Shown piece after piece: positions 1-64,000 of a stretch of 64,000 nt of DNA. A program made the position numbers and the translations under genes. The stretch's first letter is position 1. The number at the start of each line of letters is the position of its first letter. The notes beneath the pieces are model-generated. The model had not been told where the DNA came from and made no database searches. It saw only the letters and a list, made by a program, of their open reading frames with translations. The DNA is from Bacteroidales bacterium (lineage in GTDB: Bacteria; Bacteroidota; Bacteroidia; Bacteroidales; Prolixibacteraceae): NCBI GenBank assembly GCA_012719495.1, contig JAAYAG010000060.1:1-64000 (forward strand). The letters are read 5' to 3'.

Positions 1-70
1 AAAAAGGTGAATATGTTGGGTACACTTCATACCGCCAATTTGTGAAAGAAGAACAATTGGCTTACAACTA
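1..70 (+). CDS. Possible 3' end of an upstream + strand gene (C-terminus ...KGEYVGYTSYRQFVKEEQLAYN*); product unknown
   Basis: Frame 2 is open from the window edge to TAG at 68-70. A + strand stem-loop followed by a T-run sits just downstream at 99-132. Confidence 0.2.
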
Positions 71-98
71 GAAAAAACGACTATCATAATATTTGGTT

Positions 99-132
99 AA
101 TCGCGCTATCGTAATGAGGCGCGATTTTTTTA
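99..132 (+). terminator. Rho-independent terminator-like hairpin (aatcgcgc ... gcgcgatt followed by tttttt)
   Basis: 8-bp perfect stem (99-106 / 119-126) followed by six T (127-132). Confidence 0.45.
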
Positions 133-246
133 GCTGGTTCGATTGTTAAATAAATAGGAACTTTTATTGTTAAAAGGATTATTGAGTCAATTCGCGGCCA
201 TTAAGCAGTTAATGCAAAAAATAAATGGTCAATTATAAATATTAAG

Positions 247-543
247 TTACTTTTCGGCTTTCCATTTCTTTTGTTCTTCTCCAACAAAAAATTTGATCAT
301 AACACGGTAAATATCTTCTATTAGTTCAGGCGAAATACCATGTTCCTCAGCAAGCATTCTTCTTGAATCGATTACTCTGGCAACTCTTTTATCGTCTTTT
401 ACAGAAACAATGTCTGCTTTAAACTTTGCTGCATTGTCGACATACTTTGCCCGCTTGGCAATTAGTTTAACAATTTGGTTGTCAACAGTATCGATTTCGT
501 TTCTGATTTCTTCAATACTTTTACAATCTTCTGGATCTTTCAT
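247..543 (-). CDS. Chorismate mutase (AroQ class, small monofunctional)
   Basis: 98 aa; AroQ-like helical pattern (…DNQIVKLIAKRAKYV… …RRMLAEEHGISPELIEDIYRVMI…). Confidence 0.75.
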   Translation of the reverse strand: MKDPEDCKSIEEIRNEIDTVDNQIVKLIAKRAKYVDNAAKFKADIVSVKDDKRVARVIDSRRMLAEEHGISPELIEDIYRVMIKFFVGEEQKKWKAEK

Positions 544-616
544 TTGCAGAGATTTAAATCATAAAATAACAAGAAAAAAAGGCTCCCGAAACGGAAGCCT
601 TGTGCGTGTGATATCT

Positions 617-1567
617 TTAGCGGGTACTGACCCAAACTTGCGAACCAGGGTGCGAAGCACGGTAGTTTTCCATAGCTTCAAGAGCCTCTTCCCGGGTAGT
701 ATAAGCATTGAAAATTACCCGGTGCCGCCCATCTTTCATCAACACAATCTCAGCTTGGTTTCCTTCTTTTTGCAATTCGGAGCAATAAGATTGTGCATTC
801 TCCTGAACAGAAAAGCTTCCTCCAACCAATGTGTAGTTACCCTTTACTTCAACAGCTACATTCTTTTCTGGCTGAGAAACTTCTGCTGCAATAGGTTTTT
901 CTACTTCTTCAGTTTCAATTTTTGTTGCCGGAGTTGCCGGAGTGGTGAGCACTTCAAGCGGGTTAACGCTCGACTTGCCTATACTTCCCAATTCTTTCTT
1001 GATTTTCTGTGGAAATAAAGAAAGCGAAACCAATAATGCAATTCCTGCAGCAATCCTAAGGGCATTCTTACGTTTGTTTACTGCAGAAACTGCCGGACGT
1101 TCACTGTACGAAGAAACATACACCGGCCTCATCATTTTCGGGAAACTAATCGGGGTTAAGCCATAAGCTGCTGCAAACGGACTAGTAGAAGATGAACTAA
1201 AAATAAAAGAACCATTCGCATCGAATTGAAGCGTGCCGATTTCAGATAGTTCAATTTTTTCGCCGTCATTGAGCGTATCGAAAGCATTTGAAACCCATTT
1301 TGCTACCGCCTGAAAAGCTTGGGTGTAACTTATCGATTCCGCCTCGGCAACGTGGTTAATAAGAACTCCATCGTTTTTGACAATCTTTGAGTTAAAAACA
1401 ATTTCTTTTGCAGGAGGCAGATATGCATTGCTGGCCGGATCGAATTGTGAGGGTACATAATTCGAAATAAAACTCCCGAAATCGGGAATAATAACGCATT
1501 CATTAAATTTTAGCAAAGATGATATGTGCTTCGATATTTCCATTTTCGCGTTCATTCGTTGAATCAA
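617..1567 (-). CDS. HU-like DNA-binding domain protein with C-terminal SPOR (septal peptidoglycan-binding) domain
   Basis: N-terminal HU/CCDC81-like region (MNAKMEISKHISSLLKFNECVIIPDFGSF). Central TM/linker with a Pro/Thr/Glu-rich segment. C-terminal SPOR-like domain (YTLVGGSFSVQENAQSYCSELQKEGNQAEIV…YRVIFNAYTTREEAL). Confidence 0.65.
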   Translation of the reverse strand: MIQRMNAKMEISKHISSLLKFNECVIIPDFGSFISNYVPSQFDPASNAYLPPAKEIVFNSKIVKNDGVLINHVAEAESISYTQAFQAVAKWVSNAFDTLNDGEKIELSEIGTLQFDANGSFIFSSSSTSPFAAAYGLTPISFPKMMRPVYVSSYSERPAVSAVNKRKNALRIAAGIALLVSLSLFPQKIKKELGSIGKSSVNPLEVLTTPATPATKIETEEVEKPIAAEVSQPEKNVAVEVKGNYTLVGGSFSVQENAQSYCSELQKEGNQAEIVLMKDGRHRVIFNAYTTREEALEAMENYRASHPGSQVWVSTR

Positions 1568-1837
1568 AAGTAGCTATTTTTAAAAGGAGCACAAAGGAAA
1601 AAATATCAACATTGTTGAAAAAGTGTTGAAAACATTTTTGAGTATTGCTGAATAGTTCAGAACACCAGCCAATTATATTTATTCTCATTTTATATAAATC
1701 TTTAACGGGGTATACCCGATAAACGAGTTTATGTTTGGTCAGTCATATCTACCTTTTCTAAACAAAATAATAAAACAAGCCCAACTTTTTCACCTGTAAG
1801 TCTATTTTGTTAATTTCGCATTTTTAAAAACTGAAAA

Positions 1838-3226
1838 ATGACGCTTATAAAATCTATCTCAGGTATCCGTGGAACAATTGGAGGGAAACCCGGTGAAGGT
1901 CTTTCTCCTATCGACATTGTAAAATTTACTTCGGCTTATGCTTCCTTTATCCAACAAAAAGCAGGGAAAGACAAAGTAAAAATTGTTGTTGGCCGTGATG
2001 CCCGCATGTCGGGATCAATAGTTAATTCTCTAGTAAAAAACACATTAGCTGCAAAGGGTTGCAATGTTGTAGATATTGGCCTGGCCACAACACCTACAAC
2101 CGAAATTGCTGTTCCGCTCGAAAATGCCAATGGCGGGATTATTCTAACAGCAAGCCATAACCCAAAGCAATGGAACGCATTGAAACTCCTCAACGAAGAC
2201 GGAGAATTTCTGAACGATGCGGAAGGAAAAACAATCCTAGCCCTTGCAGAAAGTGGTGATTTTACATATGCCCCGGTAGATTTGCTTGGAAAAATTGAAT
2301 ACAAAGATTACACGTCTACACATATTAACAGCGTGCTGTCGCTCGACCTGGTGAATACCGACTTGATCAAAGCAGCAAATTTCAGCGTGGCTGTTGATGC
2401 GGTAAATTCTGTTGGTGGAATCATTGTTCCAAAGCTGCTCAATATGCTTGGCGTTAACAGAATTGTGGAAATAAATTGCGAACCTACAGGAAACTTTGCC
2501 CACACGCCCGAGCCAATAACCGAAAACCTTATTGATGTGGCCCGTCGGGTGAAGGAAGAGAAAGTCGATGTTTGCTTTGTTGTTGACCCTGACGTTGACC
2601 GCCTGGTAATCCTCAACGAAGATGGTACCATGTTTAACGAAGAATACACATTAGTGGCCGTTTCGGATTTTGTGCTGTCGAAAACTCCCGGCAACACCGT
2701 TTCAAACCTTTCGTCGACAAGGGCTTTACGCGATGTTACCGAAAAATACGGACAAACCTACACAGCCGCTGCTGTTGGCGAGGTAAATGTGGTAACCCGA
2801 ATGAAGGAGGTGAATGCCGTGATTGGCGGCGAAGGAAATGGTGGCGTTATTTATCCGGCTTCGCATTACGGACGCGACGCGTTGGTTGGCATTGCGTTGT
2901 TCCTGACTTTGCTTGCCGAGCGAAAAATGAAATGTTCTGCCTTGCGCGCCACCTACCCTGAGTATTTTATCTCGAAAAACAAAATTGAACTCACACCCGA
3001 TATTGATGTGGAGGCTATTCTGGTAAAGATGAAAGCCAAATATGCCCACGAAAAGGTGGACGACATTGATGGCGTAAAAATCGATTTTGCCCGAAGCTGG
3101 GTTCACTTGCGCAAGTCGAATACCGAACCGATTATCCGCATTTATTCCGAAGCCGGAACCATGCAGGAAGCCGACGCTCTGGCACAGCAAATTATTACCG
3201 ATATAAAAACGATTGTTGGATCGTAA
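1838..3226 (+). CDS. glmM: Phosphoglucosamine mutase / phosphohexomutase family
   Basis: 462 aa. N-terminal GIRGTIGG, active-site TASHNPKQWNALKL, and FVVDPDVDRLV metal-binding loop typical of alpha-D-phosphohexomutases. Length matches Bacteroidota GlmM. Confidence 0.8.
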   Translation: MTLIKSISGIRGTIGGKPGEGLSPIDIVKFTSAYASFIQQKAGKDKVKIVVGRDARMSGSIVNSLVKNTLAAKGCNVVDIGLATTPTTEIAVPLENANGGIILTASHNPKQWNALKLLNEDGEFLNDAEGKTILALAESGDFTYAPVDLLGKIEYKDYTSTHINSVLSLDLVNTDLIKAANFSVAVDAVNSVGGIIVPKLLNMLGVNRIVEINCEPTGNFAHTPEPITENLIDVARRVKEEKVDVCFVVDPDVDRLVILNEDGTMFNEEYTLVAVSDFVLSKTPGNTVSNLSSTRALRDVTEKYGQTYTAAAVGEVNVVTRMKEVNAVIGGEGNGGVIYPASHYGRDALVGIALFLTLLAERKMKCSALRATYPEYFISKNKIELTPDIDVEAILVKMKAKYAHEKVDDIDGVKIDFARSWVHLRKSNTEPIIRIYSEAGTMQEADALAQQIITDIKTIVGS

Positions 3227-3297
3227 TTGGGTTTATTGAAACTAACCGCTGAGATATTAAAAAGAAAAGTTAATTTTTCGGATTATGTCTTTGTGGT

Positions 3298-4533
3298 TCA
3301 ATTCTTTTCAACCTTCAATCCTATCTTTTGCAAATCGTCCCAATAGCCGGGGTACGATTTGGTAATAACCATGGGGTCGTTAATTTGAATAGCTCCGTTG
3401 GTTAGGGCTACCGGGGCAAAAGCCAGTGCCATGCGGTGGTCGTGATAGGTGTCGATAGAAACAAGGGTATTGAATTGGGTTTCGTTCAGTTTACCATCCC
3501 AGGCAAGTTGCCCGTGTTGAGGTTCGTAAAGATTAGCACCCAGTTTTCCCAACTCTGTAATTAGCGCATGAATCCTGTCGGTTTCTTTTATTTTGAGCGT
3601 TTCCAGCCCTGTAAAATGAAAAGCAACCCGTCGGCAAACACACATAACGGCAAAGGTCTGGGCTATGTCTGGGTTTTCAACAAAATTCTGGATATACCTG
3701 GCAGGTAGCTCTTTCCCTGTTTTCAGTATGCGCACTCCATGTTCCTCTTGCACCGATTCGATGCCAAAGTCCTCGAACCATTTTGCCTGAGTGCAATCAC
3801 CCTGCAAACTGTCAAGTTCCAGGCCTTCAAGCAAGAGGTTCGCCTCATCGGCCAAAACAGCAATTTGGTACCAATAAGAAGCACCGCTCCAATCGGCTTC
3901 AGCAGTGAAAGGAATCGCGCGATATGGCTGCTCAGGAATAATAATTACATTTTCATTCCATTGGTATTCAATGCCAAAACGGGCCATAAGCCTTAATGTC
4001 AAATCTATATATGATGCCGAAGTAATTTTATTGACTAAGGAGAGCTCAAGGCCTCCTTCAATGGTTGGGGCAATCATTAACAATGCAGAAATATACTGAC
4101 TGCTTATGCTTCCGTCGAGTTCAAGCTTTCCACCTTTCAGGTTCGAACCAAAAATACGCAACGGTGGATAGCCTTCATTATTAACATATTCAACCCTGGC
4201 TCCCAGTTGGTTAAGGGCATCGACAAGGATTTTAATTGGACGCTGCTGCATGCGTTCGCTGCCGGTGATTTCCCATTCACCAACAATTTTTGCCAGAAAA
4301 GCGGTAAGGAAGCGCATTGCAGTACCCGCATGGCCAATATCGAACCGATTGATGTTTGAGTTCAATACATCCACCATGACCCGTGTATCGTCGCTATCGG
4401 AAAGGTTTTCAATATCAAACGGACTATAAGCCAGCGCATTGATTATTAAGGCCCGATTGCTGATGCTTTTCGAAGCCGGAAGAATTATTCTCCCTTCTAA
4501 TTTTTTCTGTGCTGATGTTATGGTATAATGCAT
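3298..4533 (-). CDS. aroA: 3-phosphoshikimate 1-carboxyvinyltransferase (EPSP synthase)
   Basis: 411 aa. ILPASKSISNRALIINALA and GHAGTAMRFLTAFLA motifs. Confidence 0.9.
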   Translation of the reverse strand: MHYTITSAQKKLEGRIILPASKSISNRALIINALAYSPFDIENLSDSDDTRVMVDVLNSNINRFDIGHAGTAMRFLTAFLAKIVGEWEITGSERMQQRPIKILVDALNQLGARVEYVNNEGYPPLRIFGSNLKGGKLELDGSISSQYISALLMIAPTIEGGLELSLVNKITSASYIDLTLRLMARFGIEYQWNENVIIIPEQPYRAIPFTAEADWSGASYWYQIAVLADEANLLLEGLELDSLQGDCTQAKWFEDFGIESVQEEHGVRILKTGKELPARYIQNFVENPDIAQTFAVMCVCRRVAFHFTGLETLKIKETDRIHALITELGKLGANLYEPQHGQLAWDGKLNETQFNTLVSIDTYHDHRMALAFAPVALTNGAIQINDPMVITKSYPGYWDDLQKIGLKVEKN

Positions 4534-4614
4534 CGCGTATTGTTTTCTGCAATCTTTATTATGTTGTCAGGCATGTGCCGCAAAATCCAGGCAAAGTTAC
4601 ATGCTTTTAGCTGA

Positions 4615-5253
4615 TTATTTCTTTCTTATTACCGTCATTCCGTCGCGGATGGGCAATATCACGTTTTCTACCCGGTCGTCGTTTTTAATTAACTCGTTAA
4701 AAGCCAATATCCCGGCCGTTTGCGGATCGTCTTGCTCACGAGAGTCAACAACTTTTCCATCCCAAAGTACATTGTCGACAATAATATATCCGCCTTTTGT
4801 AACCTTATTGAATACAAGGTTATAATAATCAACATATTCCCGTTTGTCGGCATCAATAAAAACAAGTTCGAACATATCGTTCAATGAAGGGACAATGGAT
4901 TTTATGTCCCCAAAATGACAGACTATTTTATCTGACAACCCGGCTTTTTCAATGTATTTTGAAATGATTTCTTCGTTTTCATCGCGCAGTTCAATCGTAT
5001 GCAACAGGGCATCGTTGCCAAGTGCAAGAGCCATATTTATTGCAGAATATCCGGTAAATGTTCCCAACTCAAGTACCCTGCGGGGCGAAATCATCGTACA
5101 AAGCATATACAGGATTTTGCCCTGGATGTGCCCCGAAAGCATACGCGGATGCACAAAAGAGAGGTTGGTTTCCCTGTCGAGTTCGTATAAGTAATCTTCC
5201 TCGGGGATGATGTGAGACTTTATATATCCGTCTATTTCTTGTTCAAATTCCAT
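4615..5253 (-). CDS. Class I SAM-dependent O-methyltransferase (caffeoyl-CoA OMT-like, family 3)
   Basis: 212 aa. VLELGTFTGYSAINMA SAM-binding motif and VFIDADKREYVDYY. Starts 2 nt after the stop of the upstream M16 peptidase gene. Confidence 0.75.
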   Translation of the reverse strand: MEFEQEIDGYIKSHIIPEEDYLYELDRETNLSFVHPRMLSGHIQGKILYMLCTMISPRRVLELGTFTGYSAINMALALGNDALLHTIELRDENEEIISKYIEKAGLSDKIVCHFGDIKSIVPSLNDMFELVFIDADKREYVDYYNLVFNKVTKGGYIIVDNVLWDGKVVDSREQDDPQTAGILAFNELIKNDDRVENVILPIRDGMTVIRKK

Positions 5254-5255
5254 AA

Positions 5256-6503
5256 TTAAAGAAAAATGAGCTTCGACAATCTGCTTTTGTCAAGCATCTG
5301 GTTAGCTACCAGAAATATATCATCTTCAGTTATTTTTTCAATTTTCCCGAGAACGGCATCAAGCGAATCTACTTTGTCGAAATAAAGCAAACTACGGCCA
5401 ATGGTAAGCATCAGTTCTTCGCGGTTTTCATTAGCAATGGCCAGTTGCCCGATGAGTTGCTTTTTAGCCCTCGAAAGCTGCTGTGTACCCAGCTTTTTAT
5501 CCCGCAAAAGGGCAAATTCCTTTTCAACAAGGTGCAGCGCTTTGTAAAGATGGCTTTGCTCGGTGCCAAAATACACCATGAAAATACCTGTATCGGAATA
5601 AGGGGTGTAACTGGCTTCTACATTATAGGCTATGCCGTTGCGTTCACGCAAGGTCATGTTTAGCCGCGAGTTCATCGAGTTCCCTCCTAAAATGTTGTTT
5701 AACAAAATCATTGGGATGCGCAAATCGTTTTTCAAGTCATACGATTCGCAACCAATAATGCAATGCGATTGAAATGTTTCTTTTTTCACTTCGCGGTTCG
5801 AAGGGGTGTATCCTGTAAATTGCTGCCTGTTTGCCTGTTGTTTGTTTGCAGGCATCAATTCGAAATGGGTGGATATAAGCCGCTTAAAGTTGACGATATC
5901 GATATTACCCACCGAGCAAAGTACAATTTCGTTGGTGCGGTAATTTTTTTTCATGAAGGAGATGATCTTCTCCTTGGTGAACGATTTAACGGTTTTCGGT
6001 GTTCCAAGAATGTTACGGGCAATGGGATGACCATCGAAAATAAGCTCTTCAAATTCGTCGAAGATAAGTTCCGAAGGAGAATCGTTATATGAGTTTATTT
6101 CCTCGATAATAACGTCTTTCTCAAGTTCAAGTTCTTTTTGCGGGAAAGAGGCATTGATAAGAATATCGCTCATCAACTCAATTGTACGATGATAATATTC
6201 GCTCAGGAAAGTAGCATAAATTGCCGTTTCTTCTTTGGTTGTGTAGGCATTGATTTCGCCGCCAACATCTTCGAGGCGATTAATAATCTGAAAGGCTTTC
6301 CGCTTTTTTGTGCCTTTAAAAATGGTATGCTCAATAAAGTGGGCCATTCCTTGTTCCTTTGGGGTTTCATCGCGCGAACCGGTATTGATTACAATTCCGA
6401 AATGCGCCACTGGTGAATCGACCCGCTGGTGGATGACCCTAATCCCGTTGTTTAATGTAAACAGTTGATACTCCATTGATTTTTTATGATACAAAGTGTG
6501 CAA
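5256..6503 (-). CDS. M16 family (pitrilysin/insulinase-like) zinc peptidase
   Basis: 415 aa. Inverted zinc motif HFIEH followed by TIFKGT. Typical M16 N-terminal fold. Confidence 0.8.
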   Translation of the reverse strand: MHTLYHKKSMEYQLFTLNNGIRVIHQRVDSPVAHFGIVINTGSRDETPKEQGMAHFIEHTIFKGTKKRKAFQIINRLEDVGGEINAYTTKEETAIYATFLSEYYHRTIELMSDILINASFPQKELELEKDVIIEEINSYNDSPSELIFDEFEELIFDGHPIARNILGTPKTVKSFTKEKIISFMKKNYRTNEIVLCSVGNIDIVNFKRLISTHFELMPANKQQANRQQFTGYTPSNREVKKETFQSHCIIGCESYDLKNDLRIPMILLNNILGGNSMNSRLNMTLRERNGIAYNVEASYTPYSDTGIFMVYFGTEQSHLYKALHLVEKEFALLRDKKLGTQQLSRAKKQLIGQLAIANENREELMLTIGRSLLYFDKVDSLDAVLGKIEKITEDDIFLVANQMLDKSRLSKLIFL

Positions 6504-6764
6504 AAGTAGGAAAAAAACAACAGGAACAATGAGGTTTTCATTTCAATTACACGCGAATTAACCCACAAACAAAAACTGGGATATTGTGAGATAGGTTTAC
6601 CCTTTTTATCTCCTATTCTAATCCCATTCGTCTTGCAGCTGATACATATCACTCCACAAATCCTACAATTCATCCACTATGTTTTTCTTTCCTATTTTTT
6701 TCGCCTCACCTTTAGACCATCAAACTTTTTTATTGTCATTACTAAACAGAATATTGATAAAACC

Positions 6765-9131
6765 ATGAAAACACAATTTTTACTCTTTGTTTTTGTATTC
6801 ATTTCTCTCCTCTCCTCTGCACAATTGAAACAAAATTTCCGTGGTACAATTACCGACCAGACATCGAAATTCCCATTGCCCGGAGCCAATATTTCGCTTA
6901 CCAATGGCGATGAATCGTTTGGAACAACCTCTAACGCATCGGGTGTGTTCGAAGTAAAAAACCTCCCTCTTGGGCGTTATCAGCTAACGGTCAGTTTTAT
7001 GGGCTATGAAACTTTCTTACAAAAGAATATCGATTTAGAGTCGGGAAAAGAGAAAGTTATAAACATTGAACTGATAGAAAAGGTAGAAAATCTCGATGAA
7101 ATTATTGTATCGGCATCGGGTAAAGGTGAAGTCCACAACGAAATGGCTGCCCTAAGTGCCCGGTCGTTTTCGGTTGCCGAAACTGAAAAATATGCCGGAA
7201 GCTGGGGCGATCCTTCACGGATGGCGTCCAATTTTGCGGGGGTAATTACAGCGAACGATAGTCGTAACGACATAATAATCAGAGGAAATTCATCGCTTGG
7301 TTTGCTGTGGAAACTCGATGGGGTAAGCATTCCAAACCCAAACCATTTTGGTGCGTTGGGAACCACTGGCGGTCCTGTAAGCATGCTAAACAATAACGTC
7401 CTGACAAACTCTGATTTTTTCACCGGAGCCTTTCCGGCAGAATACGGGAATGCCTTATCAGGAGTTTTCGATTTGAAAATGCGTAACGGGAATAACCAAA
7501 AACACGAATTTGTAGGACAAATTGGTTTTAGTGGTTTCGAGTTAGGTGCTGAAGGCCCTCTGTCGTCGAACAAAAATGCCTCATACATAATTAACTACCG
7601 CTATTCTGTACTAGATGTAATGAGTAAGCTTGGCTTCGATATCGGTAGCGGGGTGCCGGAATACCAGGATCTTACTATGAAGCTTTATCTGCCTACAAAG
7701 AAGATGGGTACTTTTTCCTTTTATGCCATTGGCGGTAAAAGCAGGATCATTTTTGAAGATTCGGGCGAAGAGGGAGGCACAAGTTACGATACGGGTAACG
7801 ACACCCGCACGGTGAACCGCTCTGAAATGGGTGTAGTTGCCCTGTCGCACCGCTTCTTTCCCGACTCAAAATCAAACATTTTCACCTCTGTTTCATTGTC
7901 GGGACAAGGAGTCGACACCGAAATTGACTCCACCGGAAACGACCTTCCCGACATCCGGTATTATGGCGAAGGAAACGACGAAGTCAGAACCACCTTTTCA
8001 ACGCGTTATACCCGGAAGTTTGATTCGCGCAATTCATTAAAAGCCGGGGCTTCGTTCGAATCGTACACTATTGACTATGCCGACAGTGTCGACGGCCGGG
8101 AATACGATCAACCCTTTGGTGTGTATGTGAAAGGCATAAACACACATGAAAGCGGGCTAAACCTACTTCAGTCGTTTGCCGAATTTCAACATAAATTAAA
8201 CCAGAGGCTCACTTTTTACGGTGGAACTCACTTCCAGCACTTTTTTTACAACTCGACCAATGCCATTGACCCGCGCTTAAGCATTACCTACCAGCTTTTG
8301 CCTTCATCAAAGGTGGCGCTGGCTTATGGAATGCATTCGCAAATTCAGCCTCTCTACATCTATTTTGTTGAAAATTACGACAAAAATACAGGCACATATA
8401 CACAGACCAACAATGATTTAAAATTTAGCAAGGCACAACACATTGTAGCCAGCTACGACCAGATGGTGTGCCGGAATATGAAACTAAAAATCGAGACATA
8501 TTACCAGCATCTGACTTCCATTCCTGTAGATAAAGACCCCAGCCCGTTTTCAATGGTAAACGAGGGAAACAAGTTCCATCAGCAGCGGGCTGCCAATTTG
8601 TTGAACAATGGATTAGGCAGAAATTACGGGGCTGAAATCACCCTTGAAAAATACCTTTCAGATAATTACTACTTTTTGGCTACGACGTCAATATTCGATT
8701 CGAAATATAAAGGCAGCGACAATATCTGGCACAACACAGAATTCAATTCCAACTATGTGGTTAATGCGCTTGGCGGATATCAGATCCCAATTAACCATAC
8801 GATGTCGATTGATTTGAATTTGCGTGTTGTCTGGGCCGGCGGAAAGCGTAACCCATATATCGACCTTGAAAAATCAATCCTAAAGGGAGAAGCAGTTTAC
8901 GACAATTCAAAAACCTATTCACAGCGTGAAAAGAACTATTTTAAGCTTGATGGACGTATTTCGTTTAAAAAGAACGGGAAGAAATCGACCCAGGAGTGGG
9001 CACTCGATGTAACAAACATGACCAATCACCACAACGTGTATTCCCGTTATTATGATGATCCATCGAAGTCGATTAAATATGTTTATCAGCAATTACTTTA
9101 CCCGATGATGCTTTATCGGATAAACTTCTAA
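6765..9131 (+). CDS. TonB-dependent receptor-like outer-membrane protein with N-terminal carboxypeptidase-regulatory-like domain
   Basis: Signal peptide MKTQFLLFVFVFISLLSSAQ at the internal ATG at 6765; the ORF-track start at 6633 is an upstream extension. CarbopepD_reg-like beta-sandwich, plug-like region, long beta-rich C-terminus ending in Phe (…YRINF). Confidence 0.6.
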   Translation: MKTQFLLFVFVFISLLSSAQLKQNFRGTITDQTSKFPLPGANISLTNGDESFGTTSNASGVFEVKNLPLGRYQLTVSFMGYETFLQKNIDLESGKEKVINIELIEKVENLDEIIVSASGKGEVHNEMAALSARSFSVAETEKYAGSWGDPSRMASNFAGVITANDSRNDIIIRGNSSLGLLWKLDGVSIPNPNHFGALGTTGGPVSMLNNNVLTNSDFFTGAFPAEYGNALSGVFDLKMRNGNNQKHEFVGQIGFSGFELGAEGPLSSNKNASYIINYRYSVLDVMSKLGFDIGSGVPEYQDLTMKLYLPTKKMGTFSFYAIGGKSRIIFEDSGEEGGTSYDTGNDTRTVNRSEMGVVALSHRFFPDSKSNIFTSVSLSGQGVDTEIDSTGNDLPDIRYYGEGNDEVRTTFSTRYTRKFDSRNSLKAGASFESYTIDYADSVDGREYDQPFGVYVKGINTHESGLNLLQSFAEFQHKLNQRLTFYGGTHFQHFFYNSTNAIDPRLSITYQLLPSSKVALAYGMHSQIQPLYIYFVENYDKNTGTYTQTNNDLKFSKAQHIVASYDQMVCRNMKLKIETYYQHLTSIPVDKDPSPFSMVNEGNKFHQQRAANLLNNGLGRNYGAEITLEKYLSDNYYFLATTSIFDSKYKGSDNIWHNTEFNSNYVVNALGGYQIPINHTMSIDLNLRVVWAGGKRNPYIDLEKSILKGEAVYDNSKTYSQREKNYFKLDGRISFKKNGKKSTQEWALDVTNMTNHHNVYSRYYDDPSKSIKYVYQQLLYPMMLYRINF

Positions 9132-9187
9132 AGATAACTTTTGGAGATAAAAAATTAAATAATATATTTGCACCTCGATTTGAAAAG

Positions 9188-9260
<73 letters not shown>

Positions 9261-9263
9261 CAA

Positions 9264-9295
9264 AAAGGGGAAGCAGCGATGCTTTCCCTTTTTTG
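9264..9295 (+). terminator. Terminator-like hairpin plus T-run after tRNA-Phe
   Basis: aaagggg aagc agcgat gctt tccc tt tttt: imperfect stem followed by a T-tract. Confidence 0.4.
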
Positions 9296-9500
9296 ATATG
9301 ACGCCCATAATAAAACTGTCGGTTCAACAAAAACGGATCACTTCATAATTGGAGTTGACTCTTTATAATCCACCCGAATATTAAAGTGATCCTCAAAAAA
9401 CTAATCGATTGACGGCCAATGTGAAACCATGCAATTCCATAAGAACCACACGTATACACCCTGCACGTCTCGGCCAGTATAAACAACAATGTTGCAAATA

Positions 9501-9540
9501 CCAAAAAAGAAACAGCCCCTTCGTAAAAGAAGAGGCTGTA
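9501..9540 (-). terminator. Rho-independent terminator of the sdh/frd operon
   Basis: Minus strand reads ACAGCCTCTTC…GAAGGGGCTGT stem followed by TTCTTTTTTGG. Confidence 0.5.
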
Positions 9541-9569
9541 ACTATTGATATAAAAGATAACTTATCTAC

Positions 9570-10331
9570 TTAATCGGCTAGCTTAGCAACCAAATACTCG
9601 CGGTTCAAGCGGGCAATGTGCGAAATGCTGATTGCTTTTGGGCATTCCAACTCGCAAGCGCCGGTATTGGTACAACCACCAAAGCCCAGTTCATCCATTT
9701 TGGCAACCATGGCTTTTGCACGGCGTGCGCCTTCAACTTTACCTTGAGGTAATTTGGCAAACTGCGAAACTTTTGCGGCAACAAATAACATGGCCGAAGA
9801 GTTTTTACAAGTAGCAACACAAGCGCCACAGCCAATACAAGCAGCAGCATCCATCGCTTCGTCGGCATCAACTTTGCTGATTGGAATGGCGTTACCATCG
9901 GGAACACCACCTGTATTTACAGAAACGAAACCACCGGCCTGCTGAATTTTTTCAAAAGCGGTACGGTCTACAATCAAGTCTTTGATAACTGGGAAGGCAC
10001 CTGCACGCCAAGGTTCGATGGTGATGGTTTCACCTTCTTTGAACTTGCGCATGTGCAACTGGCAAGTGGTGATGTCGCGGTCTGGCCCGTGAGCACGGCC
10101 GTTCACATACAAACTGCACATTCCGCAAATGCCTTCGCGGCAATCGTGGTCAAATGCAATCGGATCTTTTCCTTCACGAATCAAGTTGTCGTTCAAAATG
10201 TCGAGCATTTCCAAGAACGAGCTGCCCTGCGAGATGTTTTCCACCTCATACGTTTCGAAGCGTCCGCTATCTTTCGGACTGTTTTGCCTCCAAACTTTAA
10301 CGTATATCTTATTTAAAGTTATATCTGCCAT
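9570..10331 (-). CDS. sdhB: Succinate dehydrogenase / fumarate reductase iron-sulfur subunit
   Basis: 253 aa. 2Fe-2S motif CREGICGMC; 4Fe-4S/3Fe-4S motifs [11 protein letters not shown] and [12 protein letters not shown]. Confidence 0.9.
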
Positions 10332-10339
10332 TTTACCAA

Positions 10340-12280
10340 CTATTTATAGCTTCTCTGACTCAATTTAATATTCTCGAATACCAAATCTTCTTTGTGAAGA
10401 ACAGGTTCAGCTTGTTCACCTTTGTATTCCCAGCAAGAAACATAGGTGAATTTCTCGTCGTTGCGTTGTGCTTCGCCATCTTCAGATACCGATTCTTCGC
10501 GGAAGTGGCCACCACACGATTCGTTGCGGTCCAAAGCATCTTGTGCCATCAGGATACCCATTTCGATGGCATCGGCCACGCGGCCTGCTTTTTCGAGCTC
10601 TGGGTTCACGTTGTTCATTTCGCCCGGAATGCGCACATTGCTCCAGAACTCTTTTTTAAGTTCTTTCATCATGGCAATGGCTTTGATCAAACCAGCTTCG
10701 TTGCGGCTCATGCCCACATAGTCCCACATAATGTGGCCCAATTTTTTGTGGAAGTAGTCAACGGGTTCTTTTCCTTTGATGTTGAACAACTGTTGCAAGC
10801 GTCCGGTAACGGCTTTTTCGGCTTCGTCAAACTCGGGTGCTTTGGTGTCGATTTTGGGCGTCATGATTTCATTTGCCAAATAATCGCCAATGGTGTAAGG
10901 CAGTACGAAGTAACCGTCGGCCAAACCTTGCATCAAAGCCGAAGCTCCCAAACGGTTTGCTCCGTGATCGCTGAAGTTTGCTTCACCAATCGCGTACAAA
11001 CCTGGAATGTTTGTCATCAGGTTGTAATCTACCCAAAGTCCGCCCATCGAATAGTGGATGGCAGGATAAATTTGCATTGGTTCGGTATAAGGATCAACAT
11101 CGGTAATTTTTTCGTACATCTGGAACAAGTTACCATAACGTGCTTCAATTACCTTTTTGCCCAAACGTTCGATGGAGTATTTGAAATCGAGGTAAACGGC
11201 CAACCCGGTGTTGTTTACGCCATAGCCAGCATCGCAACGTTCTTTTGCAGCGCGCGAGGCCACGTCGCGGGGAACCAAGTTCCCGTAACTTGGGTAACGG
11301 CGTTCGAGGTAGAAGTCGCGGTCTTCCTCGGGTATATCATTCGCTTTGATAAGACCTTTTTGTAATTTTTCAGCGTCTTCTTTTTTCTTTGGAACCCAGC
11401 AACGGCCATCATTACGCAACGATTCTGACATCAAAGTCAATTTCGATTGTTGATCTCCGTGAACAGGGATACAAGTTGGGTGAATTTGCACAAAGCAAGG
11501 GTTGCCAAACCAAGCGCCTTTTTTGTAGCACTGCCATGCAGCTGAGCCATTGCAGCCCATTGCGTTGGTCGAGAGAAAGAACACGTTGCCGTATCCACCT
11601 GTTGCAACCACTACGGCGTGTGCACCAAAGCGTTTTACTTGTCCGGTTACCATGTCGCGGGCAATAATACCGCGGGCTTTTCCTTCTTTCACAACCACGT
11701 CGAGCATTTCGTGACGGGTGTACATTTTAACGCCGCCTTTTGCAATTTGGCGGTTCAATGCGCTGTAAGCACCCAACAACAATTGTTGTCCGGTTTGCCC
11801 ACGGGCATAAAACGTACGGCTTACCAACACCCCACCAAATGAGCGGTTGTCGAGCAAGCCACCGTATTCGCGTGCAAAAGGAACACCTTGAGCCACACAT
11901 TGGTCAATGATCAATGGCGAAACTTCGGCCAAACGGTACACGTTGGCTTCGCGGGCACGGTAGTCGCCACCCTTAATGGTATCGTAGAAAAGACGATAAA
12001 CTGAGTCGTTATCGTTTTGGTAATTTTTTGCGGCATTGATACCACCCTGTGCAGCAATTGAGTGTGCACGGCGTGGACTATCCTGGTAACAGAAAGCGTG
12101 AACATTATAACCAAGTTCGGAAAGTGAAGCGGCAGCCGAAGCTCCAGCCAAACCTGTTCCAACAACAATTACATCGAGCTTACGCTTGTTTGCAGGGCTA
12201 ACTACTTTAATGGCCGCTTTGTGTTTCGACCATTTTTCGGCCAATGGCCCAGCAGGTATTTTATTGTCAATAGTACTCAT
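10340..12280 (-). CDS. sdhA: Succinate dehydrogenase / fumarate reductase flavoprotein subunit
   Basis: 646 aa. FAD-binding [12 protein letters not shown], covalent-FAD region [12 protein letters not shown], active-site region HYSMGG. Confidence 0.9.
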
Positions 12281-12297
12281 AGTATGAATTCCTCCTG

Positions 12298-12987
12298 TTA
12301 GAATTTAATCATAAAATAGATTGGAATGATGCCAAAACCAATGGTGAAAATCCAACCAATAACTTTGGCAACAATGAACAAACGTTTTCTCCAGATCTGG
12401 TTGTTCAAACCAATGGTTTGGAACGCCGACCAGAAACCGTGAGAAATGTGTAATCCAAGCAACCATCCGCCCAAAATGTAAACGATAGAAAAGATCACAC
12501 TGTTTTTAAATAGTTCAGAAACCAATGCATAAGCGTTTTCCATTTCTACCCCTTTTACGGTAATGTGTTCGAGAAGCGGATCGCCGGCAAATTTCATTTT
12601 CCACCAAAAGTTTGCAAGGTGAATACCCATGTAGATGAACAACATAGCACCAAGGATCAGCATATTGCGCGATGCCCAAGCACTGTTTATTCCTTGTTCG
12701 GTTTTGGCATAATTCACAGGCCTTGCTTTCATATTTTGGTACGTAATAATTAACGACCAAGCAATGTGAATAACAAAACCAAGAGCCAAAATAGGTTCCA
12801 TGATCTTAATCAATGGATTTGTCGCCATAAAATGTGCCGCAATATTGTACAAATCTCCACTATCATCGAATATTAACAGAAGATTGATGGACATGTGTAC
12901 CATAAGAAACATAATCAGGAATAAGCCTGTTATGCTCATTAAAAATTTACGGCCAATAGAAGCGTTGAGAAAACTTCCTTTGCTCAT
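12298..12987 (-). CDS. sdhC: Succinate dehydrogenase / fumarate reductase cytochrome b subunit (Bacteroides-type membrane anchor)
   Basis: 229 aa polytopic membrane protein immediately upstream of sdhA on the same strand. Conserved His residues in TM helices. Confidence 0.7.
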
Positions 12988-13350
12988 AAGAATCTTATTT
13001 ATTGTTATTTATAAAAGTTATTATTCCTAAAAAAGAAATACAAAAGTAGATTGATTCCCCTTCCGACGCAATTTTTAACAGGTAAAAAGTTGTTATTTAA
13101 AACCTTTCTAATTGCCATAAGATACTCCATCAGACACAACTACCCGCAACATACAATATATCAACATAATATAAAAGTCATTTGTGTTAAGTTGATGTGA
13201 ATTTCAAAAGAATAAATTACAACCGCTTCTATATAGAAATTGCAGATGAACAGTCTGTTTTGCAACCCAAGAGCTTGTTCTCTGTCATTCATTCAAATGA
13301 AAGTAAATAAACAAGTGTTCAGGATTTAAACGTAATAACACATATCTATC

Positions 13351-13896
13351 ATGAGAAATTTTTTCCTATTAATTGGTTTGCTTATTGCTACAGCTGTTTG
13401 CGCCCAGGACAAACCAATAAATAATAAAGGCGTTGAAACTGATTTGCTGGCTTGGCGGATTGGGAAGTTTCCGGAAAGCTTTTACATTGGCGGTTGGTAC
13501 GGATATAAAGGCTTCAAAAACAGCATTGTTGTTGGGCATTTCAATTTGGTGAAAAATCATTTGCCTGATGGTTTTGTTTCCGATAAAAGCACTATTCTTA
13601 ACCTACGGTCTGAATATTTTTTCAACAAAAAATACAAGCATTTCTATTTGGGGCCATCACTACTTTTCGAACATGCCACCTTGAAAAGTGAAAAGGGCTA
13701 CAATCAAAAATTGAATTATTTCATGGCGGGTATCTCAACCGGATTTTTGTTCAACATTAAGAATTTAGTGTACTTTGGGCCGACTCTAGTTGCTCATTTC
13801 CCGCTAGGAAACCACAAGTATATTTTTGCCCCGGGCGATGATATGCCTTTACCCTGGAGCCTGGAACCCGGCTTTAAAATTGGCATTTCTTTCTGA
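13351..13896 (+). CDS. Hypothetical secreted/outer-membrane protein (small beta-barrel-like, C-terminal Phe)
   Basis: Signal peptide MRNFFLLIGLLIATAVCAQ. Alternating aromatic/hydrophilic strands. Ends …KIGISF. Confidence 0.4.
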   Translation: MRNFFLLIGLLIATAVCAQDKPINNKGVETDLLAWRIGKFPESFYIGGWYGYKGFKNSIVVGHFNLVKNHLPDGFVSDKSTILNLRSEYFFNKKYKHFYLGPSLLFEHATLKSEKGYNQKLNYFMAGISTGFLFNIKNLVYFGPTLVAHFPLGNHKYIFAPGDDMPLPWSLEPGFKIGISF

Positions 13897-13898
13897 CA

Positions 13899-14885
13899 TT
13901 ATTGGTTGAACATTTCACGACGGTATTGCCCCGGAGGTACCCCTTTTATTCGCCTGAAAGCTCTTGAAAAATGAGCCGAATCAGTGTATCCTAACTGGCT
14001 GGCAATATCGTCGATGTTTAGTCCTGGGTTTTCAAGCAACTCGATAGCTTTTGATATTCTTATTGTTAGCAGATAATTGTATATACTGGTTCCAAATACT
14101 TCTTTAAAACCCCTTTTGAGTTTGTTCTCGTTAATAGCCACGCTACGCGAAATGGTACTGATGCTTGGGTAATCAGACAGGTTTTGCAGCAGCAATGTTT
14201 GAGCTTCCTGTATTTTCTTACGCTCGGTTGGTGATAATTCAATTTTACGTTTATCATTCTTCAACGACAAAATTTGCTCAAGCTGACAGCCAAAAAGCTC
14301 AGTGATTTTGGTGTCATAAAAAACCTTTGAAAGCAGATTGTCGCTTACGTTATGAAACAATATATCTCTGATTATTATCTTCATACGAGGCGATATAGGA
14401 AGAGGCATTTCATACAGGTTAAAATAATCGCCTTTTTTAATCATATCGGCATACAATGAAAAACGGCCGTGATATTTGGCTAACAACTGGTCGAAAAATG
14501 CCGGAGACATTACCACCCTGAAGTTTTCAAAAATTGGGGGTGCTTCAAAAACTAGCTCCCGTTTATTGGTATAAAAAGTGTTGTGTAAGTCGTTTTGAAA
14601 AATACGATAGGGCTCGTAATTTTTCTCTGTAACATTAAAATTTCCATTAAGTTGGAACGACATTATTGCGATATTTCCATCCTGCCTCGATCGTATGGTT
14701 TGTGAAGCTTCGGAATGGTGCTTGGCATACATAATTAATACGCCTTTCATAAAAATAAGCATCGCAGAAGAAGAAAACCCGGGAACATTAACCTTTAATT
14801 CTTCTTTTTCACAATGGTCATCAAGATAGATACTATCATCAAAATGCAACCACTTATTTTCTGTGTTCCATGCTTCTAGGATCAT
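13899..14885 (-). CDS. AraC family transcriptional regulator
   Basis: 328 aa. C-terminal AraC HTH (…IDDIASQLGYTDSAHFSRAFRRIKGVPPGQYRR). Confidence 0.8.
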   Translation of the reverse strand: MILEAWNTENKWLHFDDSIYLDDHCEKEELKVNVPGFSSSAMLIFMKGVLIMYAKHHSEASQTIRSRQDGNIAIMSFQLNGNFNVTEKNYEPYRIFQNDLHNTFYTNKRELVFEAPPIFENFRVVMSPAFFDQLLAKYHGRFSLYADMIKKGDYFNLYEMPLPISPRMKIIIRDILFHNVSDNLLSKVFYDTKITELFGCQLEQILSLKNDKRKIELSPTERKKIQEAQTLLLQNLSDYPSISTISRSVAINENKLKRGFKEVFGTSIYNYLLTIRISKAIELLENPGLNIDDIASQLGYTDSAHFSRAFRRIKGVPPGQYRREMFNQ

Positions 14886-14941
14886 TTTCTTCTTTTTAAA
14901 ATTGACCTAAAAATAGTGTGTTCTCAACATCATTGCAATTC

Positions 14942-14979
14942 AAAAAAAGAGGTTGCCGAAAATGTACCCCGACAACCTC
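14942..14979 (-). terminator. Terminator hairpin downstream of the flotillin gene
   Basis: GAGGTTG…CAACCTC 7-bp stem flanked by an A-run (plus strand), i.e. a T-run on the minus strand. Confidence 0.5.
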
Positions 14980-14998
14980 ATTCTTATCTTAAAAGTGA

Positions 14999-16408
14999 TT
15001 ATTCCTCAACAACTTCAGCTTCCTTTGGTTGATTTTCCTCAGGTTTTGTTTTTCCTTTGAGGTAGTCGGGCAATTCCATTCCGGCCATTTTAAAGAGCTC
15101 TTCATAAGGAGGAATTGCTCCAAGCATTCCAGATAAAAATTTTGCTGAAGTAGGTGAATTACCATCTTTCCCGCCCGACATATTGTCCCAAACAGTAATC
15201 TTATCGATTTTAAGATTCTTGACCGCTTCAACCTGTATCTTAGTCAATTCAGGAAGCTTGTCGGCAATCATCAGTTTTACAGCGCTATTCGGGTCATCGC
15301 CTGCTGCTGCCACCAATTTGCGGAATCCCTCGGCTTGTTTAGTAAGTACTTCATAAATACCCTTTGCTTCAGCTTCCATTTTCATGAAAATAGCATCGGC
15401 TTCCCCTTTAGCATGACGTCGGGTTTGTTCGGCAATAGCTTCTGCGGCAATTTCAACTTTTTCCTTGTCTACCATGGCCGGGATCACAATGTCGGCAGTT
15501 TGAGCTGCTTTATCGCGCTCGGCACGTGCTTTTTCAGCTTCCCGTTCAGCAGCATAGGCTTCTTCGAGGGCTTGGGCCTGATTAACTTTTTCAGCAGCAA
15601 CAGCCTTCTTTTCGGCTTCGGCTTCCATTTGTCTACGCGAAGCGTTTGAATTGGCAATGGTAATTTTGGCTGTATTTTCACCTTCTACAGCGGTCGCATC
15701 GGCAGCAGCAACAAGCACACGTTGATCTTGCATTGCATTGGCTTCACCAACCGATCCGTCACGGTTTTTCTCGGCAACAGTCTTCTTTGCATCATTGATA
15801 GCCTTTGCAGCAGCTTCTTTTCCCAAAGCTTGAATGTAGCCCGATTCATCGTTGATATCGGTTACGTTCACATTGATTAGTTTCAACCCAATTTTCTTCA
15901 ACTCTGCTTCAACATTCGACGAAACTGCTGCCAGAAACTTATCACGGTTGCTGTTGATTTCCTCAATATCCATGGTAGCAACCACCAAGCGTAACTGACC
16001 GAAAATAATATCTTTAGCAAGATTGTTTATATCAACTCTTGTTAATCCGAGTAACCGTTCGGCAGCATTGATCATTATTCCAGGTTCGGTTGATATACCA
16101 ACAGTAAAGCGAGAAGGCACGTCAACGCGGATGTTTTGTTTACTCAAAGCACTGGTCAAATTAATTTCTATTGAAATGGGCGTTAAATCCATAAATGAAT
16201 AATCTTGGATAACTGGCCATATAAATGCAGCACCCCCATGAATACACTTTGCAGAGCGCGATTCCTGAGCTTTGTCCTTTCCAACCTTTCCGTAGATGAC
16301 CAAAATCCGGTCAGAGGGGCATCGTTTGTATCGCCTGAAAAATGATACAATGAGTACAAAAACAAATATGGCAATAGCCCCTACAATTAATACATAATAT
16401 TCTTCCAT
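14999..16408 (-). CDS. Flotillin-like SPFH/band 7 domain protein (YqiK-type)
   Basis: 469 aa. N-terminal TM segment, SPFH domain, long Ala/Glu-rich coiled-coil (EAEAEKKAVAAEK…AEREAEKARAERDKAA). Confidence 0.85.
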   Translation of the reverse strand: MEEYYVLIVGAIAIFVFVLIVSFFRRYKRCPSDRILVIYGKVGKDKAQESRSAKCIHGGAAFIWPVIQDYSFMDLTPISIEINLTSALSKQNIRVDVPSRFTVGISTEPGIMINAAERLLGLTRVDINNLAKDIIFGQLRLVVATMDIEEINSNRDKFLAAVSSNVEAELKKIGLKLINVNVTDINDESGYIQALGKEAAAKAINDAKKTVAEKNRDGSVGEANAMQDQRVLVAAADATAVEGENTAKITIANSNASRRQMEAEAEKKAVAAEKVNQAQALEEAYAAEREAEKARAERDKAAQTADIVIPAMVDKEKVEIAAEAIAEQTRRHAKGEADAIFMKMEAEAKGIYEVLTKQAEGFRKLVAAAGDDPNSAVKLMIADKLPELTKIQVEAVKNLKIDKITVWDNMSGGKDGNSPTSAKFLSGMLGAIPPYEELFKMAGMELPDYLKGKTKPEENQPKEAEVVEE

Positions 16409-16458
16409 GGTAAAAAATTTTGGGTTTCTATTTGTTTAAATAATTGGTGTTGTGTGTT

Positions 16459-17040
16459 TTACTTCAGTTTAACTACTAAAATTTCGCCTTCGAGAGTACC
16501 GGTTACTTCAACAAGCGAACCTGTAGGAATTTCATTTTCTTCATCAGTCACAGCATCAAGGGTTTGAAAGCCCTGAAGCATTATCTGTACTTTTCCCATT
16601 CCATTTCGTTTAGGCGGGATAGGCAGGTATACAGTACCTGTTTTGTTCACTGATCTCTTGAGGTCGAGGGTTCCCGATTCGGTTAGTTTCCCCATGAAGT
16701 ACATTAGAGTAGCCATAAGTACCATCATGAGCAAGCCGGCAATTACAGCCAGCAAGACCGACCACCCTATTGCCATTCCTCCCGATGAGGTTAATATGCC
16801 AACCCATCCAAATAGAGTGAAAAAAGCTACAAGGTTTTTAATTGAAAGAAACTGAAAATCAATTCCTGTATCGCTATCCACAGAGATGTCGGCATCACCA
16901 TGGCTCTCTCCGCTGTCACCGCCAAAAAGTGATAATATTGTTTGTAGAATAAAGAAAATTGAAAAGGGAATAGCAATTAGCCAATATACTTTCTGTAGTG
17001 CTGATAAGCCTTCCCACCATAATGAAAAATCGGTCGTCAT
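16459..17040 (-). CDS. NfeD-like membrane protein (YqiJ-type partner of flotillin)
   Basis: 193 aa. Several TM helices plus C-terminal OB-fold-like soluble domain (…GSLVEVTGTLEGEILVVKLK). Directly upstream of the flotillin gene on the same strand. Confidence 0.65.
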   Translation of the reverse strand: MTTDFSLWWEGLSALQKVYWLIAIPFSIFFILQTILSLFGGDSGESHGDADISVDSDTGIDFQFLSIKNLVAFFTLFGWVGILTSSGGMAIGWSVLLAVIAGLLMMVLMATLMYFMGKLTESGTLDLKRSVNKTGTVYLPIPPKRNGMGKVQIMLQGFQTLDAVTDEENEIPTGSLVEVTGTLEGEILVVKLK

Positions 17041-17289
17041 AAGCGTTGTGTTTAGTTCCTGATTAAAAGTATATAGAATTTTTGAATCTTTTTCAACAAA
17101 AAATATTTTTTCTTAGTTAGTCGAACATTTTCTTGAATTCAACACGTTAAGCATCGCTATTCTATTTATTTTAATTACATCTACACATTAAACTCAACAC
17201 ATTAATTCTTTCAAAATGTATTTTCTAATCAGAAAATGAGTTTTTATGCTGTTTGACAGTTTTTTAAAAGAAAAGAAAATCATATATTT

Positions 17290-17739
17290 GTGATGGGAGA
17301 ATTTTTTAGATTAAGCATGAAAGTATTACAATTTATTGGGGGAATTGTATTTCTTTTCATTTTTGCTTCGTGTTCGCACAATGCAGAGATATACAATGGT
17401 AGCCTACCCGATGGGAGTGTGGGGATAAGCTACAAAGTTCAAAAAAAAGTAACTGACAAGTTGCTTCTTGAAGTCATTAATTTTGAAGATACCCGTTGCC
17501 CGGTTGGCGATGTTTGCAGTAACCCTGGCTATGTTGATGTAGAGATACGGGCTTCTTCTGGTATAGACATTACAAGTACAACCCTACGTTATAACGATTT
17601 TCAGCCTTGCGATTTAAGCCGCGACACTATTTTCAACTATGTGGTTGAGTTGGTTAAGGTAACTCCGTTCCCTTATGCTGACAAGCCTGCTCAAAATGCT
17701 GAAACATACCGTTTCGCTGTGGTTGTTGAGGAATTATAA
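17290..17739 (+). CDS. Hypothetical small lipoprotein
   Basis: Signal peptide with lipobox-like …FIFASC. 149 aa, with paired Cys (CPVGDVC, C…C). Confidence 0.4.
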   Translation: MMGEFFRLSMKVLQFIGGIVFLFIFASCSHNAEIYNGSLPDGSVGISYKVQKKVTDKLLLEVINFEDTRCPVGDVCSNPGYVDVEIRASSGIDITSTTLRYNDFQPCDLSRDTIFNYVVELVKVTPFPYADKPAQNAETYRFAVVVEEL

Positions 17740-17740
17740 T

Positions 17741-18886
17741 CTATTTGTTTCGATAATAATTTTTGATAAACGACGAGGCATTTGATGCTAACGGGTCGCT
17801 AAATAACACAAACAAATCTTGTGGTAACGGTGGTAGGGTCTGTCGTGATTTTGTCATTTTCTTTACATCATCAGGCAGCGCACGATCATCTCCGTTAAAT
17901 GATGCCCAATGGTTTCGCCATACATATTCTCCAGGGAAGTTTCGGTTCTCTAGAATTGTTTTATTGGGATATCTCGTAATCCGTACGTTTAAGACGCCTC
18001 TCGAAACAACTTCCCTCTCGTGAATATGTGCTTTTGCTTTCACTGTTCCCATAACATTATGCGAAATGCCTTTGTCATCTTTAAATGTTCCTATAACCAA
18101 TGAGTCTGACACATAATCTTTTTCAGTTTCTTTCTCATATACATTTCCAACAGCAAAATCAACAAATTGTATCGACACAATCTGGTCAGGAACAATCTTC
18201 ATTTGTTCAGCTTCGATGGCCTGATAAAACCTAACAAAACGGTTTCGTGAATTCTTCGAAATATCAGCATAAAGTTTTGAATAAAAACGATTTATGTAAG
18301 CAGTATATTGATCACCCATATAGGGTATAGGTTCAATTACGACCTTAATAGTGGCTAATTCAATGGCTTGCGCTAGTTTATTGTCAACATCAGCATACCC
18401 TGGTTTTGCATTTTTTACCCACTCAAATTTTTCGATAGCAGTTCGAGCATCATTAATACTTTGACTTCGAAGTAATTGAACGCCGGAATTATATTGTTCT
18501 GAAATGGCCATTTCAAGTGCCTTGCTTAATTGATCGTGAAAATAAACAACTGGCTTTACCTGATTGAGTGCCGCCGGACAACGTGAAATTTCGTCGGCCA
18601 GAGTATTTAGTTTTTTATAAATATCGACTACGGACAAGTATTTATCAGGTGAACTTGATTTTAAAATTTCATCCACTTTCTGACGATAGTAGTCGAGTGC
18701 CATCGGGTAACTTTGTTCGATCGTTTCTCTGGCATTTTTTGAGTCGGGATTCGATCGTAAACGATTGACAGATTGAATTGTGGCTTCGTAGTAATCGCCT
18801 TTCTTCAATGCATTTTTACCGGTGCTGCACGACGAAATGATAATAAAAAGAATTGCAAAAACAGTAAGGACTGAGCTTCGTTTCAT
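17741..18886 (-). CDS. Hypothetical lipoprotein (about 381 aa)
   Basis: Start chosen at the internal ATG (18886) giving MKRSSVLTVFAILFIIISSCSTG lipoprotein signal; the ORF-track start at 18928 is an extension. No recognisable catalytic motif. Confidence 0.4.
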   Translation of the reverse strand: MKRSSVLTVFAILFIIISSCSTGKNALKKGDYYEATIQSVNRLRSNPDSKNARETIEQSYPMALDYYRQKVDEILKSSSPDKYLSVVDIYKKLNTLADEISRCPAALNQVKPVVYFHDQLSKALEMAISEQYNSGVQLLRSQSINDARTAIEKFEWVKNAKPGYADVDNKLAQAIELATIKVVIEPIPYMGDQYTAYINRFYSKLYADISKNSRNRFVRFYQAIEAEQMKIVPDQIVSIQFVDFAVGNVYEKETEKDYVSDSLVIGTFKDDKGISHNVMGTVKAKAHIHEREVVSRGVLNVRITRYPNKTILENRNFPGEYVWRNHWASFNGDDRALPDDVKKMTKSRQTLPPLPQDLFVLFSDPLASNASSFIKNYYRNK

Positions 18887-18984
18887 CTCTCTTAAGTATT
18901 TATTTCTTATGAAAACAAAACATTGCAAGCATTATGCCATCTTGTTTTCAAATTATTTTTGTCTCGTTACAAATATACGTTGTG

Positions 18985-21348
18985 CTAATTCATTTTTTTA
19001 GATACAACTGTGAAAAATTTAGTGAGTTGGTTGCCTTCTTCGTCGACAACGGTTAGTTTGTGAGGCCCGGCATCGGGAGAAATCCCCATTTGATGGAAAT
19101 AGGTTGTTTCGCCAAGGTACTCGCCGTCGACATGCCAGAAAAGGCGTGTATCCATGTTGCGATGGGCAATTTCGAAAACAATTTTCCCCTTTCTCCCATT
19201 CAGTTCGTTTGGAACAAAGAGGCTCTTCAGGTTCTTGGGATATAAAAGCTCCATCATTTTAAACGTTTCGGAAGGTGTACAGCCATTCATAAATGGCGGG
19301 AGCACAAAGTATTCGGGGTGCAATTTCCGGTAGTACCACTCCATTCCCGGGGTAAGCACAAAACACGAATCATGTACCATCTTGCTCATATCGTAGCAGT
19401 TGGCATTTACCTGCCATTGTCTGTCAGAACTTAGGTGGATGAGTTGATGGTATGGACAGGCTGCCGTTTTTGTCCCCGATTCCGGGATCTCGCATTTAAT
19501 TACATGCGGGCAAACCGACGAAGCCTTGTATCCGCTTTCTGCACAAACATCAACGGTAATTAATTCGTTTTCAGGTTTGTCGAACCATTTATTTGTTGGG
19601 AGTAAATCCAAAATATCGAACAGAATTGGTGCAGCTGCCTGATTGCCGGTTAAGCCCGGCCGTCCTTCGCCTGTGGCGTTCCCAGCCCAAACAGCAACCA
19701 CATAGTTTGGCGTAGTTCCAACAGCCCATGCGTCGCGGAACCCAAAACTAGTGCCGGTTTTCCACGCAACCTCGCCCGACGACGAAAAATTCCTCCATCC
19801 TTCGCGTTCTGATGGGCGGTTGACCTCTTTCAGTGCGTTGAAGGTTAGCCAAATTGCTGATGCCGAAACGATTGACTGCTGGTTCCACTTTTTATCTTTT
19901 GCCGGTTTTTCGGTTAGTTGTGGCAGGCTAATGTCTTGCGAATTATATCCCTTATGCTGATTGTAATGGTTCAGAATTCTTGCCATCGAGGAGTAAGCAC
20001 CAGCAAGTTCAATGAGCTTTGTTTCGCCCCCGCCCAAAATAAGCGACAATCCATAATGCTCGGCAGGAAAAGTGAATGTGCTGAATTTCAAGTTGCGGAG
20101 GAGGTTCAGAAAACGAGCTTCACCAAAATCCTGCAACATCTCTACTGCCGGAATATTTAGCGATTTGCTTAATGCCTGCGAAGCCGGAACTGCTCCCGAG
20201 TAGGTGTAATCGAAGTTCTTTGGCGAAAATCCATTAAAATTGATGGGGATATCGGGAACAAGCGTATTGGGGAGAATTTCGCCACTGTGGAGCATCCCGG
20301 CATACAGAAAAGGTTTCAGAATGCTGCCTGAACTTCGGGGCGCTTCGGCTACATCAACCTGTTCGTTGTGTTTGTTATTTCTGTTTTGAACGTTTCCAAT
20401 GTACGAAACAATTTGCCCTGTTTCAACTTCAACAACCAATGCTGCAATGTTATAAATCTGATTTTCAGATAAATTAGAACGGTGAAGTTCAACAATGTTG
20501 TTAACCTTTTGCTGAAGTGAATAATCGATGGTTGAAGTAACGTTTTTCCCTTTATCCGTCTTCGAAAATTTCTCAACCACATGGTTAGCTATTTCGGGTA
20601 GGGGAAGCGGTTTCACGGGAAGCTCTTCGGCAATGGATAGCTCGTAAGTAAGTTGATCTATTGTGTTGTTATCCCGGAGTTTCAACAGAAGATTATTGCG
20701 TTTGACTCTCAGTTTTTCGGCATTTTTTCCGGGGAACATCAACGAAGGGGCATTGGGCAGAATGGCAAGAACCGAAGCTTCGGCCCACGAGAGTTGCTCG
20801 GCCGGACGGTTAAAATATCGCCACGAAGCTGCTTCAATACCAACAACATTGCCGCCAAACGGTGCTGCCGACGCATACATGCCAAGAATATGTTTTTTCG
20901 ATTTAAGGATTTCGAGCTTAATAGCCATGCACATTTCAAGAAGTTTTCCGGGGATGGTTCGTGCCGGGTTTTTCCTCGATAAGCGGGCAACCTGCATCGA
21001 AATTGTACTTCCACCACTAACAACTTTCTTGTTTCTGATGTTGAGGTACAACGCCCTTACCAGCGAAACGGGATTCACACCGGGATGAAAATAGAACCAG
21101 CTGTCTTCGAACCCGATGAGTGCTTTTTTGTAATTGCCGGGCAGTTTTTTTGTCGCTGGAAAACGCCATTGACCATCGTCGGCAATGCGGGCACCAAGAA
21201 GCTCGCCCTCTTTCGAGAAAACCACCGTACACGTTGGATCATTGAACTTTGGCATTGGAACAACAATCAGAAAAAGAAGCAATCCGGCTAAAAGTAACAG
21301 AATTACCTTTAGCCAGATTGGTTGGTTGCGAAACTTAAAATCCTTCAT
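18985..21348 (-). CDS. pbpC: Penicillin-binding protein 1C (bifunctional glycosyltransferase/transpeptidase)
   Basis: Start set at MKDFKF… (ATG 21348-21346) followed by a TM anchor; the 851-aa track ORF is an upstream extension. GT51 motifs (EDSWFYFHPGVNP, GGSTISMQ). Transpeptidase SxxK/SxN-like motifs (SGSILKP). C-terminal PBP1C-specific domain. Confidence 0.85.
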   Translation of the reverse strand: MKDFKFRNQPIWLKVILLLLAGLLLFLIVVPMPKFNDPTCTVVFSKEGELLGARIADDGQWRFPATKKLPGNYKKALIGFEDSWFYFHPGVNPVSLVRALYLNIRNKKVVSGGSTISMQVARLSRKNPARTIPGKLLEMCMAIKLEILKSKKHILGMYASAAPFGGNVVGIEAASWRYFNRPAEQLSWAEASVLAILPNAPSLMFPGKNAEKLRVKRNNLLLKLRDNNTIDQLTYELSIAEELPVKPLPLPEIANHVVEKFSKTDKGKNVTSTIDYSLQQKVNNIVELHRSNLSENQIYNIAALVVEVETGQIVSYIGNVQNRNNKHNEQVDVAEAPRSSGSILKPFLYAGMLHSGEILPNTLVPDIPINFNGFSPKNFDYTYSGAVPASQALSKSLNIPAVEMLQDFGEARFLNLLRNLKFSTFTFPAEHYGLSLILGGGETKLIELAGAYSSMARILNHYNQHKGYNSQDISLPQLTEKPAKDKKWNQQSIVSASAIWLTFNALKEVNRPSEREGWRNFSSSGEVAWKTGTSFGFRDAWAVGTTPNYVVAVWAGNATGEGRPGLTGNQAAAPILFDILDLLPTNKWFDKPENELITVDVCAESGYKASSVCPHVIKCEIPESGTKTAACPYHQLIHLSSDRQWQVNANCYDMSKMVHDSCFVLTPGMEWYYRKLHPEYFVLPPFMNGCTPSETFKMMELLYPKNLKSLFVPNELNGRKGKIVFEIAHRNMDTRLFWHVDGEYLGETTYFHQMGISPDAGPHKLTVVDEEGNQLTKFFTVVSKKMN

Positions 21349-24300
21349 TAATTCTTTACTACTTTCACTGTTCGGCCCGGAGTTTTTGACATGAAATTGT
21401 TGTCGTACATGTCGGAACAAATCACTGGCGACTGGATAAACTCTCCGCAGTAAGCCGCATTCAGGTTCACGGTGAAGGTTTTCGATTCGTAACTGTCGAG
21501 CCCGAAGTAGATGTAAACCCTGTCGTCGCGGAAATCGCAATAATCGAACGGGCTATTTTTATTGATGCCGGCTCCGGGAGCAAGGCGGGTGTTAATTATT
21601 TCCCAACCTGACGGGAACAACTGACTGAGAGCTATATTTTTAACCCTTGCCGCGGTTTTGTTTTTCACCATCACCATAGCTGTAAAATCGGTTCCCTGCT
21701 GAAGTGATTTTGTGTCGATAGGGTTCATATTCGAATCGAAGTATTTAACCTCCATCTGCATTCCTTTTTCGGCCGATGTTAGGTCGACATCTTTTTTCGC
21801 ACCTGTATTGAACACATTTACAAACAGTGAACCTTTGCCGCTATTTTCGACTACGATGGTTGCGTTTCCCGATTTATTAAACTGAGGTTCAATGCTATAA
21901 AACTTTGCTTTGCTACGTATTGCTGTTGTTTCGCCATTAATAGTTTGTTTGAAGTTTATCTCGTCATTGCTACCGGTTTGAACCGCAAACGAACTAAGCG
22001 CAACCAGCGAATAGGCAGTAGATTGTGTGCTGTACCAATCATCGGTAGAGATTGATTTTGAGACTTCCAACGCAACTTTTGCTGCTTGATCCCATTCTTT
22101 CAACGCAACCAATGTTTGTAGAATAATTCCTTTGTCTCTTAACTCCGAGCCATAGCATTCATAGTCCGGTTTATCGGGTGTCATATTCCTGAAATCGATC
22201 AGTTTGTAAGCCGCATCTTTCATCGATGCAAGCGCGTAAGCCCCTGCAAGCAACCACTTAGTCTGGTTGTTGAGGTTGGATGAGGTGCGGAGCCTGTTCA
22301 TGGCCGAAACCTGTGGCTCGCCGGCTACCGAGAGCAGGTACAAACGGTAAGCTTGTATGTAATTATTGTAACTGTACTGCGAATTAATTGAATACTGCGA
22401 AGCTGCTTTCGATGTGTATTCAAGCCATTTTTTCTTCATATTCGATGGAACCAGATAACCTGCTTTTTCGGCTTCGAGAAGGAAATAACCCACATAGCAG
22501 CTTGCCCATTCTTCAACATAAGAACTTCCGGGCCAGTAAGTAAACCCGCCATTTGCGAGTTGAAAGCGTTGTAGCCGCTCAATTCCTGCTGTTACATTGT
22601 TCTTTACTCTTAGTTGGTCGTTGGCACTGAGCGATAGCAACGAAGGAAGATAGAGTTGCGGAAATACCGACGAAGTTGTTTGCTCAACACAACCGTGAGG
22701 ATAACGGATAAGGTATTCTAACCGCCGGCCAAGATTTAGCGGAGGCAGCGACGAAATTTCAAGTTGCAGTTTATTTGTGCCTTCTATCCCGAATGCAGAT
22801 TGCTCGCAAACCCACTTTTCGCCCGCTGCAAGGAGCTTGAATTGCGAAGTTGTTTCGGGCAGGTTTGGAAGCCTTACGTCGAGTTCGATTTCGTTAAATG
22901 ACTTTTCGGTTCCCGATTGAACTTCAACTTTTACTTTTGCAAACCCTTGTTTCGATGCCGATTTTATTCGGAACGAAATGTTCTTTTCGCCAGTTGAACT
23001 GAATGCAATGGTTGTGTCAGCCCGTCCAATTATCTGTATGTTCGGATTTGAGCTGATGTGTACCTGTACTTTTTTTACCGATTCGTTCATGGCAAAAACA
23101 GTAACCGGCAAATCGACAGTTTCGTCGGGCGACAAAACCCTTGGAAGCGTAGCCAGTACCATCAATGGCTCACGTACAGCAACGGCTTTTTCGGCGTTTC
23201 CATACTTGCCTTCGCTTGCAGCTATAACCATTGTGCGTACAGAGCCAACATATTGTGGCAGAGCAACTTTGTGCGAAGCTTCTTTGTTTGCATCTAAATG
23301 GAATGGCCCCAGAACTTTCACTACGGGCTTAAAGCGTTCAGCTTTCTTCTTCGACATATCGACACCGTTGTTGCTTCCCCCTACTGCAAACATGCTTTCA
23401 ATCCGGCTTCCGAATGAGCCCATTACATAGTTGTACATGTCGTACGACTTCACGCCTAACGCTTCGCGGGCATAAAAACTTCCCCACGGATCGGGCGTTT
23501 TAAAGTTTGTAATATCCAGCAATCCTTCGTCAACAATCGCTACGGTGTAATCCATTGCCTTCCTGTTCTTCTCTTTTATGTTGATGGTGAATTCCTTTAG
23601 TGGCCTGACTTCGGCAGGCATATTAATCACCGGCTGAAGTCGGGTTTCTGGATCTTCGACCATGATTGGAATTACACCATAAAGCCTGATTGGTAAATCG
23701 TTGACTGTTTGCCCATGAGGCTGTATCAAACTAATGCTTACATACACATTTGGCGACATTGCGGGGGTTGCTTCAAACGTATATTCGGTAAAACTATTGA
23801 GGTTTTTCAGCCATTGCTGGCCAATTACGCCGTTGCCATTTTCGAACGTAATCAGCGCTGTTGCATTCTTGTTAGCTGGAAATCCGATGGTTACTTTTTC
23901 GCCAACCTTGTAATTTGTCTTCTCGGCAACAAGGGCTAAAACCTGAGCGCCGCCATTTTGCCTGTCGCGACCCCAATCCCATCCAAAGTAGATGACTTGC
24001 CCACTTGTGTGCCCGTTTGGCGATGTGACCAGCATCAGGTGTCTGCCCCACATATCTTCGTCGGGTTTTATGGTGAATTCGGCTTTCCCGTTTACAGAAC
24101 TGATTGTTTTGCTGATTACCGGAGTGTAATGTGTTGTTCCTGCGTACGATGCTAGGTTTTCGTCGTTGCTGTCGTACCACCAACTATACTCCAATTCGTA
24201 TATTTTTACCTGTATTCCGTTCAAACTAACCGGTTTCCCGTCTTCATCAACGGTGGCAACTTTAATAACATGGTTTTCTTCAATGTTCAGTTTTTTCCAA

Positions 24301-26843
24301 CCTTCGTACGACCAGTTAATCTTCATTCCCACATAATCGGGGTATGGCGAGTAGGGTTTCGAGATGCTGTTGATGCTGAAATCGCCGCCCTCTTCAAAAA
24401 CTTTGGTTGTGAAACTTGCATTCAGAAATCCATTTACATTCTTGTTGGTTTTCAAGTCGAAGGTGATATCTGTTTTTCCCTCCTGATTAAGTTTTCCATC
24501 AAAAATAGTTTGGTTGTTGACCGTATTTCCACCGAAAGGCGTAGAGAAATCGTAATCTTTGAAATTGTCGAACTTGGGTGCTATTTGGCTGAATGACACA
24601 TCGACACGGGCAGCAAGGTTTTTGGCCGGCATTCCGTGCAACCATTTTGCCTCCAGTTTTCCTTTCGAACTTCTTTTTGCGGAGAGAATTTTATCGTTGA
24701 AACTTAAATCAATTTTCAGTCGGTTAGGTTTAACGGTTTCAACCTGAATGCTTTTGTTGAACTGGCTTCCACCGGCATTTACAACTAGCCGCCAGTTCCC
24801 GGTTGGGTCGTCAGGATTGGTCTTGAAATAGAACGGATAAATTGATTTTTCGCTCTTGTTCCTGACCATTTTCTGAACAAACTGACCTTTGGGGTTAAAT
24901 ACTTCCATTACAAGCGGATGCCCTTCGGGTAAGCTTTTCAGCTTGTCTTCGAGAATGAACGAAACGTAGACCGAATCGCCCGGGCGCCAAACACTGCGTT
25001 CGCCATAAATGAAGCCTTTCATACCCTTTTGAACGCTTACGCCTGAAACATCAAAGTTACTGAGCGACAGGCTGGTTCCATCGTCAATTTTCAGGTAGCC
25101 AATCTGCTTGTCTTTTTCGGCAATGACTAAAAATGGATCGAACTCAGTTTTCACCGAAACCATTCCTTCTGAGTTGGTTTTTGCTTTTGTAAGAAACTGG
25201 TTCTGAAAATCGTAGAATGAAATTTCTACGCCCGATTCAGGCTCGGCAGTTAGCAGGTTCGAAACGTAAATGTTGGTGTTTTTGTTCTGCCCTGTTTTTG
25301 CAATAATGCCAAAGTTAGAGCCTAATATGTTGCGTTTTAAGAATTTATAAGGCGAATAATATGCGTATTTGCAAGGATCATCGTTTTCATCCCACTCGTT
25401 GTAATAGGTGTAGAACACATCCGAGTACTCCTTATCGGGGTTTTCCTGTTCATCTTCAATTGGTACAAATTTGTTCGATTGTTCATCTTTCGATTCGCAA
25501 GGATAGGTCGAATACTCCTTCCGGAACCCAATTTCGATGTTGTAAATGGCACCGGGTTCCACGGTAATAATTTTTGTCAGGTCGAGGTTGAAAGCGTTCC
25601 AAGTGTTCAGATCTTTGGGTCCTTTGTTGGTCAAGTCGACCTTCATGCGTTTCACCGTGCGCCCAACCTGATGGAGGCTCCAGATATTGTCGAAATTCTG
25701 ATTTTGCAGAAATGAGTGGATGTTGTTCTTGAATATCTTGGTAATACGCACATCGACAGCGTTGAGCGAAGTAGCCTCGAATGGAAAATAGAGCCCGGTA
25801 CTCTGCGGCACAATAACCCCTTTCCCCAACAGCCTTATCTGAGGTTTCGTGCCTCCAAAATTGAGTTGTTCTATGTAGTTCGAACCAAGTATATATCCCA
25901 GTTCGCTTTCGATAGAAGCATTCAGTTTGAGCGTTTTTGTGCCTGTAATTTGTTCCGAAGGATAAATCTTCAACAAGTTCCGTTCAACCGAAACCTGGCT
26001 AATATTTTCGTTGTCGAGTTGGATCAAACCGCGTAAATCGATCTGATTTTGAATAGGATCTGAAAATGATATTTCAATATGCTGATCGGGATTATTGATG
26101 ACCTGAACCGAGGTTACAGCAAAATCTTTTAACGAAGGAACTTCAACTTTTATGGAGCCCTTCCCGTTTTCGAGGTCTATTTTTCCCCCGGCCCATTCAA
26201 CTTCAACCTCCGATTTCTGTTCTTTGCGCTTGATTTCTAAAACCCTAAAAGAGTGTGTGTTCGATTTTGCCTGGTGATTCCACAGAAGTGGCAGTTTGTC
26301 GCCATCTTGTTCGGCAGTAAAAATTTCTTCAATCTCTTTGTCGTCGATCAGGTCGGAAGTAACAATCTCGATGGGGAGTTCATACGTCTTGTCGTTTTTA
26401 TCGGAAATTGAGAGGCCGCGTTCCGAAACCCTTATCTGTTTGGTCGTTGTGTTGAAATTGAACGTCAGCGTTGAAAGCTGTTTCGACACTTTCATCAGTT
26501 TTGAAAGCTTCAGTTTGCCTTGGTACGACGCGTCCCAATCGAGCAAATTAGTTGGTTTGAATTCGATGGCGTCGGTATTTGCCCACACTGCTTTTCCATC
26601 AATTGAAGGGGAGAACGAAAGCACGGAGCTTGAAACTGTTGAACCAATTTCTTCTGATGAAACTAGCTCGGAGGTGAATTTGATCACAATTGCATCGGAG
26701 CGTTTTATTTGTCCCGATGTAACGCCGTACACAAACTCGTGAAACGACTCAATTGACGATGGTGTTCCGGCATCTCTCTTTTTGCATCCAACAAAAGCAA
26801 TCAGCAGGGTAATTGCAACGAATAGGATTGTTTTTAGCTTCAT
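21348..26843 (-). CDS. Bacterial alpha-2-macroglobulin family lipoprotein (YfhM-like), 1831 aa
   Basis: Lipoprotein signal MKLKTILFVAITLLIAFVGCKK. Thioester motif GCVEQ (…RYPHGCVEQTTSSVFPQ…). Very large multi-domain beta-rich protein. Stop TAA overlaps the pbpC ATG (TAATG). Confidence 0.85.
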   Translation of the reverse strand: MKLKTILFVAITLLIAFVGCKKRDAGTPSSIESFHEFVYGVTSGQIKRSDAIVIKFTSELVSSEEIGSTVSSSVLSFSPSIDGKAVWANTDAIEFKPTNLLDWDASYQGKLKLSKLMKVSKQLSTLTFNFNTTTKQIRVSERGLSISDKNDKTYELPIEIVTSDLIDDKEIEEIFTAEQDGDKLPLLWNHQAKSNTHSFRVLEIKRKEQKSEVEVEWAGGKIDLENGKGSIKVEVPSLKDFAVTSVQVINNPDQHIEISFSDPIQNQIDLRGLIQLDNENISQVSVERNLLKIYPSEQITGTKTLKLNASIESELGYILGSNYIEQLNFGGTKPQIRLLGKGVIVPQSTGLYFPFEATSLNAVDVRITKIFKNNIHSFLQNQNFDNIWSLHQVGRTVKRMKVDLTNKGPKDLNTWNAFNLDLTKIITVEPGAIYNIEIGFRKEYSTYPCESKDEQSNKFVPIEDEQENPDKEYSDVFYTYYNEWDENDDPCKYAYYSPYKFLKRNILGSNFGIIAKTGQNKNTNIYVSNLLTAEPESGVEISFYDFQNQFLTKAKTNSEGMVSVKTEFDPFLVIAEKDKQIGYLKIDDGTSLSLSNFDVSGVSVQKGMKGFIYGERSVWRPGDSVYVSFILEDKLKSLPEGHPLVMEVFNPKGQFVQKMVRNKSEKSIYPFYFKTNPDDPTGNWRLVVNAGGSQFNKSIQVETVKPNRLKIDLSFNDKILSAKRSSKGKLEAKWLHGMPAKNLAARVDVSFSQIAPKFDNFKDYDFSTPFGGNTVNNQTIFDGKLNQEGKTDITFDLKTNKNVNGFLNASFTTKVFEEGGDFSINSISKPYSPYPDYVGMKINWSYEGWKKLNIEENHVIKVATVDEDGKPVSLNGIQVKIYELEYSWWYDSNDENLASYAGTTHYTPVISKTISSVNGKAEFTIKPDEDMWGRHLMLVTSPNGHTSGQVIYFGWDWGRDRQNGGAQVLALVAEKTNYKVGEKVTIGFPANKNATALITFENGNGVIGQQWLKNLNSFTEYTFEATPAMSPNVYVSISLIQPHGQTVNDLPIRLYGVIPIMVEDPETRLQPVINMPAEVRPLKEFTINIKEKNRKAMDYTVAIVDEGLLDITNFKTPDPWGSFYAREALGVKSYDMYNYVMGSFGSRIESMFAVGGSNNGVDMSKKKAERFKPVVKVLGPFHLDANKEASHKVALPQYVGSVRTMVIAASEGKYGNAEKAVAVREPLMVLATLPRVLSPDETVDLPVTVFAMNESVKKVQVHISSNPNIQIIGRADTTIAFSSTGEKNISFRIKSASKQGFAKVKVEVQSGTEKSFNEIELDVRLPNLPETTSQFKLLAAGEKWVCEQSAFGIEGTNKLQLEISSLPPLNLGRRLEYLIRYPHGCVEQTTSSVFPQLYLPSLLSLSANDQLRVKNNVTAGIERLQRFQLANGGFTYWPGSSYVEEWASCYVGYFLLEAEKAGYLVPSNMKKKWLEYTSKAASQYSINSQYSYNNYIQAYRLYLLSVAGEPQVSAMNRLRTSSNLNNQTKWLLAGAYALASMKDAAYKLIDFRNMTPDKPDYECYGSELRDKGIILQTLVALKEWDQAAKVALEVSKSISTDDWYSTQSTAYSLVALSSFAVQTGSNDEINFKQTINGETTAIRSKAKFYSIEPQFNKSGNATIVVENSGKGSLFVNVFNTGAKKDVDLTSAEKGMQMEVKYFDSNMNPIDTKSLQQGTDFTAMVMVKNKTAARVKNIALSQLFPSGWEIINTRLAPGAGINKNSPFDYCDFRDDRVYIYFGLDSYESKTFTVNLNAAYCGEFIQSPVICSDMYDNNFMSKTPGRTVKVVKN

Positions 26844-26867
26844 GGTTTTTAATTATTTAGGTGAATT

Positions 26868-27551
26868 TTAGAGGTTTCTGTTTTTGATGAGCAAACCCGC
26901 AAAGATGAGGTCGGCCGGGTGGGTTATTTTAATGTTTTCGATGTTTCCCTGAACAAGGTTAATTGCCAGTCCGGCAGCTTCCAACACACTGGCATCGTCG
27001 GTAAATGCTTCGTTAAAAGGTTGGTTATAAGCTGCTTTTATTTCGGAAACGTTAAAAACCTGAGGGGTTTGAATTGTAACAAACGATGAACGGTCGACAG
27101 CTTTACTGTTTTCGCCATCGATTATTCTAAGCGATTCAATAACAGGCATTACCGGGATTGCATTTCCTTTTAGTCGGGCAACTTCGAAACAGTGGCCAAT
27201 GGCTTCGAAGCTCACCAATGGGCGAACGCCATCGTGAATGGCAACAATTCCGTCGCCCTGGATTCTCGATAGCCCGTTCTTTACACTTTCAAACCGCACT
27301 GAGCCACCCGCAACCAACTGATGTCGAATGCTAAACTTATATTCGTGGCAAAGGCTTTCCCATAACTCAAATTGGGCTTCGGGCAGAACAACAATAATTT
27401 CAATGGCATTATCGTACTCGTGAAAACGCTCGATGGTATGCATTAACACCGGTTTGTCATTCAGCAAAAGGAATTGTTTGGGAACAGTGGCGTTCATGCG
27501 GCTGCCACTTCCTCCGGCAACAATCAATGCATAGTTTTTTTGTTCAGCCAT
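26868..27551 (-). CDS. ispD: 2-C-methyl-D-erythritol 4-phosphate cytidylyltransferase
   Basis: 227 aa. N-terminal ALIVAGGSGSRM…PKQF motif and HDGVRPLV. Confidence 0.85.
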   Translation of the reverse strand: MAEQKNYALIVAGGSGSRMNATVPKQFLLLNDKPVLMHTIERFHEYDNAIEIIVVLPEAQFELWESLCHEYKFSIRHQLVAGGSVRFESVKNGLSRIQGDGIVAIHDGVRPLVSFEAIGHCFEVARLKGNAIPVMPVIESLRIIDGENSKAVDRSSFVTIQTPQVFNVSEIKAAYNQPFNEAFTDDASVLEAAGLAINLVQGNIENIKITHPADLIFAGLLIKNRNL

Positions 27552-27630
27552 TAGAAATAAAGTTTGAAAGTAAAATCCTTAGGCTAATTCGTTAATTTTG
27601 CCTTTGAATAAATAACAAATTTATCAAAAA

Positions 27631-28290
27631 ATGAAAGAGATCTATCACTTTTTGCAACAACTGGAAGCAAATAACAATAAAGACTGGTTTGACAAAAACC
27701 GTGATGAATTTAAAAAAGCACAACAGAAGATTTCACACCTTACCGAGCTACTTATCAACGAAGTACGAAGCTTCGACAAAGAGATAGGATTCTTGCAACC
27801 CAAAGATTGTATGTACCGGATTTATCGCGACCTTCGTTTCTCGGCCGATAAAACCCCTTACAAAACAAACATGGGGGCTTACATCGCCAAGAATGGGAAA
27901 TGTGGTGGTTATCCCGGGTATTACTTTCATATTCAACCTAATGGAAGTTTTGTTAGTGGCGGCTTGTATATGCCCAATCCGGCTTTCCTGAAAGCTATCA
28001 GAAATGAAATTTATTACCATTCCGATGAATTTATTGATATAATTGAGGAGCCTGAATTTAAAAGCCGGTTTTCGTTTTTCGACGAAGATAAGTTGAAAAC
28101 TAATCCCAAAGGTTTTCCTGCTGATTTTGAACACATTGAACTCTTGAGGTTTAAGTCTATTGCCCCTTCTGTTAATGTTTCTGAAGAACAGCTTTTTAGT
28201 AATGATATCATTGATTTCATTATCGAAAATTTCAGAAAGTTCTATCCGTTGAATGCATTTTTATATGAAGCTGTTTCAAAAATAGAATAA
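27631..28290 (+). CDS. DUF2461 / TIGR02453-family conserved hypothetical protein
   Basis: 219 aa. N-terminal …LEANNNKDWFDKNRDEFKK… pattern typical of this family. Assigned from recall only. Confidence 0.45.
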   Translation: MKEIYHFLQQLEANNNKDWFDKNRDEFKKAQQKISHLTELLINEVRSFDKEIGFLQPKDCMYRIYRDLRFSADKTPYKTNMGAYIAKNGKCGGYPGYYFHIQPNGSFVSGGLYMPNPAFLKAIRNEIYYHSDEFIDIIEEPEFKSRFSFFDEDKLKTNPKGFPADFEHIELLRFKSIAPSVNVSEEQLFSNDIIDFIIENFRKFYPLNAFLYEAVSKIE

Positions 28291-28325
28291 TACCCACAAG
28301 TAAATGGCTTAGTTAATTTGTTGGT

Positions 28326-29045
28326 TCATTGCATTTTTCTTTCAAATCGAGAAAAAAGCAACCAGATAATAAACCCATGAAATACTGTTGCACCAGCAAG
28401 GTAAAGCCACCGATATTCCTGAAGTGAAAAAATGGCTCTTTCGATCCACCAAAGAGGCGAAAATGAAAGGATCCAACGCCAATTTCCCTGCGTAAAATAA
28501 TCGATTAAAACAGGAAGCAGAACTATACCAAAACTTTTAGATAAGGCTATCCCTTCAACCTTATTTCCTGCAAATGCGGCCAAGAAAAGCAGCATTAGTG
28601 GCGCTTCAGTTGCAACAATCAATGTAATTACAATTATTTCAAACCAGTTGAGTAGAGAGGAAAAACCTGTCAGAATAAGAAACGCCACTCCAAAAACTAA
28701 GCTTGCCAGCACCGGAATAATCATTCTGGTTCTCAGGTATCCCGATTTTCCCAATGGAGTTATCGATAAGTAACTGATAATCCCTTCGTCGCGTTCGTCG
28801 AGAAGGATAAACCCGTAAATCATGCCAAACAACATGGGAATCAACGAAAAGAAAAAAAAGCTTCCCAACAGGAAATAGGAATCGAGGGGCAGAGAAAAGT
28901 ACTTGATGGAGAGTTGTGAGACTATAGGGAATAAGAAAAGGGCAATGATCAACAACAGAAATGGCGCAACAAAACTCAAAATCAGCATTGGGTCACGCCC
29001 AATAATCTTCAAATCGCCTTTTATCAGGTATAAATCTCGTGTCAT
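28326..29045 (-). CDS. ABC-2-type exporter permease subunit
   Basis: 239 aa polytopic membrane protein. Last gene of the ATPase-permease-permease operon. Confidence 0.5.
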   Translation of the reverse strand: MTRDLYLIKGDLKIIGRDPMLILSFVAPFLLLIIALFLFPIVSQLSIKYFSLPLDSYFLLGSFFFFSLIPMLFGMIYGFILLDERDEGIISYLSITPLGKSGYLRTRMIIPVLASLVFGVAFLILTGFSSLLNWFEIIVITLIVATEAPLMLLFLAAFAGNKVEGIALSKSFGIVLLPVLIDYFTQGNWRWILSFSPLWWIERAIFSLQEYRWLYLAGATVFHGFIIWLLFSRFERKMQ

Positions 29046-29052
29046 CTTCTAG

Positions 29053-29817
29053 TTATTTGTGGATTATATTTTTATTGAATTGACTCATCGCATATCTGTA
29101 AGCCACAATATTCCAGCAAATAAGAACAGAAATTCCGGCAATATTGCTTACTAAAGTTTGTTGTGTAGCCGGTGTAATTAGCAACGTTACTGCGGCATTT
29201 ATTGGAAATATCATTGAGAGCACGGGGTGAATAAAAAACAAGGCTAACGGGACAACCATAACCAGTCCGGCCAAAAGTATCCCTCCAAAGTACTCGTTCA
29301 ACGTATTGGCACGCGACGAAACTCCCAGTCCTAAAAACGTAAAAAACAAAGAACAAAGAATCACAGATGCCAACATAGAGAGGCACCTATCGAGCATTGC
29401 TCCCGGAATAAATCCAATAGCCGAGCTAACAAGGGTAGCAATAAGGGTTAATGAAATGGCTTTACTAAAAATGTATGTAGATAGTTTCATGGGAGTTATA
29501 AAAAGACTCTGAAGTACATTTTGTTGCTTTTCGAGCAAAACCAATGCTCCAACAAAAACCATCCCCAGCACCGAAGTATCTGAGAGGATAAGATAAGCAG
29601 CAACCTCGGGGCGAACAGTTTCAGGCAGATAGAACAACAACAACAAGTAAACAGCTGTTAAGATGGCATATACAAGATAAAAACCCTGTTTGTACTGAAA
29701 TAAAACATCGAAATGAGCAAGTTTCAAAAGTTGAGCGGTATTTTTAATAATACTATTTTTCATTCTTCTAAATTTGATAGCCAGAAAATCAATACTCAAA
29801 ATACTACATAGAATCAT
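29053..29817 (-). CDS. ABC-2-type exporter permease subunit
   Basis: Polytopic membrane protein. True start may be the internal MKNSIIKN (ATG at 29763). Confidence 0.5.
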   Translation of the reverse strand: MILCSILSIDFLAIKFRRMKNSIIKNTAQLLKLAHFDVLFQYKQGFYLVYAILTAVYLLLLFYLPETVRPEVAAYLILSDTSVLGMVFVGALVLLEKQQNVLQSLFITPMKLSTYIFSKAISLTLIATLVSSAIGFIPGAMLDRCLSMLASVILCSLFFTFLGLGVSSRANTLNEYFGGILLAGLVMVVPLALFFIHPVLSMIFPINAAVTLLITPATQQTLVSNIAGISVLICWNIVAYRYAMSQFNKNIIHK

Positions 29818-29826
29818 CGGAAATAT

Positions 29827-30708
29827 TTATGAAAGCTGTTTGCCTGTTACAGCCAGAAAAATATCTTCGAGTGTGGCTTCCTGCGTATGGATCGTTTCTA
29901 TTTCGTTGTGATTAATCAATTGCAAAAACTCGTTGTTTGAACCAAGGCCATGCAATGAAAACTCCTTGGTTTCTAACTGCATATCGGCTTTATAACGAAT
30001 CTTTAAGGTTTTTCGACCATGCTGAAGTTTAAGCTTTTCAGGGGAATCGATTACAGGGAGCTGCCCGTCGATCATAAATGCCACGCGGTCGCACAGTTCA
30101 TCGGCGTCGGTCATGTTATGTGTGGTTAAAAAAATTGTTGTTCCATTATCGCGCAGCTCCAAAATAAAATCTTTCAACATACGGCTGTTGCTTGGGTCGA
30201 GACCCGAGGTTGGTTCATCGAGGAACAATAATTTGGGTTTGTGTAAAATTGCCCGGATAAAATTCAAGCGCATACGCATCCCTTTCGAGAATGCCTCAAC
30301 AGGCAAGTTTCGGTCTTCCCACAACCCCACACGACTGAGCAATTCCTGAAAATCATATTTTTCACAAGTGTAGAACGAGGCGAAAAGAGCAAGGTTTTCG
30401 AGAGCGGTGAATTTAAGATATAGGTTTGGAAACTCGAAAGCTACTCCAATGTTTTCATAGAATTGCTTGTTGAAGTTATTCACTTCCCGCCCCTTAAGGG
30501 TAACACTGCCCTGATAATTCTTTAGTATTCCGGTCATCACTTTCTGCGTAGTGCTCTTCCCTGCCCCACTGGGTCCTAAAAAACCAAAGATTTCCTGATC
30601 GTTAACCTTGAATGAAATGTTTTTAAGCGCCGGTACACCTTGGTTTGCATATGAATACAGCAAATTTTCAACTCGGATCATGACTTTATTATTGTTGATA
30701 TTGTACAA
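29827..30708 (-). CDS. ABC transporter ATP-binding protein
   Basis: Walker A GPSGAGKST, signature-like FSKGMRMRL, Walker B LLFLDEPTSGLD. Confidence 0.85.
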   Translation of the reverse strand: MYNINNNKVMIRVENLLYSYANQGVPALKNISFKVNDQEIFGFLGPSGAGKSTTQKVMTGILKNYQGSVTLKGREVNNFNKQFYENIGVAFEFPNLYLKFTALENLALFASFYTCEKYDFQELLSRVGLWEDRNLPVEAFSKGMRMRLNFIRAILHKPKLLFLDEPTSGLDPSNSRMLKDFILELRDNGTTIFLTTHNMTDADELCDRVAFMIDGQLPVIDSPEKLKLQHGRKTLKIRYKADMQLETKEFSLHGLGSNNEFLQLINHNEIETIHTQEATLEDIFLAVTGKQLS

Positions 30709-30790
30709 AAGTAACCTGCCAGAATGAAATACTTTTGCCCAAAAAGGATTCTTCTTTGCCCGAAAAGGATTTTATTGTGATGATGCTGCG

Positions 30791-30832
30791 AAAGAAAAAT
30801 CCCGAACTTGCAGAGTTCGCAAATTCGGGATT
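30791..30832 (-). terminator. Terminator hairpin downstream of the glucokinase gene
   Basis: AATCCCGAA…TTCGGGATT 9-bp stem. Minus strand is followed by TTTTTCTTT. Confidence 0.45.
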
Positions 30833-30857
30833 CAAACTGATAGAGTATTATTGAATA

Positions 30858-31835
30858 CTAGGCATCAACTTCTTTCCAAACCAAAGCACTTGCTCCCACA
30901 ATAGCAGCGTCGCCCAATTTAAGTTTCGAAGGATAGATTGGTATCTTGTTCTTGAAAATTGGTAGGAGGTGTTTTTCCATGCTTTCTTTAGCTGGCTTGA
31001 AAATATAATCGCCGGCAGCGGTTGGCCCACCAAAGAGGAAAATGGCCTCGGGGCTGAGGTGATGTACCGTATCGGCTAAGCCTTGTCCTAACCACTCACC
31101 CGTTTTTTTGAACACTTCGAGGGCTACTTTATCGCCTTTTTCAGCTGCATCGAAAATATCTTTCGATTCGAGATCTTCGTATGAGAATTTTGCGAGTAAA
31201 CTGCCAATGGCATTGTCACGTGCAATAATCTCGAAAGCAGTGCGCTTCATGCCAGGAGCCGAGCAATAGGCTTCGAGGTGGCCTTTAGCACCGCATCCAC
31301 AGAGCCTGCCATCGGGAACAAGCATGGTATGGCCACATTCTCCGGCAAAACCATCGGCGCCGTATACCAAGTTTCCATCGACAACCAATCCGCTGCCAAC
31401 ACCGGTTCCCAAAGTATACATCACAAAATTTTTCATGCCTTTTGCTCCTCCATAAATCATTTCACCAATAGCCGCAGCATTAGCATCATTGGTGAGGGCA
31501 ATGTTTTCCAGCGATGGAAATTTTTCTTTTAGCAGTTGTACAAAAGGAACAATGCCTTTGAACGAAAGATTTGGAGCATGCTCAATAGTCCCTTTGTAAT
31601 AGTTTCCGTTGGGCGCACCAATTCCTATCCCAAGTATTTCGATTTCTTCGTTTAGCAAACGAACCGAATTGATTTGTTCTTTAATGGCTTCGGCCAGGTC
31701 ATTGATATACTTATCGATATCTCCATGTGAAGGAGTGGATATCGACGTTTTTACCATTACATTGCCTTCTTTGTCTACAACGCCAATTGCGGTATTTGTT
31801 CCTCCTATATCTACTCCTATTGCTACTTTTTTCAT
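30858..31835 (-). CDS. ROK family sugar kinase (glucokinase-like)
   Basis: 325 aa. N-terminal MKKVAIGVDIGGTNT. ROK Cys/His zinc motif (…GHTMLVPDGRLCGCGAKGHLEAY…). Confidence 0.8.
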   Translation of the reverse strand: MKKVAIGVDIGGTNTAIGVVDKEGNVMVKTSISTPSHGDIDKYINDLAEAIKEQINSVRLLNEEIEILGIGIGAPNGNYYKGTIEHAPNLSFKGIVPFVQLLKEKFPSLENIALTNDANAAAIGEMIYGGAKGMKNFVMYTLGTGVGSGLVVDGNLVYGADGFAGECGHTMLVPDGRLCGCGAKGHLEAYCSAPGMKRTAFEIIARDNAIGSLLAKFSYEDLESKDIFDAAEKGDKVALEVFKKTGEWLGQGLADTVHHLSPEAIFLFGGPTAAGDYIFKPAKESMEKHLLPIFKNKIPIYPSKLKLGDAAIVGASALVWKEVDA

Positions 31836-32115
31836 CTTTTTTATCTTATTAAGTTACTGATTAGTTGTTATTATTGTTCTATCTGGCACCAAGCACGTTA
31901 ATGTAACGGCAAAATGAATTTTAAAAATAATAATTATTGTTTGTAATTATAAGCTGTTCTGGGTTCATTTCTGTTTTCAAATTTAATTTTTTGAGTTGAA
32001 TGCACAACATTCCTTTCACTCAAAAGGATAAAAATAGCCTGTACTAAAAACATCCCTGAAAACTTTTCTGAAGGAAAGCTCTCAAGGATGTTTATCTATA
32101 TAATAAATGTTTGAT

Positions 32116-33501
32116 CTATCGTATCTTACTTCCCTTCAATGCAAAGAAAGTAATGTAAGCATAGCAGATAATAGAAATAATAAGCGCAGCTTTAGCACTT
32201 ACCGAGTCGGTTACAAAACCCATGAGTAAAGGAATAACAGCTCCACCGCATATTAAGGTATTGATTATGCCCGAAGCCAGCGGCATTTCCGAAGGATCGA
32301 GATCGTTTACGCCCAACGCAAAAATGTTCGGGAACATAATTGAGTTGAAGAAGCCAATTGATAAAAGGCCCCACATGCCAATATTAGCGGGCAACAGAAG
32401 GGCGGCCACAATAAGCAGCATATTTACGGTTCCAAAAACTCCAAGGGCAAGGTTTGCTTTGCCTTTTCCGAGTAACATAAGCAAAAAGTTAAGTACAGCT
32501 ATTCCCAAAAAGATGAATCCATTAATGATTTTCGATTCGAAAATAAATTTGCCATCAACAAAATTTGCCGAAGTAATGAACCAGCCTACGAAGAAAGCAA
32601 AAACAATTATCAAGGCAGAAAGCTGATATTTTTTGCGGTTCTCCATGTTGCCAAGAAGAATTGAGCCAAAGAAACGGCCAATCATGGCACCTCCCCAATA
32701 AATAGCCGATAACCTAACAGCAACGTCGGTTGCATAACCACTGTCGTTGAGGTAAGGAGCAATTTGAGAAGCAGTACCCACTTCGGCACCTACATAGCAG
32801 AAAATACCGATAGCACCAAGCCATACTTGTGGCTTTTTGAAAACTGATTTCGATGAAATGGTAGTATCGCCAATGATAGCAGGAAGTTTAATGAAACCAA
32901 TTCCTATGGCAATAAGTAAAACAAGAGTTCCAATGACAAGAAATGGGCCTTGAACAAATTTAGCCGCATCGGCAGGGGTCGAGCCCGAGTTGATTGCCAA
33001 TACAGCGGGAGCCAAAACCAACACACCGGCAAGGAAAGGGGCAATGGTTGTAGCCACCCCGTTTAACGCTTGGGTAAGGTTCAGTCGAGCAGGAGCTGTA
33101 TCTTGTGGCCCTAATGCTGCAACATACGGGTTTGCAGCGGTTTGCAAAAACACCACTCCAGAAGCCATAATGAAAACAGCCAATAGGAATAAGGGGTACG
33201 ACAACGCAGCCACAGCCGGGAAAAAGGTGTAACTCCCTGCAGCTACAAGCACAAGGCCTGCAATAACTCCATTTTTATACCCAATACGTTTGATAATAAA
33301 GCCGCACAAAAAACTGAAAACGGCATAAGCAATAAAAAAGGCAAAGTTTACCAGCTGAGCCCCAAAATTGGAAAGGGTAAACGCTAGCTGAACCTGGTCT
33401 TTCATCGCAATGTTGAAATTGGTGATAAAACCAAAAATGAAAAAGATCGATGCCATAAAGGTCATCCCAATCTTTAGGTTACTGTTCGATTGCTGTGACA
33501 T
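32116..33501 (-). CDS. MFS transporter, FucP/GluP family (glucose/galactose or fucose:H+ symporter-like)
   Basis: 461 aa, 12-TM pattern. Same strand and upstream of the ROK kinase. Confidence 0.75.
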   Translation of the reverse strand: MSQQSNSNLKIGMTFMASIFFIFGFITNFNIAMKDQVQLAFTLSNFGAQLVNFAFFIAYAVFSFLCGFIIKRIGYKNGVIAGLVLVAAGSYTFFPAVAALSYPLFLLAVFIMASGVVFLQTAANPYVAALGPQDTAPARLNLTQALNGVATTIAPFLAGVLVLAPAVLAINSGSTPADAAKFVQGPFLVIGTLVLLIAIGIGFIKLPAIIGDTTISSKSVFKKPQVWLGAIGIFCYVGAEVGTASQIAPYLNDSGYATDVAVRLSAIYWGGAMIGRFFGSILLGNMENRKKYQLSALIIVFAFFVGWFITSANFVDGKFIFESKIINGFIFLGIAVLNFLLMLLGKGKANLALGVFGTVNMLLIVAALLLPANIGMWGLLSIGFFNSIMFPNIFALGVNDLDPSEMPLASGIINTLICGGAVIPLLMGFVTDSVSAKAALIISIICYAYITFFALKGSKIR

Positions 33502-33841
33502 TTGAGTACTTTTAATTAATTTGTTTTATGGTTTGTGTGAATTTACGTCGAAACGAACAAATTTATAAATTAAATCGAAATTGATCTATGGTCTCCGGGA
33601 CAAAACTGTGTTAAGACCTCCCATTTTTCCAATATATTTTGGTCACACAATCGGGATCGTTTCACATTACAGAAATCTTTTGCCTATACGCTTCAACCGA
33701 ACAATAGAACAGCAAAATTCTTAACCCAACTGAACAAACTCATTCTTATCAATACACATTTCATTGCTCTCCTGAAATCTAATCCATTTAAGCCCTTCAA
33801 AGAGAATAATTCTCAACATGATCCCAAAATAATTTATACTT

Positions 33842-34798
33842 TTGAGAAAAGAGAAACCGGAAACCATCAGAAAATCTTGTGGGCTTTTTCACGCAAATTC
33901 ACCGCCAATGAAACTTAACGACTTTTTTGTTCCCGCTTGGAAAAACAGCGACCCTAAAGTACGGCTGAAAGCTATCGAAAAGAATCATTACGATGAAAAT
34001 ATTCTTTCCTGCATTATAAAAAACACTGATGAAGAGATTGATGTCGTTTTTGCGGCTATCGACAAGCTACAAAACACTGAACTTTGCGAAATACTTTTTC
34101 AAAATGTTTATGGAAAAAAAGCTGATGAAAAAAGAAAGAAGATTCTTCAAAAGATTAGTGACGAACAACATATCCTAAAAATTTATTGGAAAATACGCAA
34201 CAGTGGTGGAAAATCTTTTCTGGAGATAGTTCTCGAACAACGGTTGTTTGAACTCTGGGAAACAGCTGTTGAAAAGACCATTGATACTGATGCTCTTATA
34301 GCCATTGCCCAAAAATCGCTAAATCATATACAGGGATCTTATGTAAGTTCAGGTTCTTTCAGCATAGCCCGTATCGCTATCAAAAAAATTTCTGATTTGG
34401 AAAAATTGTCGGCCTGGATACAGAACCAATTTGCCTCAACCAAACAGCTCCATTATTCCATTCTGGATGGGTTATCGGAAAGGCTGAAACAAAAAGATTC
34501 TGAAAAATTCTTTTCATCGATCGACAACACCGAATTGCTACTCCTTCTATACAAAAGCGGAGGGACTGCTCTTGTTGCTGGTGTTGAAAAAAGGCTATCT
34601 CAAATGGGAAAAAAGATCCGGATTGACGAATACGATAAAGAGGGAAAATGTTCATCGTGCGATGGAGCTGGCGGAGGAGATGCCAGGATCCCCTACACCG
34701 ATAATGATTGGAAATGGGAAAGATGTGAATACTGCAACGGAACCGGCCGCGAAATGTTTCACATCAAAGAGTACCTCATCGAAAACCTCGAAGATTAG
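33842..34798 (+). CDS. Hypothetical helical-repeat protein with C-terminal DnaJ-type CxxCxGxG zinc finger
   Basis: C-terminus CSSCDGAGGG … CEYCNGTGRE (two CxxCxGxG motifs). N-terminal helical repeat region. Alternative start MKLNDFF at 33908. Confidence 0.4.
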   Translation: MRKEKPETIRKSCGLFHANSPPMKLNDFFVPAWKNSDPKVRLKAIEKNHYDENILSCIIKNTDEEIDVVFAAIDKLQNTELCEILFQNVYGKKADEKRKKILQKISDEQHILKIYWKIRNSGGKSFLEIVLEQRLFELWETAVEKTIDTDALIAIAQKSLNHIQGSYVSSGSFSIARIAIKKISDLEKLSAWIQNQFASTKQLHYSILDGLSERLKQKDSEKFFSSIDNTELLLLLYKSGGTALVAGVEKRLSQMGKKIRIDEYDKEGKCSSCDGAGGGDARIPYTDNDWKWERCEYCNGTGREMFHIKEYLIENLED

Positions 34799-35007
34799 AA
34801 TATATTACCACACTCATACCCCAACTCCTCGAAATATGCTCAACTATTCGCAACTGTCGCCTCTCAAACTCAGAATTTAGCTAACGCTGCTCTTCGATTG
34901 AAATCCTGTAAACATACTAAACTAACGTACTATTCACCTGCTCTCTTATATTTTGAGCCGTAACAATTATATTGTTATTTAATCAGATGCTTATCAGCTC
35001 ATAACCT

Positions 35008-35035
35008 GCTGCCGCGGTTTGCAAACCGCGGCAGC
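35008..35035. repeat. Perfect 28-bp GC-rich palindrome GCTGCCGCGGTTTGCAAACCGCGGCAGC between convergent genes
   Basis: Read directly from the sequence. It is the reverse complement of itself, GC-rich in an AT-rich intergenic region, with no T-tract on either side. Confidence 0.6.
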
Positions 35036-35102
35036 AGCGTTCGCTAACATCCTGCCCAGCTGGGGCATGTACTTCCAGCACAGCACCCTTACAACAAGAT
35101 AA

Positions 35103-36275
35103 TTACTTGAATATCAACTGAGAAAATTCTGACAAGTAGGTTCTCCAATTGGTCCAGGTATGGCCACCTTCTGTTTCCAAATAAGTGTATTTCATACCTA
35201 TAGAATCGAGTTTTTTTCTGAAATCGGCATTTGCCTGATACAAAAAGTCGGTTTTGCCAATGCCTATCCAATAGATTTTGTACCCGTTTTTTTGCTGCTG
35301 CGAGAGTGTTTCGTCAAATTTGTCGTACACTTTTGATTTTACCTGCTGATCGGGCATAATGGCTGCCGAAAATAGCCCAACATGGTCAAAGGTATTGGGA
35401 TAGAAACGCGAAATATGCAGGGAATGAAAACCGCCCATCGATAAGCCTGCAATAGCCCGTCCCTTTTTCTCGGAAATAACCCGATAGTTTTGCTCAACAA
35501 AAGAAATTATATCGGGAAAAGAAGTTTCAAAGGTTCCGTCCATGGTATTGGGGAGCATCATGTTAGGCTTGTGCATCCCTGTAGAAGCTTCACCGGGAGC
35601 AGCTTGTTGCGATGCATTTCCATTGCTCATAACCACAATCATTGGCCTGGCTTTTCCTTGGGCAATCAGGTTATCGAGAATTTGAGCTGTACGCCCAAGC
35701 GCGATCCATGCTTCTTCATCGCCACCCATTCCATGAAGCAAATACAGAACCGGAAACTTTTCCTTGCTGTTTTCATATCCGGCTGGTGTATAAATAGTTA
35801 TTCGTCGTTCTTTTGAAAGGCTTGGCGAGTTGTACCAACGCCGCGAAACAGTACCGTGGGGCACATCATTCACCGAATAGAGGTCGCCTTTCCCTCCTTT
35901 TACAATAAACACATTGAAGATTGAGGCCACATCGCGAATTTGATAAACATTGTTCGGATCGTTGGTTTTAATGCCATCTATAACAAAAAGATAGCTATAC
36001 AAATCGCTGGCAAGCGGAGTTGTTGTGTAGCTCCAAATGCCTTTTTCATCCAATTTCATCGTAACACTTCCCGAGCCCTGGCCTGCTGAAGGAAGCCAAT
36101 CACCAATAATTTTCACTTCGCGGGCTCCGGGTGCTTCAACCCTAAAAGTTACCGAGTTATCGTTGTTGATTTGTGGAGATACAAGTTGTGAATTGTTCCA
36201 CAGAGATTGTTGTGCAACAGCATAATAGCTGATAGTCGTGAACAACAAGATTAATAATACAGTTGGTTTATTCAT
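35103..36275 (-). CDS. Esterase (PF00756-like alpha/beta hydrolase) with N-terminal CBM48/Ig-like domain
   Basis: Signal peptide. N-terminal VTFRVEAPGAREVKIIGDW beta-sandwich. Catalytic GLSMGG serine motif. …HGMGGDEEAW…. Confidence 0.7.
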   Translation of the reverse strand: MNKPTVLLILLFTTISYYAVAQQSLWNNSQLVSPQINNDNSVTFRVEAPGAREVKIIGDWLPSAGQGSGSVTMKLDEKGIWSYTTTPLASDLYSYLFVIDGIKTNDPNNVYQIRDVASIFNVFIVKGGKGDLYSVNDVPHGTVSRRWYNSPSLSKERRITIYTPAGYENSKEKFPVLYLLHGMGGDEEAWIALGRTAQILDNLIAQGKARPMIVVMSNGNASQQAAPGEASTGMHKPNMMLPNTMDGTFETSFPDIISFVEQNYRVISEKKGRAIAGLSMGGFHSLHISRFYPNTFDHVGLFSAAIMPDQQVKSKVYDKFDETLSQQQKNGYKIYWIGIGKTDFLYQANADFRKKLDSIGMKYTYLETEGGHTWTNWRTYLSEFSQLIFK

Positions 36276-36461
36276 GGTAATTTCATGTGTATATTTTATT
36301 GTTTTTTATTACCACATGGAATTAGCTATCGCTGAACTCCGTTTCGCATGATTGGAAAATAATCACTTCGATTGGTGTTTCTGCAAATCATGCTCATTTC
36401 ATCTATGGTAATTGGTTGATTAAGATAGATAGAAATTTTGGCTCGTGAGGGAAAAAAATAC

Positions 36462-36497
36462 AAAAAAAGCCGGGTGAAAAATCTCCCCGGCTTTTTT
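36462..36497 (-). terminator. Bidirectional rho-independent terminator (GCCGGG…CCCGGC flanked by A- and T-runs)
   Basis: aaaaaaagccgggtgaaaaatctccccggctttttt lies directly downstream of the DMT gene on the minus strand. Confidence 0.55.
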
Positions 36498-36510
36498 ATA
36501 TGAAATATTT

Positions 36511-36879
36511 CTATTCTTTAAAGACAAAATACACCGCCAATATTATAAATACAAAGGCAATTAAATGATTAAACCTGAACGTTTCAGTTTTGAAGGCAAA
36601 AACGGCAAATAATGTAAAAACAATTAAGGTAATCGCTTCCTGAATTACTTTCAACTGAAAAAGGGTGAAAGGGCCTCCATTGTCTTTAAAACCAATTCGG
36701 TTGGCTGGCACTTGAAAAAAATACTCGAACAACGCAATTCCCCAACTAATAAGAATTACTACAATCAGAGGCAGAGACTCAAACCATTTGTATTCTTTAA
36801 ACTTAAGATGACCATACCAGGCAAACGTCATAAATGTATTGGAAAGAACGAGCAATCCAATCGTATATAATGCCTTCAT
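36511..36879 (-). CDS. Small DMT-superfamily (EamA-like, 4-TM) membrane protein
   Basis: 122 aa, four hydrophobic helices, conserved Trp/Tyr-rich N-terminus. Confidence 0.45.
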   Translation of the reverse strand: MKALYTIGLLVLSNTFMTFAWYGHLKFKEYKWFESLPLIVVILISWGIALFEYFFQVPANRIGFKDNGGPFTLFQLKVIQEAITLIVFTLFAVFAFKTETFRFNHLIAFVFIILAVYFVFKE

Positions 36880-36901
36880 TTACAGAACAATCAAAAGCAA
36901 A

Positions 36902-37336
36902 TCAATTAACACTGGTTTGTGGTTCTGTGTTTTGTTTCACTTCGCCCGAAATACGCAATACCACTGAAGGGGTTTCAGCAGCGTTTGACGTAACGGTTAT
37001 CGATTTCGCGAAAGCACCGATTCGATGCGTATCGTACGTTACTTTAATTTCTCCGCTTTGTCCCGGTGCAACAGGATCTTTGGTCCAACTCGGAGTAGTA
37101 CAGCCGCATGAAGCCCTTACATTAGAAAGGATCAGTGGTACAGTACCCTCGTTCTTAAACTTGAAAGTACAGGTTCCATCTGCACCATAAGCAATTTGAC
37201 CATAATTGTGATTCAAGTATTCAAAAACAATTTTAGCTTTTGCCACTGAATCAGCAACTGCTGGTTGTACTGGTTGTTGTGCAAACAATGTAAGGGTACA
37301 ACTAACTATTAACAGTGATAAAAATATTTTCTTCAT
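36902..37336 (-). CDS. DUF1573 domain secreted protein
   Basis: Signal peptide. Ig-like domain with the family's CGC motif (NVRASCGCTTPSW). Confidence 0.65.
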   Translation of the reverse strand: MKKIFLSLLIVSCTLTLFAQQPVQPAVADSVAKAKIVFEYLNHNYGQIAYGADGTCTFKFKNEGTVPLILSNVRASCGCTTPSWTKDPVAPGQSGEIKVTYDTHRIGAFAKSITVTSNAAETPSVVLRISGEVKQNTEPQTSVN

Positions 37337-37448
37337 TTGGTATATATTTTAAGTTTTCCTTGATATAAGTTCGACAAAATTATAGATTCTTTTCGTGTTG
37401 TGTACTTTCTATCCTGATTTTTAACAACAAAAAAACAAAATGCATTAA

Positions 37449-38198
37449 TTATTTTTTTCTTGTCAGGTCTTTTAACCCGTTGATAATGGTTAATGGGTGG
37501 CACGGGTTTCCGGGGATATACAGATCGATAGGATACTTACTCAGAAAACTCCGGTCGATAGCCGGACTATCTCCAAAAATTCCACCACTAATGGCATCTG
37601 TTCCTGCCAGAACTATAATTTTAGGAGCAGGGGTTGCATCATAACAAAGTTGCACCGGTTCGGCCATGTTTTCCGATATGGGGCCTGTAATAAGAATCCC
37701 GTCGGCATGACGCGGCGAAGCAACAAAATCGATCCCAAAACGGCTCATATCGAATTGAACATTGTTGGCGGCATTGAGCTCCCACTCGCAACTGTTATCG
37801 CCTGCTGCTGATATTTGCCTAAGTTTTAACGATTGCCCCAATACTCGATGCACATCTGACCTCACTTTAGTAGGATCAACTTCAATGGTTCTATCTTCGC
37901 CTTCGGTTACAACGAGCCTTTCACGTATGTTGGTAGAAATTTTATAATCTTTGGTGAATTCAATTTTTGTTGGAAAACGCCTGGCACATTCACCACAAAA
38001 TGTGCATTTCCCCAAATCGATACGTACCGGCGATGTTTCAATGGCTCCTACCGGGCAAACCAACTGCAGCTCGTGTTCGTCAACTTTTTCGAGGCTAATA
38101 ACCGGCCGCCCCCTGAAAATTCCCGGAACCTTTGCCGAAGTAACATCGGGAATAAATTGCTTCCCCTGATGGTATACTATTTTTAAATTTTCTAACAT
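37449..38198 (-). CDS. Fusion of a single-cluster 4Fe-4S ferredoxin domain with a NuoB / [NiFe]-hydrogenase small-subunit-like domain (HyfH-HyfI-like); Cys ligands incomplete
   Basis: N-terminus CPVGAIE + CTFCGECARRFP, one cluster's worth of Cys. C-terminal NuoB-like SPRHADGILITGPISENMAEP…IIVLAGTDAISGG…IPGNPCHP. Canonical CCxxE and GxCxxxGG cysteines are replaced. Confidence 0.7.
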   Translation of the reverse strand: MLENLKIVYHQGKQFIPDVTSAKVPGIFRGRPVISLEKVDEHELQLVCPVGAIETSPVRIDLGKCTFCGECARRFPTKIEFTKDYKISTNIRERLVVTEGEDRTIEVDPTKVRSDVHRVLGQSLKLRQISAAGDNSCEWELNAANNVQFDMSRFGIDFVASPRHADGILITGPISENMAEPVQLCYDATPAPKIIVLAGTDAISGGIFGDSPAIDRSFLSKYPIDLYIPGNPCHPLTIINGLKDLTRKK

Positions 38199-38230
38199 GG
38201 CTCTGTGCTTCTTTTTAATCTTGCTGATAA

Positions 38231-39730
38231 CTACAAATCGTGACCAGCATACGAAAGGTTAAAACTCTTGTTGCAAATTGGAAAATCAGAAATTTCGTTA
38301 TTCCTTACCGCCAAGGCCAATGCCAGCCAATTATGGAACGAAGGATCTTTTATCTTGTAAATGAGCAACTCTCCTTTTTCATCGGTAATGGCACAATGGC
38401 ATATTTCGCCGCGCCAACCCTCAACCAACGCGATAGAAAATGCATTTGGCGAAGAATTTTCCAGATTATTTACCTCACTGGTAGCATCTGGCACATTGTC
38501 AAGCATTTCCTTAATGTATTTTATCGACTGCCTGATTTCGTTCCTCCGAATCTGGAAGCGGGAATATACATCGCCATGGTGCTTAATAGCTGGTTCATGT
38601 TTCATTTCGCTATACAGATAAAAAGGATGCGTAGAACGAATGTCCCGGGTTAGCCCGCTCATGCGTGCGGCCATTCCAACGGCACCTATCGAAAGTATAT
38701 CGTCATATGAAACAATCCCGGTTCTTTCAAACCTTGATAACGTACTTGGTAACCGGCGGATTTGTTCAACGATCTCTTCAAAGTCAGGTTCATATTCTGT
38801 AAAGATTTGCGCTAACCTTTCGGCAAGAGCCGGGGTAAAGGGGAACTGATTCCGGCCAGGCCTAATGAGCCCTTTCGACAAGCGGTTTCCACCCCATTCC
38901 TGCATAAAGTTTATCATTGGGGTACGCAAACGTCCAAGTACCGAACTCCCAAGCTGATAGGCTACATCGGTACACATGGCGCTCAAGTCGCCGGTATGAA
39001 TAGCAATCCGCTCCATCTCGAGAGCAAGAGTACGGGCAAATTGAATATCTTTTGATGGTTTAAACCCGCACAAACTTTCCCAAACCATCGAAAATGCAGT
39101 GGTATGACCTACAACAGTATCTCCTGTAATATTTTCGGCTAACGTTGTACGCTGCAACAGGCTTTTTTTATCGAGGAAAAGCTGTTCAACCCCACGGTGC
39201 TGAAAACCAAGCTGTATTTCAAGATGAAGAATTTGTTCACCATTACAAATAAACCTGAAGTGACCCGGCTCGATAACACCGGCATGAATTGGACCTACAC
39301 CCACCTCGTGAAGTTCTTCACTATCGATACTGTAAAACGGGTAGTTGGCAATGGTTTTCGATTTGTCGGCACGGTTAAACGGGTAACGTACCGGTTTTAA
39401 CCAAGGATGACCAACAAATCCAATCCCGAAATTTTCGTGAATCTCGCGCTCAAATTTCTCGAAGCATAAAAGCTCTTTTGATAACGAACGCAAGTTATCA
39501 TCATTATTTACCACACACGATAATACATAAATTTGATGGGTCAGATCGTCGGCAAGGCAACATATCAATTTAATTTTTCCATTCAGGCGATATCCAAAAT
39601 AATTGGCGCAATGCCTTTCGGTTTGCCCAGTCATCAATTTCGATATTTCATCGAAAAAAACAGGATAACTTACCTCAGGAATTTCGGCAATGCCAATGGT
39701 GGTATTATTTTCTATCTGTATGTAATTCAT
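38231..39730 (-). CDS. Fused NuoC/NuoD-like (hydrogenase-4 large-subunit HyfG-like) protein lacking [NiFe]-binding CxxC motifs
   Basis: 499 aa. NuoC-like N-terminus. NuoD/HycE-like core (GPIHAGVIEPGHFRF…GFQHRGVEQ). No CxxC pair anywhere in the protein. C-terminus DFPICNKS occupies the place of the DPCxxCxxR Ni/Fe ligand motif. Confidence 0.75.
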   Translation of the reverse strand: MNYIQIENNTTIGIAEIPEVSYPVFFDEISKLMTGQTERHCANYFGYRLNGKIKLICCLADDLTHQIYVLSCVVNNDDNLRSLSKELLCFEKFEREIHENFGIGFVGHPWLKPVRYPFNRADKSKTIANYPFYSIDSEELHEVGVGPIHAGVIEPGHFRFICNGEQILHLEIQLGFQHRGVEQLFLDKKSLLQRTTLAENITGDTVVGHTTAFSMVWESLCGFKPSKDIQFARTLALEMERIAIHTGDLSAMCTDVAYQLGSSVLGRLRTPMINFMQEWGGNRLSKGLIRPGRNQFPFTPALAERLAQIFTEYEPDFEEIVEQIRRLPSTLSRFERTGIVSYDDILSIGAVGMAARMSGLTRDIRSTHPFYLYSEMKHEPAIKHHGDVYSRFQIRRNEIRQSIKYIKEMLDNVPDATSEVNNLENSSPNAFSIALVEGWRGEICHCAITDEKGELLIYKIKDPSFHNWLALALAVRNNEISDFPICNKSFNLSYAGHDL

Positions 39731-39731
39731 G

Positions 39732-41159
39732 TCATTGAGGTAAAAGCATTATACTTTCTTTAATCAGTTCGACCAATTCGGCAGGCGGGTTAAGCCCCAA
39801 ATAAATGGCCAGTGCAAGCAGAACAAACTGCGAAAGAGATTCCCACGGGCTAATTTTCGGCACATTGCTATCGTCGAAATCAACTGGAGGAACAAAAAGG
39901 ATTTTAAGAATATTTTTTCCAAAAGCCCATATAATAATAGTGAGCAACAGAAGCAAAGCGGCAAGAACAATAATTTGCTTAGCCTCGAAAAGCGAGCGGA
40001 ATATCATGAATTCGCTCACAAAAAGACCCGAAGGGGGCATGGCTGTGGCACTAATGAAACCAGTGAGCAACACCATGGCACCGGCAGTATTATATTTGAA
40101 ATAATTTCCAACATTGTAAATACTTTTGTTCTGAAACACCCTATACAGCTGGGTGAACTGCAGAAATAAGCTTGACTTTACAAAAGCATGAAGAATAATG
40201 TGCAAAATGGCAGCATAATAGCCAACACCTCCGGCAGCCACACCCAACATAACCAATCCCATGTGCTCTATACCCGAATAGGCGAGCATACGTTTTATGT
40301 TCTTTACTTTAATCATATACACTGTCGATACAAAAACCGACAAGAAAGCAGCAATACCAATTACCATATTGGCCCAGTGGTGAAGCGGTGTATTGGCAAC
40401 CACAATATAAAACCTGAAGATGCCCACAAAACCAAGGTTCATCAGCACGCTCGAAAGCAAGGCTCCAACGGGTGCCGGGGCTTTGTCTTTAGCATCGATA
40501 CCGGCAGTAAACATTGGCACTAAGCCAAGCTTCGCCGTAAAACCAGTAAAAATAAACAAGAAAGCCAGGCGCAGCCAAAACGGGTTCAGTTTAGCACTAT
40601 TCGTAACAAGATTAGTGTAACTAAGATCCTGAGAACCTGCCTGTTCAAGAGCAAGGCTTAAAAACAGGATACCGATGAATACAAAGGTGATGCTTATAGC
40701 ACAAATAAATACATATTTCCAGGTTCCTTCGAGGGCTAATTTGTTCCGGTGATGGTATATTAAGGCAGAAGCACTCAAGGTGGTAATTTCGGTGAAAATC
40801 CAGGTAACGGCAATGTGATTGGCCAAATATCCAGCACTTATCGCTGTGATTAAAAGCACTATAGATGCATAATATATTGAACGGGTTTCGGGAGGTGCCG
40901 GTTGGTCCTCGAGGTAAATGTGACTATGAAAAATTGCAGCTACCGAAATAATACTCATTGTAACCAAGAGCAAGAATGCAAGCGAATCATAGGTAAAATA
41001 GGTTAAATCGGTACTCCTTAAGTTATTGTATGAATAGAATGTAAGTATCCATTGCAACACCAGAAACAGGCCAAGAAGCCCGAAGGTAAGTTGTTTGTTC
41101 CGGATGAAAAAGAGTCCGATTACTATTGAAAATGCTCCTATCAGATATATTCCAATCAT
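39732..41159 (-). CDS. NuoM/NuoN-like (HyfF/HyfD-like) proton-translocating antiporter-type subunit
   Basis: 475 aa, about 14 TM. Conserved antiporter-like core (…GIEHMGLVMLGVAAGG…). Confidence 0.7.
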   Translation of the reverse strand: MIGIYLIGAFSIVIGLFFIRNKQLTFGLLGLFLVLQWILTFYSYNNLRSTDLTYFTYDSLAFLLLVTMSIISVAAIFHSHIYLEDQPAPPETRSIYYASIVLLITAISAGYLANHIAVTWIFTEITTLSASALIYHHRNKLALEGTWKYVFICAISITFVFIGILFLSLALEQAGSQDLSYTNLVTNSAKLNPFWLRLAFLFIFTGFTAKLGLVPMFTAGIDAKDKAPAPVGALLSSVLMNLGFVGIFRFYIVVANTPLHHWANMVIGIAAFLSVFVSTVYMIKVKNIKRMLAYSGIEHMGLVMLGVAAGGVGYYAAILHIILHAFVKSSLFLQFTQLYRVFQNKSIYNVGNYFKYNTAGAMVLLTGFISATAMPPSGLFVSEFMIFRSLFEAKQIIVLAALLLLLTIIIWAFGKNILKILFVPPVDFDDSNVPKISPWESLSQFVLLALAIYLGLNPPAELVELIKESIMLLPQ

Positions 41160-41176
41160 TTGATCTGCTTTAACGG

Positions 41177-41809
41177 TTAATAATCCTTGAGGTTAGTAAG
41201 TTGCTCTACGTCAACATCTTTAAATACGTCTCCAATTTTATTGAGAAAAATGCCCAGAATGAGTACACTGGCAAAAATATCGAGCATAATGCCCAGGTTC
41301 ACCAAGTGCGGCATTTCGTTCCCCACAGCCAGCGAAAGCACAAAAACCCCGTTTTCAATAATCATATAGCCCATAACATGGGTAATAATTTTCCTTCGGG
41401 AAGCAATTATATACAAACCCGAAAATATGGTCGAAAGGGCTACAACAAAGAACATCTTATCCAGATGAGTATCTTTTATGCTGTTCGAAAGCAATATGGT
41501 TGCAATCACTATGGCTGTTGTTATCAGCAACGAAACAAAGTTGGGAAGATAAGGCTCAGCCTCTCGGGTGATATTGTTCCGCCTTAGCAGATATGCTAAA
41601 AACATAGGTACAGCCACCGCCTTGAAAACAATGGTCTCGAGCATGATCAACACCAAGTTCAACGTGTTAATCTCATTCAACTGAAGAAACACGACAAAGA
41701 AAAGCAACACGCCCTGAACTGCCAGTACTTTAGTGTACGACAACAGTCGGTTGGCTATCGAAAGATAGAATAGCGTGATGATGAAAACTATCAGAAGTAC
41801 GTCTATCAT
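41177..41809 (-). CDS. HyfE-like small membrane subunit of hydrogenase-4-type complexes
   Basis: 210 aa, 6-7 TM. C-terminus VDVEQLTNLKDY resembles the E. coli HyfE C-terminus (…LDVNNLTALKG, recalled from memory). Confidence 0.5.
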   Translation of the reverse strand: MIDVLLIVFIITLFYLSIANRLLSYTKVLAVQGVLLFFVVFLQLNEINTLNLVLIMLETIVFKAVAVPMFLAYLLRRNNITREAEPYLPNFVSLLITTAIVIATILLSNSIKDTHLDKMFFVVALSTIFSGLYIIASRRKIITHVMGYMIIENGVFVLSLAVGNEMPHLVNLGIMLDIFASVLILGIFLNKIGDVFKDVDVEQLTNLKDY

Positions 41810-41828
41810 TGTTTTACATTTTTTATCG

Positions 41829-42734
41829 TTAATTGAACTTCCCTAAAATGAGTATGGCTCCGAAGAATATCAAGAGCGAAACCGATGTGAGCGCCACAAT
41901 AAACTGTGCGTTATGGTTCATTCTGAAACGGGCCATAAACGATTCAATCAGCCCCACGACAACAGCCATAAGGAACTGGATAATAAAGAACAAGGGTATC
42001 GCATACTGATAATCTACCATCCCCACAAAAAGGTTTACAATGAGCGCTCCGTAAATGGCAAATTTCAAGTATCCGGCACTTAGCAAAAGTCCCAGATCGA
42101 AGCCACTGTTATCGAGGATCATAACTTCGTGTATCATGGTGAGTTCAAGGTGCGTTTTAGGATCGTCGATAGGCATACGGCTATTTTCAATCATAGCAAT
42201 CATTACCAGAACAAAAGTTGCCAGTGTAGCCAAGGCATAACTCAGGTACGAGCCAATATGCAATGCCGCAAATATTTCCTGAAAAGACGTATACCCTGTA
42301 AGCAAGGCAAATGAGCCCATAAGGATGAATAAAGCCGGTTCGGCAAACATCGAATACAATGCTTCGCGGCTGGCACCCATTCCCTCAAAACTACTTCCGG
42401 TGTCGAGTGCCGATATAATGCTGAAAAACTTGCCTAACGCCAAAACATATGCAAAAAAGATAAAATCGCAATTGAAACTAATCAACCCTTTTGATTGACC
42501 GAAAGGAACAACAAGCATAGCCATCACTACCGATGAAAAGTAGATTGTTGGTGCAATTTGAAAGATGATACTGCTTGTTTTGCTGTATACAGCCCCTTTT
42601 TTGAAAAGACGTATAACATCTTTGATTGGCTGCATAATTCCTGGTCCTTTCCTTCCCGAAGCAAGGCTTTTGGTGCGCACCACAATGCCAGTGAAAAAGA
42701 AGGCAGCTATTACAATTAAAAATAGGCTCAACAT
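41829..42734 (-). CDS. NuoH-like (HyfC/HycD-like) membrane subunit
   Basis: 301 aa polytopic. Position in the cluster and size match HyfC/NuoH. Confidence 0.55.
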   Translation of the reverse strand: MLSLFLIVIAAFFFTGIVVRTKSLASGRKGPGIMQPIKDVIRLFKKGAVYSKTSSIIFQIAPTIYFSSVVMAMLVVPFGQSKGLISFNCDFIFFAYVLALGKFFSIISALDTGSSFEGMGASREALYSMFAEPALFILMGSFALLTGYTSFQEIFAALHIGSYLSYALATLATFVLVMIAMIENSRMPIDDPKTHLELTMIHEVMILDNSGFDLGLLLSAGYLKFAIYGALIVNLFVGMVDYQYAIPLFFIIQFLMAVVVGLIESFMARFRMNHNAQFIVALTSVSLLIFFGAILILGKFN

Positions 42735-42736
42735 AA

Positions 42737-44764
42737 TTATAGTTGTTTTATAAATTCAAAAAAATCCAGAATCAATCCATATACCAACGGGATCATTATC
42801 AGTGAAATGATAAATATTATCCCGTATAATATCGAGAATTGCAATTTCCCGTTATTAAGGAATACAAACTTTCCTAAAAAGCTCTTAATTCCTCTTATTG
42901 GCCTGTCTATCAAGCTCTTTTCCAAACGATCATAAGGATGCGTCTTAAGGGCTGCATGTTCGGGGAAGATTCCCGATACAGGCTTTTCTTTTTGGCCAAT
43001 TAACAGCAAATGACCAAATAGTTTACTATAACTCCTTACATACGATGATGCGGTGTATTGTAACTTTGGTGTGGGTGAAACATATCCGCACCCCCAGGTA
43101 ACCGAAGATGTGGTAACCCTGTTTTTTGTGACCAACTTCCGCAGAAGGAACATCAACACAATAAGCACGATAAAACCTGTTGAAGCAAGTCCGATGTATT
43201 GCAATGTATCAGCAATACTTCCCTGAATTGGAGCAAACTCCCCTACCCTGTTTCCTGTGAGCACAGAAGTTGCATGGCTGACTACTCCAAAAAATCCCTG
43301 AGGAAAAATCCCTATACCAACAATAAGAAGAGCAATAAAATATAAAGGAATACGCTGAATAGCCGGAGCTTCATGTATTCCGTGTACGAATTTTTTCCTT
43401 GGTTCCCCTAAGAAAATTGTCCCAAATGCTTTGGTAAAACAAAAAAGGGCCAACCCTCCAATGAGCACAAGTGCCAGGGTTGAAAAAATAATCACAATAA
43501 GCGGGACGAGCGTAGCATTTTGTACCCATTGATATAAGCTGCTGTAAATCAAAAACTCAGAAACAAAACCATTCAGTGGCGGAATACCGCAAATGGCAAC
43601 AGCTGCTATAAGAAATAATAGGGTTGTGTGGGGCATTTTCTTAATAAGCCCGCCTAGATGCTCAATATTTAACGTATGAGTCGCCTGATAAACAATGCCT
43701 ACAGTATAAAACAGCAAGGATTTAAACAGTGCATGGTTTAAAGTGTGCAACAATGCCCCCGAAAAACCTAACCAGGCAACCAATTGATTACCATTGCCAA
43801 GGCCAATACACCCAATGCCTATCCCCATACCAATAATACCAATATTCTCGATACTATGATAAGCAAGTAACTTTTTAACATTGTGCTGAATAATTGCCAG
43901 CATTACTCCATATAACCCCGAGATGGCCGAAATAATCAGAATGAAATAGCCTATACTGGTATAGTCAGTTTTTATTAATACCAACATCCGCATAATTCCA
44001 TAAATCCCAATCTTAATAAGCACTCCCGACATGATTCCCGAAATATGGGTAGGAGCCGCCGGATGAGCATGGGGCAACCAGGTATGAAACGGGATAAAGC
44101 CCGCTTTGAAAGCAAAACCTATAAAGAAGCAAATGAAAAGGAAAAGACCAACCGAAGTGGGGTTCGACTGTGAATATTCAGTAATAGATGCAAAATCAAA
44201 ACTACCGGTTTTCACAGCAACCCAGATAAAACCCAGCATCAGAAAAAGAATAGAAACATGGGACTGAATCAGGTAATTAATACCCGCTTTCAATGTCGAC
44301 ATCTTATCTCCTTCAAAAATTACTGCAATAAATGCCGAAAGAGCCATCAGTTCCCAAGTAATGAGAAACACAAGGCTGTTCTGTATAACGCAAAGACTTA
44401 CAAGAGACAGGTGAAGCACAATGAATGCAATGCAGTGCAATGAAATCTGCTTTTGTTGCTCCCGGTATGCTTTAAGGTAGAAAATTCCATAAAAGCCCCC
44501 TGTAATAAAAACAATATTGATAATAAGAATAAACCATGCCGAAAGAGCATCAATCTGGAGCCTGATTGGGCCAGTTACCGCACTCCCGCCAAAAACATAT
44601 TCTTCGGCTCCTCCGACAATTGCGCTAATAGCTATCGCAGACGATAACCCGGCAACCAGCAAGAGTTCTAAATATGTAACTATTGCTTTTGCTTTCTCCT
44701 TCATAAAGGGGATGGCAACAACAGCCAACAAAGGCATCAGCAGATAAGCAGATATGTTACTCAT
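42737..44764 (-). CDS. NuoL-like (HyfB / MrpA-like) antiporter subunit, copy 2
   Basis: 675 aa. Conserved …WLPHAHPAAPTHISGIMSG… and …GIIGMGIGIG… antiporter motifs. Confidence 0.75.
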   Translation of the reverse strand: MSNISAYLLMPLLAVVAIPFMKEKAKAIVTYLELLLVAGLSSAIAISAIVGGAEEYVFGGSAVTGPIRLQIDALSAWFILIINIVFITGGFYGIFYLKAYREQQKQISLHCIAFIVLHLSLVSLCVIQNSLVFLITWELMALSAFIAVIFEGDKMSTLKAGINYLIQSHVSILFLMLGFIWVAVKTGSFDFASITEYSQSNPTSVGLFLFICFFIGFAFKAGFIPFHTWLPHAHPAAPTHISGIMSGVLIKIGIYGIMRMLVLIKTDYTSIGYFILIISAISGLYGVMLAIIQHNVKKLLAYHSIENIGIIGMGIGIGCIGLGNGNQLVAWLGFSGALLHTLNHALFKSLLFYTVGIVYQATHTLNIEHLGGLIKKMPHTTLLFLIAAVAICGIPPLNGFVSEFLIYSSLYQWVQNATLVPLIVIIFSTLALVLIGGLALFCFTKAFGTIFLGEPRKKFVHGIHEAPAIQRIPLYFIALLIVGIGIFPQGFFGVVSHATSVLTGNRVGEFAPIQGSIADTLQYIGLASTGFIVLIVLMFLLRKLVTKNRVTTSSVTWGCGYVSPTPKLQYTASSYVRSYSKLFGHLLLIGQKEKPVSGIFPEHAALKTHPYDRLEKSLIDRPIRGIKSFLGKFVFLNNGKLQFSILYGIIFIISLIMIPLVYGLILDFFEFIKQL

Positions 44765-46767
44765 TTTAAAACATTTAATCCAGTGAGGACAACTATAAGT
44801 ACCACAAACAAAATTCCATATAATACATACGATTGCATACGGCCATTTTGTATAAACTTGAAATAATTGGCACTAAACACTATCCGTTGAGTAACAAAGT
44901 TAAAAATATAGTACTCAAAAAAGTCTTTATAGTGCGATACATATTTTCGCTTCTTTGGAAATATTTCACCATCAGAAAGTTCTGCATATTTCTTCTCCTC
45001 TATCAGTAAAAAACTGAATACCTTTCCCAACGGTTTCGAAAACGATTTCCCGGTATACTGCATTTTGCTATTGGGGGCAACATAGGAGCAGCCCCAGGTT
45101 CCTTCGGTTTGCTGTTCCCGGTTTTTCACCATTAGCGAACGAATTCCCCAAATTATTCCTACAACGACCAACAATAAAATAAAATAATAGTTAACAGCAA
45201 CAATATTGTCTGAATAACTGGCAACTGACGAAAAAATGGCAATATTCTTCAAGCCGTCTTGAAGTATACATTGAATACTATTCAGGAAAAAGCGCGGAAA
45301 GAAAGCAACAAGAAGCATTACTGCTACAATAATGTATTGCGGAAACAGCATAATTTTCGACACTTCTTGCGGAACTGTATGCAATTTTTTCCGTGGTGAG
45401 CCAAGAAAAACCACCCCAAATGTTTTCGAAAAGGTAAGGATAGAAAGCCCTCCAATGAGGCTAAGCCCTGCAAATGATAAAATTACAAGACTGGTTTGTG
45501 TAATATCACCCGTTTTCAACGCTTCAATCAGGCCGTTATATAAAATGAATTCCGACACAAATCCGTTGAAGGGTGGCATACCCCCAATGGCAATAGCGCC
45601 AATCAGGAACAATATTGCCGTTTTGGGCATTTGCTTTATCAACCCGCCCAATTTCTCCATATCGCGGGTGTGGGTTTGCTGATACACTGAACCGGCTGAG
45701 TAGAAAAGCAGCGATTTGAATAGCGAATGGTTCAGCACATGCAACAGGGCGCCCGAGAATCCTAAAAAGAACAGTAACGGGGAGTTGTTGCCGATGCCAA
45801 TCAAGCCTAGCCCAATCCCAATGCCAATGATGCCAATATTTTCGATGGTACAATAAGCCAACATCCGTTTAAAATCGCGGTGAACAGCTGCATTTAGTAT
45901 TCCGTATAACCCGGTGAGCACCGATACCGAAAGAATAATTTCGCCGAGCATCAAAAAATCGGATTCAAGAAAAGTAATGACCCTGAATATTCCGTAAATA
46001 CCCAGCTTTACAATTACACCCGACATTACACCCGACACGTGCGACGGAGCCGCCGGATGCGCATGGGGCAACCAGCTATGAACAGGAATAAAGCCGGCTT
46101 TTATTCCAAATCCTACGAAAAAGATCAGAAAAAGCCATATGTTGTTATTATTGGCAAAGAATGTTGAAAAAGCATCGAAACTAAATGAGCCAGTAGTGGC
46201 ATATACCCAGATAAACCCTATTGTGAGAAGAATAACACTGATATGCATCTGAACCAGGTAATTAAGCCCAGCTTTCAGGGTTTTTGGTTTGTGCCCGTCG
46301 AAAATTACAAGAAGCATCGACGACAGCGACATTATTTCCCAAGCTACCAGGAAAGCAAAACTATGCTGCAACATACAAACCCAAACCATTGATAGCTGAA
46401 AAACAACATACAACGACCAATGAAGGGAAAGTTTAGCAGAGTTGTTTTGATAACTTCGAAGATAGCCAATGCCATAAAATGCACCCGTAACTGATGTAAA
46501 GTTGATAATAAGTATGAACCAAGCTGAGAGGCCGTCGATTTTTATCGGGATACTTCCCAAAAAAGAACCGGCAAAAATTGATACAGAACTTGTTGCCCCG
46601 CCTAATGCCTGAAGTGCAGGAATACTTGTTGACAATGCAGTAATAACACTAGCCAGAGCGGCAATATATGCTTTGCTATTTGGTTTGACTAACACGATAA
46701 AAACTATCGCAATCAGAGCAGTTGCCCACGACAGGTTCAATAATAATTCAGTACTTATCATTATCAC
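44761..46767 (-). CDS. NuoL-like (HyfB / MrpA-like) antiporter subunit, copy 1
   Basis: 668 aa. WLPHAHPAAPSHVSGVMSG motif. 4-nt ATGA overlap with copy 2. Confidence 0.75.
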   Translation of the reverse strand: MIMISTELLLNLSWATALIAIVFIVLVKPNSKAYIAALASVITALSTSIPALQALGGATSSVSIFAGSFLGSIPIKIDGLSAWFILIINFTSVTGAFYGIGYLRSYQNNSAKLSLHWSLYVVFQLSMVWVCMLQHSFAFLVAWEIMSLSSMLLVIFDGHKPKTLKAGLNYLVQMHISVILLTIGFIWVYATTGSFSFDAFSTFFANNNNIWLFLIFFVGFGIKAGFIPVHSWLPHAHPAAPSHVSGVMSGVIVKLGIYGIFRVITFLESDFLMLGEIILSVSVLTGLYGILNAAVHRDFKRMLAYCTIENIGIIGIGIGLGLIGIGNNSPLLFFLGFSGALLHVLNHSLFKSLLFYSAGSVYQQTHTRDMEKLGGLIKQMPKTAILFLIGAIAIGGMPPFNGFVSEFILYNGLIEALKTGDITQTSLVILSFAGLSLIGGLSILTFSKTFGVVFLGSPRKKLHTVPQEVSKIMLFPQYIIVAVMLLVAFFPRFFLNSIQCILQDGLKNIAIFSSVASYSDNIVAVNYYFILLLVVVGIIWGIRSLMVKNREQQTEGTWGCSYVAPNSKMQYTGKSFSKPLGKVFSFLLIEEKKYAELSDGEIFPKKRKYVSHYKDFFEYYIFNFVTQRIVFSANYFKFIQNGRMQSYVLYGILFVVLIVVLTGLNVLK

Positions 46768-47025
46768 AGATCAGTAAAAATACTATTTCGGATGCAAGGT
46801 AAGGGATTATTCTGTACTCTCAGAAAGAAGAAAGCTATTTATAACCCCAATAAATTCTCATTTTGGATAAAACTAGAAAATGAGGGGGCGAATTTAGAAA
46901 ATTAAGGATATCGAGCATGCTAATTATGAGATGTTTTTTTTATATAATCTGTGGAGTTAATGTTTGATTAAGCTAAAAATAGGTTCAACCTAAAGAAATT
47001 AAGTTTTATATTTGCGCCTCAATTA

Positions 47026-47098
47026 GCCTTTTTAGCTCAGTTGGTAGAGCAGCTCATTCGTAATGAGCAGGTCGCGGGTTCGAGTCCCGTGAAAGGCT
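47026..47098 (+). tRNA. tRNA-Thr (anticodon CGT)
   Basis: Acceptor GCCTTTT/GAAAGGC, D-arm AGCTCAGTTGGTAGAGC, anticodon stem-loop GCTCA-TTCGTAA-TGAGC, T-loop TTCGAGT. A hairpin plus T-run follows at about 47127-47160. Confidence 0.85.
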
Positions 47099-47393
47099 CT
47101 GAGACAACCATCTAAATTTATTATAAAGCCTGAAATCAATGATTTTCGGGCTTTTTTATGTTTCATTGACAACAACTCAGTAATAGGAACTATTTATTGT
47201 TGTATGGATTGTTGAGTCAATGTGCTGCCATTCAGAACTTAATCCATAAGCTTTATTAATCGGTAAGTTATTCGCATTTTTAACAATTATCGTTAAATTC
47301 ACCTCTTCAAATTAACCAATATAAATCGAACCAATTGAAATTTGAAATACGTGAATTAATCTACTTTAGCTAAAGACTTAATAACTTATACTT

Positions 47394-48947
47394 ATGAGGG
47401 CGTTTTCAGTTTTATTTATCGTTTTAATCCTTTCAATGAATTTGAAAGCACAGCAAACGACCATTGATCAAAGTAAGTACCCACCGCTGGTTACTTTTAC
47501 TGCTGAGCAGGACCATGGCAATATGATGGGACAATTGGGTATAAAAGTGCTTCGACCCGGGCCAAGTGGAAATGAATCTGACCCCAACCATGCCAATTAC
47601 GATGAAGCGTTGGCAAATCCATGTCCCCAATTGCCTGATGTGCTTACAACCAGCAAGGGAAAAAAAGTAACTACACCCGATATGTGGTGGAACCAACGCC
47701 GACCCGAAATCGTTGAAGGTTTTGAGAAGGAAGTGTATGGACGTTTGCCCAAAAATATCCCGAATGTAAAATGGGAAGTTGAGATGACCGATTACGAACA
47801 AATTGGGTTTACACCAGTTGTAGCCAAAAAAATTGTTGGTCATGTCGATAACAGTGCTTACCCTTTAATTAGTGTGGATATCAATATGGTGTTGGTTGTG
47901 CCGTTGAATGTAAAAGGTCCTGTTCCCGTTTTAATGATGTTTGGTCGTCCTTCTTTACCAGCGCCGGCTGAACCTTCGGTCGATGACATGAAGCTTATCA
48001 ATAAAGCTTTTAAAGAAACGCTTATAAAAGATAATCCTGAATTGGAGGCGGTCTTTAAACGTTACCCGGCGTACGAACCCTTCAAACGCGAAGATCCTTT
48101 TGCTGGCATGATGCAGCGCCGTAACCAGGAACCTTCGTCAACTGAACGATTATTGGCTGCCGGTTGGGGATACGTTACCATTGACCCCAGCAGCATTCAG
48201 GCAGATAACGGTGCCGGGCTCACTCGGGGAATAATTGGGTTAGTGAATAAAGGACAGCCCCGTAAACCGGAAGACTGGGGTTCGCTCCGGGCATGGGCCT
48301 GGGGTGCTGCGCGTGCACTGGATTATCTTGAAACAGATTCTATTGTTGATGCAAAAAAGGTGGGGATTGAAGGCGTATCCCGTTATGGGAAAGCTGCTTT
48401 GGTTACCCTCGCTTTTGAACCACGCTTTGCAGTTGGCTTGATCGGATCATCCGGTAAGGGAGGTGCAGCCTTGCACAGGCGGGTTTTTGGCGAAGCAGTG
48501 GAAAGCCTTACCGGTGCTGGTGAATACCATTGGATGGCCGGGAATTATCTGAAATATGGCGCAGAGCAGGCCAGCTTTGGCAGGAAAACAGGTTGTGACC
48601 TTACCGTTGATTCTCATGAACTCATCGCATTATGTGCCCCGCGTCTGGCCTTTATTAGTTATGGAATTCCTGAGCAAGGCGATGCAAAATGGCTCGATCA
48701 GAAAGGCAGTTATATGGCTACCATTGCAGCCGGCGCTGTTTATAAATTGTTGGGTGCAAAAGATCTGGGTGTTTCCAATGATTATATGAAAGAGGAAATG
48801 CCTCCGGTACTGACCGGGTTACTGGACGGACAACTTGCATGGCGTCAACACGATGGCGGCCATACCGATGCTCCAAATTTTGAAACGTTTATTCCTTGGG
48901 CCAGTAAAATGCTTGGCTACGAAAAAGTTAGTTCAAGAAGACGTTAA
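47394..48947 (+). CDS. Carbohydrate esterase family 15-like (glucuronoyl esterase-like) secreted protein
   Basis: Signal peptide. GVSRYGK matches the CE15 G-C-S-R-x-G catalytic-serine motif with Cys replaced by Val. 517 aa. Confidence 0.5.
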   Translation: MRAFSVLFIVLILSMNLKAQQTTIDQSKYPPLVTFTAEQDHGNMMGQLGIKVLRPGPSGNESDPNHANYDEALANPCPQLPDVLTTSKGKKVTTPDMWWNQRRPEIVEGFEKEVYGRLPKNIPNVKWEVEMTDYEQIGFTPVVAKKIVGHVDNSAYPLISVDINMVLVVPLNVKGPVPVLMMFGRPSLPAPAEPSVDDMKLINKAFKETLIKDNPELEAVFKRYPAYEPFKREDPFAGMMQRRNQEPSSTERLLAAGWGYVTIDPSSIQADNGAGLTRGIIGLVNKGQPRKPEDWGSLRAWAWGAARALDYLETDSIVDAKKVGIEGVSRYGKAALVTLAFEPRFAVGLIGSSGKGGAALHRRVFGEAVESLTGAGEYHWMAGNYLKYGAEQASFGRKTGCDLTVDSHELIALCAPRLAFISYGIPEQGDAKWLDQKGSYMATIAAGAVYKLLGAKDLGVSNDYMKEEMPPVLTGLLDGQLAWRQHDGGHTDAPNFETFIPWASKMLGYEKVSSRRR

Positions 48948-49031
48948 AATAACGTGAGTTCGATATAGAAGTCGATTATATTTCTTATATGATCAGCTTT
49001 TAAAATTGAGATATTCAGCAAGAAAGCAATA

Positions 49032-49067
49032 GAATACGATCGAAAACAATTGTTTTCGATCGTATTC
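49032..49067. repeat. Perfect 36-bp palindrome GAATACGATCGAAAACAATTGTTTTCGATCGTATTC upstream of the MarR-like gene
   Basis: Read directly from the sequence. Followed by ATTTTAT. About 100 bp upstream of the regulator start. Confidence 0.6.
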
Positions 49068-49170
49068 ATTTTATGAGGTACTCCTCAAATAAATTTTTTT
49101 ATGTGAATTTTGTTGTTTCATAAACCAATTGTTGTATATTGCAACAGTTTTAATTTACAACATTGACGTA

Positions 49171-49638
49171 ATGAAAGAAACTGAAATTAATACGATAAAG
49201 AAATTCAGGGAAATACTCCGGAGTTTTGAACGCGAGATATTTGTGCAAACCAACGAGTGTTGTTGTGGTGGAGTTACACTAGCGCAATGTCATGCTCTTT
49301 TGGAAATCGAAAATAAGAAAACAGAATCGGTTACTGAGCTTGCCAAAACACTCGATCTCGATAAAAGCACTGTTAGCCGAACGGTTGATGGACTGGTAAA
49401 CATGGGGTACATTGACCGGACAATCCCGAACGAAAACCGGAGAACATCTGTCTTATCCCTTACCGAATCGGGGCAGAATGTATGCCTTTCGATCAATGCA
49501 AACAACGACAAGTTTATCGGCGATACGTTATCGATCTTAACCGATTCTGAAAAAGAGGAATTGATTGGGTTGTTTGAAAAAATTACAAACCAGATGATTT
49601 CTTTGCGAACAGCTTGTTGCAGTCCATACAAGCGTTAA
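49171..49638 (+). CDS. MarR-family winged-helix regulator with unusual Cys clusters (N-terminal ECCCGG…C-H, C-terminal CCSPY)
   Basis: Start at MKETEINT (ATG 49171). wHTH (…VTELAKTLDLDKSTVSRTVDGLVNMGYIDR…). Eight Cys in total. Confidence 0.65.
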   Translation: MKETEINTIKKFREILRSFEREIFVQTNECCCGGVTLAQCHALLEIENKKTESVTELAKTLDLDKSTVSRTVDGLVNMGYIDRTIPNENRRTSVLSLTESGQNVCLSINANNDKFIGDTLSILTDSEKEELIGLFEKITNQMISLRTACCSPYKR

Positions 49639-49677
49639 AATAAACTGCACACATCAATAGAACAATTAACAATAGCC

Positions 49678-50595
49678 ATGATTTTCGATAATATTTTACA
49701 AACCATTGGAAACACTCCTCTTGTGAGGATCAATCACCTGAACCCAAACCCAAACGTTACCATTGCTGCAAAAATCGAAGGGTTCAACCCATCGGGCAGC
49801 ATCAAAGACCGTATTGCACTGAAAATGATTGAACAGGCCGAAGCCGAAGGTATTTTGGCAAAAGGGAAGACCATTATTGAACCCACATCGGGCAATACCG
49901 GTATCGGGTTGGCCATGATCGGGAAGATTAAAGGGTACGAAGTTGAAATTGTTATCAGCAGGGCGGTTTCAGAAGAACGGATAAAAATGATCAAAGCCTT
50001 TGGGGCAAAGGTTACTTTTACCGATGAGAAGCTGGGAACCGACGGAGCAATTTTAAAAGCAAAAGAACTGGTTAAAGCCAATCCAAACAAATACTTCATG
50101 CCCGACCAGTTTTCTAACAACTACAACAAAATTGCCCACTACAAAACTACCGGCGAAGAGATATGGAAACAAACCAACGGGAAAATAACCCATCTGGTTT
50201 CGGCGCTTGGAACTTCGGGCACCATTATGGGCGTTGGAAAAGCGTTGAAAGAAAACAATCCCGCCATAAAAATTGTTTGTGCACATCCGGTCAAAGGTCA
50301 TTACATTCAGGGACTTAAAAGTATGGCCGAAGCGATTGTCCCGGCCATATACGATCCATCGAAAATTGATGAAACCATCATGATCGAAACCGAAAGTGCG
50401 TTTGAAATGGCTCGTCAGGTTGTGATGAAAGAGGGGATATTTGTTGGCATGAGCAGTGGCGCGGCCATGTATGCTGCCATCGAAACCGCTAAAAAGATCG
50501 ATTCGGGTACCATTGTCGTCATTTTTCCCGATAGTGGCGAGAAATACCTGAGCACCCAGCTTTTTTCAAAGTTGGAGAACAACGTTGAAAATTAA
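49678..50595 (+). CDS. cysK: Cysteine synthase (O-acetylserine sulfhydrylase)
   Basis: 305 aa. PLP-lysine motif NPSGSIKDR, glycine-rich loop TSGNTGIGLA. Confidence 0.9.
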   Translation: MIFDNILQTIGNTPLVRINHLNPNPNVTIAAKIEGFNPSGSIKDRIALKMIEQAEAEGILAKGKTIIEPTSGNTGIGLAMIGKIKGYEVEIVISRAVSEERIKMIKAFGAKVTFTDEKLGTDGAILKAKELVKANPNKYFMPDQFSNNYNKIAHYKTTGEEIWKQTNGKITHLVSALGTSGTIMGVGKALKENNPAIKIVCAHPVKGHYIQGLKSMAEAIVPAIYDPSKIDETIMIETESAFEMARQVVMKEGIFVGMSSGAAMYAAIETAKKIDSGTIVVIFPDSGEKYLSTQLFSKLENNVEN

Positions 50596-50760
50596 AATCA
50601 GAACGCCGTTCCGGAAAGCATATTTTCTTTATAATCATCTTATTAACACCTATAAACCCTGAATAAAACTATTGAGGCAGGTATTGTATTCTCCTGTAAG
50701 AACGTTTTCAAATAGCAGTTAATAATAGAATATGACATTCAGAATAAAAACATACATGCA

Positions 50761-52107
50761 ATGACGAATATCCACTCGGAATATGGGTTAAGGAAGCTTC
50801 TGCAACTGGCTCTTCCTGTAATTGCATCCTCTTTTTTGTCGATGGCCTACAGCTTCATTAATGTTCTGTTTGTCGGCAAACTGGGAAGCGGTGCGGTTGC
50901 TGCGGTTGGGACTGCCGGTTTCTACATGAATTTAAGCTGGAGCATCTCGGCATTGATTACGGTAGGAACGGGCATAAAAGTGTCGCACGCTGTAGGAAAA
51001 AGAGATCTGACACTGGCTAAAGGTTATATCCGGAGCGGAATGTTGGCCATTGGTGTGATAGCACTTGCATACCTGGCTTTTTTGATGATTTTTAATAAAG
51101 AACTGATCGGTTTTGTCAAGCTAAACGACGTGGCTATCGAAACGGCATCGGCCAATTATCTTGTGTGGGCAGGTTTATGCATCCCTTTTACTTTCATCAA
51201 CCTGTTTTTCACCAGTGTTTTTATTGGGTATGGCGATAGTCGTTCTCCATTTCGGATCAATGCAACTGCCTTTGCATTAAATATCCTGCTCGATCCAATT
51301 CTAATTTTTCTTATTGGATTAGGGATTAAAGGTGCGGCTATTGCCACTATTCTTTCGCAAGTAACAGCAACAGTGCTCTTCTTTTATAAAGTAAAAGCAA
51401 CAAAAACCATTTACCCCGAAAGAGGTGCTTTTTCAAAAAAATTACTGAAAGATATTGTTGGGCTGGGTGTAAGTCCGGCAGTGCAACGGGTTTCGTTTAC
51501 AATTGTGGCCATTTTTATGGCACGCATTATCAGCAACTGGGGGCCTGCGGCTATTGCTGTGCAGAAAGTTGGTGTCCAGATTGAAGCTATATCATATATG
51601 ACCGCTGGTGGTTTTCTGTCGGCACTTTCAGCAATGTCGGGGAAAGCTTACGGAGCTAAAAATTACCAGGGGCAGTGGGTTGCGTTCAAATCGGGAATTA
51701 CGGTGGCTTTTGTTATCGGAGTTGTTACCTCCAGCCTCTTCATCTTATTTCCTGAAGCGCTTTTTTCAATCTTCATTAACGAAGAAGAGAGCATTGCAAT
51801 GGGATCGGCATACTTAAGGGTGCTGGGATTTTCGCAGCTTTTCATGTGCCTCGAGATGGTTACTACCGGTGCTTTTTTTGGATGGGGCAAAACCAATATC
51901 CCGGCTATTACAAGCATCTCGCTAACGGTGTTGCGCATTCCAATGGCTTTGTTATTCATTCAATTCTGGAGCAATTCGCTGGTTTCGGTTTGGTGGAGCA
52001 TTAGTATCAGCAGCATGGCAAAGGGCATCATTTTGACCGTTTTGTATATTATACTGTTCAAGCTTTTTTTAAGAGATAGAAATACCATGAAACAAGCTTT
52101 AAGGTGA
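50761..52107 (+). CDS. MATE family efflux transporter
   Basis: 448 aa, 12 TM, MATE-type repeat architecture. Confidence 0.8.
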   Translation: MTNIHSEYGLRKLLQLALPVIASSFLSMAYSFINVLFVGKLGSGAVAAVGTAGFYMNLSWSISALITVGTGIKVSHAVGKRDLTLAKGYIRSGMLAIGVIALAYLAFLMIFNKELIGFVKLNDVAIETASANYLVWAGLCIPFTFINLFFTSVFIGYGDSRSPFRINATAFALNILLDPILIFLIGLGIKGAAIATILSQVTATVLFFYKVKATKTIYPERGAFSKKLLKDIVGLGVSPAVQRVSFTIVAIFMARIISNWGPAAIAVQKVGVQIEAISYMTAGGFLSALSAMSGKAYGAKNYQGQWVAFKSGITVAFVIGVVTSSLFILFPEALFSIFINEEESIAMGSAYLRVLGFSQLFMCLEMVTTGAFFGWGKTNIPAITSISLTVLRIPMALLFIQFWSNSLVSVWWSISISSMAKGIILTVLYIILFKLFLRDRNTMKQALR

Positions 52108-52175
52108 ATGCATTTACAATAGAATGAATGTTGTGGCGAGTTCCTTCAGGCAATTTAAAAACAAATTAGTATCAG

Positions 52176-54494
52176 ATGAAACCATTTATCAATCAAATTA
52201 AAGGAAACCGCTGGCTGAATGGGTTATTTGGCCTCGAAAAAGAGAATATCCGTGTCGATCAGCAAGGAGTTTTCGCACAAACACCTCATCCTGCTTCTTT
52301 TGGCGACAGGGTGAAACATCCGTTTATTACGACCGATTTTTCAGAAAGCCAGATCGAGATGATTACGCCGCCATTGTCTTCCATCTCTGAAGCGCTGGGC
52401 TTTCTCGAAACCATTCACGACCTGGTAAGTCTTGAGCTGAACGGAGAACTTCTTTGGCCACAAAGCATTCCTCCGGTTATTCCTGCCGAGGAATCGATAC
52501 CGATTGCCCGTTACTCAAACCTGGGCAAAAAAGAAGAGGAGTACCGCAAGAACCTCGCTTTGAAATACGGGCGCAAAAAACAGGCACTCTCCGGCATTCA
52601 TTTCAACATTTCGCTCAACGAAAACCTGCTTCACCAACTAAATCGGGAGGTTGAACCAACTGTGCCTTTTACCGAATTTACCGATTCGGTCTACCTGAAA
52701 ATTACCCGGCAGCTTTTGCGCTACCGCTGGCTTTATGTGTTGTTGTTTGGCAGCAGCCCTGTTGTTGATCCAAGTTTCGACCTGAAATGTCGTAGCCTGC
52801 CCATCTACCTCAATACAAAGTCGTATGCACTTTCGTTCCGGAACAGCTGTTTTGGATATGGTAACCTCGAAGAGCTTTTCCCCGACTATCAATCGGTAAG
52901 CGGATACAAACAAAGCATCGAAACAATGGTGAAAACCGGAAAGATTTCGGCACAAAAAGAACTGTATGCTTCGGTCAGACCAAAGTTTCTGAAGGATTCC
53001 GAGTCGGTTTCGTATGTCGAGGTAAGGTTTATCGACATCAACCCGCTGAGCAAGATTGGTATTACCCCCGAAATGCTGCAATTTATTCACTGGCTTGCCA
53101 TTTATGGCTTGTTAACCGACGAACAGGACGACTTTGTCCCAGACTTTCAGTCAATAGCAAGCCGAAACCATGAAAACATTTCGCACAACGGACTGCACAA
53201 CGATATTACGGTCATCTCTTCGTCGGGCGAAGTGGTAAACGTGTGGGACGAAGCCCGCCGCATCATCAGCTCAATGACCGAACTGTACAGCAAGCTTGAG
53301 ATTGAAAATAGCGGTTACCGAAACATGCTCGACTATGTTAGTGCGTTGGCCAATGACCCGGCAAAGCGTGATGTACACCAGATTATTGCCGGGACTGAAG
53401 AGAAAGGGTACATTGCATTTCATCTCGAAAAAGCCCGTCAGTATTTAGCCGAAAGCCAAAAAAACAGCTTCAGCTTCAAGGGGTTTGAAGACCTTGAACT
53501 TTCGACCCAACTTGTGCTGCGCGAAGCAGTCAGAAGGGGTGTTGCATTTGAACTGCTCGACCGTGAAGAAAACTTTGTCCGCCTTAGTCGCGACGGGAAT
53601 GTGCAGTACATTCAGCAGGCAACCAAAACTTCGCTCGATAATTATGCCGGAATTCTGGCCATGGAAAACAAAGTAGTGACAAAGAAAATACTTGACGGCC
53701 AAGGAATACGGGTGCCAAAGGGGATGAACTATTCCGATGCACAAACGGCTCTGTCCGATTTCAGCCTTTTTGAGGGACAAGCAATCGTCATCAAGCCCAA
53801 AACAACCAACTTTGGCAAGGGCATCACCATTTTGAAAGAGAATACCAATGCCACCGTTTATGAACGAGCGGTTGCCATTGCTTTTGAAGCGGACAACAAC
53901 ATTCTGATCGAAGAATTTATTGCAGGCAATGAGTTCCGCATTTTTGTAATGGACAATGACGTGGTGGGAATACTGCATCGTGTTCCGGCCAACGTAACCG
54001 GAAACGGTGACCTGACAATCGGGGAGCTGGTGGCTATAAAGAACGAAGATCCCTTGCGGGGAAAAGGTTATCGGACACCGCTCGAGAAGATTAATCTGGG
54101 CGAGGCCGAAGAGATGTTCCTCGCTTTGCAGGGAAAAACATTCGAAACCATTCCGGCCAATGGTGAAACCGTCTTTCTGCGCGAGAATTCGAACATCAGC
54201 ACCGGTGGCGACAGCATCGACTTTACCGACGAGATACCTGAATCGTACAAGAAAATTGCCGTGCAGGCAACACAAGCACTGAACGTCAGAATCACGGGGC
54301 TCGATATGATCATAGCCGATTACACACAGGAGGCCAATGCCGAAAACTATGCTATTATTGAGATGAATTTCAACCCGGCAATTCACATTCATTGCCATCC
54401 ATACAAAGGAAAAAACCGCAGGCTGAACGAAAAACTGCTCGATATGCTGGGCTTTGCCGCACCTGTTGCATTGGGTTCGCAACACAATTTGTGA
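52176..54494 (+). CDS. gshAB: Bifunctional glutamate--cysteine ligase / glutathione synthetase (GshF/GshAB type)
   Basis: 772 aa. N-terminal GshA-like domain (…HPFITTDFSESQIEMITPP…). C-terminal ATP-grasp domain (…EFIAGNEFRIFVMDNDVVG…). Confidence 0.8.
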   Translation: MKPFINQIKGNRWLNGLFGLEKENIRVDQQGVFAQTPHPASFGDRVKHPFITTDFSESQIEMITPPLSSISEALGFLETIHDLVSLELNGELLWPQSIPPVIPAEESIPIARYSNLGKKEEEYRKNLALKYGRKKQALSGIHFNISLNENLLHQLNREVEPTVPFTEFTDSVYLKITRQLLRYRWLYVLLFGSSPVVDPSFDLKCRSLPIYLNTKSYALSFRNSCFGYGNLEELFPDYQSVSGYKQSIETMVKTGKISAQKELYASVRPKFLKDSESVSYVEVRFIDINPLSKIGITPEMLQFIHWLAIYGLLTDEQDDFVPDFQSIASRNHENISHNGLHNDITVISSSGEVVNVWDEARRIISSMTELYSKLEIENSGYRNMLDYVSALANDPAKRDVHQIIAGTEEKGYIAFHLEKARQYLAESQKNSFSFKGFEDLELSTQLVLREAVRRGVAFELLDREENFVRLSRDGNVQYIQQATKTSLDNYAGILAMENKVVTKKILDGQGIRVPKGMNYSDAQTALSDFSLFEGQAIVIKPKTTNFGKGITILKENTNATVYERAVAIAFEADNNILIEEFIAGNEFRIFVMDNDVVGILHRVPANVTGNGDLTIGELVAIKNEDPLRGKGYRTPLEKINLGEAEEMFLALQGKTFETIPANGETVFLRENSNISTGGDSIDFTDEIPESYKKIAVQATQALNVRITGLDMIIADYTQEANAENYAIIEMNFNPAIHIHCHPYKGKNRRLNEKLLDMLGFAAPVALGSQHNL

Positions 54495-54708
54495 ACCCAA
54501 TGCAACGCTTTGGTTTAGAAAGTAGATTTATGCCTAGAAGCGCAAAAAATCAGAAGCGAAATTTGAAATATCCCCTTGTTCTTTCAGAATAATAAACCTA
54601 ATGAAAAACTAATTGTTAACAGAGAAGTTTCCATTGCGTGATGGAATCATTGAATCCTTTATCAGTGGAATAACTGACGAAATGGTTGAGAAGGAATAGG
54701 CTCGAAAA

Positions 54709-54760
54709 CTCAGGGAGTGGATAACTTCACAATTGGTATCCCGCTCCCTGAGCTATTTTT
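54709..54760 (+). terminator. Rho-independent terminator after gshAB (CTCAGGGAG…CTCCCTGAG plus T-run)
   Basis: 9-bp perfect stem with an internal GGATA/TATCC sub-stem, followed by CTATTTTT. Confidence 0.5.
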
Positions 54761-54876
54761 GACTAATATGCCATTATAGTGTAAATAAAATTGGTGCTCA
54801 AGTCTCGTGAAAGGGTTCAAATTCAAATCCTTTGGAAAAACGGCTCAAACAGAAATGGGGCACTGATTGTAAGTTC

Positions 54877-56193
54877 TTATAATTCGCCAAGTAGTTGTTT
54901 CAGACGGGTTTCTGCTATTTTCAACGCATATCTGTAATTTGTTAACCTAGTTGCCGACTCTTCAAAATCATTTTGCGCCATTCGTACTTCAAGAGAAGTA
55001 GCTTCGCCCAAACGCATTCGTTGTAAACTTATATCGAGATTTTCGCGAGCCAACTCATTGTTTTCCTTCTCTATTGTTAAAAGTTGCTGTTGGCTTTCAA
55101 AAGTATTTAGTGCATTAAGCAATTCTGTATTAACCTGATTTCTTGTGTTTTCGAGATTGTATTGAGCAATATCCACCTCAATTTTCGATAACGCTACCTG
55201 CCGCTGCAAATTACCTGCACGAAATATAGGAATCACCATCGAAGCCCCAATTTGAGGCCATAACGACCGGCTTTGCGAACGATTGTCAGCATCAAAATTA
55301 TTGTTGGTAATATGCTGAAAATAATATCCTCCGCTAAGATTAACCTGTGGCAACAACGTGCGATAATTCTCTTTCAACTGCAATTTCTCAATAGCTAACT
55401 GCTTTTCAAAAGCTTGTATCGTTGCGTTTTGTGTATATATGCGTTGGTTCAATTCATCACGATCGGGTGTGTAATTGAAGGTAACTTCAGAAGAAACATC
55501 AAAATTGCTATCAGTAACCAGCTTTCGGGCTAATTCGCGGCGGGCTGTTTCAATCGCCGTTTTTTGGTTAATAGCATTCTGCTGATTTACGTTAAGATCG
55601 ATTTTCGCCTGAAGCAAATCGGTTTTACTTTTCGAACCTGTCTTGAAAGCAGTTTCAGCAATAGTAACCCGTTCACTATTGTACTTTATAATCTGCTCTA
55701 TAGCTGCTAATTGCTGCTTTTGCTTAACCACATTGTAATATGCACTAATAACATCGGCCAAGGTTTGCAACACTTGTTGTTTATACCTTATTTCGCCCAA
55801 TGCTTCTATCTCGTTCAATTTCGATTTGGCAACAAACATCTTTCCCCCGTCAAAAATAGTCCACGAAAGTTCGGCTCCGGCATTAAGGGTAGCAATACCA
55901 TTCTGCTGGTTTGTATACTCTTCGTTTTCAGAGGCTTTACTTCCAGTTTGTTTTAACGCATAATTACCCGATCCCGTTAAGTTTATCGAAGGAAGCATTC
56001 CGGCAGCACCTGCCGTGTTGTTGGTTGCCGATATAGCAGCCTCACTTTTTGAAACTGAAATATCGAAATTGTTTTTTAACGCCAGGGCCATTGCCTCATC
56101 AATGGTGAGAACTTTTTGTGCATAAGCACCAGAGCCAAGCGCTAAAACGATTATTGTCAACAACAATGATTTTATATTCTTCATGTGAAACAC
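54877..56193 (-). CDS. TolC-family outer-membrane efflux protein
   Basis: 438 aa. Signal peptide. Two-repeat coiled-coil / beta pattern. Confidence 0.8.
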   Translation of the reverse strand: MFHMKNIKSLLLTIIVLALGSGAYAQKVLTIDEAMALALKNNFDISVSKSEAAISATNNTAGAAGMLPSINLTGSGNYALKQTGSKASENEEYTNQQNGIATLNAGAELSWTIFDGGKMFVAKSKLNEIEALGEIRYKQQVLQTLADVISAYYNVVKQKQQLAAIEQIIKYNSERVTIAETAFKTGSKSKTDLLQAKIDLNVNQQNAINQKTAIETARRELARKLVTDSNFDVSSEVTFNYTPDRDELNQRIYTQNATIQAFEKQLAIEKLQLKENYRTLLPQVNLSGGYYFQHITNNNFDADNRSQSRSLWPQIGASMVIPIFRAGNLQRQVALSKIEVDIAQYNLENTRNQVNTELLNALNTFESQQQLLTIEKENNELARENLDISLQRMRLGEATSLEVRMAQNDFEESATRLTNYRYALKIAETRLKQLLGEL

Positions 56194-56229
56194 TTATAAT
56201 ACTATTCAATAACAAAAGGTTATGTCAAA

Positions 56230-59200
56230 TTATTTAATCCCTTCTTTTTCAAGCTCGAGCATCAATTCGCTGTTCGCCTTTCTTGGCTTTTTACTGGTCA
56301 TGACAATATACATCACCGGAATAACAAACAACGTGAGCAAGAGTGAGAAAAGAATTCCCCCAACAACAACAACACCAAGAGGAATGCGGCTTTCAGCACC
56401 CGAACCCAAGGCCAGTGCAATAGGCAATGCCCCAAAAACAGTGGCCAGCGAAGTCATTAAAATTGGCCGTAACCTTGATGATGCAGCTTCAAATGCGGCA
56501 TCTTTTATGGTAAGACCGGCTTCGCGTTTTTGGTTAGCAAACTCAACAATCAGAATTCCGTTCTTAGTTACAATACCAATAAGAAGCAACATACCAATTT
56601 CGGAGAAGATGTTCAGGGTGTGCCCAAAAATCCAAAGCGAAAGCATTGCACCAGCAATAGCCATTGGCACGGTAAGCATAATAATGAACGGATCTCTGAA
56701 ACTTTCGAACTGAGCCGCCAAAATCAAATATACAAGCAACAGGGCTAAAGCAAGGGCAAAGAAAATATTGGAACCACTCTCAGCAAAGTCGCGCGATGGT
56801 CCTGACAAATCGGTCTCAAACGACGAATCGAGAAGCCCTTCAGCGATGCGGTTCATTTCATCGATCCCTTCGCCCAGCGAGTAACCTTTTGCCAGGTTGG
56901 CAGAAATGGTAGCCGATTTGTAACGATTGAAATGGTAAAGGGTTGGAGGGTTACTGTTTTCTTCAATTTTTACCAGATTATCGAGCTGAATCATTTCCCC
57001 TTTATTGTTTCGCACATAAAGCTTCGAAATATCTGCGGGATCGTCGCGGTTTTCACGTTCAACCTGCATTACAACATAATACTGCTTGTTGTTCCGGAGA
57101 AAATACCCGGTACGTCCCCCGCTGAAAGCCATATTGAGTGCATCGGTAATATCTCTTATATTTACACCAAGACTTGTTGCCTTAAGCCTGTCGACAATGA
57201 TGTTAAGTTCGGGTTTGTTAAATTTAAGATCTGAATCAACCACGCTGAACACTTCGCTATTTCTGGCTTCTTCCAAGAAACGAGGCAAAACATCGCGAAT
57301 TTTCTGAAAATCAATATTTTGCAACACAAATTGAACGGGCAAACCTCGTGAAAAAGCAGTAGCAATAGTTGGTTCCTGACTTGCAATAACCCGGGCTCCC
57401 GAAATTGCACTATATTTTGCGGTAAGTTCATCGTAAATTTCTTGTTGAGATCGTTCACGTGAATCAGGCTCATCAAGCATAGTCATAATATTACCTGAGT
57501 TACCAGAGCTTCCTCCCCAGCCTCCATAGCGTGTCAATACGTAACGTATTTCCGGGATTGTTTCCAACTGCATATCGGCAATGGAATTGGTAATCTTCTG
57601 AGTAGTTGAGAACTCTGTCCCTTCAGGTGCGGTAATTGATGTACGGATAAAACTATGGTCTTCGAGCGGAGCCAATTCACTTTTTAAACTACCCCCGATA
57701 AAGACAATGAGCAGGATACAAAGGACCATAATTAAAAATGAAGCCCATTTATGACCGATAAACAACTTGAGTGCTTTTCGATAGCCGCTTTCCATCCCCA
57801 CAAAGAATGGCTCGGTTTTATTATAGAATGCCGAATGATGCGAAGCTGAACCACCAAGTTTTACGTTAAGAACTGGGGTAAGTGTTAGCGATACTATAGC
57901 AGAAATCAATATGGCACTGGCCATTACAATTCCAAATTCGCGGAAAAGCCGTCCGGTAAACCCTTCAAGAAAAATAACCGGAATGAAAACAATGGCAAGA
58001 GTCAAAGAAGTAGAAACAACCGCAAAGAAAATTTCGCGGGTACCTTCTGCGGCAGCACGCCACTTGTTCATACCCCGTTCAATACGTTTAAAAATATTTT
58101 CGGTTACCACAATCCCGTCGTCAACAACAAGCCCAGTGGCCAAGACAATCCCCATAAGAGTCAGCACGTTGATGGAATACCCCATAATATACATCACGAA
58201 AAAAGTGCCTATCAGCGAAACCGGGATATCGATTAATGGTCGTATTGCAATAATCCAGTTACGGAAAAAGAGGAAAATAATTATCACAACCAAAACAATG
58301 GCTATGAGCAATGTTTCAAGAACATCGTGAACCGACTGCCTGACAAATATTGAACTATCACGCCCCATGGTGAGCTCCATTCCTTCAGGAAGGTTTTCTT
58401 TCACTTGCTCAAGGCGTTTGTAGAACTCATCAGCAATTTCAATGGTATTGGCTCCCGGTAAAGGGATCATGGCTATCGTTACCCCATTAGCTCCATTTAT
58501 CGTTGCCCCCGACTCTTCATCCTGTGGACCAAGAACCGCTTCTCCAACATCGCTGAAACGAATTACCTGATTATTGTTTTGCTTTATAATCAAATTGTTA
58601 AAGTCTTCTTCGGAAGTTAATCGGCCATAAGTACGGATGGTCAATTCGGTCCCGTCACCCCTAATTTTACCTCCCGGTGTTTCCACATTTTCCCGGCTTA
58701 ACGCAGACGTTACATCAGAAATAGTAAGGCCGCGGGCAGCAAGTTTTACCGGGTCAATCCATAGCCGCATAGCTGGTTTTTGTTCTCCAAATATAGAAAC
58801 GGAACTGATGCCCGGAATGGTTTGAAATTTTTCAAGAAGCACATTGTCAGCATATTCACTTAATTCAATCGCGTTCATCTTGGTGCTTTGTGCTATAAGC
58901 ATCATGATAGGTTCAGCATTGGCATCGGCCTTGGTAACCGTTGGCGGGGCATCAAGATCTAGGGGAAGGCGCCGTGTAGCTTGCGATACTTTATCGCGTA
59001 CATCGTTAGCTGCTTTTTCAAGGTCGGAACCCAGCTCAAATTCAACAGTAATACGACTCGATCCCATAGATGAAGAAGAGGAAATTGACTTCACCCCTTC
59101 AATGCCATTGATAGAACGTTCGAGTACTTCTGTAATCTGCGATTCAATAATTTCGGAATTCGCTCCAATATACGAAGTGGATACGGTAATAATAGGAGGG

Positions 59201-59319
59201 TCTATAGCTGGATAAAGCCTTACTCCCAGAAAATTATACCCAACAACCCCCAGCAAAAGAATAACCAGACTGAGCACCGTAGCGGCGACAGGCTTTTTTA
59301 ACGCAACATCTGAAATCAT
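56230..59319 (-). CDS. RND (HAE1/AcrB-like) efflux permease
   Basis: 1029 aa, 12 TM with two large periplasmic loops. Confidence 0.9.
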   Translation of the reverse strand: MISDVALKKPVAATVLSLVILLLGVVGYNFLGVRLYPAIDPPIITVSTSYIGANSEIIESQITEVLERSINGIEGVKSISSSSSMGSSRITVEFELGSDLEKAANDVRDKVSQATRRLPLDLDAPPTVTKADANAEPIMMLIAQSTKMNAIELSEYADNVLLEKFQTIPGISSVSIFGEQKPAMRLWIDPVKLAARGLTISDVTSALSRENVETPGGKIRGDGTELTIRTYGRLTSEEDFNNLIIKQNNNQVIRFSDVGEAVLGPQDEESGATINGANGVTIAMIPLPGANTIEIADEFYKRLEQVKENLPEGMELTMGRDSSIFVRQSVHDVLETLLIAIVLVVIIIFLFFRNWIIAIRPLIDIPVSLIGTFFVMYIMGYSINVLTLMGIVLATGLVVDDGIVVTENIFKRIERGMNKWRAAAEGTREIFFAVVSTSLTLAIVFIPVIFLEGFTGRLFREFGIVMASAILISAIVSLTLTPVLNVKLGGSASHHSAFYNKTEPFFVGMESGYRKALKLFIGHKWASFLIMVLCILLIVFIGGSLKSELAPLEDHSFIRTSITAPEGTEFSTTQKITNSIADMQLETIPEIRYVLTRYGGWGGSSGNSGNIMTMLDEPDSRERSQQEIYDELTAKYSAISGARVIASQEPTIATAFSRGLPVQFVLQNIDFQKIRDVLPRFLEEARNSEVFSVVDSDLKFNKPELNIIVDRLKATSLGVNIRDITDALNMAFSGGRTGYFLRNNKQYYVVMQVERENRDDPADISKLYVRNNKGEMIQLDNLVKIEENSNPPTLYHFNRYKSATISANLAKGYSLGEGIDEMNRIAEGLLDSSFETDLSGPSRDFAESGSNIFFALALALLLVYLILAAQFESFRDPFIIMLTVPMAIAGAMLSLWIFGHTLNIFSEIGMLLLIGIVTKNGILIVEFANQKREAGLTIKDAAFEAASSRLRPILMTSLATVFGALPIALALGSGAESRIPLGVVVVGGILFSLLLTLFVIPVMYIVMTSKKPRKANSELMLELEKEGIK

Positions 59320-60380
59320 AATTCACCGGTTTTAACGTTGGCATACAGAACAGGCATCCCGGGTTTAAGAAAAAGCACCCCCGATGTGATCACGGTGTCG
59401 CCAGCTGCGATTCCTGAAAGGATCTCGATGGAGGCAGCTTTGCGGATTCCAGTTTCAACCTCAACAAATTGAGCCTTGCCTTGACGCGAAACAATGATAT
59501 TTTTTGTTCTTTCCTGTGGAATTATTGCATTCGAAGGAACCATTATTGCCTGAAGATTCTCACCCAGCAAAAGTTTCACATTAGCATAGGCGCCCGGAAT
59601 AAGGTTAGGCGATGACTTATCGACCACTGCACGAACCTTTAAACTTCTGGTAGTGGTTTCGATACCCTGTTCAGTCGCCAATACTGAAGCCTTAAATATT
59701 TCATTTGGTGCATTTTGAAGTGAAAACTCCACTTCAAGCCCTGGCATTACCAGCGAACTGTATTTTTCGGGAACACTAAAATCGAGTTTTACTTTATTCG
59801 ATTGCCGAAGAGTAGCAACCGCAGTAGAAGACTGCAAAACTGCCCCTTCACTTATTGTTCGTAAACCGATTATTCCATCGAACGGAGCCAATATTTCGGT
59901 TTTCCGAATCTGTGCTTTCACTGCATCAATTTCGGCATTAAGCGAATTGATTTGCATGCTAAGCTGGTCGTAGTCGGTCTGACTAATTCCGTTTACTTTC
60001 AATAATTCGGACTGACGCTTCTGAATTTCATGCTGAACAGCCAATTGTGCCAGTAATTTCCGAAGATTGGCCTGCAAGTCATCGTCGAAAATTTTAACCA
60101 GTAATGTGCCGGATTTCACGAATTTTCCTTCGGGCAAATTCAACTTTACTACCCTGCCTGCAACCTCGTTTTTTAACACAACTTCTTCAAAAGGCAGTAA
60201 TGACCCTGAAACCGTTAACTCATTTACAACCCGCGAAGGAGAAACCACGTATGCGTCGACTTTAGGAACTTGCCGGCCTTTTCCGCCAGCCTTCTCTTTG
60301 CCCTGCTTAGCACTGCAACCTGAAATAAGCACAACAACAAGGAACAGTGTTCCCCAGCCGAAAAATCGAAATGTATTCAT
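59316..60380 (-). CDS. RND efflux periplasmic adaptor (membrane fusion protein)
   Basis: 354 aa. Lipoprotein-like N-terminus (…LISGCSAK). Coiled-coil hairpin and beta-barrel domains. 4-nt overlap with the RND pump gene. Confidence 0.8.
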   Translation of the reverse strand: MNTFRFFGWGTLFLVVVLISGCSAKQGKEKAGGKGRQVPKVDAYVVSPSRVVNELTVSGSLLPFEEVVLKNEVAGRVVKLNLPEGKFVKSGTLLVKIFDDDLQANLRKLLAQLAVQHEIQKRQSELLKVNGISQTDYDQLSMQINSLNAEIDAVKAQIRKTEILAPFDGIIGLRTISEGAVLQSSTAVATLRQSNKVKLDFSVPEKYSSLVMPGLEVEFSLQNAPNEIFKASVLATEQGIETTTRSLKVRAVVDKSSPNLIPGAYANVKLLLGENLQAIMVPSNAIIPQERTKNIIVSRQGKAQFVEVETGIRKAASIEILSGIAAGDTVITSGVLFLKPGMPVLYANVKTGEL

Positions 60381-60638
60381 TGAAATATGTATTTACTATT
60401 AAAAAAATAAGACCAAAAATACTGATAAAGGTTTATTCGAATAATAAATTGTGTTGTTAATAAGAGGTTAAAATCGGCAATAATTCGAATATTGTCATTA
60501 TTAACCGTTTAAATGTCAATTTATTTGATAAAAAAGATGTTAACTCTATTTAAAAAAATTTATCTCCAAAAGTAAGGATAAAAAAAACTCTCCTTTGTCA
60601 GATTTACACAAAAAACTACCTTTAGCAGTAAAAAAGAA

Positions 60639-61592
60639 ATGATGACAATAGACGAATTAGATGAAAAATTTGGTATTGAAGGAGAGTTGGGTTTTATCGA
60701 ATCGGAAGGTGACCTTCTGGCCATTTCAATCTTTAACAAATATGCCGATGCTGAAATAAGCCTTTACGGAGGCCAGGTAATGCGCTACACCCCGCAAGGC
60801 TCTTTCGATGTTCTTTGGGTAAGCGAGTCTAGCTTTTTTGAAGAAGGGAAAGCCATCAGGGGCGGAATCCCGGTTTGTTTTCCATGGTTCGGCCCACATC
60901 CTACCGACCCTGGAAAACCTATGCATGGGTTTGCACGGCTAAAATACTGGCAAGTTGTTGAAACTGCGTCGCTCGAAACCGGCGATACAAAAGTTATACT
61001 GCAACTTACTTCTGATGAGGAAACCAAGGCCCTTTGGCAACACGATTTTCGGGCATTGCTGACTGTAATCATTGGCCGCAGCCTTGATGTGTCACTAACA
61101 GTTACAAACACCGGCTCTGAACCACTTTCTTATTCCTCTGCACTTCATTCATATTTCAATGTTTCAGGAATTGCCAGCATACGTGTAGCCGGGCTCGAGG
61201 GGAAAACATTCTATAATGGGTTCGAGAGCACAACCAATGTTCAGCAAGAAGAACTACTGGCGATTGAAAAAGAAGAAAACCGCCGTTATGTAAATGTTAT
61301 AAACGATTGTCTCATAATAGATCAGCCATTTAATCAAATTACCCGTGTTGCCAAACGGGGCAGCAATGTTACCGTGGTATGGAATCCGGGAAGTGAAACC
61401 GCAGCAAAAATGGACGACATCACAGACGAAGGATGGCAGGAATTTATTTGCGTTGAAGCGGTTAATGCCTACAACGATATAATCCATCTCAGTGCCGGTC
61501 AGTCGCATACTACTGCAACAACAATCAGCCTCGACTTAAAAGCCAGCAACTTACGTATGAGCGAACAAGACAGCAGCTTTACAGTAATTTGA
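60639..61592 (+). CDS. Aldose 1-epimerase family protein (glucose-6-phosphate 1-epimerase/YeaD-like)
   Basis: 317 aa. Conserved …GGIPVCFPWFG… and HGFAR motifs of hexose-6-phosphate mutarotases. Confidence 0.7.
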   Translation: MMTIDELDEKFGIEGELGFIESEGDLLAISIFNKYADAEISLYGGQVMRYTPQGSFDVLWVSESSFFEEGKAIRGGIPVCFPWFGPHPTDPGKPMHGFARLKYWQVVETASLETGDTKVILQLTSDEETKALWQHDFRALLTVIIGRSLDVSLTVTNTGSEPLSYSSALHSYFNVSGIASIRVAGLEGKTFYNGFESTTNVQQEELLAIEKEENRRYVNVINDCLIIDQPFNQITRVAKRGSNVTVVWNPGSETAAKMDDITDEGWQEFICVEAVNAYNDIIHLSAGQSHTTATTISLDLKASNLRMSEQDSSFTVI

Positions 61593-61613
61593 TTTGCAAT
61601 CGATAATAGTTTT

Positions 61614-61653
61614 AAAAAGAGAGTGATGGAATTGAATCCGTCACTCTTTTTGA
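61614..61653 (+). terminator. Bidirectional terminator hairpin (AGAGTGA…TCACTCT flanked by A5/T5)
   Basis: Read directly; immediately after the epimerase stop. Confidence 0.5.
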
Positions 61654-61740
61654 TTTGCTTACAGAATGCAATAATGAGGCATTGAGTATAACATTTGTAA
61701 TATTTCAGCTAAATTTGGAGTCGAATTTGGCACAAAAAAC

Positions 61741-61986
61741 ATGAGTGGATCAGAAATTTTAGTTGTCGTTGCAGCAATTCTCCTTTTGTTCGGGGCAAAA
61801 TCAATCCCTGAATTTGCTCGTTTCTTTAACAAAGGGATGCGTGAATTAAAGAAAGCAACCAGCGAAATTCAAAAAGAAATTGAAGGGTATACCGCTGATA
61901 TTTCCGACGAAATATCGGATATTAAAAGCAACCTGAACAAAGAAATTAAAAACATCGACGACGAAATAAATCCAAACAGCAAATAA
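61741..61986 (+). CDS. tatA: Twin-arginine translocase TatA/TatE family protein
   Basis: 81 aa. N-terminal TM + hinge (VVVAAILLLFGAKSIPEFARFFNKGMRELKKA) typical of TatA. Confidence 0.7.
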   Translation: MSGSEILVVVAAILLLFGAKSIPEFARFFNKGMRELKKATSEIQKEIEGYTADISDEISDIKSNLNKEIKNIDDEINPNSK

Positions 61987-62006
61987 GTAAATAAATTCAA
62001 CGAGCA

Positions 62007-62660
62007 TTGATAAAAGCAGCTAACATAACCAAATCGTTCGGCCCCCTGCAAGTGTTGAAAGGGGTTACCCTCGAAGCTCCAAAAGGGAAGATTATTTCCA
62101 TTGTAGGAGCAAGTGGTGCAGGCAAATCGACCCTACTGCAAATTCTTGGTACGCTCAGCCTTCCCGATGGTGGAACTTTGCAGATAGAAAATAGCAATCC
62201 TCTGAGCATGAGCGAAAAAGAACTTGCCCGTTTTCGCAACAAACATATTGGATTTGTATTTCAATTTCATCATTTGCTACCCGAATTCACTGCCCTCGAA
62301 AATGTTTGTTTGCCTGCATTTATTGCCCAAACAGCAAAAAAAGATGCCGAAAAAAGAGCAAGTGAACTGTTAACTTTTCTTGGCCTTAAAGACCGGTTAA
62401 CCCATAAGCCAAATGAACTTTCGGGAGGAGAAAAGCAACGAGTTGCTGTGGCCAGGGCACTCATTAACAAGCCTTCGGTTATTTTTGCCGACGAACCCAC
62501 CGGTAACCTCGACAGCCAAAATCAACAGGAAATGCACGATTTGTTTTTTTCGTTGCGCGACGAATACAAACAAACTCTCATAATTGTTACCCACGACCGT
62601 AACTTTGCCAAAATGAGCGATGTTATTGTGGAAATTAAAGATGGGGTAATTTTAAAATAG
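62007..62660 (+). CDS. lolD: ABC transporter ATP-binding protein, LolD/FtsE-like
   Basis: 217 aa. Walker [12 protein letters not shown], signature [15 protein letters not shown], Walker [12 protein letters not shown]. Confidence 0.75.
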
Positions 62661-62725
62661 GCTCATCGTAAGTTGCTGCACATCCGTTGTTGCAGTGCCT
62701 ATTAAATTGAAAAGCAATTAAGACT

Positions 62726-63493
62726 ATGGAAAAAAGCGAATTAAAAGCTTTTCTCGACGAAAAATTCTACGAATATAACCAACCGGTATTCATCGAAAAC
62801 GACCCGGTGCTAATTCCTCACCTTTTCGATAAAAAAGAAGATATCGAAATTTCCGGTTTGCTCACGGCTACCATTGCCTGGGGAAACCGCGCATCGATAT
62901 TGAAAAATAGCCAACGCATGATGAAAGAAATGGGCTACTTTCCACATGAATTTATAATGAATGCTTCGAAAAACGAACTTACAGCTTTCGACAATTTTGT
63001 TCACCGAACATTCAACGGAACCGATGCAATTTTCTTTATTCTATCGTTGAAAAACATTTACGAAAACCACAACGGGCTTGAAGCGATATTCAACAAAGGA
63101 TACAAAAAAACTGACAGTTTAGCCGGTGCCCTGGCATATTTCCGTTCTGTATTTCTTGAGATTCCACACCTACAGCGCAGCGAGAAACACCTATCGAATG
63201 TCGAAAAAAATGCATCGTGCAAAAGGCTCTGCATGTTTCTTCGCTGGATGGTTCGCGACGATAACCGTGGAGTAGATTTCGGATTATGGAAAAAAATACC
63301 CACATCTGCATTAATGCTTCCCCTCGACATCCATACCGGAAATATTTCACGAATGCTTGGCTTGCTGGAGCGAAAACAAAACGACTGGAAAGCTGTTGAA
63401 GAAGTAACCGCTACGCTCAGAAGTTTTGATGAAAATGACCCGGTAAAATACGATTTTTCACTCTTCGGTCTTGGGGTAAACAACGCAATATAA
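62726..63493 (+). CDS. TIGR02757 / DUF2400-family conserved hypothetical protein
   Basis: 255 aa. Family assignment from recall; no motif-level proof. Confidence 0.4.
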   Translation: MEKSELKAFLDEKFYEYNQPVFIENDPVLIPHLFDKKEDIEISGLLTATIAWGNRASILKNSQRMMKEMGYFPHEFIMNASKNELTAFDNFVHRTFNGTDAIFFILSLKNIYENHNGLEAIFNKGYKKTDSLAGALAYFRSVFLEIPHLQRSEKHLSNVEKNASCKRLCMFLRWMVRDDNRGVDFGLWKKIPTSALMLPLDIHTGNISRMLGLLERKQNDWKAVEEVTATLRSFDENDPVKYDFSLFGLGVNNAI

Positions 63494-64000
63494 TGGGACA
63501 CAATAGCTATTTCGAGTTCAAACAATTCACTGTTAAACAAGATAATGCTGCGATGAAAGTTGGCACCGACGGGGTTCTTCTTGGTGCCTGGACCGACGTT
63601 GAAAACGCAAAACAGATCCTTGATATTGGAACAGGAACAGGAGTGGTTGCGCTGATGCTTGCCCAACGGAGCCAAGCAAATATTGTGGCAATCGATTGTG
63701 AGTCTTCTGCCTGTACCGATGCTCGCCTAAACGTGTTGAATTCGCCATGGAGCCAACGTATTGCAATACAAGAAATCTGTTTACAAGAATTTGCAGCAAC
63801 TGCAACGCAACAATTTGATTGTATCGTTTGTAACCCACCCTTCTTCAGCAATGCGGTCAGGCCTAACGATGTGAAACGTTCAATGGCCCGGCACAACCAT
63901 AGCCTCCCTTTCGACGAACTGCTAAAAAGTGCAGCACTTCTGCTTACGCCCAACGGCCACTTTACAGTGATACTCCCTGCCAATGCTGAAAATAGTTTCA
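63493..64000 (+). CDS. tRNA1(Val) (adenine37-N6)-methyltransferase-like (YfiC/TrmN6), 5' partial in window
   Basis: Own translation from ATG 63493: MGHNSYFEFKQFTVKQDNAAMKVGTDGVLLGAW…DIGTGTGVVALMLAQR…CNPPFF. SAM-binding GTGTG and N6-adenine MTase NPPF motif. Absent from the ORF track because there is no stop in the window. TAATG overlap with the upstream gene. Confidence 0.6.
   Translation, partial: MGHNSYFEFKQFTVKQDNAAMKVGTDGVLLGAWTDVENAKQILDIGTGTGVVALMLAQRSQANIVAIDCESSACTDARLNVLNSPWSQRIAIQEICLQEFAATATQQFDCIVCNPPFFSNAVRPNDVKRSMARHNHSLPFDELLKSAALLLTPNGHFTVILPANAENSF

Follow-up and report, generated by a model that had tools for sequence, protein, structure and literature searches.

The bifunctional GshF of Streptococcus agalactiae, Listeria and Pasteurella joins an N-terminal glutamate-cysteine ligase to a C-terminal ATP-grasp domain, and the same architecture is found in the gene block described here, which lies in a 64,000-nt stretch of DNA from a member of the Prolixibacteraceae, order Bacteroidales (the window). 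Unlike in those bacteria, gshF in this block and in related Bacteroidales is an accessory gene of arsenic, hgcAB or regulator-MATE clusters, a context on which our literature search found no paper. The first gene of the block encodes a cysteine-rich MarR-type regulator. OhrR, MexR, MgrA and Escherichia coli MarR share with it the MarR fold, cysteine chemistry and palindromic operators in promoter regions (PMC11211675), but they have only one or two cysteines, located elsewhere, and not the conserved CC-x7-CH motif. AdcR and ZitR also have the MarR fold, and zinc in their pocket activates DNA binding (PMC6224198). Residues of our regulator align with or near the AdcR/ZitR ligand positions; however, it has sulfur donors where AdcR has Glu and His, its cargo consists of detoxification or thiol genes and not of zinc-uptake genes, and metal is expected to de-repress it.

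The same cargo (hgcAB, gshF, arsN2) is found in related genomes downstream of As(III) sensors of the ArsR/SmtB family. AfArsR and CgArsR are members of that family with convergently evolved As(III) sites, which the vicinal-Cys-plus-third-Cys set of our regulator resembles, although protein family, cysteine positions and operator are all different. In Pseudodesulfovibrio mercurii ND132, hgcAB has an ArsR-like regulator that is arsenic-responsive (bioRxiv 10.1101/2022.10.17.512643). In 112 genomes, McDaniel et al. 2020 (PMC7438021) found hgcAB preceded by an unnamed 'putative transcriptional regulator', and in Dethiobacter and Geobacter MarR-family genes precede hgcA (PMC10349881). Matched by description only, these regulators probably belong to the same or an overlapping family; the two studies give adjacency alone, and the cysteine motif, the operator and the link to gshF come from the present analysis.

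A sequence-only reading of the window had located a four-gene block and a perfect palindrome, and all of these features are present where it placed them (Table 1). The regulator, which it had put directly behind the other genes, is actually in front of cysK, and its upstream 'esterase' can be refined to a CE15 glucuronyl-esterase-like protein. The CE15 gene is a neighbour, outside the regulator-gshF module.

Table 1. Positions of the genes, hairpins and candidate regulatory sites in the window
Feature	Position	Strand	Basis
CE15 glucuronyl-esterase-like gene	47394..48947	+	ORF; PF22244, 98.9 bits
Strain-variable intergenic segment	48951..49104		blastn of L001 and L084 against the window
Perfect 36-nt palindrome GAATACGATCGAAAACAATTGTTTTCGATCGTATTC	49032..49067	+	direct sequence check
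Operator box 1 GTTGTATATTGCAAC, GTTGYA-N3-TRCAAC palindrome, predicted regulator site	49131..49145		motif conservation
Operator box 2 GTTTTAATTTACAAC, degenerate second palindrome, predicted	49147..49161		motif conservation
MarR-family regulator, Cys-rich, 155 aa	49171..49638	+	PF01047
Cysteine synthase (O-acetylserine sulfhydrylase, CysK/CysM family)	49678..50595	+	TIGR01136
MATE-family transporter	50761..52107	+	TIGR00797
GshF/GshAB bifunctional glutamate-cysteine ligase / glutathione synthetase, 772 aa	52176..54494	+	NF002688
19-bp-stem hairpin across gshF stop codon	54464..54507	+	dG -31.5 kcal/mol, z -6.4

Comparison with profile models identifies the four genes. GshF, as proposed, is bifunctional: it matches NF002688 over its full length (908.9 bits, cut-off 425; model positions 14-752 of 756) and carries Pfam Glu_cys_ligase and ATP-grasp domains. 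The MATE transporter reaches 212.8 bits (cut-off 147.4) and the regulator 48.3 bits with the MarR model (cut-off 24.6). The cysteine synthase fits the cysKM subfamily (375 bits, cut-off 344) and stays below the NCBIfam cut-offs of both the CysK and the CysM equivalog. The co-directional arrangement was confirmed, as all four genes are on the + strand with gaps of 39, 165 and 68 bp. In these gaps no + strand terminator was predicted. The operon probably terminates at the hairpin at the end of gshF, beyond which a TolC-type gene (OEP family) runs convergently on the - strand. From gaps and hairpins, a single operon of regulator, cysK/M, MATE and gshF is predicted; the gap between cysK and MATE could hold an internal promoter. 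The most likely start of the regulator is ATG 49171, giving 155 aa, and not TTG 49129, because homologues also start there.

Two tandem 15-bp palindromes at 49131-49161 are likely the operator of the regulator, as predicted from their conservation. Box 2 starts 1 nt after box 1 and ends 9 nt before the ATG. Each of the 18 related regulator-MATE-gshF loci has kept the tandem-box motif, with box 2 in register in 17 of them (the exception is L052) and also in many hgcA loci. Where the regulator family follows hgcAB, the motif is found upstream of hgcA, and it also precedes Trx7 and C_GCAxxG_C_C genes that adjoin a regulator. In the 18 cassettes, in hgcA-hgcB-regulator loci and ahead of these Trx7 and C_GCAxxG_C_C genes, the box precedes the leading gene of the regulator's operon by 4-48 bp. 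Exact matches number 59 in 978 kb of related loci, compared with 0.55 expected, and 54 of these are just upstream of a regulator gene, hgcA, or an adjoining Trx7 or C_GCAxxG_C_C gene. In ArsR-type gshF/hgcAB loci without this regulator (about 84 kb), there were 0 matches. Regulator and box motif co-occur across the loci compared.

The 36-bp palindrome had been proposed as an operator or as a terminator of the esterase gene, and our data support the second role. Its transcript would form a hairpin with 16 bp in the stem and 4 nt in the loop (dG -23.3 kcal/mol, z -7.5), followed by ATTTTAT; the palindrome begins 84 nt past the CE15 stop codon and is kept at the 3' end of the CE15 gene in strains L084 and L085. 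Similar hairpins terminate other genes in the window. Hence, the palindrome most likely serves the CE15 gene as its intrinsic terminator, ending transcription there, and would stand outside the regulatory circuit. That it is instead an operator of the regulator, or a site through which another protein controls the block, is a reading to which we give almost no credence. Such a role would suit a long, perfect and statistically exceptional element (no second copy in the window at up to 3 mismatches, and matched by 0 of 100 shuffles) that finishes 103 nt before the regulator's ATG. However, the palindrome is absent from sister strain L001, which retains regulator and tandem boxes, and in L084 it is 2.3 kb from the regulator, beyond an ars operon. 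Moreover, it was not found near the other 78 regulator loci, where a different motif is conserved. It is also no generic repeat, since its 26-nt core matched just two contigs from metagenomes, both representing this same locus.

Comparison of strains shows what can occupy the region in front of the regulator. In L001 the strain-variable segment is replaced by 2.2 kb with arsR-arsC-acr3, and in L084 this ars operon is inserted immediately right of the palindrome, so that in both sister strains it lies directly upstream of the regulator. The ACR3 scores 460.8 bits with TIGR00832, and the ArsC is a thioredoxin-type ArsC-like protein under its equivalog cut-off. The arsR promoter in these strains has its own repeat, CATACGTCA-N13-TGACGTATG.

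Framing the block as cysteine and glutathione homeostasis is right for the genes but too narrow for their associations. In related loci, where ORFs are crude calls, the core cassette is regulator-MATE-gshF: MATE is present in 18/18, always before gshF, whereas cysK is between regulator and MATE in only 4 (identity 99% in L001 and 84-86% in L002, L003 and L008). By this comparison cysK is an optional member. Half of the cassettes (9/18) have an ArsN2 acetyltransferase in that position (147.7 bits, cut-off 125). Across the regulator family, 43 of 79 loci adjoin the mercury-methylation genes hgcAB (HgcA 399 bits, cut-off 275; HgcB 125.6 bits, cut-off 99), and in Firmicutes, Acidobacteria and Deltaproteobacteria the regulator is directly before hgcA-hgcB. 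Other members have redox proteins of the C_GCAxxG_C_C and thioredoxin-like types as neighbours. For the GshF homologues nearest in sequence (63-78% identity), each of the 7 contexts sampled is an ars-type cluster, for example arsR-arsC-hgcA-hgcB-gshF-acr3 and arsR-arsC-arsM-arsN2-gshF-acr3. ArsR and this MarR-type regulator thus replace one another ahead of the same cargo. Most Bacteroidales hgcAB-regulator loci have no ars genes within 8 kb; hence, the common signal of the family need not be arsenic.

The regulator has cysteines at positions 30, 31, 32, 40, 105, 149 and 150 and a histidine at position 41. Among 76 regulators compared, C32 and C40 are invariant, and C31, H41 and C105 are found in 74, 72 and 67; of the 150 top-ranking cluster representatives, 111 retain the motif CC-x(4-8)-[QK]C. 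Because of this strong conservation, which had been a point to check, a thiol- or metal-sensing role is a reasonable prediction. A C-terminal CC is present in 6 of the 8 full-length members without C105, compared with 15 of the 67 with it. In an AlphaFold2 model (pLDDT 87, canonical MarR fold), the conserved Cys and His lie where helix 1 runs out into its loop, in the opening turn of helix 2 and in helix 5, that is, at the junction of the dimerisation helices and the winged helix. In hhalign against a manually entered AdcR sequence, C31, C40 and H41 pair with AdcR C30, E41 and H42, and C105 is two residues ahead of E107/H108 (ligand positions from PMC6224198 and PMC11211675). Scores are far under the cut-offs of thiol-sensor MarR equivalog models and of the AdcR family model (OhrR, 24.8 bits against 200; AdcR, 27 bits against 175), and ArsR PF01022 gives 19 bits (gathering score 22) against 48 for MarR.

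Relatives of the regulator with the same DNA site are located at mercury-methylation genes; the block therefore seems to serve a response to toxic metals or arsenic and not thiol housekeeping. The evidence leans, if not strongly, towards a glutathione operon that responds to thiophilic metal(loid)s, probably of the arsenite type, under a MarR-type repressor at the tandem boxes. We infer its effector, DNA binding, repression and the MATE role. According to this model, a dimeric repressor would bind GTTGTATATTGCAAC and GTTTTAATTTACAAC ahead of its own start codon and silence the operon. A thiophilic metal(loid), most likely arsenite, with Hg(II), Cd(II) and Sb(III) also possible, would bind a thiolate cluster of C31, C32, C40, H41, C105 and optionally the C-terminal CC, and release the repressor. 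Release would then switch on cysteine supply by CysK/M, glutathione synthesis by GshF and the putative MATE exporter. Against this model, the window contains neither ars nor hgc genes, and the conserved His is atypical of As(III) S3 sites.

The Cys3His set could equally be a zinc site, structural or sensing, as Cys3His is a classical zinc ligand set. If it were structural, or an AdcR-like co-repressor site with DNA bound by the metal-loaded form, the true inducer would be something else or simply metal loss. The alignment with the AdcR/ZitR pocket fits this, but the AdcR score is low, the cargo (gshF, hgcAB, ArsN2) does not serve zinc uptake, and C105 and the C-terminal CC swap as third or fourth ligand, a feature closer to convergent ArsR As/Cd sites than to a fixed structural site; we consider the zinc reading improbable. 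A sensor of thiol redox state or sulfane sulfur, in which oxidants or polysulfides convert the cysteines to disulfides or persulfides and the operon restores the thiol pool without any metal, is unlikely but has more in its favour. Many MarR proteins sense reactive oxygen species or sulfane sulfur through cysteine (PMC11211675), the cargo makes cysteine and glutathione, and redox proteins adjoin some relatives. It is opposed by the scarcity of cysK in the cassettes, by the low OhrR score, by the associations with ArsN2, ars operons and hgcAB, which indicate metal(loid)s, and by the near-invariant His beside C40, which together with the AdcR ligand alignment favours coordination over disulfide chemistry. 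An iron-sulfur cluster for sensing oxygen or iron-sulfur status would suit at least four conserved cysteines in the regulator of an anaerobe, and the products of partner genes, HgcB among them, are Fe-S or Cys-rich proteins. Vicinal CC pairs, however, are poor joint ligands for one cluster, the ligand set varies among members, and profile and homology searches gave no similarity to a known Fe-S regulator family, so that this reading is very improbable.

As for the origin of the block, possible horizontal acquisition had been raised. Its GC is ordinary for the window; however, among 47 ORFs gshF ranks first in GC3. The sequence on either side of the block also varies from strain to strain. In simple neighbour-joining trees, GshF branches with the GshFs of ars clusters, apart from those of other regulator-MATE loci.

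The sequence-only reading had placed a Cys-rich MarR-like regulator, cysK, a MATE exporter and a bifunctional gshF behind an esterase gene and a 36-bp palindrome. ORF order, profile matches and a perfect 36-nt palindrome confirmed all of these features (see table). Because homologues of the regulator are about 155 aa long and begin with M-K/N-x-x-D/E, its start was placed at ATG 49171. The PLP enzyme passes the cysKM subfamily model and falls below both equivalogs (CysM, 358 bits with a cut-off of 394; CysK, 332 bits with a cut-off of 351), and the MATE protein contains two PF01554 stretches and passes the subfamily cut-off of TIGR00797. According to Pfam, GshF is one polypeptide with an N-terminal glutamate-cysteine ligase (PF04262, 279 bits in two stretches, best residues 13-254; also PF18419) and a C-terminal ATP-grasp ligase domain (matches at residues 438-617). 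It covers positions 14-752 of the 756 in NF002688, above the equivalog cut-off of 425, and scores 633.6 bits against TIGR01435, just under the cut-off of 656. The block recurs in a Prolixibacteraceae MAG contig (DAOQAB010000135) with 97.7% DNA identity over 49105-54602. An Rfam scan of the whole window found only two tRNAs and no riboswitch or leader in the block, and tblastn found no ars genes in the window. Matches to a sigma-70 promoter model, which is not this organism's promoter type, were no commoner than in shuffles.

Positions of genes, predicted elements and hairpins (window coordinates unless a locus is named)
Feature	Position	Strand	Description
Esterase gene	47394-48947	+	517 aa; CE15 glucuronyl-esterase-like, PF22244 98.9 bits (cut-off 27)
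36-nt palindrome	49032-49067		perfect; most likely esterase gene terminator (predicted)
Two-box element	49131-49161		predicted operator
Regulator gene	49129/49171-49638	+	MarR PF01047 48.3 bits (cut-off 24.6)
PLP enzyme gene (cysteine synthase)	49678-50595	+	305 aa; cysKM subfamily TIGR01136 375 bits (cut-off 344)
Membrane protein gene (MATE)	50761-52107	+	448 aa; TIGR00797 212.8 bits (cut-off 147.4)
gshF	52176-54494	+	772 aa; bifunctional GshA/GshB NF002688 908.9 bits (cut-off 425)
Strain indel left of regulator	48951-49104; L001 586-2785; L084 193-2380		arsR-arsC-acr3 in L001 and L084, absent in window and L085
Hairpin	35006-35037		between convergent genes
Hairpin	47125-47154		after tRNA-Thr gene
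Hairpin	54464-54507		end of gshF

A protein search with the regulator returned 297 homologues at E <= 1e-5, the majority of them in metagenomes of Bacteroidales. When genomes were scanned at one per species, 127 relatives came up, and 79 loci were retained, in which ORFs were called and clustered and recurrent neighbours were annotated. The regulator adjoins the mercury-methylation genes hgcA and hgcB in 43 of the 79 loci (HgcA, NF040863 399 bits with a cut-off of 275; HgcB, NF040864 125.6 bits with a cut-off of 99), in the order hgcA-hgcB-regulator in Bacteroidales and regulator-hgcA-hgcB in Firmicutes, Acidobacteria and Deltaproteobacteria. Eighteen loci hold a conserved cassette of regulator, optional cysK (4 loci) and/or ArsN2-type acetyltransferase gene (9 loci; NF040501 147.7 bits, cut-off 125), then MATE and gshF. 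Less common neighbours are a SAM methyltransferase akin to the DVU_1556/ArsM families, a thioredoxin-like protein accompanied by a beta-propeller protein, and a C_GCAxxG_C_C protein. In a neighbour-joining tree, gshF-linked regulators form one clade, sister to the Bacteroidales hgcAB-linked clade, and regulators preceding hgcAB in other phyla branch deeper. The regulator is present twice in some genomes. One MAG carries two hgcAB-regulator loci (L040 and L042). Another locus, L054, has two regulator paralogues 3 kb apart (4479-4916 and 7986-8423), each with a box of the kind described below in front of neighbouring Trx7 or C_GCAxxG_C_C genes.

When the regions upstream of the regulator gene were aligned across the 18 gshF-type loci, an almost unvarying element emerged: GTTGTATATTGCAAC and GTTTTAAnnTACAAC, separated by a single base. 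It ends 4-27 nt before the regulator start codon. Each half is a 15-bp palindrome that follows GTTGYA-N3-TRCAAC. Box 1 also lies 16-30 bp, and up to 49 bp, upstream of hgcA in most box-bearing hgcA-hgcB-regulator loci, and upstream of Trx7 and C_GCAxxG_C_C genes adjoining a regulator. In 978 kb of related loci the exact pattern is matched 59 times, where base composition predicts 0.55, and 54 of these matches are upstream of the regulator gene, hgcA, or the regulator-adjoining Trx7/C_GCAxxG_C_C genes. No match was found in ~84 kb of gshF/hgcAB loci that carry ArsR instead of the regulator. At the level of sequence, then, every occurrence of the regulator comes with a conserved palindromic element heading the operon. 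Comparison of the loci thus makes a strong case for a family operator, predicted to bind the regulator and to head whichever operon holds it. Since the RNA fold of the region is not significantly structured (z -1.3), we read it as a DNA site. A third exact match in the window, GTTGTACGCTGCAAC at 39144-39158, lies inside ORF 38231-39730, a 49-kDa-subunit-like gene of a complex-I/hydrogenase-like cluster, and was treated as chance; at one mismatch, ~0.8 chance matches are expected. In a Syntrophomonadaceae locus (L073, 1949-1979) a box variant, GTTGTATTATACAAT, stands in perfect tandem duplicate upstream of regulator-hgcA-hgcB, which suggests that the operator sequence drifts along with the regulator. 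The arsR promoter region of the sister strains (L001, ~640-680; L084, ~255-295) has a separate inverted repeat, CATACGTCA-N13-TGACGTATG, which is probably the ArsR operator and bears no relation to the MarR-type box.

The 36-nt palindrome had been offered as either an operator or the terminator of the esterase gene, and the two proposals fared differently. The order is esterase, palindrome, regulator in the window and in metagenome contig L085; esterase, palindrome, arsR-arsC-acr3, regulator in L084; and esterase, arsR-arsC-acr3, regulator in L001, where the palindrome is absent. These orders tie the palindrome to the 3′-end of the esterase gene, and judged by these strains it is dispensable for the regulator module. 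A role as operator, which we keep only as a minor rival, is thus disfavored by loss of the palindrome in L001, by the ars operon that intervenes in L084 and by the terminator-like hairpin. The corresponding RNA has a 16-bp stem and a 4-nt loop (dG -23.3 kcal/mol, z -7.5) and then runs into AUUUUAU. The palindrome starts 84 nt past the esterase stop codon, and the ATTTTAT behind it has only four T in a row. Long hairpins comparable to it close other genes of the window, and a terminator of the esterase gene is the most likely prediction. The possibility of a repeated element was rejected: the palindrome is the sole copy in the window (0 of 100 shuffles gave a match), with no second copy there at <=3 mismatches and only weak 2-mismatch matches in a half-site search. 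Moreover, a metagenome-wide scan with its 26-nt core found two contigs only, both of this locus, so that the palindrome is not a dispersed repeat, the finding that would have told against the sequence-only reading. Across the compared sequences, the intergenic stretch around it appears prone to insertions and deletions. A second perfect palindrome in the window, 32 nt long (CTGCTGCCGCGGTTTGCAAACCGCGGCAGCAG, 35006-35037, dG -30 kcal/mol), is probably a bidirectional terminator.

The regulator is of the MarR type by PF01047 and through its winged helix-turn-helix with six helices and a wing. Its AlphaFold2 model (pLDDT 87) has the canonical MarR fold, with helices 3-30, 37-49, 54-61, 65-77, 99-120 and 125-149 and the wing at 81-97, and the top Foldseek matches are all MarR proteins (E ~1e-8). 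PDB searches by sequence and by Foldseek brought up generic MarR proteins alone, none of them a close relative that has been characterised. Conservation of the cysteines, on which the sensor proposal had been made to depend, was clear among 76 regulators from the window and the loci: C32 and C40 are invariant, and C31 is present in 74, H41 in 72 and C105 in 67. A C-terminal CC occurs in 6 of 8 full-length regulators without C105, against 15 of 67 with it. Among 1.84 billion cluster representatives, 89 clusters matched the regulator at E <= 1e-30, and CC-x(4-8)-[QK]C was kept in 111 of the best 150 representatives. In the model, C30-C32 are found where helix 1 ends and in its loop, helix 2 has C40 and H41 in its first turn, C105 belongs to helix 5, and C149 and C150 stand where helix 6 ends. 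In some ArsR proteins As(III) is bound by a vicinal Cys pair and a third Cys, and by analogy the vicinal pair and third Cys of the regulator resemble this set.

These residues may also be read in other ways. A minor rival is an AdcR-like Zn site. The Zn ligands of AdcR come from the loop joining helices 1 and 2, from helix 2 and from helix 5, with site 1 formed by E24, H42, H108 and H112 and site 2 by C30, E41 and E107 (PMC6224198, PMC11211675). In a profile alignment with AdcR, C31 corresponds to C30, C40 to E41 and H41 to H42, and C105 is two residues ahead of E107/H108. The conserved residues thus align with part of the ligand set, but only H41 and C31 are kept AdcR ligands; other positions are Cys or non-ligand, with S donors in place of Glu/His donors, and the regulator is not AdcR/ZitR by NF038251 (27.3 bits, cut-off 175). 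Chief among the rivals is a sensor of redox state or sulfane sulfur. The regulator is not OhrR-type (NF052638, 24.8 bits with a cut-off of 200), and the reactive Cys of OhrR is near the N-terminus of helix 1, whereas here helix 2 and the end of helix 1 carry the conserved cysteines. An Fe-S cluster held by the conserved cysteines is another minor rival. Membership of ArsR/SmtB is not indicated either (PF01022, 19 bits with a gathering score of 22).

Genomic associations point toward metal(loids). In the sister strains L001 and L084 only, the regulator is directly preceded on its own strand by the arsR-arsC-acr3 operon (L001 ACR3, 460.8 bits with a cut-off of 282.8; the L001 ArsC-like protein is thioredoxin-type and below the equivalog cut-off). 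The closest GshF homologues outside the cassette (63-78% identity) were in ars-type clusters in all seven contexts sampled: arsR-arsC-hgcA-hgcB-gshF-acr3 (twice), arsR-arsC-arsM-arsN2-gshF-acr3 (Paludibacter), hgcA-hgcB-gshF-acr3, arsR-gshF, C_GCAxxG_C_C-arsR-arsC-gshF-acr3 (Mariniphaga) and arsR-...-arsC-gshF-methyltransferase-acr3. Hence ArsR and the MarR-type regulator head the same cargo genes in different genomes, which argues for a related signal. In another lineage, hgcAB is controlled by an ArsR-like repressor responding to arsenate and arsenite (bioRxiv 10.1101/2022.10.17.512643; see PMC11984097). The hgcAB partnership, ArsN2 in the cassettes, the upstream ars operon and the ars-type GshF contexts lead us to favor a metal(loid), probably arsenic, as the signal. 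In such a mechanism, the regulator would be a dimeric repressor of its own operon acting via the two boxes in tandem next to the start codon; binding of a thiophilic metal(loid), with arsenite the likeliest, to the Cys/His cluster would release the repressor; CysK/M and GshF would then raise the glutathione level, and the MATE protein may export some compound. In a cassette of the window's type (L003, 13313-13627), an ArsR-like gene with 41% identity to L001 ArsR lies directly downstream of gshF, and in another Bacteroidales locus (L086, 4662-14382) hgcA-hgcB-gshF-acr3 abuts a complex-I-like/hydrogenase cluster with the same gene order as window 37449-46761, upstream of the esterase gene.

We tentatively propose, with rather less than even confidence, that the regulator represents a class of thiolate metal(loid) sensors within the MarR family that has gone unrecognised, has the fixed operator GTTGYA-N3-TRCAAC, is the main hgcAB switch in Bacteroidales and several other anaerobic phyla and was rewired in one clade to a glutathione synthesis/export cassette. 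Singly, all the components are known already: GshF, Cys sensors of the MarR type, ars operons under ArsR control and regulators adjoining hgcAB. An unnamed regulator upstream of hgcAB was noted in 112 genomes (McDaniel et al., PMC7438021) and MarR-family genes upstream of hgcA in two isolates (Zhang et al., PMC10349881). The only hgcAB regulator tested so far is ArsR-like, from one Desulfovibrionaceae lineage (bioRxiv 10.1101/2022.10.17.512643; PMC11984097). In the open-access literature we found no description of the CC-x7-CH motif or the operator, of gshF in Bacteroidales ars/hgcAB clusters, or of the regulator-MATE-gshF cassette; the papers retrieved there on gshF together with arsenic or an ars operon, on MarR together with hgcA, and on MATE within ars operons do not describe the arrangement. 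The control and true purpose of hgcAB are open questions in mercury biogeochemistry. The locus exposes a different, sequence-defined regulator family, with a conserved Cys/His cluster and operator, found with hgcAB in dozens of species and heading a glutathione operon in the window's clade. If such a sensor class exists, its effector would reveal the natural signal behind hgcAB expression, and glutathione synthesis in anaerobic Bacteroidales would be an inducible arsenic/heavy-metal defence. The data suggest that in environmental Bacteroidales gshF serves arsenic or metal defence as an accessory gene and is not a housekeeping thiol pathway. In addition, metal-responsive MarR proteins in a 2024 review are only Zn-binding (AdcR, LdtR) or Cu-oxidised (PMC11211675), and a soft-metal(loid)-sensing MarR would lengthen this list. 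As thiol metabolism the locus is ordinary; its value is a testable handle on hgcAB and glutathione switching in anaerobic Bacteroidales, and the regulator with its boxes is a concrete candidate protein-DNA pair for effector tests.

Horizontal acquisition of the module, which the sequence-only reading had thought possible, found no support in base composition: the GC of the block is within the window range, and GC and codon usage of the whole block show no anomaly. Only gshF stands out: its GC3 (0.538) tops those of all 47 ORFs (mean 0.421, sd 0.050). Presence of GshF alone is not unusual, because it is common in environmental Bacteroidales (3301 homologues at E <= 1e-50). The 18 cassettes are flanked by unrelated genes in each genome (SDR, aminotransferase, TPR, PAS, flavin reductase and others), and these flanks therefore give no information on function. 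Between strains the left flank varies in whether it has the ars operon and in whether it has the palindrome. The right flank matches L001 only as far as 54602, ~100 nt past the gshF hairpin; L001 (8288-9341) then continues with a PAS-domain gene, whereas the window (54877-60380) and locus L083 have a convergent TolC/AcrB/MFP (RND) efflux operon. The genes of the block also differ in their closest relatives. The regulator is closest to those of cassette loci L002 (80% identity) and L003 (69%), likewise cysK (86%), and MATE has 60-67% identity across the compared cassette loci with no closest partner. GshF shares 76% identity with that of L080 (3472-5802), from an arsR-arsC-hgcAB-gshF-acr3 cluster, against <=62% with GshFs of other regulator-MATE cassettes, and branches with ars/hgcAB-cluster GshFs. 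These identities suggest a mosaic operon, and the mosaic make-up together with the unrelated and strain-variable flanks fit an island-like, recombining cassette. Islands classically insert at a tRNA gene beside a variable region, and a tRNA-Thr(CGT) gene (47026-47099), with a terminator-like hairpin behind it, lies ~300 bp upstream of the gene for the esterase; no integrase was seen.
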